In this document: one piece after another, positions 1 to 64,000 of the stretch
How positions within the stretch are numbered: the stretch's first letter is position 1
Layout: every line of letters starts with the position of its first letter
Assembly (NCBI GenBank): GCA_026770705.1
Contig: JANJGN010000038.1
Coordinates: 6,448,001 to 6,512,000 of the forward strand
Reading direction: 5' to 3'
DNA from: Isurus oxyrinchus
Lineage: Eukaryota
DNA: 64,000 nucleotides
Program-made: the position numbers and the translations under genes
The notes under the pieces: generated by a model
Database searches by the model: none
What the model was told of the DNA's origin: nothing
The model's input: the letters and a program-made list of their open reading frames with translations, nothing else

Positions 1-159
1 AAGGTACAGCTCTAGTGGGGGTGGAGGGAGCATAAAAGATTTTAAAATATTTAAAAATAATGGAAATAGGTGGGAAAAGAAAAATCTATAAAATTTGTAG
101 GGAAAAAAAAGGAAAAAGGGGGAAACAGAAAGGGGGTGGGGATGGGGGAGGGAGCTCAC

Positions 160-660
160 GACCTAAAGTTGTTGAACTCAATATTCAGACCGGAAGGCTG
201 TAAGGTGCCTAGCGGAAGATGAGGTGTTGTTCCTCCAGTTTGCGTTGGGCTTCACTGGAACAATGCAGTAAGCCAAGGACAGACATGTGGGCAAGAGAGC
301 AGGGTGGAGTGTTAAAATGGCAAGCGACAGGGAGGTTTGGGTCATTCTTGCGGACAGACTGCAGGTGTTCTGCAAAGCGGTCGCCCAGTTTACGTTTGGT
401 CTCTCCAATGTAGAGGAGACCACATTGGGAGCAACGAATGCAGTAGACTAAGTTGGGGGAAATGCAAGTGAAATGCTGCTTCACTTGAAAGGAGTGTTTG
501 GGCCCTTGGACGGTGAGGAGAGAGGAAGTGAAGGGGCAGGTGTTACATCTTTTGCGTGGGCATGGGGTGGTGCCATAGGAGGGGGCTGAGGAGTAGGGGG
601 TGATGGAGGAGTGGACCAGGGTGTCCCAGAGGGAGCGATCCCTATGGAATGCCGATAAGG
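160..660 (-). pseudogene. PLE GIY-YIG endonuclease domain (frameshifted from the RT, with a further 1-nt deletion near 212)
   Basis: The C-terminal part of ORF 209..1339 reads SAFHRDRSL...CPRKRCNTC...VYCIRCSQCGLLYIGETKRKLGDRFAEH...EEQHLIFR. Confidence 0.88.
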
Positions 661-2027
661 GGGGGTGAAGGGAAGATGTGTTTGGTGGTGGCATCATGCT
701 GGAGTTGGCGGAAATGGCGGAGGATGATCCTTTGAATGCGGAGGCTGGTGGGGTGATAAGTGAGGACAAGGGGGACCCTATCATGTTTCTGGGAGGGAGG
801 AGAAGGCGTGAGGGCGGATGCGCGGGAGATGGGCCGGACACGGTTGAGGGCCCTGTCAACGACTGTGGGTGGAAAACCTCGGTTAAGGAAGAAGGAGGAC
901 ATGTCAGAGGAACCGTTTTTGAAGGTAGCATTATCGGAACAGATGCGACGAAGGCGAAGGAACTGGGAGAATGGGATGGAGTCCTTACAGGAAGCGGGGT
1001 GTGAGGAGCTGTAGTCGAGGTAGCTGTGGGAGTCGGTGGGTTTGTAATGGATATTGGTGGACAGTCTATCACCAGAGATTGAGACAGAGAGGTCAAGGAA
1101 GGGAAGGGAAGTGTCAGAGATGGACCACGTGAAAATGATGGAGGGGTGGAGATTGGAAGCAAAATTAATAAATTTTTCCAAGTCCCGACGAGAGCATGAA
1201 GCGGCACCGAAGTAATCATCGATGTACCGGAGAAAAAGTTGTGGAAGGGGGCCGGAGTAGGACTGCAACAAGGAATGTTCCACATACCCCATAAAGAGAC
1301 AGGCATAGCTGGGGCCCATGCGGGTACCCATAGCCACACCTTTTATTTGGAGAAAGTGAGAGGAGTTGAAGGAGAAATTGTTCAACGTGAGAACAAGTTC
1401 AGCCAGACGGAGGAGAGTAGTGGTGGATGGGGATTGTTCGGGCCTCTGTTCGAGGAAGAAGCTAAGGGCCCTCAGACCATCCTGGTGGGGGATGGAGGTG
1501 TAGAGGGATTGGACGTCCATCGTGAAGAGGAAGCGGTTGGAGCCAGGGAACTGGAAATTGTTGATGTGACGTAAGGTGTCAGAGGAATCATGGATGTAGG
1601 TGGGAAGGGACTGGACAAGGGGAGAGAGAAGGGAGTCAAGATAACGAGAAATGAGTTCTGTGGGACAGGAGCAAGCTGAGACGATCGGTCTACCGGGGCA
1701 GTTCTGTTTGTGGATTTTGGGTAGGAGATAGAAGCGGGCCATCCGAGGTTGGGCGACTATCAGGTTGGAAGCTGTGGGAGGGAGATCCCCAGAGGAGATG
1801 AGGTCAGTGACAGTCCTGGAAACAATGGCTTGATGTTCAGTGGTGGGGTCATGGTCCAGGGAGAGGTAGGAGGAAGTGTCTGCGAGTTGACGCTCAGCCT
1901 CCGCGAGGTAGAGGTCAGTGCGCCAGACAACAACAGCACCACCCTTGTCAGCGGGTTTGATGACAATGTCAGGGTTGAACCTGAGAGAATGGAGTGCAGT
2001 AAGTTCAGAGAGAGACAGGTTAGAATG
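642..2027 (-). CDS. PLE reverse transcriptase domain; the frame stays open upstream of the track ORF 642..1742
   Basis: Track ORF MARFYLLPKIHK...RYIDDYF. The in-frame upstream codons read HSNLSLSELTALHSLRFNPDIVIKPADKGG. A +1 frameshift in the G7 run at 659-665 separates it from the endonuclease. Confidence 0.88.
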   Translation of the reverse strand, partial: HSNLSLSELTALHSLRFNPDIVIKPADKGGAVVVWRTDLYLAEAERQLADTSSYLSLDHDPTTEHQAIVSRTVTDLISSGDLPPTASNLIVAQPRMARFYLLPKIHKQNCPGRPIVSACSCPTELISRYLDSLLSPLVQSLPTYIHDSSDTLRHINNFQFPGSNRFLFTMDVQSLYTSIPHQDGLRALSFFLEQRPEQSPSTTTLLRLAELVLTLNNFSFNSSHFLQIKGVAMGTRMGPSYACLFMGYVEHSLLQSYSGPLPQLFLRYIDDYFGAASCSRRDLEKFINFASNLHPSIIFTWSISDTSLPFLDLSVSISGDRLSTNIHYKPTDSHSYLDYSSSHPASCKDSIPFSQFLRLRRICSDNATFKNGSSDMSSFFLNRGFPPTVVDRALNRVRPISRASALTPSPPSQKHDRVPLVLTYHPTSLRIQRIILRHFRQLQHDATTKHIFPSPPLIGIP

Positions 2028-2872
2028 GGTAAATTTTATACTATTTCACTTATTCATAAGTAATTAATCAAAAGCTGTCGCCTCACACTGAAATCCTCAC
2101 GAACCCACATATCGATAACAATATTTACCCTAGAATAAGCAAGCTCTTCTAAGTGCTGGTAGTGGTAAACTTGAAAAGAGCTTCTTTCACAGAATAATAT
2201 GCCTGTAGTTATATTCTACTCTGATTTAATTTTACTGGTTCGACAACTCCTAGGAGTGAAGCTATTTAATTTCAGGACAGAGCTTTTAGAAGGTAAAGTT
2301 GACTAGGTTATTTTAACGAACTTTTTCTCTTAGTTGATGTTATAAGCTAAAATTAAGTTTGAGTGGGTAGGTTTACCATTCCATGTGGAAAAGATTGTAT
2401 AATCATAAACAGATAGGCATAAAACCTCCTGCCAGTTTCTTTATAATCTACTTTACTTCATCCTCCAATGTCAATATCTGCTTCATTAATTCTTCTTCCT
2501 AAAGATACGGTTCTAACTGGAGCTGAGGTTTTTGTACGGCGCTGTCGCCCCTTACTACACGTGTGTACAGCACAGAAGTGTCTGTGAGACTCAAAGCTGA
2601 GATAGTCAGGGGGCTGCTTTTATCCAAGCTTCAACTGACGGCTCTAAATCGACCTTTTTGTTCACCGTTTGTCGACGCCATTATCAGCAACTTTGGGCTC
2701 TGGTTTGGAGGATTAACGTACCAATATATCACAGGGAATGGGATGGTTGTGCGGCAGTGCATCAATATCATTTTCTGTTCAGCCGGAGTCTCTGATGGAT
2801 AAGGTTGTATAACAAAAACAGAATTACCTGGAAAAACTCAGCAGGTCTGGCAGCATCGGCGGAGAAGAAAAG

Positions 2873-2911
2873 AGTTGACGTTTCGAGTCCTCATGACCCT
2901 TCGACAGAACT
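2873..2911 (-). ncRNA. Minimal type I hammerhead ribozyme motif (variant core CUGUCGA)
   Basis: Reverse complement reads AGTT CTGTCGA A GGGTC ATGAG GACTC GAAA CG TC AACT. Stem I is AGTT/AACT and stem II is GGGTC/GACTC. Confidence 0.75.
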
Positions 2912-3739
2912 TGATTTCGAGTCCAAGAAAGAGTTGAAATATAAGCTGGTTTAAGGTGTGTGTGTGTGGGGCGGAGAGAGAGAGAGAGAGAGGTGGTTGT
3001 GTAGACAAACAAGCAGTGATAGAAGCAGATCATCAAAAGATGTCAGCGACAATAGTACAAAAGAACACATAGGTGTTAAAGTTAAAGTTGGTGATATTAT
3101 CTAAACGAATGTGCTAATTAAGAATGGATGGTAGGGCACTCAAGGTACAGCTCTAGTGGGGGTGGAGGGAGCATAAAAGATTTTAAAATATTTAAAAATA
3201 ATGGAAATAGGTGGGAAAATAAAAATCTATAAAATTTATAGGGAAAAAAAAGGGGAAAAGGGGGAAACAGAAAGGGGGTGGGGATGGGGGAGGGAGCTCA
3301 CGACCTAAAGTTGTTGAACTCAATATTCAGACCGGAAGGCTGTAAGGTGCCTAGTCGGAAGATGAGGTGTTGTTCCTCCCCACCCCCTTTCTGTTTCCCC
3401 CTTTTCCCCTTTTTTTTCCCTATAAATTTTATAGATTTTTCTTTTCCCACCTATTTCCATTATTTTTAAATATTTTAAAATCTTTTATGCTCCCTCCACC
3501 CCCACTAGAGCTATACCTTGAGTGCCCTACCATCCATTCTTAATTAGCACATTCGTTTAGATAATATCACCAACTTTAACTTTAACACCTATGTGTTCTT
3601 TTGTACCAATGTCGCTGACATCTTTTGATGATCTGCTTCTATCACTGCTTGTTTGTCTACACAACCACCTCTCTCTCTCCGCCCCACACACACACCTTAA
3701 ACCAGCTTATATTTCAACTCTTTCTTGGACTCGAAATCA

Positions 3740-3778
3740 AGTTCTGTCGAAGGGTCATGAGGACTCGAAACGTCAACT
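3740..3778 (+). ncRNA. Minimal type I hammerhead ribozyme motif (variant core CUGUCGA)
   Basis: AGTT CTGTCGA AGGGTC ATGAG GACTC GAAA CGTC AACT. Confidence 0.75.
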
Positions 3779-4529
3779 CTTTTCTTCTCCGCCGATGCTG
3801 CCAGACCTGCTGAGTTTTTCCAGGTAATTCTGTTTTTGTTTTGGATTTCCAGCATCCGCAGTTTTGTTTTGTTTTTAAGTTTGTATAACGTCTGTTTAAC
3901 CTGCAAGACACAAAGTGAGCACTAGAGCAAAGCCACCAGTTCTAATCATGCCCAACAGGTAACTCCGAAACATAGGAGCAGGTGGATGACTTTCAACTCT
4001 TCAGCCCTGCTCCAAATTCATCTAGTTCTCAATTGGTCTGAAGCCTAAATTTATTTATCCTCCTTAGCCCAATATACCATGATACAATTGTGCTTAGCTA
4101 AGGAACATCTTGAAAATATAGTGAAAAGGTACAAAGAGCACAAACATATATAATAATGAGGCAAGATACCCCTTGAAAAATTAGAGTCTAAATGTGGCAG
4201 GGAACAAGGGGGTCTACAGTGACTGGTGCAAGTTCCGTAGCGACAGAGTTTATCCACGCAATTTGACACACACAACAAAAACTGAGTTTCATTTCTAAAG
4301 GGAGGAAACTGAAAATCAGAAAAGTTGCATTACTGTTACATTGAGACCCGTTGGATCACACGTGAGAATCTCCAACCACAGTTCTAGTCTTCATTTCGAT
4401 AAATTTGTTTTTACTCGCATGACAAGAAATTTGAGATCATAATGGCTAGATATCTTGCAGATGCTGTGTCTCTTATCTCGAGAAATGAGTAAAGTGGGTT
4501 ACACCTGATAAATATTTTTGGGTTACAGA

Positions 4530-5130
4530 AGTGTTTGTTGAAATATATATAGGGCAAACGTATCAACTTGTGGGAATTACTAGAAGTGGTTGTATCAGTA
4601 TAAGATAGATGAAGAGTTATTGGGGCATTCTCTTACTTAGCGTAATCAGCCGCACAGACCTGCTGGGCTGAGTGCCCTGTTTCTGTGCTGTATATCCTGT
4701 AATTCTACTTAATGCTTTGAATGAATCAAATCCAAATACTTTGGAGGCAAGAGCTTCGGATTCATAACCCTCTGCATGGAGGAAATTCAGTTTCTCCTCA
4801 AATATAGCCTACCTCTAATTGTAATATTATACACCCTCATCCTTTATTCTCCGAAAGAAGAATTATTTTTCTGTCAAATAGTTTAACACTAAATCACCTC
4901 GAACAGACCTCCTTTCAATATTCTATAGTCAATGGAATAAACTGACAATTCTGCAACCTCTGCCCACAATTTAATATTCTGTCTCTGGTATCCTGCTGGT
5001 CAATCTGTGCTGTATTAACTCGGAAGCAAATTTATGTTGCCTGTGGTGAGGAGCACAGAGCTGAATGCATTCATGTAGATACCGTCTGACCAGACTACTG
5101 ATGCCTAACTTTTGCCGCTACCTGTCCCAG
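4530..5130. mobile_element. Old CR1-type LINE 3' fragments in both orientations
   Basis: Tail motif gggctgagtgccctgtttctgtgctgta near 4670 (+). Degenerate antisense 3' ORF2/UTR at 4710-5130. Confidence 0.55.
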
Positions 5131-5371
5131 TTATCTTCCAATAAGGACTTACCTCCTTTCGCCATTCCGATTGTATTTTCTCCCCCTCTACACGATTTCA
5201 ATGATTGTAAAAGAGGACAATTAAGTATCATTAAAACCCTTCTTTTCTCCGTGGTTAAAGTTTGAAGATTCAAGGTGAATGCCCTCACACCTGCCCACAG
5301 TAAGCTCAATCTGCCACATTGTCTCTATTCATTTATTTTATCAACTTCCTTCTTACATCTACATACATAAT

Positions 5372-5902
5372 TGTTGCGGAAAAACCGAGTGAACACTCAG
5401 ACCCAGGAGGTTTGTCTCGGAAGCCTTTTATTATAATCGTGATATCACAGAGAGCCCAACAGCATAGAACAGAGCTAGCCGGCACTCTAACACCGCTTTA
5501 CACACATAACTATAGCAAAAGGTTCGTGACAGAAACTTGGGCAATTACAATAGTTTCAAATGGTTTCAAAGGATAGCGATCAGTGTTAATGATTTAACGA
5601 TTAGACACGACAATGTCAATGGTTTAGCAAATAGAGAGGACAATGTCGATGGTTCAACAAATAGATAGTGTTAATGGTTACATATCCTGGGCAATGCACA
5701 CACAATAGTTTTTTTCTCTTAGATTTTGCCACCGTATCTGACATCCGGAGCCCCTTTGTCTGGGAAGGTAGCACTGGCTCTTTGATTTGCTAATTTATGT
5801 GCTGGCTGTGTGACTGTTTGGGGACATTCTACAGTAATTTCATTATACATGTATTTTTAGTTTTTTTCTCTCATAAGTATAGATGTATTTTATTCTTCAA
5901 CA
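5372..5902 (-). mobile_element. 3' LTR of an endogenous retrovirus (about 531 bp)
   Basis: Termini are TGTTG...CAACA. On the minus strand it is preceded by the polypurine tract AAGGAGGGA (5904-5912) just after env. AATAAA lies at 5427-5432 (-). Confidence 0.85.
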
Positions 5903-5930
5903 ATCCCTCCTTGTTAATCTTTTAGATTAA

Positions 5931-6927
5931 TCACATCTTCATCATCAAAAGGGGGCTCATAACCATAAGGAAAAGGCCAATCACTGGCAGGGTAAACTTT
6001 TTCTCCCCACCAGGGGTTTCACTGGGGCCAGTGCGTATCAATTGAGGGACAAAGGGAGCTCCTCCTAATCCAGTGGTGACTCCAGTCATAGCTCCATTAA
6101 TACATGGGTACAGCAAATCCTCATAGTAGCACATGCACAACACCCTATAACACCTAATAAAACTAACCCAATTAAAACATCAGCAGCTAACTTTCCCAAC
6201 TGGCGAACCACCCCGTTACTGTAGCCCGCCAGGATTCCTTGTTATAAACACTGCTCAACCTTTCCCCAACTTTCTTTATTTCTCACACTTTATCCATAAC
6301 ATGCTGTTCCAGGTCAATAATATTCTCAGAAACATCAGGCACATAGGCGCAGCATTCTGAGCCTATTATGACACAAGTGCCACCTTTTTCAGCTAGGAGG
6401 AAATCAAGGGCCATTCTATTTTGTTGAGCTGTCAGGCGTAGGGCTAACATTTCAGCAGTGGTGTCTGAAATCTGTTTCTGGGTCTCAATAAAAACATTTT
6501 CCGTCGAATTGGCAAATTTTTCAAGCGCAGCTGCCAGGTTGATAACCTCTCGGGAGTTACGCACAGTTCCACAAGAGGGGATAGCAATCATCCAGCATCG
6601 TTCAGATTTTGAGATGTTACGACGATGGAGACGCAGATGCGGGTGAATATCTGATGCTACAGGGCTGCCAGACAACGAGTGGCTTGGACCCAATCTTCCT
6701 TCCCTTTAATCTTCAGGGCTGTACGAGTTGTTAGCAGCACCAGATAGGGTCCTTTCCACTCTCTCATGCAATTCAGCTGTTGTTTTGCATTGAGGAAAAT
6801 GAGTACAAATCCAACATTCAGTCCGATGAACTTGCAAGGCTACGGCCTGTATTTGTTGAACCACAGAATTGGTATTCCATGCCCCTGCAAGGACCATGCA
6901 GGACAGGATCCAAATCAGAGTCAGCAT
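5931..6927 (-). pseudogene. env: ERV env (gamma-type), disrupted, with very short SU
   Basis: Signal peptide MLTLIWILSCMVLAGA, CWIC motif, basic cleavage site RLHRR, immunosuppressive domain QNRMALDFLLAEKGGTC, CX6CC (CVIIGSECC), and hydrophobic anchor VLIGLVLLGVIGCC near 6130-6180. Contains stops and frameshifts. Confidence 0.92.
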
Positions 6928-6973
6928 TCCGATGGCTCAGTTAAAGTTCTTGCACAAGCACTTCCGTCCGAGG

Positions 6974-7625
6974 TCAGCGTCTGTTTGACGTGCGATGTGT
7001 GGATCCACAAGTGCATCCTTCAATCTTCATGGCTGTATGGGTGGTGAGCAGGACTTGGAAAGGTTCTTCCCATCGAGGTTCCAAACAGTTCTTTCTACTG
7101 AAGGTCTTTACCAGGACTAGGTCCCCGGGCTGGTATTGATGGCAGTCTTCAGTGGTGGGCTTTTTCTGAGCTTCTACTACCTGTATATGTGAGCTCTTGA
7201 GACAGTTACTGTGAGAGCGCATAGTCATGAGCACCAAGGGTAGAGCTTCAGGCCCTTTCAAACTGGTTTCTTCACATAATTTAGCTAGTTTGTTTTTCAG
7301 AATACTATTTTGTCCTGCCATCGCTCCAGTAGACCGGGGGTGGTATGGGCAGGAAAGGTGATGGTTGCATTGTAAGGCCTTCAACAGTTCCTTTATCACT
7401 TCAGCAGTAAAATGAACAATTTTACAACAACAGCATCATTGCATTGGGTGGGATACGCCTCCACCCATCGCAAGAACAAACACACTAGAATTAAAACATA
7501 ATTATATCCCATACATTTAGGCATTTGTATAAAGTCCATTTGTAGGTGTGCAAATGGGCCCCATGGCTGGGGTCCCGTACCAGCAGTCACTGTGGGCGTC
7601 ATACCTAGGTTATGTCATTGACATA
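6974..7625 (-). pseudogene. pol: ERV pol, integrase core and C-terminal domain (class I, gamma/epsilon-like)
   Basis: PFAHLQMDFIQMP...WVEAYPT; PYHPRSTG..NSILKNKLAKL; YQPGDLVLVK...LEPRWEEPFQVLLTT. Frameshifted, with internal deletions. Confidence 0.92.
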
Positions 7626-7699
7626 GGTATGACAGGTATTACTAATATAATTACCTGGAAAAACTCAGCAGGTCTGGCAGCATTGGCGGAGAAGAAAAG

Positions 7700-7738
7700 A
7701 GTTGATGTTTCGAGTCCTCATGACCCTTCGACAGAACT
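7700..7738 (-). ncRNA. Hammerhead motif in the inverted pLTR (core CUGUCGA)
   Basis: Reverse complement: AGTT CTGTCGA AGGGTC ATGAG GACTC GAAA CATC AACT. Confidence 0.65.
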
Positions 7739-10700
7739 TGAGTTTGAATCCAAGAAAGAGTTGAAATATAAGCTGGTTTAAGGTGTGTGGGGGGGGGGGG
7801 GAGGGGGGAGAGAGAAAGAGAGAGACAGAGGTGGAGTGGAGTGTGGTTGTAGGGACAAACAAGCAGTGATAGAAGCAGATCATCAAAAGATGTCAACAAC
7901 ATAGGTGTTAAAGTTAAAGTTGGTGATATTATCTAAACAAATGTGCTAATTAAGAATGGATTTCTCGGACTGCTGTTCCCGTCACATTCTGAAATCCACA
8001 CTCAGTGCCATGCGGCGCCATATGAACACACTCGACCTCTCCCTCCAGCAGCACCGCCGTACCCTTTTTCAAAGCTGCACGTGCCCCCAGTTTCATTTTA
8101 TCCTTCGGCTCATCCGACGCCTCAACAAGAAACTTTTTCTCTTTCTCCCAAGTGCTAAGGAACACAAGCTCCAACAACTCATTGACACCAACACCCATCT
8201 AGTACCCCCCACCCCGGCCTGTCCCTCCGTCCCCACCCCATCTTCCAATCCCAACACCAGCCATGTATTCACTATACCCCCTGACCTTCCCCTCTCCGAT
8301 GCTGAACGTTCAGTGCTCAGCAAAGGACTTAGTTTCATACCCTTACGCCCTCACCTCAATGAATTTCGGGCTCGGCACGATGCTGAACTCTTCTTCTGCC
8401 GTCTTCGTCTCCAGGCTCATTTCTTTGGGCAGGAGTCCTCTCCCAGTTCAACGGATCCTTTGACCCATCTCCAATATTCTCCCTCCACCTGGACCCCTCC
8501 TTCTGGATTCTTACCTTCTCTTGATCTTTTCATTGAGAACTAGCAGCGCGACATTAGTCGTCTCTATTTCTCCGCTCCTCTCACCCATTCTAACCTGTCT
8601 CTCTCTGAACTTACTGCACTCCATTCTTTCAGGTCCAACCCTGACATTGTCATCAAACCCACTGACAAGGGTGGTGCTGTTGTTGTCTGGCGCACTGACC
8701 TCTACCTTGCGGAGGCTGAGCGTCAACTCACAGACACTTCCTCCTACCTTTCCCTGGACCATGACCCCACCACTGAACATCAAGCCATTGTTTCCAGGAC
8801 TGTCACTGACCTCATCTCCTCTGGGAATCTCCCTCCCACAGCTTCCAACCTGATAGTCGCCCAACCTCGGATGGCCCGCTTCTATCTCCTACGCAAAATC
8901 CACAAACAGAACTGCCCCGGTAGACCGATCGTCTCAGCTTGCTCCTGCCCCACAGAACTCATTTCTCGTTATCTTGACTCCCTTCTCTCTCCCCTTGTCC
9001 AGTCCCTTCCCACCTACATCCGTGATTCCTCTGACACCTTACGTCACATCAACAATTTCCAGTTCCCTGGCCCCAACCGCTTCCTCTTCACCATGGACGT
9101 CCAATCCCTCTACACCTCCATCCCCCACCAGGATGATCTGAGGGCCCTTAGCTTCTTCCTCGAACAGAGGCCTGAAAAATCCCCATCCGCAAACTACTCT
9201 CCTCCGTCTGGCTGAACTTGTTCTCACGCTGAACAATTTCTCCTTCAACTCCTCTCACTTCCTCCAAATAAAAGGTGTGGCTATGGGTACCCACATGGGC
9301 CCCAGCTACACCTGTCTCTTTATGGGGTACGTGCAACATTCCTTGTTCCAGTCCTCCTCCGGCCCCCTTCCACAACTTTTTCTCCGGTACATCGATGATT
9401 ACTTCAGTGCTGCTTCATCCTCTCGTCGGGACTTAGAAAAATTTATTGATTTTGCTTCCAATCTCCACCCCTCCATCATTTTCACGTGGTCCATCTCTGA
9501 CACTTCCCTTCCCTTCCTTCACCTCTGTCTCAATCTCTGGTGATAGACTGTCCACCAATATTCATTACAAACCCACCGACTCCCACAGCTACCTCGACTA
9601 CAGCTCCTCACACCCCGCTTCCTGTAAGGACTCCATCCCATTCTCTCAGTTCCTTCGCCTTCGTCGCATCTGTTCTGATGATGCTACCTTCAAAAACAGT
9701 TCCTCTGACATGTCCTCCTTCTTCCTTAACCGAGGTTTTCCACCCACAGTCGTTGATAGGGCCCTCAACCGTGTCCGGCCCATCTCCCGTGAATCTGCCC
9801 TCATGCCTTCTCCTTCCTCCCAGAAACATAATATGCTCCCCCTTGTCCTCACTTATCACCCCACCAGCCTCCGCATTCAAAGGATCATCTCCGCCATTTC
9901 CAGCATGATGCCACCACCAAATACATCTTCCCTGCACCCCCCCGGCGGCATTCCGTAGGGATCATTCCCTCCGGGACACCCTGGTCCACTCCTCCATCAC
10001 CCCCTACTCCTCAACCCCCTCCTATGGCACCTCCCCATGCCCACGCAAAAGATGCAACACCTGCCCCTTCACTTCCTCTCTCCTCACTATCCAAGGGCCC
10101 AAACAATCCTTTCAAGTGAAGCAGCATTTCACTTGCATTTCCCCCAACTTAGTCTACTGCATTCGTTGCTCCCAATGTGGTCTCCTCTACATTGGAGAGA
10201 CCAAACGTAAACTGGGCGACCACTTTGCAGAACACCTACGGTCTGTCCGCAAGAATGACCCAAACCTCCCTGTTGCTTGCCATTTTAACACTCCACCCTG
10301 CTCTCTTGCCCACATGTCTGTCCTCGGTTTGTTGCATTGTTCCAGTGAAGCCCAACGCAAACTGGAGGAACAGCATCTCATCTTCCGACTAGGCACTTTA
10401 CAGCCTTCCGGACTGAATATTGAATTCAACAACTTTAGATCTTGTCCACCCTCCTCCACCCCACCCCCTTTCTGTTTCTTCCCCCTTCCTTTTGTTTTTT
10501 CCAATAATTTATACAGACTTTTCTTTTCCCAAGTATTTCCATTATTTTTAAATCTTTTATGCCCCCCCACCACCACTAGAGCTATACTTTGGGTGCCCTA
10601 CCATCCATTCTTAATCAGCACATTCGTTTAGATAATATCACCAACCTCAACACCTCTGTGTGCTTTTGTTCTTCAGTCTGTGACATCTTTTGATTATCTG

Positions 10701-10808
10701 CTCCTATCGCTGCTTGCTTGTCCCTGCAACCACACCACCCCTCCACTTCTCCCCCCCCCCCCCCACCTTAAACCATCTTATATTTCACCCGTCTTCTTGG
10801 ATTCAACC

Positions 10809-10847
10809 AGTACTGCTGAAGGGTCCCGAGGACTCGAAACGTCAACT
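10809..10847 (+). ncRNA. Hammerhead motif in the PLE 3'UTR (core CUGCUGA)
   Basis: AGTA CTGCTGA AGGGTC CCGAG GACTC GAAA CGTC AACT. Confidence 0.6.
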
Positions 10848-10910
10848 TTTTTCTTCTCCGTCAATGCTGCCAGACCTGCTGAGTTTTTCCAGGTAATTCT
10901 GTTATTGTTT

Positions 10911-11320
10911 AGCATTTATTACCCATCCCCAGGTAAGGGCAGCAGGTTTCCCTCCGTAAAGGACATTAGTGACCCAGATGGGTTTTTACAACAATCTCCA
11001 ATAGTTTCATGGTCACCATTGGACTTTTAATTCCAGATTTTTTTATTACATTCAAAATCAGTAACATTGTGGATCCTGTCAAAGTCCTGGTTCAGTTGTA
11101 AATATATAAAATCCCTCTCCTTCCTCCTGCACTTCCCACCCACTCCCCACTCCCCACCCCCCCTCCACCGCCCACCCACAGCCTCCCTCTCTCTCGCTCT
11201 GCCTCTCTACATAGAGGCCAGGGTCTCATGTAGGCCTTGACTGGGTTGCAGGTTCCCTTCCCTGAAGGACATTAGTGAACCAGCTGTTTATTTATGACAA
11301 TCCAGCAGTTTTCATGGTCT
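10911..11320 (-). mobile_element. Two SINE fragments resembling the SlmI/MetaSINE type (10911-11050 and 11215-11320)
   Basis: Antisense of ...AAAAACCCATCTGGTTCACTAATGTCCTTTAGGGAAGGAAA.... The family name comes from my recollection of the consensus, not from a search. Confidence 0.55.
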
Positions 11321-11551
11321 CTTTTTTCCTACTGCCGGCCCCACAAATGACCAGATTCATTCAGCTCAATTTCACAACCTGCCTTTGTGTTTTTGTGGGT
11401 TCTCTCTCACTCCCTTTTTTCTGTTTTAAATCAGTTTCACAGGGTGTTAGAAGGGGAGGATTTGCAGTCGGGAAACTCAATCCAAACATCACATCAGGAT
11501 CTGATGGAGTTACTCAATTTACCTTAAACTGAGTATCTTCAGATTTTGAAC

Positions 11552-12424
<873 letters not shown>

Positions 12425-12599
12425 TTGGGCTTTTCTCTTACTCACATCCAGGACTGAGGCATGTTCAATAGGTCGGTTTCTGTTGATCTTAATAAATCCC
12501 AGCCCAGTTATAGGGGGTAAATTATGTTATTGAAGCGCTTTGTGTTAAACAGCATATTGATTTTTTTTAGTATCTCTGATACAAGTTAGTGTCCCTCGA

Positions 12600-13250
12600 A
12601 GGGCTCTCCCTCTCCCCTGTCTCCTCCATCCTCACCTCCAACAACAAGTGTGAGGAGCTCATGGAGCTTCTTTGTCACTAAGATTGAGACAATCCGATCA
12701 GCTGTCTCTGCTGCTTCTCTCCCTCCCACTAGCCCACCGGGACAAACTGTCTCTAAAGATCTGCCCTCTCATCTTGAACTCACACCTTCCTTTAGGTTTT
12801 TCTCCATTACACCATTCCCCCCCTCCGTCTTCTCAATGCTCACCTTGTCCATGAGACCTGCTCTATTGACCCTATTTCCAATAAACTGCTATCAGTGAGA
12901 AGAATGTTGGATGAAGGTTTATGAAGGGTGGAAGATGGGCGACCAGCCAGAGGAGCATAGGAATAGTCGACTCTGGAGGTAAGAGAGGCATGGATGAGGA
13001 CTTCAGCAGGAAATGCACTAAAGGGTGTTGGGAGAACTGATATTCCAGAAGTGGATGGAGGTGATCTCCCTGATGGAGAGAATGTGTAGTCAGTAACTCA
13101 GCCCTCAGTTTAGGGTCTAATAGGAAACTAAGGCTGCAATTGGTCTGGATTAGCCACAGACCGTGGCCAGGGAGAGGGGTGGAGTCAGTGATGAAAGAAA
13201 CGGAGTTTATGATGGGGAGATTTGTGAGCTGGAGCATTAATCCATCTCCT
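12600..13250. mobile_element. L2-clade LINE fragments (+ 12600-12890, - 12900-13250)
   Basis: CEELM..FFVTKIETIR-type ORF2 segment, paralogous to 56298-56590, which continues into a clear L2 RT. Confidence 0.6.
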
Positions 13251-15044
13251 TGACTGTAGTTGTGTGGACCTGAGCATTAATTCACCTCTGCCGTAAAGGA
13301 CTACATGACAGAAACAGCCATTCAATTCAATCGCAATGTGTTCATGAAAATTTCCACTCACCAATTGGACTTTCAAGGATGATGATGATTTTCCACGTGA
13401 CAGAATGTGCCCTGTCAATGACCACAGGAGCCCAGTGAGCATGTGCAGCACTGGGTTGTCCTCTGAGCATGTGCAGTGGGGGAGATGAGCAGCATTGCAG
13501 AGAGGAAAATGGAGAAGAGGATTGGTGTGATGTCACAGCCTCATTTGACCCCACTTTTCACTGAGATAGGGGAATGGTTCTTTTAGCAAATTCAGCGGAC
13601 ATGGGAAAGTTGGATGGTCAGCATTGACTAGGAATAGGGTGGATGGAGCAGGAGTTGGGTCCCATGGGCAAAATCAGCCCTGAGAGGGCAGGAGGGAGAT
13701 TGGAGAGAAACTAAAGGAAGATATGGGTTCACGTGGATGTGGAACATGAAGATCAGGAGCCAGTAGAAGATTATATATTGAATTACAGAGAATAGAAAGT
13801 CCAGAATAACACCATTTTGTTCAACGAGTTTGTGCTGGTGTTTATATATCACCCACGTTTCCTTCCATTCCATCTGCCTCCTCCCAGCCTTTCAGCTTCT
13901 CCTCCTTATCCCTTTTCTCTCATTCACTCATCCCGTTTCCTTTTGAAAACATCGAAGCTGTTTCACCTCACCCACTTCCTGTGGCAGTGCATTTCACATT
14001 TACTCTGAGTAAAGACACTTCCCCTTGTTTCCCTGTTGGATTTAGTAGCAACTATCCTGTATTTGTGGCCCCAGGTTTTGATTCTCCCACAAGTGGAAAC
14101 ATTGGCTCCACATTTACCATATACATTCCATCATCATTTAAAAGGCCTCTTTATGTCACCTCTAAGTCTTCTCTTGTCGAAAGAGAAAAGCCCCAACCAG
14201 TTAAATCTTTCCCAATAACTGTAATCTCTCATTTGTGATATCATCCTTGTCTATCATGTATCCTTGCATCATGTAAATCACCATTGCAAAGTTTATTGCA
14301 CTTTCGCCAGTGATTATACAGAGCTCAGAGCTTTGCACTGACTCCGATACACATTGAACATAACTTTACTGTTTCTGAATTCCATTCTCGTAATAAATCC
14401 CAGTACTTTGAGTATTTTAGTTCAATTGTTGATTTGCCATCATTTTTAACATTATTTGTTCATGATATCCTGAGGTTGCCTTGCTTTTCTACCCCATTCA
14501 TTCTCTTTTTCTCTAAGGTGTAGGAGATGTTTGTCCTCCTCATACCAAAGTATATCATTGCACATTATCCATGTTAAAGTTTATTTACCACTTGACTGCC
14601 CAGTCTGCAGGTTTTCTAATGTTGTTTTGTATTATGTTAATCCTTCCTCAGTGTGAGATATACAGCCTCCAGTTTGTTATCAGCTAAAAATTCACATTAA
14701 GTAACTTGTTCCCAAGTCCCAATCATGAATGTACATTATGACTAACAGTGGACCCAGCACTGATCCTTATGGATCACCACTTTCAACCTGTTTCCAATCT
14801 GGAATTGGGGAGGGGCGGGAGTGAATTGCATGGAATTCGAATCAGGAAGTGAATAAGATAGATGCATTTCAGGGGAAAATAGACAAGTCTATGAGGAGAA
14901 AGGGAATAGATGGTTACATTGGTAGATGTAGATGAAAAAAGATGGGAGAAGGCTCGAGTGGAGTGTAAACACCAGCATGGACTGATTGGGCTGAATGACC
15001 TGATTCTGTGCTGTATATCCCCTTTGTAATCTAACTCTAAATCC

Positions 15045-15480
15045 ACTGTATTATTTCTGTCTGGAAGCAACATGGCATTAAAACTAAAATCAAACTTTAC
15101 CAGGCCATTATCCTGACCACCCTGTTGTATGGAGCAGAATTCTGGATCTGCTCTTGCAGCCACATTAAAGCTCTGGAACACTTCCATCAAAGACACCCGA
15201 GGTCCATCCTGAGAATTAGATGGCAGGACAACAATCACAAATAACGAGATTCTCCATCACGCTGGGTTCAACAGCTTGGAGACCACCCTCCAGACAATTC
15301 AGCTCCGATGGCCAGGCCATGTTTCCCACATGGTCAATCACAGAATTCCCAAGCTGATCTTCCATGGGGCAGTGTCTCAGGGCAAACATCAAGGTGGTCA
15401 GTACAACCAATACAAGGTCACACTAAAAAAGAGCCTCACAAAGTCCTGTGTTGCAGACTGCCTCTCCTCGGAAAACACTG
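15045..15480 (+). mobile_element. RTE-clade LINE ORF C-terminal fragment
   Basis: Reads TKIKLYQAIILTTLLYGAE.W...LEHFHQR..RSILRIRWQD...QLRWPGHVSHMVNHRIPKLIFHG. Confidence 0.8.
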
Positions 15481-15489
15481 CAGTCGGCC

Positions 15490-16040
15490 GGCTGAGTTCT
15501 GGTCACTACATTATAGGAAGGATGTGATAGCACTGGAGAGGGTGCAGAGGAGATTTACTAGGATACTGCCCGGGCTGGAGGCTCTGAGCTATGAGGAAAG
15601 ATTGGATAGGTTGGGTTTTATTTCCTTCGAGTAGCAAAAGGGACCTGATAGATGTGGTTTAAGATTATGAGGGGCTTAGTAGGATGGATAGGAAGGCACT
15701 TTTTCCATTAGTAGAGGGGTCAATTAACTAGGAGGGGGAGGGCAGGGGGTGGGGGCATAGATTTAAGGTAAGAGGTAGAAGGCTAAGAGGGGAGTTAAGG
15801 AGAATTGATTTTTTTTTTACCCAGAGGGTGGTGGGAGCCTGGAACTCGCGGCCTGAAAGGGTGGTTGTGTCAGAAACGCTTGTAACATTTAAGAAGCATT
15901 TAGATATTCACTTGCATTGCTTTAGCCTCCAGGGCTTTGGGCCAAGCGCTGGAAAATGGGATTGGTGTAGTCAGATCTTTGTGAGCAGCATGGGCACAAT
16001 GGGCTGAATGGCCTTCTCCTGTGCTGTAAATATCTATGAG
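15490..16040 (+). mobile_element. CR1 LINE 3' end
   Basis: FWSLHYRKDVIALERVQRRFTRILPGLEALSYEERLDRLG, followed by the tail gggctgaatggccttctcctgtgctgtaa. Confidence 0.88.
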
Positions 16041-16339
16041 TGTAGAAGTGGAGGCAAGCACTGAAATTTTATTCAGCGTGTTTTGAGGACCATCTACATC
16101 AAACTCAACATCTGACATGCCCAGAGGAAGGTCAGAGGTGGCACAGATGCAGAAGTTCACCCAAGCACCACCAACAACAATATGAACAGCCAGTTCTGTG
16201 GATGTCCATGCTGATCCCACACCGAACTGTTCAGTCAGGACAGGATCCACAGAAAATGATTAAATCATTTACATTTTGGACACAATCGAACAATGAGTTT
16301 ATCACAATATTATCCCTGTTCTCCAGATCAGGGGACGAT

Positions 16340-17600
16340 ACTTGTCTGTATTATTGCAGTGCTGTCAGTAAAATCAGTGTGAGACAATCTTTTGTTGTGA
16401 GATTGATTATCTGGTGTCACAAACCACAAGATTCAACATTTAGAGTCAACAAGATGAACAAGGTAACACCAATTGTCCAGCTCAATGTTCACAGGAGAAA
16501 GTCTGTTTTCTAATACCTCGAGTGGACAGAATAGAGAAAGATTCCAACTGTAAGAAACCCTCGAATCATTTGTAAATATCTTTCAAATGTTGACAAGTTC
16601 CAGCTGTCAGACTCCATCACATTGAAGTTAATGGAAGGTGAGAGAGCAGTTATTCGAGAGCTTTAAAAAACACTAGTTAGAGCACAGCTAGAGTACTGAG
16701 TCCAGTTCTAGTCAGCAAATTACATGAAGGATGTGATCACACAGGAGAGAGCACAGGAGAAGAGATTTATCTGGATGTTGCCAGGACTGGAGAATTTTAA
16801 CTCTGAGGTAAGATCGGATCAGCTGGGGTTGTTTTCTTTGGGACAGAGGAGGAAGAGAGGAGATTTAACTGAGGTATATAAAATTATGAGGGTCCCAGGT
16901 GGAGTGGATAAGAAGGACCTATTTCATTTACAGAGCAGTCAGAACCAAGAGGACAGAGATTGAAAGTAATTGGTGGAAGATTAGAGGGGAGTTCAATAAT
17001 GACTTTACTTAGAGGGTGATGGATCTTGGAACTTACTGACTGAAAGGCTGATAGGAGCAGAAATACACAGATTTAAAAGGTACTGGGATATACACCGGAT
17101 GTGCTGTAACCTACAGGATTACGGACCAAGAGCTGGAAAGTGGATTAGACTGGATTGCTCATTTTCGGCTGGTAGACACATGATGGGCTGAATGCCCTCC
17201 TGCTGTAAATTTCTATGATTCTGTGGTGACAACTGGTCCTTGTGTTTTTACCCGAGACATGCCACAGCTCAGTCATTTGCTCCAAGTGTTGATGTTTTGG
17301 ATGAAGCTAAGAGGTGCCAAGTATTGGTAGCAGCAGGATGAGTAAATAAAATCGAGGCGTCTGTAAATACTGATATAGTTTCTGTATCTAGTTGCATTTT
17401 TATATCTTCTGTTGAAAGTGGCCCTCGCCCAGTGTCAGGATATTGGATCAGTGCTACCACGGAAATTGAATTTGACACCAGTGAGATAGACAATGTCAAC
17501 CGGATCCTCAGTATCTCTGTAACCTCCTCCAGCCCCACAACCCTCTGTGTAAATACAAGGTGTTGTTGTTGGATTACACCCTGAAGATAGACGGTATAAT
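16340..17600 (+). repeat. Segmental duplicate of 58120-59370 (includes CR1 3' end 16670-17220)
   Basis: Colinear match, e.g. attgcagtgctgt...gtgagacaatc, gagtcaacaagatgaacaagg and cagccccacaaccctctgtgtaaatacaag in both copies. Confidence 0.9.
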
Positions 17601-17674
17601 TATTTTTTAACTTTTACTCTTCAGGTGAAGTATCTTTATTCAGGCTATTTTCAAGGTTTTGCAAGATGTAACCT

Positions 17675-17990
17675 AACAGTGATTTATTTGTACTTCTTGC
17701 AGTTTAGTTACTGTATTCACTGCTCATGATGCAGTCTGCTCTACATTGGGGAGACCAAACACAGATTGGGTAATGACTTTGTGGAACAACCTCCATTCAG
17801 TCTGTGAGCTTGACCCTGAGCTTCCGGTCACTTGTCATTTTAATTCTCCATCCCACTCCCACTCTGACCTCTCTGTCCTCGGCCTGAACTGTTCCAATGA
17901 AACTCCATGGGGGCTTGAGGAACAGCAGCTCATCTTTTGATTTGGCACTTTACAACCTTCTGGACTCAACATCGAGTTCAGCAGTTTCTG
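17675..17990 (+). mobile_element. Old PLE GIY-YIG fragment
   Basis: ctctacattggggagaccaaa (LYIGETK)...PELPVTCHFNSPSHS...LEEQQLIF. Confidence 0.8.
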
Positions 17991-17999
17991 CACCAACAG

Positions 18000-19160
18000 T
18001 GAGTTGTCAGGATCTGGAACATTCTAACTGAAAAGGTGCTGAAACCTGATTCTATCAGGGAGTTTAAAAGGGAGTTGACTGGGATTGAGATTGAGGAACT
18101 TACAGGGTTACGAACAGGGAATAAACACAACTGCTCTTTCAAAGAGACAGCACAAGCACAAAGGGCTGAATGGCCTCCTTCTGTGCTCTAAGTTTCTATG
18201 ATTCCAGGAGTTGGCCATTTAGCCCCTCAAGCCTATCCCTCCATGCAATCAGATCAGGGCTGATCTGTGACCCTTTGTCTCATGTGCCTTAATTTATACC
18301 TTGGGTTAGCAAAGATCTATTAATGTCAGACTGAAACTGAATATTGATCAAGCATGTACTGCTAATTCAGAAAGAGAATTCCAAACTTCTCCCAACTTTA
18401 CCTGGAGAAGATTTTCCTAATCTCATTCCTGAAAGGTCTGGCTCTAATTTGTAGACTGGATTCCCCAACCAATGGAAATAGTTCCTCTCTATCTACCACA
18501 CCATTTTTCAATTAATATCATGAAAACTTCGAGAAAATCCTCCTCAATCTTCTAAATTCCAGGGAATGCAACCCTCACAGTGAGATGATGAATACTGGCA
18601 GAAGGAATAGGGAGAGGCAATAGATACTTAATGGTACAGCCCCAAAGAGCGTGCAGGGACAGGGGGACCTGGGGGTTGACCTGCACAGACATTTGAAGGT
18701 GACAGGACATATTGAGAGAGCAGTTAGCAAAATATCTGGGATCGTGGGCTTCATAAGCAGATTTAACGTGCATAAAAGCAGAGAAAAATAAGATGACCCG
18801 TTATAAAGCTCTGGTTAGGTCACAACAGGAGTACTGCATCCAGTTCTGGTCTCCACACTTTAGGAAAGATGTGAGGTTCCTCGAGAGGCTGCGGAGGAGA
18901 TTTGCCAGAATGGTTCCAGGAAAACAGGAATTCAGTTACAAGGTTAGATTGGAGAAGCTGGAGTTGTTCTTGGAATAATGGAGTTGAGAGGAGATTTGAT
19001 AGAGGTGGACAAGATTGTGACAAGTTTAGATAAGATGGACAAAGAAAAAGTTGTATCCACTAGGTGATGATACAAGGATTAGAAGGACACAGACTGAAGG
19101 TTATGGGCAACAGATACAGGATAAATGCAGGGAGGAACATTTTACACAACAATTGGTAAT
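18000..19160. mobile_element. CR1 fragments (+ 18000-18200, - 18210-18575, + 18580-19160)
   Basis: YKALVRSQQEYCIQFWSPHFRKDV...RFARMVPG, plus CR1 tail motifs. Confidence 0.8.
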
Positions 19161-19169
19161 AACCTCCGG

Positions 19170-19745
19170 CTCCATTCCTCTCCTGCACTCCGCCCTTTCT
19201 CACCAGCTGGATTCTCAGCCTGACCACTTTCATCCCGATCCTCACCCCCAATGCACATGCTCCAATTCAAGTCCACCACACCCCTCATTCATTCCGATTG
19301 GCCGGAGGACCAGCCTCTCCGTCTCGTTCCTCCAAGCCCGCCCCCTGTCCCTATTGGTTCGGAGCTGCCGTCAATCATTGTGAGCTTGATAAGTGCGCAG
19401 AGAGTGAAGTCAGACGTGAATACATCTGGAGCAAGCGGATTTGAAATGTGGGATTTACAAAGACCGAGTGCGGACTGACAACTGGAAAAAAAAAACCCGT
19501 GAGCATAGATAGGGCTGGTGCGGAAGTTGGGAGGCTTTATAAATTCACGACCTCTGACCTAAACCCTCAATAAGGAACCATTGGTTCAACGACAGTTCAG
19601 GCTATTTCTCCGGAAGTAGGCCCAACTTAACGGCTGCATGTATATAGGGGGCAAGCAGCGCAGAGCGCATGTGCGGCCACCATCTTTGTAGGGGGCAATG
19701 TCCAACAGGGAGCATGCGTGGCCGCCATTTTTACAGAGGCTGCAG
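19170..19745 (+). promoter_or_regulatory. CpG-rich promoter and first non-coding exon, probably of the ZNF at 21880
   Basis: Two reverse CCAAT boxes (about 19297 and 19353), GC boxes, ETS sites CGGAAGT (about 19521 and 19611), NRF1-like GCGCATGTGCG and YY1 GCCGCCATTTT (19721-19731). Homologous to 47300-47470. Confidence 0.7.
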
Positions 19746-20007
19746 ACCCGGATGAATGACCCGCAGGAGGGACAATAAATCAGAGATAGAGTTTGGTGTG
19801 AAATCAATGGGTTGTTGTAAAACAGGAGATCAGGGTCACAGTCAGAAACAACAACAACTTCTATTAACATCATAAATCATCCCAGTGAGCTTCACAGGGA
19901 AATTATAAAACAAAGTGTGACATCCAGACACAGGAGGAGATATTAGGGCAGGTGACCAAAAATAGTTAAATAGTAGTTTGATTGTACGGAATTTGATTAT
20001 AACTGTA

Positions 20008-20388
20008 AAAAGAGACAAGCTGTCAAAACTTTTCGACTTGCACTCACCAGGACAGACACAAGAATCCCAAATTTCAAAGACAACAATTTCTACTGCATGA
20101 GAAAAGGGTGCAGATTGGTTGACCCGTCAGCTCTGATTGGTTGTTGTCATGGAGAACACAGCAAGGAGCTGTCATCCTCTGTGCTTTTGTTTAATTCCAC
20201 AATAGGCCCCATGCCTGGACTTGTTCCTTCTGCCTGCGGAGGACAGGTCCCTGTGGATGAACATACGGAGCTTCTAGCAAGTGTAAGTCAGCCACATTAC
20301 AAGCCTGACTGATACTTTTTGAAATTTGGTATTCTTCCCTCTATCCTGATGAGTACAAGATAAAACGTTTTGCCAAAATGTCTTTTTT
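20008..20388. mobile_element. 380-bp non-autonomous element with terminal inverted repeats of about 70 bp, each containing a hammerhead-like motif
   Basis: 20008-20078 is an imperfect reverse complement of 20318-20388. Left (-): TGTC CTGGTGA GT GCAAG TC GAAA AGTT TT GACA. Right (+): TATC CTGATGA GT ACAAG AT AAAA CGTT TT GCCA. Confidence 0.7.
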
Positions 20389-20399
20389 CATTAATACTC

Positions 20400-21020
20400 A
20401 ATTGTCTTAAAGGGGGAAAGTGTGGTGGACAGAGGGAGAGAATTTCAGAGCTTGAGGGAACTGAAGGCATGGACACTAATGGTGGAGCAATAAAAATAGG
20501 TGATGCTAGAATTAGAGCAGTGCAGATATCATAGAGGGTTGTGGGTTTGCAGAAGATTGCAGAAATAGGGAGAGAGGAGGCCATGGGGGGATTTGAAAAT
20601 AAGGATGAGAATTTTAAAATCAAGTTGCTGCTTGAACGGGAGCCAAGAAAGGTCAGGGAAGGGGCCCAGCTGTGAGTGAAGACACAGACAACAAAAATAT
20701 TTCTTCAAGGTTACGGAGGATAGAATGTAGGAGACCAGCCAGGAGTGTGTTGCAATGGTCGAGTCTGTAGGTAAAAATGGCAGTATTGAGGGTTTCAGCA
20801 GCAGCTGAGACAGGGGAGAGGTCAGGTGATATTATGGAGGTAGAAACAAACGATCTTAGTGAAGGCACAGACAATGAGGTCAGCAACTCATTTCGAAATC
20901 AAATGTGACACCGAGGTTGTGAACAGACTGGTTTAATCTCAGACTGTTCCCAGGGAGAGGGATGGAGTTGGTATCTGGGAAATGGAGATTGGAGCAGGGA
21001 CGCAAAACTGTGTCTTCAGT
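20400..21020 (-). mobile_element. L2 LINE 3' fragment
   Basis: SAAAETLNTAIFTYRLDHCNTLLAGL (RLDYCN motif), followed by an L2-type tail. Confidence 0.8.
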
Positions 21021-21879
21021 CTGCTCAGTGTTTAACTGGAGTTAATTAGTCATCAGGAAGAGAAGCAGGAACCAGAATGGGCCATGAGACTGATCCCAGG
21101 TTTAACTCAGTTAGAGAGGGAGAGAAGGAAGGAAACCCTGGGAGGTTTGAAGAAACCACCTACACGATCACTCATTAAATCTCCACACAGTAAGTTTTGG
21201 ACACAAGGTTAACATCTGCTATTCTGCCTGGTCGGACAGCGGGTTTCAGATTAATGTTTTGTTACGAGTAATCACTGAAGTGAATGATCAGACATATTGT
21301 CACCTCCAATTGTAGAAATTTGTTAAAAAGATACAGAAAGAACTGTCCAAAACTCTGTTTGGATTTCAGCACAGGGAGGAAGGAGAGTGTGTGGGACAGG
21401 GGTTTGCAGCTTTCAGGGAACAAGAGAGGAAAAACTGTTCTGTAGAAACTAGAATTGTCTGTTCTGAATTTCTATCCTGTTCTTACAATGATGGCTCTTG
21501 TAAACTCCTTTTACAGAGAATTAGAAGGGGAGGATTTTCAGGCAGGAAACTCAAACCAAACATCACATCAAGATCTGACAGAGTCACTCGATTCATCAGG
21601 ACCTGAATATCATCAATTTTGAATGTGGAGGCAGAAATGTTTGTCTGTTCAGTCTGTGGGAAAAGATTTCAAACATCAGTGTGACTGCAAAAGTACCGAA
21701 ACACACACACCCGAGTGAGAGTGTTCTAGTGAACTGATTGTAGAAAGAGCTTTAACCAGTTATAAAGCCTGAAATAACATCACACCATTCACAGCGGGGA
21801 GAAACTGTACACGTGTTCTCTGTGTGGACAAGGCTTCAACTGATCATCAAAGTTGGAGAGACACAGGGACAGATGGACC

Positions 21880-22506
21880 ATGGAGAAACCATGGAAATGT
21901 GAGGACTGTGGGAAAGGATTCAATTATCCATCCAGACTGGAAATCCATCGACGCAATCACACTGGGGAAAGGCCGTTCACGTGTTCTCAGTGTGGGAAGG
22001 GATTCAATCATTTATCCAGCCTGCTGACACACCAGCGAGTTCACACTGGAGAGAGACCATTCACCTGCTCCGAGTGTGGGAAGGGATTCACTCAGTTATC
22101 CAACCTGCTGATGCACCAGCGAGTTCACACTGGAGAGAGACCATTCACCTGCTCCAAGTGTGGGAAGGGATTCACTCAGTCATCAAGCCTAGTGAAACAC
22201 CAGAGAGTTCACACTGGGGAGAGACCGTTCACCTGCTCCGAGTGTGGGAAGGGATTCACTCAATTATCAATCCTACTGGCACACCAGCGAGTTCACACTG
22301 GTGAGAGACCGTTCACCTGCTCCGAGTGTGGGAAGGGATTCACTCAATTATCAATCCTACTGGCACACCAGCGAGTTCACACTGGTGAGAGACCGTTCAC
22401 CTGCTCCGAGTGTGGGAAGGGATTCACTCAGTTATCCAGCCTGCTGAAACACCAGCGAATTCACACAAGGAGAGGCGGTTCAGCTGAACTTCCTGTGGAA
22501 AAGTGA
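21880..22506 (+). CDS. C2H2 zinc-finger protein, 208 aa, 7 tandem fingers, no effector domain
   Basis: Kozak ACCATGG start ([14 protein letters not shown]), canonical TGERPF linkers and all Cys/His intact in 7 fingers. A frameshift after finger 7 leaves about 3 decayed fingers to about 22720. AATAAA at 22865-22870. Acceptor TTTTACAG near 21516. Confidence 0.85.
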
Positions 22507-23445
22507 TTCAGCCTTATTCCACCTCAGTGTACACCAGTGAATTCACGTTGGAGCGAGACTGTCCAACTGCTCTGAATGTGGAAAGGGATTCACTCATTTA
22601 TCCAACCTGCTGAGACACCAGCAAGTTCACACTGAGGAGAGGCTGTTCACTTTCTCCTAATGTAGGAAGGGTTTCACTTGGTCACCCCACCTGCTCAGAC
22701 ACCAGCGAGTTCACAAGTGTGTGCAGGTGTTGGATTCTGCTGTTATTGCTGCTGTTAATCACATCCAGAACTGAACCATGTTCATTCTGACAGTTGTGGT
22801 TTGTTTCTATTGATGTTAATAATCCCTGTAACTGGGCTGAAGTTTAATGTCTTGATGTCTGTTAAATAAATCAGCTTTGTTTCAAACTCTCAGAATGTCG
22901 TGTCCTTGATTTCTCCAGGATAAGAGGAGACTGGTTGATGTCCTGTTCCCAACTGCTCCATTTTTGGTTCTTTTCTCCTTTCTAACCCTTGATTCTTTCA
23001 GTTCTCAGACCTTTGATTACTCTCATGGAAAAGTCCCAACTCCCCAAACCTCCTAGAGAGCCTTAGGATCCAGGGAAGTATCTGTATTAAAAACAGAAAA
23101 TGCTGGAAATAACTGATACTTTTCCAAGTGCCAATTGATTTTCTCCCAGATTATTGTCTCCAGCCTTTCCCCACCACTGATGTGAAGCTGATTGTCCTGG
23201 AATTGCTGTGTTTTTGAACAGGGGTGTAACATTTACAATCTGTCAGTCCTTTGACACCACTACTGTATAAGGAGGATTGGAAGATTGTGACCAGAGTCTC
23301 CACAAGTTCCATCTGAAGGATGCTGTCTCTGACAGTGCAGCAGTCCCTCAATGTCACCCTGGAGTGTCAGCCTAGATAATGTGCTCAGGTTTATTAATAT
23401 TTCCTCTTGTTATTGATGTGGATCATTAAGAAACAATGGACTCTT

Positions 23446-23503
23446 ATGATGTCATCCAGTCCCAGTGTGATGATGTCATCCAGTCCCAGTGTGATGATGT
23501 CAT
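23446..23503. repeat. 24-bp tandem repeat, about 2.4 copies
   Basis: GATGTCATCCAGTCCCAGTGTGAT repeated. Confidence 0.9.
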
Positions 23504-23678
23504 GAAGACTATTAAATACCAGCGGAGCCTCAGTGGTGAAAACAGTTTTGTTCAAGATGGCGGCAAGTCCATTACTGATAGATCAGCAAATGGAATTAAT
23601 GGGAAAGAAAGTGAGGCAGCTCATGGACATCAGGAATAGTGTTGTGGATTATGAAGACAAGAAACATGTCCATTTTAT

Positions 23679-24213
23679 GTCCCATCTCCCGACACTCTGC
23701 CCCATCTCCTGATATGGAATTCATTGCCACAGAAGACGGTGGAGGCCAGCTCATTGAGTGTATTTAAGACCGAGATAGATAGGTTCTTGATTGGTAAAGG
23801 GATCAAAGGTTACGGGCAGAAGGGAAAATGGGATTGAGAAACTTATAAGCCATAATTGAACGGCAGGGCAGACTCAACGGGCCGAATGGCCTAATTTCTG
23901 CTCCTATGTCTTATGGTCTTATGACACCCTGTCCCCATCTCCCGACACTCTGCCCCATCTCCTGACACCCTGCGCCCATCTCCTGACATTCTGTCCCCAA
24001 CTCCCGACACTCTGCCCCCATCTCCCGACACTCTGCCCCCATCTCCCGACACTCTGCCCCCATCTCCCAACACTCTGCCCCATCTCCCGACACTCTGTCC
24101 CCATCTCCTGACACCCTGCCACCATCTCCCTACACCCTGCCACCATCTCCCGACACTCTGCCACCATCTCCCGACACTATGCCCCATCTCCTGACACTCT
24201 GCCCCATCTCCCG
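23679..24213. repeat. 19-20-bp minisatellite (CCCATCTCCCGACACTCTGC)n interrupted by a CR1 tail
   Basis: About 2 units before 23714 and about 14 units at 23923-24213. Confidence 0.95.
23714..23922 (+). mobile_element. 5'-truncated young CR1 (HER1-like) 3' tail
   Basis: Ends gggccgaatggcctaatttctgctcctatgtcttatggtcttatg. Reverse complement of 51070-51280. Confidence 0.9.
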
Positions 24214-24944
24214 AGCAGCCTGTCTCTCCCTCTGCTGAACCCACACAGGATGCACCATGTTGAAACCAGAGGAAAGGACTGGGTGAGAAATTGTAATTCA
24301 CCAAGGGTGCGCACATGGGGCTTTGACAAAATATTAAGATTCCTGTTTTTAACAAGGACACAGAAAATGTATTGATTGGGACCACTTCCAGCTCTTGCCC
24401 ATTCTGACATCCCGTGGGCCAGCTCACCCTCTCACTGGGTTCATGCTGAATGTCAATCCAGGCTGGGAGCCATTGGGTGGATGTGCAATGGGTGGATGAG
24501 TGGGTGGAGGAATGTTCAGTTCACAGGGAGGGGGATGGGGGAGGGGGGTTGGTGCTGGTGGTGCGATGTGTTCATTCTGAACGAGTCCCACCTGAAACAG
24601 TGACTATTAACTAATTACTTTCTAATGGTGATTGACCTACTGTGTATTTCCCCAGGTTTGTTCTGTTCAGTTTTTCAGTATTTATATACTTTTTAACTTT
24701 GCTAAAACATGTTCTTGTTCTGACACTGAAATACAGACAATTTTAATTATGTTAACGTCAATCCCCATCGAGTACACAGGAGGACTCAACTGGTCCAAAC
24801 TTTTTCTGGTATCAATAAACCAAAATCCTACAAGATTTATTTGGGGAATTGTTTTTCTCTGAGACCCGGGACGGTCAAACTACCTCCCAAAGTTCAGCAT
24901 TGGGCCGTGAGCCTGGGCTATGGGGCCCACATACATGGAGCACC

Positions 24945-25190
24945 ATTACCTTCATCCCTGATTTTAATCACTCGACCATTGGTGGCTGGGCCTTCAGCTG
25001 CCCGGACCCTCAGCTCTGGAATTTCCTCCCTAAACCTCTCCACCTTTCTAATTCACTTTCCCCCTTTCAGACACTCCTTATAACTGACCTCCTTGACCAA
25101 GCATTTGGTCATCTGACCTAATATGTCCTTATGCCCCTGTGAAACTTCTCGGGACAACGAGAAGCTCAATATAAATATAAGTTGTTGCAT
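24945..25190 (+). mobile_element. L2-type 3' tail
   Basis: ccattggtggctgggccttcagctgcc...ctctggaatttcctccctaaacctctcc...ccttgaccaagcatttggtca. Confidence 0.75.
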
Positions 25191-25194
25191 TTGT

Positions 25195-25493
25195 TGATGT
25201 AATTCAGTCAGACCTGATCACTTATTGAGTCTGTATCAGTGTAACTCACATAGACACATTTGTGTCATAGTTCATTGAGACCTGATCACTTACTGAGTGA
25301 GTGAGTCTGTATCAATGTAACTCAGATAGATACAGCTTGTGTCATAGTTCAGTGAGACCTGATCACTTACTGAGTGAGTGAGTCTGTATCAATGTAACTC
25401 AGATAGACAGAGCTTGTGTCATTGTTCAGTGAGACCTGATCACTCACTGAGTGAGTGAGTCTGTATTAATGTAACTCGTATAGACACAGCTTG
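25195..25493. repeat. 77-bp tandem repeat, about 4 copies
   Basis: TGTGTCAT recurs at 25261, 25338 and 25415. The unit contains GAGACCTGATCACTTACTGAGTGAGTGAGTCTGTATCAATGTAACTC. Confidence 0.95.
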
Positions 25494-25769
25494 TTGGAAC
25501 AGACCTGGGGAGAAGGAAGCTCTGAATTAATCACTGCACCTTCTGTTCTCCACAGTTGGGAAAAAGCTGATTCTTTCCAAACATCTATATGACGAATCAA
25601 GTAATTAAAGATAATTTGTTGTTTTGAACTGAATTATTTGGTAGAATTAGAGTGAAGGAGTGGGATTGACCCACAGCCTGAGTCAGCACTTTAAGGACAG
25701 GAAGACAGAGAATTTGGAGAGGGGAAAAGAATTAGTAGGTGACTGGGCACTGTATCTGGAACAATGAGC

Positions 25770-26060
25770 AGAGAGGGGGAGGAGTGTGTGGGACAGGGAT
25801 TTATAGATTTGGGGGAATGAAAGGAGAAAGAATGTTCCAAAGAAACTAGAATTGTCAGTTTTGAATTTCTATCCTGTACTGACAGTAAGGACTTTTGTCA
25901 ACTCTGTTTACAGGGGATTAGAGGGAGAGCATTTCAGATGGGGAAACTCAAACCAAAAATCTCGACAAGATCTTATAGAATCACTGAATTCATTTATGAC
26001 CAGCCTTTGATTATGGAAGGATAAATGTTTGTCTGTTCTGTCTGTGGGAAAGATTCACAT
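25770..26060 (+). pseudogene. ZNF gene relic: acceptor module and first half-finger; the array is lost
   Basis: Homologous to 21375-21665: TTTACAG acceptor, aaactcaaaccaaa, ATGTTTGTCTGTTCTGTCTGTGGG. Confidence 0.75.
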
Positions 26061-27129
26061 CATGGACTGCAGCGGTTCAAGAAAGTCAAACATCATCTTC
26101 TCCACAGGTAACTAGGGGTCACAACAGGCACTGGTATCTGTGGAGAGGCAAACCGAGTTAATATTTCAGGGTGTGCAGAATGAATTACAGGGAGTAAAAT
26201 GTTGCAGAATTTGATGATCAATATAAGCACAGAAGTGGAATAGAAATGGACTATAGTGCAGGAAAAACAATTCTTGACTATGCAAGATACTGTGGGAAGA
26301 TAAAGCTGGTAAGACAGCAGCACATCGTCGGGTGATGGGCAGCAATGGAAACCTCATTGAGACACAGTCAGCACAAGTAACAATAAAATACTAAACATAA
26401 CTCAAATAGATCCATTATTAGAGACAGAGGAAGTTAGACAATGGCAGAGAGGTGATCAGGGAGGGCAGAGAGTGGATGGACATGGATTCAGATCCTCAGT
26501 AAAGGAGTCACACCAGCCCCAGAGATATGGAACGTCTCACTAAAAGCTCTAAATTGTACATGGATGGTGAAAAGTACTCACCTCTGAAACAACTTCACCA
26601 TTTTCAAATTTAAACTCTCTTGTTGGAGCCTGCAGCGGGAAAGATATCAGAAGCACTGGAGTCAGTGAAAGATCTCCCAGTTGAGGAAATATCTAGGGAG
26701 CAGGATGATGTCACCGTGTAATTGTCAATGTGTGATGATGTCACACACTGGAACACCTGGATCTGTGCAAACCAGTGATAACCACACATTGTGAAGGATG
26801 TGAAGGGCCTTGAGAGTGGGCAGAACAGATTTATCAGAATTGTTCGAAGGATGAGGGATTTTAGTTGTAAGATTAAATTTGAGAAACTGGAGTTCTTCTC
26901 CTCGGAGTAAAGGAGCTTGAGGGGAGATTTGATAGAGGTGGACAGGATTATGAAAGGTAGTTAAACAAAAGCTGTTCCCATTAGTTGATTATGAAAGGAT
27001 TAAAGGACAGAGATTTAAGATTTAGGTCAGATCCACAATGTGAGGAAGAGATTTTTTACCCAGTAACTGAAAATGACCTGGAACTCAATGCTTACATTTG
27101 AAGGCTGGTGTTATTCAGGTCCTGGTGAA

Positions 27130-27760
27130 ACAAGTGACTTTCAGATTTTGATGCCTTGTTGGGTTTCACGTCTCCCTCCTCATCTAACATCCTGTAAATG
27201 GAATTCAAAAAATCCATCACGACCAATCCAGGATTGAAATTCAGAAAGGAAGAACTTTTGGTTTGAGTTTCCTGTTTGTAAATCCTCCCCTTCTGACCCC
27301 CTGTAAAAGGAGTTTCCAAAATCCATCCCTGTCAGTCCAGGATAGAAATTCACAATATCCTCTGCTCCTGCTCCCTGGACCAGGATGACCGCGCATGCGC
27401 CCTGCTGCACATTGCCCCCTATAAAGATGGCGGCCGTTACCCCGGGCCTGGCGAAGGGAGAAATCCAGATTTGCCCGTTCTCCGCAAACACAAGACCGGT
27501 ACCTTGTTATTTGGGGTCTACACTGTGTCTTTGTGAAGCCTCTCTTCCCATTCCGCTGGAACCAATGCTCCTCACACATCCACTAACTCTGTTACTTTGT
27601 TCCACTCGACATTCTTTTACTCCCTCTGAATAGTTCCAGTCACAGACCAGCACTGCGCATGCTCATGAAAGAGACCGCAATGCGCATGCCCCATCATACT
27701 CAGAAGTGCGCATGCGCAGTGCGCTATTGTCATGAGGATAGGGCACATTCTGGCCGGCAG
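27130..27760 (-). promoter_or_regulatory. ZNF promoter/exon 1/acceptor cassette with no finger array downstream
   Basis: Inverted paralogue of 47120-47640. NRF1 TGCGCATGCGCA at 27707-27718 and GCGCATGCGC at 27391-27400. YY1 AAGATGGCGGC at 27424-27434. Donor AAG/GTACCG. Confidence 0.8.
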
Positions 27761-28314
27761 TGAATGCTGCGTGACCACTCCGCCATTGAAAGATCATGTT
27801 TTAGCATAGAAACCTGTATCTTGTGATCAGAATACGATAGGTGCCATTGGGGAAAGACATAAACTTGTTGAATCAATTGTTGCAATGGCCAAATTGCTCC
27901 AAGGTCCACCGCTATTCTCTCCTGGATGCAGAACAAAACCCAACTGTTAGATCTCAACTCAGTGGAGTCTCAGCAGATGGGGTGAGCTAGTGACTTTTCC
28001 CCTTTTACGTGGAACACTTAAACCCTGTCTTGCAAACATCTCTGCTCTGACTGTGGATCAAATCTTTTGAACTTTTAAAGTTGGAGTGTTAACGTGTGGG
28101 CAAACTGAATAAAGCCCTTTGCACATGTGAAGTATCTGACTGGTCTCCCACCAGCAAGACTGGGTTGCTGTGTCAGTAAGTGGGATGAGTTTGAATCCCT
28201 TTCCAATTTTAGCTGGTGAACAATCTGTTTACAGTGTGGGTTTACCTACACATTTTCAGCTCAGCCATGGATCTCAAAATCCACTAGCAATGGGTTCCAT
28301 ATTCTTCGCACTAC

Positions 28315-28860
28315 ATAGGAAAAAGGAGGAGTAGGCCGTTCGGCCCCTTAAGCCTGCTCTGCCATTTAATAAGATCATGGCTGACCTCATAGTAACCTGA
28401 AATCTGTACCCCACCTATCCCCAATAACCTATCACCCCCTTGATTACCAAGAATATATCCACCATTGCCTTAAAAATATTCAAAGGCTTTGCTTCCACAG
28501 TCTTTTCAGGAACAGAGTTCCAAAGTTTCACGGCACTCTGAAAGAAAAAGAAATCGCCTCATCTCTGTTTTAAATAGGTGACCCCTTGTTTTTAAACAAC
28601 GATCCCGAGTTCTCAATTCTCTCACAAGAGGTAACATCCTCTCCAAATCCACGCTGTCAAGTACCCTGAGGATCTTATATGTTTCACTGATCAGGTAAAG
28701 TAAAGCTAAATACTGCAGATGCTGGTTATCTGAAATAAAAACAGAAAATGCTGGAATTCTCAGCAGATCTGGGAGTGATTGTGGAGATAAAGACATGGTT
28801 TTCATTTCAGGTCTGTAACCTTTCATCAGAACTCCATTGCATCTGAAATGATAATTATGC
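28315..28860 (-). mobile_element. CR1 3' end (28315-28690) followed by a PLE tail with a degenerate hammerhead (28801-28833)
   Basis: ETYKILRVLDSVDLERMLPL..RTR...L (CR1). Reverse complement AGTT CTGATGA AAGGT TACAG ACCT GAAA. Confidence 0.7.
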
Positions 28861-29378
28861 CTCTCAATCCGAGGATGCTGCCAGATGTGGTCAGGGAACT
28901 CAAGAAAGCAACGAAAATCCCCTTTGAGGAATGGAATCCAATGCAAATGAAGGGTGAACTGCCCGACTGACCAGAGACAGTCAAAGCACCTTTCCCTTCT
29001 TTAAGACGCTGGAACATTGACTCTGATGTTATCAGTGAAATTAACTGACCTGAGATAGTGAAAGGATTGTCGTTACTGCATATCAGGAATTCAGACCTAA
29101 TGTCGGCTTTGGGACAATCAGAATACTTGGTAACAGACAAGACACCGAAAGGCTCGAAGGGAGGCGGCTCCATTTGTCGGAGAGCTGAATCCCAGTGACA
29201 TGGATGTGTCTGCAGTGGGTGAGATCAGACTGTTTCCATGTATCCACAATGAATGTCTCACCCTTTATTTTGGAAGAATAAAACTGATAGAGCGTGATAA
29301 CCATCTGTGTAGTGGCAATCTGAAGATCAGACTCACTTGACACCCTGGTTGGGATACCTTGCAGTTAGGTTGGTGTAA

Positions 29379-29452
29379 AAGTCTGTGGCGCTATTGGTCA
29401 GCATATCTGCCTGTTAACTGAAAAGTTGATGATTCAAGGCCACCCAGGGGGG
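29379..29452 (+). pseudogene. tRNA-Asn(GTT) pseudogene
   Basis: gtctgtggcgctattggtcagc...ctGTTaactgaaaagttgatgattcaaggccacccaggg aligns to vertebrate tRNA-Asn; the stems are mismatched. Confidence 0.8.
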
Positions 29453-30431
29453 TTAAGGTTTATCCCCCTCATCACCAATCATTGCCACACAGTTCTGGAT
29501 TGTCTTTCGGTACTTGGGCCGCAAGAAATCTTCCCCAAAACGGTGGCAGTTCTTTTCTTGTCCAGTGAGCTCCCACAAAAACAACTTCTTTTTAAAATTA
29601 CGTTTTCTGTCAAATATAATGAGAAAAGATTTGGACTCACTATGTACCTTCATCTAACCCATTAGAAATCCATGAAATTATTGGATTCAAACGAACCCAT
29701 CAATTATTCTCTCTTCCTCAGCTCCACAGTGAGTGAGACAGGGAAAAGCAGCAAAGCAGCAATATTCCGGCCCCGCACTCTCCAATCACCCGCTGCCAGC
29801 AGAAAGCAGCGACTGCAGCTTCAATCAGTGGGTTACTGCCCATCCCTGGGACGTGAGATACTCCAACCCGGGCCAAACCTCCCAATACCCCGAGCACAGG
29901 CTCAGGAAAATACACACATATCATATCCCGCTCACTAAAACTTCGAGCAGCATTTACAGAATTTCCGAGTGACTGAGTCACAAATAAAAGTCACACCAAC
30001 TTTCTAAACTTATCACTGTAAAATTCCTTTATTTTATTGAAAAGCTGACTGTTGTGAATCTGAAAATGAGCACCATAGGATTTGTGTTACTGAGTGACTT
30101 GTTTTCCATTATTTGACCATCAGGTTTGCAATTCAAATTGTGTTGGATATTGAGTTGAATTTGATTTCAAAATGAGGACACAAAGCAGATAAATATTAAA
30201 TCCAGAAAAAAATCCTGCGGAAAATGGATCACAGTATTTGGAAGGAGGTGCAGCTAAGAAGGGGAAGATGTGAATTATGTTATTGATGATTGAGAGGAAT
30301 GCATTGCAAACTTTGGGCATTTGTTGGCCGATTACGTTCCACACTTTAAAATTCCGACCAAGCTTAGGTATCAGGCGGAAAGCAACAGGTTTATCCATGT
30401 ATGTTGGGATATGAAACAGCTTTTTCACATG

Positions 30432-30485
30432 GCTCGCTAGCTCAGTTGGTTGAACATGAGATTCTTAATGTCAGAGTCATGGGCG
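30432..30485 (+). pseudogene. tRNA-Lys(CTT) pseudogene lacking the T-arm
   Basis: gctcgctagctcagttggttgaacatgagattCTTaatgtcagagtcatgggcg. Confidence 0.75.
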
Positions 30486-31574
30486 CTGTCATCGCTTAAA
30501 AATCTGAATAAGAGCCTTATGGACTGGAAGCATTGACGCTGTTTCTCCCTCCAGTTGCTGAGTTTTTCCAGCATTTCTGTTTGTTTCAGATTTCCATCAT
30601 TCACAGTTATTTGCTTTTATCTTTTTATTTTTAAATATTGCTGCTTAAAAAAAAACACCAACTAATCACCGCGGCTCCTGTGAAATGTACAAGGCAGACA
30701 TTCACCACTGAAAACAACTGACACACATCAAATTCAAAACACTTTCATGTCGCATCTCTTTCTGCTTCTGTTCCTGCCTCACCTCCATCTCCCTCTGCCC
30801 GTTCAGCCCCCAGGTCAATTAGCTGCCCGATGCAGACACAGTCAGTTCGTGGGAATGGGTAAAACTCGTGAGTAAGGAGACACCTGGATCTAATCTTCCT
30901 GATTCTCCCAGATATTGATTACAGGAATGTGTCCAGTGCCGATTATCCACAGTCACGCTCTCCTCCCTGTTGTTCAGCTTTGAAATTGATTTTCACACTG
31001 GATTTCAATGTGAAGAAAGCAGAGCTGTGATAAGCTTATATTTGTTCAGCAGATGTACTGCAATAAGGTGCATAACAGGCTGATGATAACATTGCTCTTT
31101 GGACGTGGTGAGCTCCAGTGAAGGATTGATACCATTAACGTGTCGTTCAATTAGTCTTATGACAAATCTCGTGCTGGCAATGACAAGAAACCTCGCTGAA
31201 TTTGCTACATGTTTCGGTTTCAAAAGAGCCGAAAACAAGCTAAGAAAGTACTTAACAAAAGCAGAACTACCTGGAAAAACTGGCACAGTGCAGGTAGAGG
31301 ATCTTCCACCCATCGTGTCTATGTCCGTTTTGTACAAAGAGCTTTATAATTAATGACAATTTCCTTCTTTTTCTCCTTAACCCTGTTTTTTTCACTTTCA
31401 AGCCATTGAACAATTCCCATTTGGAAACTTGGTGTTATGAAAACCAATATTGAAAGCTTCAGCTGGTCCCTCACATGAGCAATTACGTCAGCCTTGCTCC
31501 AGGGACTGACGTTTGCAGTGATTTACGTTGGTGTGAAGTTCAAGGCAATATAATTTGCAGGTAAACCTGGATTT

Positions 31575-32305
31575 TTTTTTTTATTCATTCACGTGCTGTG
31601 GGCTTCGCTGTCTGGGCCAGCATTTATTGCTGATCCCTAATTGCCCTTGGGAAGGTGGTTTACCTTCTTGAACCGCTGCAGTCCATGTTGTGTAGGTATG
31701 CCCATAGTGCTGTTAGGAAGGGAGTTCCAGGAATTTGATCCAGTGACAGTGAAGGAAAGGACGATACATTTCTAAGTCAGGATGGTGAGTGAGTTGGAGG
31801 GGAACTTCCAGGTAGTGATGTTCCCATCTTTCTGCTGTCCTTGTCCTTCTAAATGGTTGTGGTGATGGGCTTGGAAGGTGTTGTCGAAGGCCTTGATGAG
31901 TTGGGCTGAGGACACTACCCTAAGGAACTCCTGCAGTGATCTCCCGGAGTTAAGATGACTGACCTCCAACAACCACAACCATCTTCCTTTGTGCTAGGTA
32001 TGACTCCAACAAACCGAGAGTTACCCTCTGATTCCCATTGACTCCAGTTGTGCTCGGGCACCTTGATGCCACACTCGGTCAAATGCTGATCTCACCTCGT
32101 CCCAGGAGTTCAGCTCTTTTGTTTATATTTCAGCCAAGGCTGTAATGAGATCAGGAGCTGAGTGGTCCTTGTGGAACCCAAGCTGGGCATCAGTGAGCAG
32201 GTTATTGCTAAGTCAGTGCCACTTGACAGCACCGTTGATGACTCCTTCCATTACTTTGCTGATGATGGAGAGTAGACCTATGGGGTGGTAAGTGGTCGGG
32301 TTGGA
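31575..32305 (-). mobile_element. Non-LTR retrotransposon fragment (RT plus 3' tail, internally deleted); its tail is shared with the SlmI-like SINE
   Basis: Minus strand reads NNLLTDAQLGF..HSAPDLITAL...AFDRVWHQG...LESMGIRG...AGVP.GSVLSP. Tail gggcaattagggat..caataaatgctggc. Confidence 0.8.
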
Positions 32306-32483
32306 TCATTCTCACTCTTTCTTTCCCAGTTTGGTCAGAAGAACGAGGAGAGACAGGATAAATTGCAGGGTTCCGGGGAAAAGGTCAGGTAATGGGAGTG
32401 ACAGGAAGGGCAGAAAGACAGCTTTCTCTGCTGTAACCATTGAATGATTTCATACAAACAATAGTGGCATGCGAGCAGTTTCT

Positions 32484-32565
32484 GTAGTCATGGCTGAGTG
32501 GTTAAGGCGATTGAGTGAAAAATCATTGGTGTTACACTGCGCAGGTTCGAGTCCTGTCAACTGCA
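32484..32565 (+). pseudogene. tRNA-Ser pseudogene (82 nt)
   Basis: gtagtcatggctgagtggttaaggcgattgag...gcgcaggttcgagtcctgtcaactgca. A and B boxes are retained; the anticodon arm is disrupted. Confidence 0.85.
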
Positions 32566-34186
32566 TTTCTCATTATTTCTGATTTTAACCGCGCACAGAT
32601 GGAATTAATTATCATTTGAATCGAGGGAAAGCGATCCAAACACACCCATGTTCTCTTATTTCCATTCATTTTTCAGCCTTCTGCAAATCTCCAGTGGGAA
32701 ATGGAAAAAACAAAATGGAGCCAATTTTGTGACATTATTTCATTCTGGCATTTGTCCTTCCTTAGGCCTCTGTCACTCTCGGTGTATACCTCTGAGTGTA
32801 TTCCTCTGTGTGGGTCAGTGTGGTTCAGTTCCCCGAGGAGGTAAACACATTTTTACGAGCACAAACTGTATTCACATTAGTTGTGCAACTTCACATTTCA
32901 ATGTTACAGTGAAAAATATCAGGATGAAAGAGATAAGAGTAGTTTGTCTCTTTCTATGTATGGACTACAACAACTTATATTTATAAAGCTACTTTTTCCT
33001 AATGAAACATCACAAGGCGTTCCCCAGGAGCATTTTATCACAAAATGTGACACTGAGCCACATAATCGGTGAGATGACTAAAAGCTCGGTCAAAGGGGGA
33101 GGCTTTAAGAACTGTCTTAAAGGAGCAAATTATTGATTTCGTGTTCCAGCGAACAGCAATGGTTCTTCTGATTGGCTGAATACGTCACTTTTATTCATCC
33201 AACACAGAGCATTTGGTCAAAGAAACCTATCCTTGGTGAAGTTTGTAAAAGTAAACTCCACTACAGTTTGGCGGCCTATAAACAACGCCCACCAATGGTT
33301 GCTGCCTCTTGCTGTTTCTTATCTCCACCCAAGCTGATTCTACATCTTGACCCTTCAATCTAAGATCCTCTCTCACTAATGTACCGATCTCGTTCCTTAT
33401 TAACAGCGCGACCCCGCCTTGTTTCCCATTTTGTCCATTCTTCCTAAATGACGAATATCATTCAGATCAACCAATCACACTGCTCTTTGGAAGCAGCACA
33501 CAGGGCCGAATGGCCTCTTTCTTTGCTGTAACTTTCTGTCATTTTATGTTTCTTAACACCACGGTTAAGATGAACTTTCTTATTTTCCATGTGCTGTTTT
33601 GAATTCAAGACAATAGTCAAATTCGACGAGTTTTCTTATCATTTCTAGCACAGAATTTGGAACCGGACTCGTTGAACGACATTTAAATGGTCTCAATCGT
33701 TAGATGCAGCTCACCGAGTTCAAACAGACACCGTGAGCATCAGCCTGTTATGTACATTCTTGCTGTACATCTTCTGAGCTATAAGCTGATCACAGCTCCA
33801 CTTTCTGCACATTGAAAGACAGTGTGAAAATATTCACTATTTCAAATCTTAACAACGTGCGTATTTGTGATTTTCTGTGTGTGTCAATGTGGTTGAGTTT
33901 CCCATTTTCACCACCCAAACACTATCCATGTTAGTTCTCTGACATCATATCAGCCCAAAGAAAAAAGCCATTAACACGACATTTCTCTCTTTATTTTGAG
34001 TGGAGACCATTCAGCAACTAAACTTCCGGATGTTACAGAGTGGAGGATGATTGAAGTTTTCACGTGATCTTATTAAGCAGCTGAGAATGCTCGAGGAACC
34101 GAATGGCCAATTCCTGATAATTATTTTTTATATTCTAATTCAGTGTCAATGTTGGTGAAGACAATGTTTGTGTCTAATCTGAATGT

Positions 34187-34267
34187 GGTAGTGAGGCTGA
34201 ATGGGCTCAGCCGCTGGTTCAGGTTTTGATCTCTCTGGTGAATTGGGCTTTACTCACACGGCTGACA
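34187..34267 (+). pseudogene. Highly decayed tRNA-Leu pseudogene
   Basis: ggtagtgaggctgaatggg...cgctggttcagg...tctctctgg...tggg...cacacggctgaca; 81 nt, colinear with tRNA-Leu. Confidence 0.5.
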
Positions 34268-34498
34268 AACCTTCTGGTGATTTGTTATTTGAGACTCTGC
34301 CAAAGATTCTCTGTGCAGTGAAGGAGCAGCTGAGCTGTGCAGTGTTGTATTTCAGTTGGGAGAATGAGGAGAGACAGTGTAAATCCCAGGGTGACTGGGA
34401 AAAGGTGGGACAATGGCACGGACTGGAAGCCCTTCTTTCACTGAAACTCTCTGTATTCATTCTATTATTTTAATCAAACAACATGCAGCCTTTACCCT

Positions 34499-34556
34499 GT
34501 TGTCCTGGCCGAGTGGTTCAGGCGTTTTTCTACGTGGTCCGAATCCTGCCAACTCC
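34499..34556 (+). pseudogene. tRNA-Ser remnant (central deletion)
   Basis: gttgtcctggccgagtggttcaggcg...ggtccgaatcctgccaact. The downstream flank is paralogous to that of 32484. Confidence 0.7.
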
Positions 34557-35120
34557 CCTTCTTCTCATTCCTGATTGACACAAACTGTCTGCAGAATAAA
34601 TTATCAGTCAAATGAAAAAGAAAACCACCCAAACATCCCCGTGTTTCTGACCACATTTCGCCTGCAAATATTCACTACATTTTGAATCTGAAATGGAACA
34701 ATAATTGGCCAAGTTGGTGACAGCATTGCTTTCTGGGTGTCTGTCTCTCCTTTGTCCTCTGTCACTCTCGGTGTATGTGTCTGTGTGTGTCAATGTGGTT
34801 CAGCTCCCCGAGGGAATGAACACATATTTACTTCATAAACTTGATTCGCATTAATTGTGCAGCTTCATATTAAAATGTCAAAGAGAAAAATATCAGGATG
34901 AAAGATGCAAGAGAGAGTTTGCAATATTTGGAAGGAGGTGCAGCTAAGAAATGGAAGATGTGAACGAGGTCATTGATGATTGAAAGGAATGCATTGTAAT
35001 CTTGGGGCTTCTGTAGGCCGATTACCTTCCACACTTTGAAATTCAGAACAATCTGAGGCTCCATGGAGGAAGCAACATTGACCTCCCTGAATTTTCGCAC
35101 AGGAAGCCATGAATGCGCAT

Positions 35121-35186
35121 GCCCAGCTTGCTCAGTCGGTCGAGCATGAGACTCTTCATCTCAGGTTGTGGGCTTGAGTGCCACCA
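35121..35186 (+). pseudogene. tRNA-Lys(CTT) pseudogene
   Basis: gcccagcttgctcagtcggtcgagcatgagactCTTcatctcaggttgtgggcttgagtgccac followed by a T-run. Confidence 0.8.
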
Positions 35187-35354
35187 TTTTTTAAAGCTCT
35201 GCTGCTTTCATGGGTGAACTCCTTCTCCAATCCCCCGGCAGTGTCACCCCTCAAACTGAGTCTTTCTCCATCCTGCTTTGTTAATATCACAGCTGCTGGT
35301 TTCTGAATGAAAACTACCCTCCCCTTCACTGGAAGGCAGAGAGTTTTGTGCTTT

Positions 35355-35404
35355 GGATTTGGTGCTTTCCTGCCACAGCCTAGGTTCAACTCCTGATCAG
35401 GGGA
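35355..35404 (+). pseudogene. tRNA-Glu(TTC) 3' remnant
   Basis: ggatttggtgctTTCctgccacagcctaggttcaactcctgatcagggga followed by a T-run. Confidence 0.65.
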
Positions 35405-36067
35405 AACTTTTTTTCTTACCGCTGTGTGAACTGTCACAATGCACAGGAACTCCACGTGTAAACTGTTAAAACGAACCTGAAATTTAACGCATGGAAGTGT
35501 GAACTGATTCACGTTGGTCGGAAAAATGAGGAGAGGCAATATCACATAAACTGTACAGTTCTAAAGGGGTTACTCTGCTACACAGCGAGTGGTTACGATC
35601 TGGAATGTACTACCTGAGAGTGTGGGGGAGGCAGATTCAATTGCGGATTTCAAAAGAGAATTGGACAGAAAATGCAGATCTCCGGGGAAAAGGTGGGGGA
35701 CCAGAACATTCTAGCATGAACTGGCACAACTAATGTGAATGAAGTTTGTGATGGTAAAAAAAGTGTTCACCCCCTCAGGGAACTGAGCCACATTGACACA
35801 CACAGAGGAACAGACACAGACACATGCATCGAGAGTGACAGAGGACTAAGGAGCCACAGACACACAGAAATAAGGATGTCACCAACTTGTCCAATTATTG
35901 TCCCATTTCAGACTGCAGATTTGGTGAACGCTTGCAGATGAACTGAAATGAAGAAACATGGAATAGAAGCAAGAGAAACACACGGGAGTGTTTGGAAGGT
36001 TTTTATTCCGTTTCACTAATAATTAATTTTAATTGTGGATTCACCTAAAGTCAGGCACAGCAGACAG

Positions 36068-36150
36068 CGAGGTCAGCAGGATTCAAACCTGCATGGGAGG
36101 GTGTTTAATAGATTTCAACTACATTGTCTGAACCACTCATCCACAATTAC
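36068..36150 (-). pseudogene. tRNA-Ser (TGA-like) pseudogene
   Basis: Reverse complement: gtaattgtggatgagtggttcagacaatgtagtTGAaatctatt...gcaggtttgaatcctgctgacc. Confidence 0.7.
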
Positions 36151-37198
36151 AGACCTCGCATCTATTTTAATCTTGTTCATATAGAATCATAGAAAGATTA
36201 TAACAGAGAAAGAGGGCAATCGGCCCCACATATTCCCTACAATTCACACTGTGTCTCCTTGTTCTTCGTGCATTGATGAAAATCTTAATTCATCGGCCGT
36301 GAGCCGATGCTCAGGTGAAGTGGCTGAAAGAACAAATGAATTGAAACTTTGATTCGAACCCACGAAGAGAACAGAGGCCAAACAAAACACCTTAACCCAG
36401 CAGGACACGCTCCCACTATCAAAGGTAAACCAACCATTGCCTTGGGTGGTAACGGCTCCAAAATAGAACATAACAAATAGGAGCTGGGATTGACCATTTT
36501 GTCTCTCGAGCACCTCATAGTGTCAGAGAATCAGAGCTAAGGCTACACACAGATGGAGGCCATTCAAACCGAGACATAGGAACAAAGAACCGAGGGGCAG
36601 GAGAAAGCCATTCAGCCCTTTGACCCTGTTTCTCCACTTGATTAGATCGTGGCTGACTTGGTTGTGATCTCAACTCCGCCTTTCTGTCTGCCCCCCAGAT
36701 CCTTTGACTACCTTGTCTTTCAAAAATCTGTCTAATTCTGCCTTGTGTAAATTCAATGAGCAAACCTCTGATGAAAATAATTCCACAGGCCAATGGCGCT
36801 CTGAGAGGGAAAAGTCTCCTTAACTCTGTCTGAAAAGGGAGATCTGTTACTCTTCTGGAGACTAATTCACCTGGTCCTACTCCCCCGCGTTTGTCCTTGG
36901 AGACCTGAACTTCCTGTCCAATTCTCTTTTGAAATCGACTTCTGGACAATCAGAATACTTGGAACAGACAAGACACTGAGAGGCTTGGCTGTGGGAGAGC
37001 TGGTTCCCGGTGACATGGATGTGTCTGCAGTGGGTGGGGTCAAGCCTTTTCCATGTATCCACAATGAATGCCTCAGCCTTTACTTGGGAAGAGTAAAACT
37101 GATAGGGAATAATTGTCATTTCAGTTGCAGCAATCTGAAGCTTTCTCTGACTGAGCGATTTGTTTAGGTATCTTAAAGTGTGCAGGTGCTCTCCTCAA

Positions 37199-37272
37199 GT
37201 CTCTGTGATGTAATTGGTCAGTGCATTCGGCTGCTAACCGAAAGGTTGGTGGTTCGAGACCAACCAGGGACG
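37199..37272 (+). pseudogene. tRNA-Asn-derived gene with GCT anticodon, probably a pseudogene
   Basis: 74 nt. Acceptor stem GTCTCTG/CAGGGAC and anticodon stem TTCGG/CCGAA are intact; the loop is CT GCT AA. The D-stem is decayed and the T-stem has one mismatch. Confidence 0.85.
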
Positions 37273-38329
37273 AAAGTGTTGTTTTCTACTCCCCATTAAC
37301 GCTCTAGGACCCTGAAACCACGAGAAAATTCTACCCCACCCCAACGTTGCCAACTTGGCTGTCACCCACTGAGCTCCCACACCAAGCTTTGTTTATGGAT
37401 ATTCATTTCAGATATAACAAAGAGAATGAACGATCATGTACCCCCATCTAAATCAAAAGAGATCTATGAGGCTTTTGGATTGAAACAAACCCGTCAATTA
37501 ATCGCTCTTCCTCAGCTCAACGCTAAGTGAGACAGGAAAAAGTAGCCACAGACTCTCCAATCACCCACTGCCAGCGGAAGCAGCTTCTTATTTTGCTGAA
37601 TGTTATCTTCAAAACTGGTGAAGAGCGAATCTAATGTGGCTGCAAGATCCTGCATTCAGTTCTTTTCAATAACAAACAGGAATGACAGCGATACAACTTT
37701 TCCACACAGCTAGGTGACAATGTTTTTCCCCTAGCATCGAATGGAGTAACTTGCACATGCGAAATGAGCGGGGTAAATACAACGCTAAAGGAACATTTCC
37801 CTGCCTGGATCCCATTGGAGCTGTCTGGAATGTTAAACTGTGACGCCACGCAGCAGCACTTTGGGTCTTTGTTTTCATTAGGAATGCTGGAGACAGACTG
37901 ATCAACAATGTCATCATCAAATGGCACAGCGCTGTAAGAGGATCTTCTACCCATCGTGTCTATGTCAGTTTTGTACAAAGAGCTTTATAATTAACAGCAA
38001 GAAGCCACCCTCCCACCCATTCTATTTATAACAGCATTTTTTTTTACAAAGATCTTGCCAATTAATCCCAAATTCCTTCTCTGTTTCCATGATTCAGAAT
38101 CTTCTCCCTTTCAACCATTGCCAAATTCCTCTTTGTAGATCGAGTTTCTGCAGAATCCATGCAGTTTGCCTTATTGGACATTTTCCTTACCCAATGAAAT
38201 GAAGAGTTTGACTAGGGTTGCTTCTGCAGTTTTCGATATAAACATTAGTTATTTATTCAATTCACTTCATACTGAACTTACAAAAGACGGTTATTCTGAT
38301 CAGACATGTCCTCAGTATTTTCTCAATCA

Positions 38330-38560
38330 TGATGACCATGAAACTATCATTGATTGCTGTACAAACCCATGTCGTTCACTAGACCTTTAGGGAATTCAAT
38401 CGGTCGCTGTACCTGGTCTGACCTGCATGTAACTCCAGACCCACAGTGATGTGGTTGACTCACAACTACCCTCTGAAAAGGTTTAACAAGTTACACAACT
38501 CAAGGGCAATTCGGGATGGACAACAAATGTTGGTCAACGATGCTCATGAAAGAATGAAGA
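38330..38560 (+). mobile_element. SlmI/MetaSINE-like SINE, 3' part
   Basis: gaccatgaaactatcattgattgctgtacaaacccat...gttcacta...ctccagacccacag...tcaagggcaattcgggatgg. Confidence 0.6.
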
Positions 38561-38927
38561 TCCATGACGAAGAGTGATACAAAATGATTTAACACCATCT
38601 CTCCCATTCCCTCATGCTCAATGACAGTATTAGTTGCGTCTGTATTTAGGGTGGTGCTAGACTTTGGATCACACTAGTAGTCATCTTTCAGTCAGTAAGT
38701 AACTGTGAATTTGCATTTGGAAACTCATTAATTTCTGTTATTGACAAAAGAAAGTAGTATTTTTTGTGCACTGTCAGTTTCAGCTCTCCTGATTTTGAGA
38801 ATGCTTCTTTAAGGCTTGGCGAAGTGTAAATGTAAAGTGGCTGCAAGATACTCTATTCAGTTAATCTTCAACAACAAACATGAATTATGGAACTTTCCCT
38901 CACACTTAGATGTGTAAATCTCGATAA

Positions 38928-38993
38928 TGTTTCCACCCATTTCCAGACAAGGGACCTTTTGCGTGTACGTAGTAACCACTGCACGACAGAAAC
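38928..38993 (-). pseudogene. tRNA-Val pseudogene
   Basis: Reverse complement: gtttctgtcgtgcagtggttactacg...cacgcaaaaggtccc...gggtggaaaca. Confidence 0.75.
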
Positions 38994-39367
38994 ATTGTGC
39001 AGAACCACATGGACTGACTTAGAATATCAAACCGTGCAGTCTTACTGCACTTCCGAGCCCTGTTTTGTGGAAGTACAATTCGGCTGAAAAACATAGCCAT
39101 GCAGCAGAGAAATTGACCTGAAATTAGAATCATAAAATGACAGAGCACATCAGCAGCTCATTCAACACTTCACACATGTGCGAGCTAATTTACTGCAATT
39201 CGTCTAATTTATTGTTTCTTTCTCATGACCGAGCCTTTTGGGGAAAATCATTCAAAGCCTGGGGAAGTGCCAGTGTTACATGGCTGTGAGATAATGTACT
39301 CAGCTATTATTAAGCAACAAGCAGGAATTGTGAAACTTCCCACAATTAAATAATTCAGTTGTGATAA

Positions 39368-39428
39368 TGTTTCTGCCAGCTTTCAAATCGGCAACCTTGA
39401 GCATGTGAAGTTAATGTGATAACCACTA
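39368..39428 (-). pseudogene. tRNA-Val(CAC) pseudogene; the 5' end is interrupted by a short SINE/LINE tail
   Basis: Reverse complement: tagtggttatcacattaacttCACatgctcaaggttgccgatttgaaagctggcagaaaca. Confidence 0.65.
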
Positions 39429-40204
39429 TTTGTTTCTTTATTAATTTATGGGATGTGGACATCGTTGGCAAGGCCATGACACCACAAAAATAATTTGCAA
39501 GAAAAAACAAAAATGATTTCTATTTAATTTCAAACTTTGTAGACATGCTGCATTGCAAGATCCTGTTTCATAGGAATAGAATTGGAGTGGGACATTATGG
39601 AATGCTGCAGAGAAATTGATCTAATTGTAAACTGACACAGCTCATTAGGAGGCCATTCGACCCATCGGGTGTGCGCTTTCTCCAAAGAGCTATCCACTGA
39701 GCTCCAATATCATTATCTTCCTGCATAACCCTGCAGCTTCTTTTTCCATTTCAAATAATTGCCCAATTCCCTTTTGAAAACTCTGAGTTAAGAAAAACAA
39801 CATTGAAAGAGGTGCAGGAGCTTCTCCAGTGTCCACGTACAGTGTGTGAAAATTAGTAAAGTTTCCCTGGCCCAATGACAGTGAGAGTTGGATTAGGGAT
39901 TCATATGTTGTCTTCGATTTCCTATTGAATATTTGAAAGAAGTCCATGATGATCAAGCAACTCTCAATTGGTCATTTTTCTCAGTCGATATAGACAATCT
40001 AATTCCCCTTGCTGTACAGCTTGTTACAAAGGCTGTTATAGAAAAGAGGGAAAGGTTTGCTACAGCTATACAAAGCCCTGCTTAGATCACACTGGAGGAC
40101 TGTTTATAAGGTGCCGTTTCCAGAACTATAAAGGATCAATATTGGTCTTGGAAACAGGGCAGTGCTGATCCAGTAGAATGTCAGTTCTGGAGTGTAAGTG
40201 GACA

Positions 40205-40730
40205 CTGGCCCCTCCGTAAATTGAGGTCATCCAAAACAGCTGCCCGTGTCTTCACTCACAGCAAGTCTCATTCCTCTCTCAGCCCCCTGCTCGCTCACCG
40301 ACATTGGCTCCCGATCAAAGAATTATCTACTTCAAAAGTTCTTATCCTTGTGTTCAAATCTCTCCTTGTTCTCGCTCCTCTCTATCTCTGTAATCTCCTC
40401 TATCCCCACAAGCCTCAGATATCTGTGCTCCTCTAATTTTGGCCTCTTGTACATTCCGAATCAGAACCCCTCCACCATTGGTGACCATAGTTTCAGTTGC
40501 CAAAGCCCCAAGCTCTGGAATTCTTTCCCTAAACCTCTCTGTCTCTCCACCTCACTCTGCTCCTTTAAGATTCTTCTTAAAACCAACCTCTCTGACCAAG
40601 CTTTTGGTCACCTGGCCTAACATCTCCTTCTGTGTGCCAGTTTCAGACTCTGTTATATAATGATCCTGTGAATCATCTTTGGAGGTTTAATTACGTTAAA
40701 GGCGCCATCTAAATATAAGCTGTTGTTGTA
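40205..40730 (+). mobile_element. L2 LINE 3' end
   Basis: AARVFTHSKSHSSLSPLLAHRHWLPI...KVLILVFKSL..LAPLYL, plus an L2 tail. Confidence 0.85.
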
Positions 40731-40987
40731 ATGAGGCACACAGGGAAGTAGACAGATTCTTCTTGTACCGTTCATCCTGATCATTTTTGATCTGAAGATG
40801 CACAACTAATGTGAATAAAGTTTGTTCTGTGAAAAATGTGTCCATTTCGTTGGGGTACTGAACCACATTGACACTTACACAGACAAACGGAAAGAAGAAA
40901 CCATGGGAGTGTTTGCATGGTTTTGATTCCGTTTATCTAATAATTAATTCCATAGGCACCTTATCAAAATCAGGAATGATGAGAATT

Positions 40988-41060
40988 GGAGCTGGTAGGA
41001 TTTGTGAGGAGACCCCACAGGATTCCAACTCCATCCCCTTATCCACGCCGCCATGAACAC
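40988..41060 (-). pseudogene. tRNA-Ser remnant
   Basis: Reverse complement: gtgttcatggcggcgtggataaggggatggagttggaatcctgtggggtctcc...aatcctaccagc. Flank is paralogous to the other Ser copies. Confidence 0.55.
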
Positions 41061-41307
41061 AGGACTGACACTGACGTCACTGCTGCTTGTAGAAAATCAT
41101 CGACAGCCACGTCGGATGGTCATTCAGTATGTCGTTCACATGCCAACTCTCTGGAAGAGCAACTCAACTACTGTAATTCCACACCCCGCCTTTTCCCCAG
41201 AGTAACTCACATTTATATTGTCTCTCCTCATTCTTTCTGTCAAAATGCAACACTGCGCACTCAATTTGAGGTGGTGCTTGTTTGTCCAAATGGGGTTGCT
41301 AAATGTT

Positions 41308-41389
41308 TGGCAGCTGTGGGATTTGAACCCTCATTTCCATAGAAACTGATGCCTTCATCCAGCAACTTAAACCACTTGACCACCCTGTC
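41308..41389 (-). pseudogene. tRNA-Leu(AAG) pseudogene (82 nt)
   Basis: Reverse complement: gacagggtggtcaagtggtttaagttgctggatgAAGgcatcagtttctatgga...gggttcaaatcccacagctgcca. Confidence 0.8.
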
Positions 41390-42519
41390 ACAGTGGTTCA
41401 AAGCTATTTATCATCCTCTTCATTGGCATTGCCACTGAAATAGAACAAAAGCAATTGAGGAGGAAAAGGCCATTTGGAACCCGGAGCCAGCTCCGTCAGT
41501 TAATCAGATCATCCTGCACTTTGTAACAAACAGAAATTATCTCCACTCAAAAACACAATGAGCTGCAGTGAAGGGTCGGCACTATTTCAACTGTCATTCA
41601 ACTGATTAGGTTAAAATCTCCTACTAGAAATGGCAAGAATTCACTCCGGGTCTGGACTTCAGAAGGACTGGACACAAGGTAACAAAATACATTTCGATAG
41701 AATGGGTTATAAAATGGCAGAATGACTGAGAAATAGGGTAAGAGAGGACTTGATCGAAGCTGTTAATATCAGAAATTGGTTTGGAAAATGCTTCCACTGG
41801 CGGATAGACAGTAATCAATATAAGTTAATCACCAATAAATCCAATGTCCAAATTCATAAGCAACAACGTTAACCAGAGATAAAAGCATAAAGTGATGGAA
41901 ATACTCAGAATATTTGGGAATGTCAGTGGATTGAGAGCCAGAGTTATATTCTTAGGTCTGTGCACAGATTCAGTACAGTTCTACTGAAAAGTCATAGATT
42001 TGTAATGAAAAATGTGTCTGTCTCATCACAGACGCTACCCAACCTGTGTCGAGTTCCAAAATGTTCTGTTTCTATTATAGTTTTAGAGCATCGCTTCTTT
42101 CTTTTCCTTGGATAAGAACGTGGAACTCATTTCCAAAACCGAATGTGAAAATGGATTCACTCTATCATCTGCTTAGTTGACACAGCAGCAGTCATATCTG
42201 ATGGAGAAAATTTAGGCACTTCAAGCGTGCAAAGTTTGGCCACTAGTTAACATAACAGCTTTAAAAGTTCAAAAGATTTAATCCACAATAGGCACATTCT
42301 TACTGACAATACGGAGTTTCAATGTTCAGTGCATGGAAGGAAAAATCACTTCTTCACCTCACCTGCTAAGAATCTAGTGAGTTAACATCTAAGCGAAGGC
42401 AATTTTTGTTTTTGTTTCAGATTTCCAGCAACCACAGTATTTTGCTTTTATCTAACTGTAGGAGCTTGTTCTGTTGTTAATTACACACAGGACAGAAGTA
42501 TGGTGCACTTTGTTGTATC

Positions 42520-42812
42520 AATTGATTTAATAATCTTACATCTTGACCCTAAATCTCCAGTCATCATCGGATCATAGAAAATAATTTTACATACAAAAAT
42601 ATAGACACCCAATGGCAGACCTGTCACCCAGCATTCAGAGCAGGAGAGAAGGTGCCCTATCCCGAGAGCTAGGGCCCTGCGCATGCGCATTACGGAACGT
42701 AATTGGCATCTGCGCTTTACGGTCTTCTGTCTGAGCATGCGTAGTGCTGTCCTGTGACCGGAGCCGCAGAGAGCGGGTTAAAACATGGCGTCTCCAGCAG
42801 AATAACAGAGTT
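42520..42812 (+). promoter_or_regulatory. ZNF promoter cassette, truncated in exon 1 by a PLE
   Basis: Paralogous to 46990-47260. NRF1 TGCGCATGCGCA at 42678-42689. YY1-like AACATGGCG at 42782-42790. Confidence 0.75.
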
Positions 42813-43918
42813 AAAGACAAAACAAAACTGCGGATGCTGGAAATCCAAAACAAAAACAGAATTACCTGGAAAAACTCAGCAGGTCTGGCAGCATCGGCGG
42901 AGAAGAAAAGAGTTGACATTTCGAGTCCTCATGACCCTTCGACAGAACTTGATTTCGAGTCCAAGAAAGAGTTGAAATATAAGCTGGTTTAAAGTGTGTG
43001 TGTGGGGCGGAGAGAGAGAGGTGGTTGTGTAGACAAACAAGCAGTGATAGAAGCAGATCATCAAAAGATGTCAGCGACAATGGTACAAAAGAACACATAG
43101 GTGTTAAAGTTAAGTTGGTGATATTATCTAAACGAATGTGCTAATTAAGAATGGATGGTAGGGCACTCAAGTTACAGCTCTAGTGGGGGTGGAGGGAGCA
43201 TAAAAGATTTTAAAATATTTAAAAATAATGGAAATAGATGGGAAAAGAGAAATCTATAAAATTTATAGGGAAAAAAAAGGGGGAAAAAGGGGGAAACAGA
43301 AAGGGGGTGGGGATGCAGGAGGGAGTTCACGACCTAAAGTTATTGAATTCAATATTCAGACCGGAAGGCTGTAAGGTGCCTAGTCGGAAGATGAGGTGTT
43401 GTTCCTCCAGTTTGCGTTGGGCTTCACTGGAACAATGCAGCAAGCCAAGGACAGACATGTGGGCAAGAGAGCAGGGTGGAGTGTTAAAATGGCAAGCGAC
43501 AGGGAGGTTTGGATCATTCTTGCGGACAGACCGCAGGTGTTCTGCAAAGCGGTCGCCCAGTTTACGTTTGGTCTCTCCAATGTAGAGGAGACCACATTGG
43601 GAGCAACGAATGCAGTAGACTAAGTTGGGGGAAATGCAAGTGAAATGCTGCTTCACTTGAAAGGAATGTTTGGGCCCTTGGACGGTGAGGAGAGAGGAAG
43701 TGAAGGGGCAGGTGTTACATCTTTTGCGTGGGCATGGGGTGGTGCCATAGGAGGGGGTTGAGGAGTAGGGGGTGATGGAGGAGTGGACCAGGGTGTCCCG
43801 GAGGGAGCGATCCCTACGGAATGCCGATAAGGGGGGTGAAGGGAAGATGTGTTTGGTGGTGGCATCATGCTGGAGATAGCGGAAATGGCGGAGGATGATC
43901 CTTTGAATGCGGAGGCTG
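42812..43918 (-). mobile_element. 5'-truncated young PLE: open linker + GIY-YIG frame (43327-43918), 3'UTR and hammerhead (42911-42949)
   Basis: Nearly identical to 1-750 and 2811-3380. Reads SLRIQRIILRHF...GLLYIGETKR...GLNIEFNNFRS. Confidence 0.95.
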
Positions 43919-44109
43919 GATGTTTGATCATTCAATTCAGTCATTACTCGTGACAAAACATTAATCTGAAACCCTCTGACCGACCATACAGAATAGCTGA
44001 CGTTAACCTTGTGTCTAAAACTTACTGTGTGGAGTTTAATGAGCGATCATGAAGGTGGTTTCTCCAAACCTCCTAGGGTTTCCTTCCTTCCTTCTCTCCC
44101 TCTCTAATT

Positions 44110-44355
44110 CCATTCACCTGCTCCGAGTGTGAGAAGGGTTTCACTCGGTCATCTGACCTGCTAACACACCAGCGACTTCACACTGGGGAGAGGCTGTTCA
44201 GCTGTACTTCTTGTGGAAAGAGATTCAGGTCTTCATTCAGCCTCATTGTACACCAGCGACTTCACACTGGGGAGAGGCCATTCACCTGCTCCAAGTGTGG
44301 GAAGGAATTCACCCAGTCATCCAACTTGCTGAGACACCAGCGAGTTCACAAGTGA
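44110..44355 (+). pseudogene. 3' remnant of a ZNF gene (3 fingers + shared 3'UTR, with a CR1 tail inserted at 44390-44600)
   Basis: [24 protein letters not shown]...HQRVHK TGA(44353-44355). Confidence 0.85.
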
Positions 44356-44854
44356 CTACAGAAGTTGGATTCTGCTGTTATTACTGCTGTGTCTGGAATT
44401 CGCTGCCAGAGGAGGTTGTGGAAACAGCTACGATAGTGATGTTTAAGAGGCAGCTTGCCAAATACATGAATAGAATGGGAATAGAGGGATACGGACCCCG
44501 GAAGTGCAAAATGTTTTAGTTGACGGGCAATATGATCGGCACAGGCTTGGAGGGCCGAAGGGCCTGTTCCTGTGCTGTACTTTTCTTTGTTCTTTGTTAA
44601 TCACATCCAGGGCTGAACCATGTTCATTCTGAAAGTTGGGGTTTGTTTCTGCTGATGTTAAAAATCCCTGTTACTGGGCTGGAGTTTAATATTCTGGATC
44701 ATTTGCTGGTTGTGTTCTCGGGGCTGCAGTGTCCCTTTAAGAACCGCTGTCTCTGATCCTTCCCCATAATTCAGGAACTCTCATTAGAAATTAGTTTACC
44801 ACAAGAGGGGGAGCCAATCCAATAGTGATATTGTCACTAGACTAGTAATTCAGA

Positions 44855-46170
44855 GATAAAAACAGAAAATACTGGAAAATCTCAGCTGGTCTGACATCAT
44901 CTGTGGAGTGAGAAACACAGTTAATGCTTTGAGTCTGTTTGACCCTTCTTCAGAGCTAAAGAGAAGTGGAAATGTGACAAAATGTATACTGTTTTAAGAT
45001 GGTGGTTGCGGGGGTGGAGCAGGTGAAGCTGGATCGAGGGCCAGCGATAGGTGGGGCTAAGGAGAGATTGACAAAGATGTCATGGACAAAATGAAGACGA
45101 TGTAAAAGGGAATAAAACATGAATAAATGAATAAAAATGACAATAAGTGGATAAAAAATAAAATAAAATTTTTTTAATGGGTGAAAACGGGAGGAGGATA
45201 GAGGAGAGAGTAGATGCCATGAAGTTGTTGAACTCGATGTTAAATCCAGAAGGCTGTAAAGTGCCTAATCGGAAGAGGAGGTGCCGTTCCTCCAGTTTGC
45301 GTTAAGATTCAATGGAACATTGCAGCAGGCCAAGGACAGACATGTGGGCATGAGAACAGGGTGGTGTGTTGAATTGGCAAGCGACAGGGAGGTCTGTGTC
45401 ATGATTGTGGACAGACCAAAGGTGTTCCTCAAAGCAGTCACCCTGTCTGCGTTTGGTCTCTCCAATGTAGAGGAAACCGCATTGGGAGCAGAAAATGCAG
45501 TAGACTAAATTGAGGGAAATGCAAGTGAAGTGCTGCTTCTCTGAAGAGGAGTATTTGGCCCCTTGGACAGTGAGAAAGGAGTTGGTAAAGGGGCTGGTGT
45601 TGCACCTTTCACGATTGCATGCGAAGGTGCCTTGAGAAGGGGATGAGGTGTTAGGAGTGATGGAGGAGTTGACCAGGGTGTCCCAGAGTAGTCCCTATGA
45701 AATGCTGATGGGGTTGGTGAGGGGAAGATGTGTTTGGTGGTGGCATCATGCTGGAGTTGGCAGAAGTGATGGAGGATGATCCTCTGAATGTGGAGGCTGG
45801 TGGGGTGAAAAGTGAGGACAAGGGAGACCCTATCATGGCTCCTTCCTTAGTGACTGTCTCCGTCTGACTTACCCCGTGTGGATTCAATTGAAGTTGCATC
45901 CCTCATGTTTTGAATCCACCCAGGAAGACAGGTATCTCCGGGACATAGAATGCTCCTCACACTGCTGTTCTCACCTCACATTGAGATCCACACTCAGTGC
46001 CATGCACCACCGTATGTACACACTCGATCTTTCCCTCCAGCAGCACCGACCCATCCAATCTCAAAGCTCTCCTTAACGCCAGTTTCATTTATTTATCACT
46101 TCCAGAACCATGATTGGGTTGCTCTCCCCCTCACTTTTCCCCCACCAGCCTCCGCTTTTAAAGGATCACA
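44855..46170. mobile_element. Older PLE: 3' part on minus (44855-45840) joined to an N-terminal part on plus (45845-46075) and a thumb fragment
   Basis: GIY-YIG remnants on minus. Canonical CTGAAGA hammerhead core at 44919-44957 (-). Plus strand reads ...LRSTLSAMHHRMYTLDLSLQQHR, matching 7990-8060. Confidence 0.85.
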
Positions 46171-47119
46171 GTGATTCATAGTGATGTTCAAAAGAACACA
46201 AGAAATTGGAGCAGGGATAGACCATTGACTGATAGACCAATGATTGAACCTGCTCCACCATTGAATGATCTTCCAGCTCCACTCTACTTTCACCCTACCT
46301 CCATATCCATTGATTTCCTGAGTGTCCACGTATTTATGGCTTTCCACCTTGAATGCTCTTATGATGGAGAACGATGGATTCAATTCAAGTTTTAATCTGG
46401 AAAATGCACAAACAAGGTGCACATGAATTGAAAATTCACTTCATCACTGCTTGACAATCATGTTAACTGAACTTTCCACTGGCCCCGTGCTAAAGTCTGG
46501 TCGTTCTCTGACTGTTTAAAAATAAGAGATCACCTCTTTAAAATGGAGAAGAGGTGATTTTTTCTCTCTCAGAGGATTGTGATTCTTTGGAACTCTCTTC
46601 CTGAAAGTGTGGTGGAAGCAGAATCTTTGAATATTTTTAAGGCAGAGGTGGATAGATTCTTGATGAGCAAGGGGGGGTGATATATTATTGGCGGGAAGAG
46701 GGATGAAGATTTGAGGTGACTGCCAGATCAGCCATGATCTTATTAAAAGGTAGAACAGGCTCAAGGGGGCATATACCCCTTCTCCTTGCTCCTACTGCTT
46801 GTTCATATGTTCATATGTTTGTCCTTTACTAACAAAAACTAAGTTTAAAAGTTCTATTTACGGGAAGAAATATTTGGTTCGCACTGCAGACTAAGACTCC
46901 AGAGAGTTCACACTGAACTGTAGAGGATTGTTCTGCTATTTGCACCCAGGACAGAACTATAGCAGAAACCCATGCACTTTGTTTGTTACATCAATTGATA
47001 AATAATGTTATATCTTGACTCTGGCATCCAGTCATCATCGGATCACAAACCATAATTTGCTGTGCAAAAGAAAAGGGCTTTCAATGGCAGCGGGACCACC
47101 CAGCATTCAAATGGGAGAA

Positions 47120-47560
47120 GAATGTGCCCTATCCTCAAAACAGTAGCTCCCTGCACGTGCGCATTACTGTCTGTTTCATGAGCATGCGCAGTGCTGGGCT
47201 GTGACTGTAGCTGCTCATCGCAGTTGCGAGAATGTTGAGTGGAGCAAACTAACAGAGTTAGTGTGTGTGTGAGGAGGAATGGAGCCAGCGGAGTGGGCAG
47301 GGAGGCTTCATAAAGACACAGTGCAGGCCTCAGACCCCACATAACAAGGTACCGGTCTTGTGTTTGCAGAAAATGGGCCGAAAAAGTCTGGATTTCTCCC
47401 TTTGCCAGGCCCAGGGTAACGGCCGCCATCCTTATAGGGGGCAATGTGCAGCAGGGCGCATGCGCGGTCATCCTGGTCCAGATAGTAGGAGGAGAGAATG
47501 TTGTGAATTTCTATCCTAGACTGACAGGGATGGATTTAGGAAACTCTTTTTACAGGGGGT
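47120..47560 (+). promoter_or_regulatory. ZNF promoter, non-coding exon 1 (donor GT at 47349) and intron with YY1 + NRF1
   Basis: TGCACGTGCGCA, AGCATGCGCA, GCCGCCATC (47422), GCGCATGCGC (47456-47465). Acceptors TTTTACAG near 47555 and 47919. Confidence 0.75.
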
Positions 47561-48073
47561 TAGAAGGGGAGAATTTACACACAGCAAACTCAAACCAAGA
47601 GAAATGTTTGTCTCTTCTCAGTTTCTAATCTTGAACTTACAGTCTCCTTTTCCAATTCCTTTTACAGCAGGGCTGTAGAACTGAACCCAGCCAGAGCAGA
47701 GGGAGAGAGAAAATTGGGAGAGGAAAGAAATGGTGAAGATTGGATCTCTTGGTTTGGATTTCTCATCACAGGAAGGAGAGTGTGTGTGGGACTGTGATTT
47801 ACAGTTTGGGATGGGGGAGGGGAGCTGAGAGGAAGAAATATTCTGTAGCAAGTGGAATTGTCAATTACTAATTTCCATGCTGGACTGACAGTGATGACTT
47901 TTATTAACTCCTTTTACAGGGTCTTAGAAGGGAAGCATTTTCAGATGCTAAACATCATCAAATATTAAGATTTGTAGATTGGAAATGCAAACCAAACATC
48001 ACATCAACATCTGACTGAGTCACTCGATTCATCAAGACCTGAATAGAATTGACCTTTGAATGTGGAAGGGGAA

Positions 48074-49019
<946 letters not shown>

Positions 49020-49379
49020 CTGCAGGGATTGGATTTTGCTGTTATTGCTGCTGTTAGTCACATCCAGGACTGATAGTCAGATAGTATTAGCTTTGATTCT
49101 GCTGATATTAACAACCCTATAACTGGCTGGAGTTTAATTTTCTGGATCTGTCACTGATTATCTGAGCTGCAGTGTCCCTTTTTAAAAGCACCATCTGTGA
49201 TCTTTCCTCTTAATTCAAGAACTTGATTACAATAAAATTATGAATTTTTACTTCAATCCTAAACTGACCTTTGGAGCAAAGACTACAATTCAGTGTCTGA
49301 GAGGTTCCACTGATTAACATCTCCAGTTAGAGAGTGCTGATTAATCCTTGCTGACAATTCTTACTGACTTGTACATTCC

Positions 49380-49640
49380 ACACAGAGATACCTCCATGAT
49401 GAAATTAATTTATCAAGGAACATAAGCAAAACAGTAAAATATTTTACATGCACATCGATAAAAGCTTCAGCAGTCAACACTGATATTGTTGAATCTTGGA
49501 AGGCGCTGAGTTCAATCATTTCTGACACAGCAGCAGCAACATTTGGGAAAGGTGGAGCCCACAACAAAGACTGGTTTGAGACCTACTCAGCAGAGATGAA
49601 TCTGTCATTGAAGCAAAACACAATGAACTTGTACAATTGT
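49380..49640 (+). mobile_element. Possible RTE-clade ORF fragment
   Basis: SWKALSSIISDTAAATFGKGGAHNKDWFETYSAEM resembles the RTE endonuclease-RT tether. Confidence 0.45.
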
Positions 49641-51069
49641 AAAAGGCATCGAAAGTTGGATTCCCTAAAGAAAAGCTTCAGCCTTGAGGTTGTGTTCCGG
49701 AGCTCACAAGCTGTGGGAAGCTCCACCCTCTTTAACTCTTTTCAGTCTCAGAAGGTTGAAGCTCCTTTTGCCTGTGAAAGTGAAATTTTTCAGTGTTATT
49801 TTTCTTCAGTTTTATTACCGTCATTTGGAAAGGTGCCTGGGGAAGAAGAAAATAATAACATTTTGAAAAAGCTGATAAAAATATCAAGAGAATTGGAAAA
49901 ACAAAGATTGAAATGGGGTTTGGTTCATCCTTGATCTGAAAATGAAGTTACGTAAAGTTGACACAAGTGTGCACATTTGAGAATGTTTCTCCAGCCCCTT
50001 TGCTAACAAGCTGAGAAGTTAACCCTTTCCACTGACAGCACGGTGACAATGTAAACAAAAGGCTTTGCTTTTTAAAGATTTGGCTTCATCCCATTTGTTA
50101 TAATTCAGGACAAAGTGTCTGACAACAGGAGATATGGGAGTGATCTACAATCTGATTGCAAGTATCTGTACTTCTGTCTCTGATCTACAAACACCATATT
50201 ATGTGAGTATTAAATGGGACAGTAAAGTTCCTCCAGTGCTCCTGAATGAGATAGAATAGTTATTCATGAAATGATGCATTTAGAATAAAAGATAAAGAAA
50301 ATCACACCACCAGTTGGGAAATGGAATAATTCACCTGGGTATAGCTCAATGGAATAATCAATCTAATGTACATGTACATTCTAGTTAAAGTCAGGAAAGT
50401 GTAGATGAGAACAGTAAACAGAGATTTCTATTGGTGATATTTGTGTCCTTGTCTCTGTATTTTAAAAGAAACTGAATTTGGTAGTCTGGCCACTATCCGA
50501 GACTCCAGAAACAGGCAGGGTTAGATCAGCAAAGATCTTCAGGCAGACACCCCATTGATATTTTGATAAGATCACCTGAAAGACCAAGAGTAACTTGCGT
50601 AGGTTGGCACATGCAGCATGGTATTGGGATACAGCGTGAGTGTGCAGATGTGATATGTCCTGTGTGGTGTAATTAACATGTGGAAATGCATGGTGACCCT
50701 GTACTGAAGAGCAGGTCCCAGACATGCCCTGCTACTCGACAACAGAACAACATGGAGTGATTATTGTGGAAAATTGAATGAGACATTTTAAATCATCAGG
50801 ACATTAACACACACTCCATAGTGAAACTAACTAAAAAACAATCAGCATTGAATTAAACACACTCGTATCTATTAAACGGAATGAAGTTAAATTGAAGAGG
50901 GAAATAGAATCTGGATTTAGAAAATATCCACAAGGTGGATGCAGGTGAACAGAGAGCCAGAGAATCTTTAAAGTCCGTGCATGAACTTCTGTTTGAACCA
51001 CATATATTTACGACGTGCCAATAATTTAGAATTGTGAGAGATGATCAACAGGTGGGGAGGATGAATCTG

Positions 51070-54000
51070 TAAGACCATAAGACATAGGAGCAGAAATTAG
51101 GCCATTCGGCCCATTGAGTCTGCTCTGCCATTTAATCATGGCTGATAAGTTTCTCAATCCCATTCTCCTGCCTTCTCCCCGTAACCTTTGATCCCCTTAC
51201 CAATCAAGAACCTATCTACCTCAGTCTTAAATATACTCAATGACCTGGCGTCCACAGCCTTCTGTGGCAATGAATTCCATAGATTCGCCACTCTCTGGCT
51301 AAAGATGTTTCTCCTCATCTCTGTTCTAAAAGGTCTTCCCTTTACTCTGAGGCTGTGCCCTCATGTCGTAGTCTCTCCTACTAATGGAAACATCCTCCCC
51401 ACGTCCACTCTATCCAGGCCTTTCAGTATTCTGTAAGTTTCAATCAGATCCCCCCTCATCCTTCTAAACTCTATCGAGTATAGACCCAGAGTCCTCAAAG
51501 TTACTCATATGTTAAGCCTTTCATTCCTGGGATCATTCTCGTGAACCTCCTCTGGACCCTCTCCAGGGCCAGCACATCCTTCCTGAGATATGGGGCCCAA
51601 AATTGCTCACAATATTCTAAATGTAGTCTGACCAGAGCCTTTTAAAGCCTCAGCAGCATATCCCTGCTTTTATATTCTAGTTCTCTCAAAATAAATGCCA
51701 ACATTGCATTTGCCAACCTAACTATGAACTCAACCTGCAAGTTAACCTTTAGAGAATCCTGGACTAGGACACCCAAGTCCCTTTGCACTCCAGATTTCTG
51801 AATTCTCTCCCCATTTAGAAAATAGTCTATGCTTCTATTCTTCCTACCAAAGTGCATGACCTCACACTTCCCCACGTTGTATTCCATCTGCCACTTCTTT
51901 GCCCATTCTCCTAACCTGTCCAAATCCTTCTGCAGCCTCCCCACCTCCTCAATACTACCTGTCCCTCCACCTATCTTTGTATCATCTGCAAACTTAGCCA
52001 GGGTGCCCTCAGTTCCTTCATCTAGATCATTAATGTATAAAGTGAAAACTTGTGGTCCCAACACTGACTCCTGCGGAACTCCACTAGTCACCGGCCGCCA
52101 TCTTGAGAAGGACCCCCTTATCCCCACTCTCTGCCTCCTGCCAGACAGCCAATCTTCTATCCATGCTAGTACTTTGCCTCTAACACCATGGGCTCTTATC
52201 TTACTGAGCAGCCTCCTGTGAGGCACCTTGTCAAAGGCCTTCTGGAAGTCCAAGTAGATAACATCCATTGGCTTTCCTTTGTCTAACCTGCTCGTTACCT
52301 CCTCAAAGAATTTTAACAGATTTGTCAGGCATGACCTCCCCTTGATGAAACCATGCTGACTTTGCCCGATTTTACCATGCACTTCCAAATATTCTGAAAT
52401 CTCATCCTTAATAATGGACTCTAAAATCTTACCAACGATCGAGGTCAGGCTAATTGGGCTATAATTTCCCGTCTTTTGCCTCACTCCCTTCTTAAACAGG
52501 GGGGGTTACCTTAGCAATTTTGCAGTCCTCTGGGACCTCCCTGACTCCAGTGATTCCTGAAAGATCGCCACTAACGCCTCCACTATCTCTTCATATCTCC
52601 TTCAGAACTCTGGGGTATAATTCATCTGGTCCAGGTGATTTATCCACCTTCAGACCTTTCAGTTTTCCTAGCACCTTCTCCTTGGTAATGGCCACCATAC
52701 TCACCTCTGCCCCCCGACTCTCTTGAACTTTGGGGATGTTACTCGTGTCTTCCACCGTGAAGACTGATGTAAAGTACCTATTCAGTTCATCCGCCATTTC
52801 TTTGTTCCCCACTACTAATTCTCCAGTGTCATTTTCCAGCAGCCCAATGTCCACTTTTGCCTCTCTCTTAACCTTTATATATCTAAAAACACTCTTGCAA
52901 TCTTCTTTTATATTACTGGTTAGTTTACCCTCATATTTAATCTCCTCCCTCATTTCTTTTTTAGTTGTCCTCTGTTGGTCTTTGCAGGCTTCCCAATCCC
53001 CTGGTTTCCCACTGCTCTTCGCCGCATTGTATGCTTTCTCTTTAGCTTTTATGCTGTCCCTGACTTCCCTTGTCAGCCATGGTTGCCTTGTCCTCCCTTT
53101 AGTATGCTTCTTCTTCCTAGGGATGAATTTTTGCTGTGTCTCCCAAATTACTTCCAGAAACTCCTGCCATTGCTGTTCCACTGTCTTTCCTGCTAGGTTC
53201 ATCTCCCAGTCAATTCTGGCCAGCTCCTCCCTCATGCTGCTGTATTTGATTTTATTCAACTATAATACCGTTACATCTGATTTCAGCTTTTTCCTCTCAA
53301 ATTTCAGGGTAAATTTTATCATAATATGGTCCTAAGGGTTCCTTCACCTTAAGCTCCCTTATCAAATCTGCCTCATTACACATCACTAAATCTAGAATTG
53401 CCTGTTCCCTAGTGGGCTCCACCACAAGCTGCTCCAAAAAGCCATCTCGTAGACATTCTACAAATTCCTTTCCTTGGGATCGACTACCAACCTGATTTTT
53501 CCAGTCTACTTGCATATTGGAATCCCCCATGATCACTGTAACCTTGCTTTTCTTGCATGCCTTTTCTATCTCCTGGTATATCTTGTGTCCCACATCCTGA
53601 CTACAGTCCGGAGGCCATAACTCCCATTATGTTTTCTTTACCTTTTAAGTTCTTCAACTCTACCCACACAGATTCTACATCTTCTGACCCTACTTCATTT
53701 CTTGCTATCGATTTAATTTCATTTCTTACTAACAAAGCAACCCCACCCCTCTGCCAAACTGCCTATCTTTTCGATAGGATGTATATCCTTGGATATTTAG
53801 CTCCCAGTCCTGATCTCCTTGCAGCCATGTCTCCGTGATGCCCATCACATCATACCTGCCAATTTCAATCTGCGCCACAAGCTCATTTACCTTATTTCGT
53901 ATACTGCGTGCATTCAGAAACAACTCCTTCAGTCTTATATTTCCCTTCCCCTTTCTCATTGTCGTCCCTTTATCTGATGTGCTTGAAGTTAGATTGCTAG

Positions 54001-54120
54001 CCCTTTCCAAACACTCTGTCCTATTTTGTGTTCTGGGGACTTTAATAGCCTCTCCTGGGCTCTCCTTTCTTTTCAGTTTTTTCATAATTTTCCATGAAGT
54101 TGGATCCACCCACCATACGT
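51070..54120 (-). mobile_element. CR1 (HER1-like) LINE with nearly complete but frameshifted ORF2 (APE endonuclease + RT)
   Basis: LNARSIRNK..GITETWL, VIMGDSN, LDLVMCNE (APE). NYSPISLTS, QHGF..GRSCLTNL, LDFQKAFDKVPH, GVPQESVLGP, KFADDTK (RT). (TCTTATG)-type tail. Confidence 0.97.
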
Positions 54121-54620
54121 TAACCTGCTGCTTTGTTTCCCATCCGCTCCACGTCTACTTTGTCTGTCTCCTTTAGCATCTTATATAACTCAATTAGATC
54201 TCCTCTCATACTTCTAAACCCTAGCAAGTATAGGCATAAACTGCTCAATCTCTCCTCAGTAAACAAGCCCCACATCTCTGGAATCAATCTAGTGAACCGT
54301 CTCTGAGCCTCCTCCAATGCAACTACATCCTTCCTCAAGTAAGGGGACCAAAACTGTGCACAGTAATCCAGGTGCGATCTCACCAATGCCTTGTACAGTT
54401 GCAGCAACACTCCCCTATTTTTATACTCTATTCCTTTAGCAATAAATGACAAAATTCCAATTGCCTTCCTTATTGCCTGCAGTACCTGCACACCAGCTTT
54501 CAGTGATTCATGCACAAGGACACCCAGATCCCTCTGCACTGGTGCATTCTGACGTTTCTCTCCATTTAAATAATAAGTCGCCTTTTTATTCTTCTGACCA
54601 AAATGGATAACCTCACACTT
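54120..54620 (-). mobile_element. Second CR1 ORF2 C-terminal fragment
   Basis: QRDLGVLVHESLK...LYKALVRSHLDYCAQFWSPYLRKD. Confidence 0.9.
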
Positions 54621-55131
54621 ATGTAGAGAGATGTAGCTCTATTAAGTCCATCTTCTTTACTCCCGCTCCTACTACCCCGTTCTCTTCTTTTCTCTCTCTC
54701 TCTCAGACAGTGGAGTTGAAGCCCAAGATCAGCCATGCTCATTTCGAATGGTGGAGGAGCTCAATGAACCATATGGTTTATTCCGGTTCCTATCTGTTAT
54801 CTTAAGGAGGCCAGTGTCTTGTGTAGGCCCAGACTGGGTGGCAGGTTCCCTTCCCTGAAGGACATTAGTGAACCAGCTGTTTATTTATGACAATCCAGCA
54901 GTTTTCATGGTCACTTTCTCCTCGTGCCGGCCCCACAAATTCCCAGATTCATTCAGCTCAATTTCACAATCTGCCTTTGTGTTTTTGTGGGTTCTCTCTC
55001 ACTCCCTTTTTCTGTTTTAAATCAATTTCACAGGGTATTAGGAGGGGAGGATTTGCAGTCGGGAAACTGAAACCAAACATCACATCTGGATCTGAAGGAG
55101 TCGCCCAATTTATCATAAACTGATTTTGAAC

Positions 55132-55915
55132 ATGAAGGGAAAAAGCACTGTTCAAAGTGGGGAGAAACCATGGAAATGTGGCGGCTGTGAAGAGGGATTC
55201 AGATGCCCATCTGAGCTGGAAACTCATTGGCGCACTCACACTGGGGAGAGACCGTTCACCTGCTCCGAGCGTGGGAAGGGATTCACTCGATCGTCCAACC
55301 TGCTGACACACCAGCGAATTCACACTGGGGAGAGACCATTCACCTGCTCCAAATGTGGGAAGGGATTCATTCACTCATCCGACATGTTGCAACACCAACG
55401 AGTTCACACCTCGGAGACTGTTCACCTGCTCTGAGTGTGGGAAGGGATTCAATCAGTCATCTGACCTGCTGAGACACCAGCGAGTCCACACTGGGGAGAG
55501 ACCGTTCACTTGCTCTGAGTGTGAGAAGGGTTTCACTCGGTTGTCTGACCTGTTGACACACCAGCGAGTTCACAATGGGAAGAAACCATTCACCTGCTCC
55601 CAGTGTGGGAAGGGATTCACTCACTCATCTAACCTGCTGAGACACCAGCGAGTTCACACTGGGGAGAGACCCTTTACATGCCCAGACTCCAGCAAGTGTT
55701 ACAAAAGTTCCAGGGAACTGATGCATCATCAACGTGTTCACACTGACGAGAGACCGTTCAGGTGCTCTCACTGTGGGGCTGGGTTCAGACGTTCATCTCA
55801 TCTCACTGCACACCAGCGAGTTCACACTGAGGAGAGGCCATTCACCCGCTCCCAGTGTGGGAAGGGATTCACTCAGTTATCTAACCTGCTGAGACACCAG
55901 CAGGTTCACACATAA
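55132..55915 (+). pseudogene. Tandem C2H2 zinc-finger gene, 9 fingers, with one frameshift (about 55410) and three Cys losses; paralogue of 11552-12424
   Basis: ORFs 55126-55434 and 55355-55915. Substitutions CSER, CPDS and RSQC. Shares the flanking SINE, acceptor and L2 with the 11.5-kb copy. Confidence 0.9.
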
Positions 55916-56297
55916 AGACAGTGATTGGATTTTACTTTTAATTACATTCAGGAGTGAACGATGATCATTAGGGTCTGTTTCTCTGATGTTAAGTTATAGG
56001 CATTAATGTCACGTTATAGGCATTAATGTTCTGGACAAAAGTCAAATAAATCGGCTTTGTATTACACACACAATATTGAGTCTTTTTAAGATCACAAGTA
56101 AATACAATGAGTTTTCCTGTTAATTCCACCCGGGACTGAACGATTTTCATTGGGGAGTATTTCTGCTGATGTTCGTAACTTCCAGCCCAGTTATAGGTGT
56201 TAATATTCTGGATAAAAATCAAATAAATCAGCTTTGTGTAAAACACACTGTCTGGTGAATCTTGTTAATCTCTCTAACACAAGTTAGTTCCTTTTGA

Positions 56298-57845
56298 AGG
56301 GCCTCTCCCTCTCCCCTGTCTCCTCCACCCTCACCTCCAACAACAAGTGTGAGGAGCTCATGGAGCTTCTTTGTCACTAACATTGGGACAATCCGATCAG
56401 CTGCCTCTGCTGCTTCCCTCCCTTCCAGTAGTCCACCGGGACAAACTGTCTCTAAAACTCCCCCTTGTCCGAGACCAGAATCCACATCTTTCCCCAGTTT
56501 CTTTCCCATCTCCCCTCATGCTGTCTCAGTGCTTATCTTGTCCATGAGACCCACCTCTGTTGCCTTAACCCTATTCACACTAAACTGTTGACCACCCAAC
56601 TTCTCCATTTCAACAATATCAGCTAATGGTTCTGTCTCTCTCCTGGTACTGTTCCCCTCACCTTTAAATCCGCCATCATCACCCATCCTGAAAAAAAACT
56701 TTTTCCATAATCGTCATTGTAAACTACCGCCTCATCTCCCACCTCCCTTTCCTCTCCAAAGTCCTTGTACTTGGTGTCCCCCAAGGATCTATCCTTGGCC
56801 CCTCCTATTTCTCATCTCCATGCTGCCACTCGGTGACATCATCCAAAAGCACCATGTTAGTTTTCACATGTACACTGACAACACCCAGCTCTACCTCACC
56901 ACCATCCCTCTCCATTCCTCCACTGTTACTAAATTATCAAACTGCTTATCCCACATCCAGTGTTGGATGTGCAGAAATTTCGTCCAATTAAAAATTGGGA
57001 AAACCAAAGTCATTATCTTCGGTCACCACTACAAATCCCATTCCCTAACTGCCGAGTCCATCCCTCTCCCTGGGACTGTCCGAGGCTGAACCACACTGTT
57101 CATAATCTCAGTGTCTTATTTGACTCCAAGATGAGTTTCTGACCACATATCCATACCATCACTAATACTAGATATTTCAATCTCCATAATGTTGCCTGTA
57201 TCCACCCCACCCCAGCTCATAAGACCATAAGACATAGGAGCAGAAATTAGGCCATTCGGCCCATCGAGTCTGCTCCACCATTCAATTATGGCTGATAAGT
57301 TTCTCAATCCCATTCTCCTGCCTTCTCCCCGTATCCTTTGATCCTCTTACCAATCAAGAACCTATCTATCTTGGTCTTAAATACAATCAATGACCTGGCC
57401 TCCACAGCCTTCTGTGGCAATGAATTCCATAGCTTCACCACTCTCTGGCTATCTGCTGCTCAAACCCTCATTCATGTCCGTGTTACCTTTAGACTTGATG
57501 ATTCCAATGCATTCCTGGCTGGCCCCTCACATTCACCCCACCCCCATATGGAAACGTGAGATCATCCAAAGCTCTGCCGTCCATGAGTTTTCTCACACCA
57601 AGTTCCATTCACTCATCACCCATGTGCTCATTGACCGACATTGGCTCCTGGTCAAGGAATGCCTCAATTTTAAAATGTGTATCCTAATTTTCAAATCCCT
57701 CTGTGGCCTCGTCACTCTCTATCTCTGTAATCTCCAGTCACATGTCCCTCTGCGCCCCTCATTCTGCCCTCTTGAATACCCAGGATTATAATTATTCCAT
57801 CATTGGTGGCTGTGCCTTGATGTGAAGCTTTTAAATTCCCTCCCT
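56298..57845 (+). mobile_element. L2 LINE ORF2 remnant with a young CR1 tail nested at 57219-57450 (-)
   Basis: GVPQGSILGP-like, MLPLGDII..FHMYTDNTQLY, RLDDSNAFLAG, HWL. The nested copy matches 51070-51300. Confidence 0.88.
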
Positions 57846-58119
57846 AAATGCGATGTGAGGGAACATTTTTTTCACCCACAGGGAAGTTGGAGACTGGTAC
57901 GAACTTCCTGAAAGGGCAGTAGAGGCAGGTTCGATTGAGGGATTCAGAAGGGAGCTGGGTTGCTACCTGAAAAGAGAGAATGTGCAAGGTTACGGGATAG
58001 GGCAGGGGAGTGGGACTAGGTGGAATGCAATTTCAGAGAGCCAGTGGAGACTCGAGGAACGAATGGCCTCCTGCACTGTAAAGATTCTGTGATTATCCCT
58101 ATTCTGGATTGGGGAAATA

Positions 58120-59370
58120 TGCTCTATCTGTATGATTGCAGTGCTGTTAATAAAGTCAGTGTGAGACAATCTGTTGTCAGCTTGATTACCTGGTGTCTGA
58201 AACCACACAATTCAATATTTAGAGTCAACAAGATGAACAAGGAAACGCCTCACGGCCCAAAACTCCAGCTCGATATTCACAGGAGAAAGTCTGTTATCTA
58301 ACACCTCGAGTGGACGGAACAGAGGAAGACCCCAACTGTAAGGAACCCTCGAAAATTTGTAAATATCTTTCAGATGCTGACAGGTTCCAGCTGTGTTTCC
58401 CTCACATCGAAGTGAATGGAAGGTGAGAGCGTGGTTATTCTAGAAATATAAAAAACGCTAGTTAGAGCACAGTCCAGTTCTATTCAGCACTTCACAGGAA
58501 GGATGTGATCACACTGGAGAGGGCACAGAAAAGATTTATCTGGATGATGCCAGGACTGGTGATTTTAACCCTGAGGAGGATTTGGAGAGGTGGGTGTTGG
58601 TTTCTTGGAATAGAGGATGCTGAGGAGACGTTTAATTGATGTGTATAAAATGATGAGGGTCCCAGATAGATTGGATAGGAAGGACCTATTTCATTAACAG
58701 AGAGGTCAGTAACCAGGGGGCTGAGATTTAAAGTAATTGGTGGGAAGATTAGAGGGGAGTTGAGTAATGTTTTCACTTAAAGGGTGGTGGGGAACTTTAA
58801 CTCACTATCTGAAAGGACGGTAGAGGCAGAAATACTCACATTTAAAAAGGACTGGGATATGCACCAGTCGTGCTGTAATCTACAAGACTACAGACCAAGA
58901 GCTGGAAAGTGGGATTGGACTGGATAGCTCATTTTCAACCAGTACAAACATGATGGGCTGAATGGCCTCCTCTGTGCTGTAAATTTCTCTGATTCTGTGC
59001 TGACAAGTGGTCCTCATGTTTTTATCCAAGACAGGCTTCAGCCCAGTCATTTGCTCCAAGTGTTGATGTGATGGGTCAAGTGAAGAGGTGCCAGGTATCT
59101 GGAGCAGCAGGAGCAGTAAATAAAATCGAGATTTCAGTGAATACTGATAAAGTTTATCAGTATCTTGTTTCATTTTAATAACTTCTGCTGAATGTGGTCC
59201 TCTCCCAGTGCCAGCATATCGGATCAGAGCCACCATGGAAAAGGAGTTTGACACCCCTGAGACAGACAATGTCAAACGGATCTTCAGTATCTCTGTAACC
59301 TCTTCCAGCCCCACAACCCTCTGTGTAAATACAAGTTGCTGGTGTTGGATTACACCCTGAGATAGACAAT
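58120..59370 (+). repeat. Segmental duplicate of 16340-17600
   Basis: Colinear, including the same CR1 insertion at 58455-59000. Confidence 0.9.
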
Positions 59371-61054
59371 GTCAACCTGATTCCCCTCATCCACCAGCAC
59401 AGCAACTTCTTCACAAAACACAAACAGGTTTTCCAAGGTGTGACATTCTTTTCCAGAATCCATATTGAGGATCTCTAATGGATCCTTCTCTCCCCCAGTG
59501 ATCAGAAACAGAATCAGAAACCTTCAAGCATCTTCCCTGTGATTGTGGCCACACTGATGGGCCTGTCATTCCCTGGCTCTGATTTGTCCCCAATTTGGAA
59601 AGTGCGAATACCATGAGCTACTTTCCGATCTCAGGGAACAATCGCTGACTCTGTTGAGCTGCTGAAGATACGGACAAGAGGTTCACAGGGCACCCGTCAC
59701 ATCTCTTTAAACCCCCTTGGGTGGATATCATTTGGACCTGGAGCACCATCTAGTTTGAGATTTCCTATTTTCTCCAGGGTGACAATCCCTTTCTATTTTA
59801 ATATTGATGATGTTATTGTCGACAGCACATCCCACAGCTGGAATCTGAGCATCATCCACAGGAGTGCAGGCTGATGTGAAAGTCATTTAACAGCTCAGTC
59901 ATAGCCTGGCAATCTGATTCAATCTGTCCTCAACTGTCTTTCAGTGGCTCGAAACGACCTTTAACCATCTTCCCACTCCTGATGGAGCTGGGAAAGCTTT
60001 GCTGTTATTTCCACAATTGTTCACCATCTTCTTTCCCAAAGATCTCTTCTCTAATGGCTGCTTTTCTCTCCCTCAATTGTGGGTGATATTGGTCCCAGTT
60101 CTCCTGGACACTGAATTCATCTTGTTCCAACTGGGTTCAATGTCCGGCAGTTCAGGGAGTCGGGAATCATTCACCCCTAGACCTACACTGAGAGGTAAAG
60201 CCCCAGACAGTCCCTCAGTAAGGATTCCTCTGGTTCCTCACCGTATATTAGTCAGGATACTGAAACACTGCTTTCTCCCAATCCACTCCTGGAGGGCCCA
60301 CTCCCCAAGCCTCCAACCTGCAGCAGGGTCAGTGCTGGAGCTACACAGCGGGAGTGATCCCAGAATAACTTTGAGGATCGCAACCACATGGATGTTCAGG
60401 GTTGAGTATTTTTAGTTATCCTGGTGTCTAACACACATCAATAAAACAGGGAACTCCAGGAAATGTGCTGCAGGTCTTTCTTTATCTGTTGTATAATTCT
60501 CCCAGCAGTTAACAGGTACCTCTGAAATTATCTACCAGCTATTTTAATACAGAATTTTGCAAATTTATTTCAAATGGGTTTAATTCTGCCTTAAAGTAAT
60601 CGATTTTGGTCTGTCACATACACGGTAATTCTTCATAGAATAATTAGCACAGTCATTTTCAGACTGGAAATTTAAACCTGATTTTACCCTTCAGTCAGAA
60701 ACAGATCACAGTTTTACACCAATCTCTGATTTGACAACACCGTTGTTCCTCCTGACTCTAAACACAGTTGTAAAGGAGCCTTTTGATCCGTGTCTAGGAG
60801 CTCTGAACCATGGAAGAGAGCGGCTGGGACACATTTCTTACACACCTCAGGATTAACCCACACGGGGGCTTTGCTGTCAGTGAAGAGAGATGAGAAAGAC
60901 CAAAGTGCTGTTTGTCCCTCTCAGTGTGACCCTGAGGGACTGTGTCCAGGCTGAAGTTCTGTTCCTGCTGTGTGATCCACGACCCAGATTGTCCTTCCTG
61001 AGCTCCAGCCAGGTGATGTTAAACACCCAGGTGGGAAAGGCAAAAATCCACAAC

Positions 61055-62160
61055 GTGTTTAAAATAAATCTGATTTATTTCACATTTATCCAGAATATTA
61101 AACTTCAGTTCAGTTACAAGGATTATGAACATCAACAGAAACAAACTCTAACTGTCAGAATGGTTCAGTTCTGGATGTGGTTAACAACAGCAATAACAGC
61201 AGAATCCAATTCCTGCAGCCGTTTGTGAACTCACTAGGGTGTCAATAGGTGAGACGACTGAGTGAATCTCCTCCCACACACATAGCAGGTGAATAGCCTC
61301 TCCCCAGCATGAATGTGTTCGTGTCTCAGCACCCATTTTGCTTTTAAATCTCGGCTCATGGTCAGAACTTTGAAAAGCTTTCTGACCCATGTAAACAAGT
61401 CGATAGGTATATATGAAAGCAAAATACTGCATATGTTGGAAATCTAAAATTATAAACAGAAAATGCTGGAAAAGCTCAGCAGGTCGGACAGCATCTGTGG
61501 AGAGAGAAACAGAGTTAACGTTTCAAGTCAGTATGAATCCTCTTCAGAACTAATGGGTATGGAGGTGGGATGAAGGAGTGAATCTCTCCCAAACAGAACA
61601 GATGAATGGTCTCCTCCCCAGTGTGAGTGCACTGATGAACACTGAGATCACATGATCACTTGAACCCAGTCCCACAGAGAGAGCACTTAAACAGGCTCTG
61701 GTCAGTGTGAACACGTTGATGGAACATCAGCTCCACAGAACTTTTATAACTCTTTCTGCAATCTACACATTTAAAAGATCTTCCATCAGTGAGAATCCCT
61801 CCTCACATATGGAGCAGGTGAATGACCTCTCCCCAGTGTGAACTCACTGGTGTTGCAGCAGGATGGACAATCACCTGAACCTATACCCGCAGTGAGAGCA
61901 GATGAATGGAGTGGAACCGGAATGAATGCACTGGTGAACCATCAATGAATGTGGGTTTTTAAAGCTCTTGTCACAGTGTAAACAGGTGTTTCAGCAGGAT
62001 GGAAGAACTAGTGAATCGACTTCCACACTTGGAGCAGGTGAATGGCCTCTCCCCAGTGTGAATTCGCTGGTGCACAGTGAGATTAAGTGATTGCCTGAAC
62101 CCAGTCCAACAGAGAGAGCATCTGAGCAGTCTGTTGTCAGTATGAACACATACTGATATA
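61055..62160 (-). pseudogene. Decayed C2H2 zinc-finger gene + shared 3'UTR; PLE tail inserted at 61420-61551
   Basis: [37 protein letters not shown]. The 3'UTR is the reverse complement of the 22715-22880 type. Confidence 0.85.
61513..61551 (-). ncRNA. Minimal hammerhead motif with canonical core
   Basis: Reverse complement: AGTT CTGAAGA GGATTCA TAC TGACTT GAAA CGTT AACT. Confidence 0.65.
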
Positions 62161-63151
62161 GCCCCAGACCCGTCATTCAAACCCCCCAACTCCACCCAGT
62201 TCACAGCTCAACCTACCAGCTTGCAGCTTCCTGCACCTTAACCCCGCCCAGCCCAGGTGTGGGACAGTCCAAGGTGAGTCATTTGTGTAGCCAGGGGAGT
62301 GGGGGAGGGGTGACCTCCCACCTTGTGCTGTGTCCCAAATAGTTCCATTCTCCCCTCCCCCAGGGCCCTCTATATACAGCATGCCGATGGCTGATGGGCT
62401 TTGGGGATCCTCACTGACCTGCACAGTTACATTGTCCTGCACCCCGCCCCCGATTCACTGTGTGAAAAGGTTGTTTTTCTTTGTTGCTGCTCCCCCATCA
62501 CCTAAACACCTTGTTTCATACAAGTCTTGTTTAAGACTTGTTTAATCCCAGGGCTACGGGGCAAAGGGAGGGAAGTCATAGAATCAGAGTTGTGCAGCAC
62601 AGAAACAGGCCCTTCGTCCCATCGTGTCCGTGCTGGCCATCAACACCGATCTATTACAATCCCATTTTCCAGCACTTGGCCCATAGCCCTGAGGTGGCAC
62701 GAGGAAAATTGTTCCTTCAGTGGACAACACAGACAGGATGGGCCAAACGGCCTCCATCTGTGCTGTAACCATTCAATGATTCTCTGAGATGTCTTTATCC
62801 CACTGCTCCATTCCCAGTGATTCCCACCTTCCGCTATTGTCCCTGGCTCCCTGTTTAATCAAGTAATTCCTCCCTTTCCTCTACTCACCCTGTGCAGTGT
62901 GTGTGTCAGGCTTCCTCCAGACACCTCTCCCCAACACCATCCCGGCCCCTTTAACCGTCAGCAGCTTCCTGCTTGTCTGCTTTTAGTTTAAATTTACAGA
63001 ATTGAAGGATTTAGATTCAAGCTCGCCTTAACTGACTGCTCTAAATCAGAAAATGTTTGTCCCTCACACCTAGATAGTTCATTTTGCTTAAAGTCAATCC
63101 AAAAATGCAGTTATTCTCCGCAATTGAAGAGGCTCCTCATTTAAATCTGCA

Positions 63152-64000
63152 CCAGACCCGAATATAAAAGAGTGAATATTGTCCCCCAGACCCGAATATA
63201 AAACAGTGAACATTATCCCCCAGGCCCGAATATAAGACAGTGAACATTATCCCCCAGACCCAAATATAAAACAGTGAACATTATCCCCCAGTCCCGAATA
63301 TAAAACAGTGAACATTATCCCCCAGTCCCGAATATAAAACAGTGAACATTATCCCCCAGTCCCGAATATAAAACAGTGAACATTATCCCGCAGACCTGAA
63401 TATAAAACAGTGAACATTATCCCCCAGACATGAATATGAAACAGTGAACATTATCCCCCAGACCCGAATATAAGACAGTGAACATTATCCCCTAGACCCA
63501 AATATAAAACAGTGAACATTATCCCCCAGACCCGAATATAAAACAGTGAACATTATCCCCCAGTCCCGAATATAAAACAGTGAACATTATCCCCCAGACA
63601 TGAATATAAAACAGTGAACGTTATCCCCCAGATGCGAATATAACACAGTGAACATTATCCCCAGACCTGAATATAAAACAGTGAACATTATCCCCCAGAC
63701 CCGAATATAAAATAGTGAACATTATCCCCCAGACCCGAACACAAAACAGTGAACAGTATCCCCCAGACCCGAATATAAAACAGTGAACATTATCCCCAGA
63801 CCTGAATATAAAACAGTGAACATTATCCCCCAGACCCGAATATAAAACAGTGAACATTATCCCACAGGCCCGAATATAAAACAGTGAACATCATCCCCCA
63901 GACATGAATATAAAACAGTGAACATTATCCCCCAGGCCCGAATATAAAACAGTGAACATTATACCCCAGACATGAATATAAAACAGTGAACATTATCCCC
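63152..64000. repeat. 34-bp satellite/minisatellite, about 25 copies, continuing past the window end
   Basis: Unit CCAGACCCGAATATAAAACAGTGAACATTATCCC. Period 34 (e.g. 63301 to 63335). Confidence 0.97.

Follow-up and report, generated by a model that had tools for sequence, protein, structure and literature searches.

The main lineage of a Penelope-like element (PLE) has replaced the core A6 of its minimal hammerhead motif with U, and has kept multiplying, to more than 100,000 copies. The reading that we favor, to which we give a probability of about 0.6 by analogy with A6 changes measured in other hammerheads, is that U6 would make a further-weakened ribozyme, which is unneeded for integration and whose fold has been retained.

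The motif, its copies and the host element

The window is the whole stretch of 64 kb (64,000 nucleotides) that was analyzed, and the motif under study lies at its positions 3740-3778. Hammerhead numbering and the rules for TATA spacing are general knowledge. The parts of the motif, its surroundings and the related copies in the window are the following.

3740-3778, + strand: minimal type I hammerhead fold, from sequence and predicted folding
3740-3743/3775-3778, + strand: stem I of this motif
3744-3750, + strand: core C3-A9, with U6 at 3747 and C7 at 3748
3751 and 3752-3756/3762-3766, + strand: bulged A, and stem II
3767-3770 and 3770-3773, + strand: GAAA, and palindromic ACGU
After C3774, + strand: predicted cut site
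3708-3714, + strand: TATA-like box, 32 nt 5′ of motif base 1, with a putative promoter role
3740, + strand: putative transcript start (+1); short copies and the arms of fold-backs start here
3714-3736, + strand: partial repeat of downstream motif sequence, latest subfamilies only
3795-3880, + strand: conserved downstream hairpin (predicted fold) and 3′ tail, with two 3′ end clusters
3377-3880, + strand: fold-back insertion, right arm, with 3′ untranslated region, motif and long tail
2814-3379, - strand: fold-back insertion, left arm, with motif 2873-2911 and short tail
7643-7961, - strand: pseudo-LTR piece with CUGUCGA motif 7700-7738
7961-10917, + strand: 5′-truncated and frame-broken element with motif 10809-10847 (C6 side branch)
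42805-43919, - strand: young 5′-truncated copy with endonuclease end, 3′ region, motif 42911-42949 and long tail
1-2045, - strand: 5′-truncated copy that extends beyond the start of the window, with remnants of reverse transcriptase (RT) and GIY-YIG coding sequence
28801-28833, - strand: older tail, canonical CUGAUGA core
44919-44957, - strand: older tail, canonical CUGAAGA core
61513-61551, - strand: older tail, canonical CUGAAGA core

The copies listed in the preliminary description were found as claimed, with CTGTCGA cores at 3744 (+), 2877-2907 (-), 7704-7734 (-) and 42915-42945 (-), a CTGCTGA core at 10813 in the 10809 copy, and canonical cores in the older tails at 28817-28829 (-), 44941-44953 (-) and 61517-61547 (-). 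Stems I and II and the GAAA-NN-UC segment were also as described, with CAUC in the 7700 copy and UGUC in the 42911 copy, both of which are CpG-type changes. The sequences of the four CUGUCGA copies stand, but the window holds three U6C7 events and not four, since the 2873 and 3740 motifs lie on the two mirrored arms of a single fold-back insertion (2814-3880), which has a long tail on one side only and a 9-bp target duplication (2805-2813 and 3881-3889). An Rfam search of the window gave no hammerhead match, canonical-core tails included. Searches based on CUGANGA skip the most numerous young hammerhead-like motif in the genome.

Other features of the window were recorded alongside. At 7643-10917, the similarity between the inverted left arm (U6C7 subfamily) and the right end of the body, which belongs to the C6 branch, is only about 76%, and a target duplication was not evident; this may be a chimeric insertion, or a young copy that landed on an older one. 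The broken frames at 6283-7435 (-) resemble remnants of retroviral envelope and integrase, and LINE-like RT and endonuclease remnants lie at 51642-54638 (-). Arrays of C2H2 zinc fingers, with repeats of 84 bp, form a cluster at 11687-12450, 21793-22850, 44060-44390, 48255-49120, 55120-55950 and 61100-62150; tandem arrays are present at 63051-64000 (34-bp units) and 23902-24193 (21-bp units); and a tRNA match above the Rfam cut-off was obtained at 37199-37272, with a weaker one, below the cut-off, at 32484-32565.

Judged from its sequence, the host element is an endonuclease-bearing (EN+) PLE of the Neptune/Nematis type, as that type is defined in PMC8557442, an assignment made from the linker and the domain layout. 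Locus L061 carries a single 918-aa frame with an RT and, at its C terminus, a GIY-YIG endonuclease; the protein matches RVT_1 above the cut-off (E 7e-8) and GIY-YIG just under it (E 9e-4), and contains the DKG, YIDD and YIGET motifs. The GIY-YIG match is preceded by a CX4CxxC linker, and a CX2-5CxxC linker between RT and endonuclease defines the Neptune clade (PMC8557442). At the same locus the motif recurs every 3,353 and 3,340 bp, i.e., in tandem units that form pseudo-LTRs, and the inverted arms of PLEs, and their optional tail of 30-40 bp, are represented in the fold-back insertion at 2814-3880, which has a tail on one side. The single RT and GIY-YIG frame, the Cys linker, the tandem units, the inverted 5′-truncated arm and the one-ended tail are thus shared with the Neptune/Nematis EN+ elements described in PMC8557442, from which this element differs in its non-canonical hammerhead core. 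Counted from motif base 1, the long frame has its first Met at +175, so the motif is non-coding in this element.

The motif itself has stems I and II, a bulge after A9, the G10.1-C11.1 pair and a palindromic helix III, and 93% of the cells in its alignment are paired, compared with 2-56% in slid controls. In its short stem I, the bulged base after A9, G10.1-C11.1, the lack of a loop III, the palindromic C-G 15.2/16.2, its position in the pseudo-LTR and the motif pairs on opposite strands it resembles the minimal hammerheads of metazoan PLEs described in PMC4209133, and it differs from them by a U or C at position 6. Because the layout is that of the PLE minimal hammerhead but the A6 of the CUGANGA core is absent, we class it as a variant.

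Fixation and age order of position 6

Exact matches were counted with one 16-base frame in the 4.97-Gb genome. The CUGUCGA 16-mer gave 80,397 matches, against 17 for a reversed control, hence the motif is not a product of chance. In the same frame CUGUUGA gave 34,474 matches and CUGANGA 3,588, exact counts being ones that under-represent old decayed families, and the CUGANGA count omitting A6 families with a different stem II letter. CUGUUGA is a former master state; the possibility that it is mere CpG decay of CUGUCGA was ruled out, since the opposite CpG decay product had only 2,712 matches. In the youngest context, 52,365 of 52,646 matches had U6 and 281 any other letter, and in the first 100 of these 281 the commonest letter was C, a mutation-like spectrum as expected for mutation after insertion. 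Intact 918-aa elements also have U6 motifs. The claim that the change was present in the active master element is borne out by these results, and the consensus of the young copies has U6 rather than A6.

The order of the changes was read from a tree of flanks only, for which the 90 of 209 anchored copies that had 220 nt or more upstream were aligned, and the motif was masked. This tree is a ladder, with A6 copies basal, U6 copies above them and a single U7C change near the top; two A6 copies fall inside the U6 part, A6 and U6 are mixed near the transition, and five A/U changes are found in total. The order is therefore A6, then CUGUUGA, then CUGUCGA, with a C6 side branch that includes the 10809 copy. 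U6 arose before U7C and is present through five consecutive copy groups, so that, contrary to what was proposed at the outset, it is not limited to the youngest subfamily. Half the mean pairwise distance is 0.049 for the oldest of the U6 groups and declines to 0.014 for the youngest; for two A6 groups it is 0.053 and 0.054. Position 6 was also tallied against age in 780 kb fetched regardless of the motif, which gave 89 profile hits, 54 of them readable at this position, and the result agreed: U6 was found in 11 of 11 copies less than 3% from the nearest panel copy, at 3-6% divergence there were 11 U, 2 A and 1 C, at 6-10% 5 U, 7 A and 1 C, and beyond 10% all 16 copies had A6.

The C6 pattern has 3,235 filtered genome matches, and 23 of the first 100 listed have, as judged by eye, the side-branch flank of the 10809 copy. 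This copy is not a random mutant: its diagnostic upstream flank is the one shared by those 23 C6 matches, and 6 of 7 fetched copies that bear the flank have C6.

Two ideas about the effect or cause of the change were considered. A copy-number burst caused by U6 is unsupported, since A6 families are similarly abundant. A6-U7-G8 forms an upstream AUG, but its loss was ruled out as a selective cause, because an AUG at +18 was acquired later in this lineage, which has another at +56. Separately, in the 3′ region (3380-3740) the summed backbone of the U6 branches amounts, by eye, to about 0.4-0.5 changes per site, far more than the decay of the oldest U6 copies (about 0.05), although misalignment of simple sequence may inflate the backbone figure.

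Copy ends, promoter geometry and conservation

Ends were mapped in 106 copies anchored downstream of the motif. Thirty-five of these start within 8 nt of stem I base 1 (binomial P 2e-17 for the pile-up at +1 against a uniform spread), only one starts at the cut site, and 41 extend more than 100 nt upstream of the motif. Where a start was called 40-100 nt upstream, it may in some cases reflect a break of the alignment in simple sequence. Of 17 copies in another 180 kb, also untargeted, 5 start at motif base 1 and 2 at the cut. Filtered junction matches across the genome numbered 3,419 for the motif start, taken as two positions, against 193 for the cut site, the motif-start count having used the stricter filter; when the first 100 of these 193 were inspected by eye, only about 20 were joined to unrelated DNA. 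As copies start at motif base 1 and hardly any at the cut, the templates look uncut, and the copies were likely made from uncut RNA, as far as their ends can tell; a circular re-ligated template would hide cut ends. In an older family of mixed A6 and U6, 20 of 4,578 ends lie at the cut. Since A6 families are also without a cut-site peak and are abundant, A6U made no visible change in the copying route.

The 3′ ends fall into two clusters, of 44 and 49 copies among the 106, with some 30 nt between them; copies end about 100 and 130 nt downstream of motif base 1. At the other side, the TATA-like box stands 26-32 nt upstream of the motif in every subfamily, and 27-32 nt in nearly all; it reads TATAAA or TATATA in the oldest. 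At the first-listed places, many insertions were 110-140 bp pieces or tight fold-backs that run from motif base 1 to the tail, and the fold-backs are often joined through stem I complementarity. Contigs assembled from sequencing runs cover the motif region, the RNA status of several of them being uncertain; an intron at CAG/GTAATT (+85) was considered and dropped, because the contigs of four runs listed no such joint, and several A6 copies do not have the GT.

Changes of the master lineage were scored as majority letters in 48 hand-grouped copies of six age groups, and not as reconstructed ancestors. After A6U, the ten other core columns (C3, U4, G5, G8, A9, G12, A13, A14, A15.1 and U16.1), which are present together with an NUH site, did not change in any of the six groups (0/10); one of 20 stem columns did, from A-U to G-U, and four of seven tolerant columns did, namely N7, two in loop II and N17 (U to C). 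Of the 356 columns outside the motif, 83 changed; Fisher tests on these counts gave P 0.002 and 0.009. The cut triplet went from GUU to GUC after A6U. An apparent switch of G8 was an artefact of CpG-decayed copies, and disappeared in groups rebuilt without them. Nevertheless, the 51 columns beyond the near flank of the motif are about as conserved as the motif (4/51 changed; P 0.65), none of the 22 columns of the TATA block (3695-3716) changed across groups, and 30 of 314 windows of 30 columns outside the motif are equally quiet. Given this downstream conservation, retention of the motif is no proof of catalysis, and a promoter or protein-binding constraint could explain it. Covariation in the stems is weak: in 20 aligned copies the covariation score was not above shuffles (143/500), one pair varies between A-U, G-U and G-C, and no pair had changed on both sides relative to the commonest pair.

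When the isolated 39-mer was folded, pairing probabilities were 0.97-0.99 for stem II and 0.2-0.5 for stem I; in longer contexts the hammerhead was predicted to be a minor state, with a probability of stem I of at most 0.1. These predictions ignore protein and dimer effects, and the palindromic ACGU allows a dimer helix.

The partial repeat upstream of the motif is present at about 3714-3736, as claimed, but the suggestion that it offers an alternative pairing, which would rebuild an active, permuted core, is very improbable. The repeat contains GAAA, UC and the 3′ strand of stem II, and a pairing with the 5′ strand of stem II is predicted for it. However, it appears only in the last subfamilies, long after A6U, and earlier U6 copies, in their tens of thousands, do not have it; it lies upstream of the putative transcript start, offers neither a helix III nor a partner for stem I, and would still use the U6 strand. 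In predicted folds it competes with the normal fold for stem II and lowers hammerhead pairing. In these last subfamilies the promoter-proximal spacer grew stepwise more like the sequence 3′ of the spacer, a convergence on downstream sequence that suggests template switching, and the same change increased the distance of the TATA-like box upstream of the motif, from 29 nt to 32 nt.

Readings of the U6 core

The literature bears on the effect of A6U by analogy. A natural A6C hammerhead is reported to cleave at less than 0.1 per min (PMC3088659), with very low rates in Mg2+ and near-normal rates in Mn2+ (PMC7151607), values that concern C6 in another hammerhead and not U6 in a minimal motif; in a full pairwise mutational scan of a canonical hammerhead, mutants of the CUGA region were all low (PMC9901934). 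Minimal PLE hammerheads are described as already weak and in need of dimers or protein (PMC4209133, PMC11167929). On this analogy A6U is likely to slow self-cutting. The preliminary description had left a choice between a functional core variant and an attenuated ribozyme, and the latter fits better, because published A6 changes lower cleavage and the copies start at base 1 and not at the cut.

Two further systems are also among the closest known. The phage Bcep176 hammerhead (PMC3088659, PMC7151607) likewise has a natural pyrimidine at position 6 while the other core bases are retained; it is a single phage motif whose slow, Mn2+-favored cleavage was measured, whereas here U6 is found in a minimal retrotransposon motif of more than 100,000 copies, known from sequence alone. 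The Poseidon element PAc of Anolis carolinensis, according to PMC11167929, inserts uncut RNA, starts reverse transcription internally at two sites and has a hammerhead that needs protein. The present element resembles it in two 3′ end clusters downstream of the hammerhead, in the use of uncut RNA as a template (here a deduction) and in the lack of ends at the cut site. In PAc the canonical core overlaps the start codon; here the first Met is the distant one described above, and the protein has a CX4CxxC linker.

The geometry suggests how a slow core could be tolerated. RNA polymerase II would start at stem I base 1, behind the TATA-like box, and reverse transcription would start at two internal places downstream of the cut site, as measured in the Anolis element (PMC11167929), so that it would have to cross the cut site to reach the body of the element. 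Cut RNA could then not template a body-containing copy unless re-ligated, and, being useless as a template, would make a slow core of little cost to the element, or even a help. The remaining core and stems would probably be kept for the fold, which may serve slow dimer- or protein-assisted cutting, or protein binding.

The main competitor of this reading is that the motif is a dead relic, in which A6U ended cleavage and the first 100 nt were kept as core promoter DNA or as a site for protein binding or priming. We consider it unlikely, though the least so of the alternatives. It would account for the non-hammerhead columns downstream and the TATA block being as conserved as the core, and for the hammerhead being a predicted minor state in longer contexts; position 6 drifted on to C in the side branch and A6 was not restored in any master seen. 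Furthermore, Naiad elements are reported to thrive without canonical hammerheads (PMC8557442) and the D. virilis promoter to be internal (PMC2377424). However, a relic would not be expected to confine its changes within the 39 nt to N7, loop II, N17 and one wobble, i.e., to places that a hammerhead tolerates (P 0.002), nor to have gone from GUU to GUC at its cut triplet after A6U. The selectively retained core could also belong to a fully working variant, rescued in the cell by protein, dimer pairing through the palindromic ACGU or Mn2+, with the cut RNA re-ligated into circles or degraded and therefore absent from genomic ends, and the protein-assisted cleavage of the Anolis element (PMC11167929) and the rescue of A6C by Mn2+ (PMC7151607) provide precedents. 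We regard this as distinctly improbable, because a third of the copies span an intact cut site, running from the tail exactly to +1, and because no second mutation rescued CUGA mutants of a canonical hammerhead (PMC9901934). The further-weakened ribozyme with a retained fold is therefore the reading that we prefer.

A natural change of A6 is known from one phage. A6 was present in all 44 motifs compared, of the 56 aligned in PMC4209133, where the search pattern required A6, and the core variant described there by Cervera and De la Pena (2014) is U3-A8. Our search of literature listings found no description of U6 in a retroelement, and Lunse et al. (2017), on PLE hammerhead variants, may list variants of position 6.

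The role of the hammerhead in PLEs is debated: cutting or circularizing of the RNA has been proposed, yet one element inserts uncut RNA and other clades have no hammerhead. Here the transcript would begin with the motif, which would lie upstream of the reverse-transcription start, and the dated natural series of A6, U6, U6C7 and C6, together with an intact protein, makes the need for cleavage directly testable. More speculatively, and with a good deal of doubt on our part, position 6 might be a tuning knob that PLE lineages have turned repeatedly, in which a change from A to a pyrimidine would keep the fold and throttle the cutting, given that the cut site must be crossed during reverse transcription, and a slow motif at the capped 5′ end might act as a delayed, protein- or metal-gated decapping switch. 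If so, the A6, U6 and C6 subfamilies would constitute a natural dose series.
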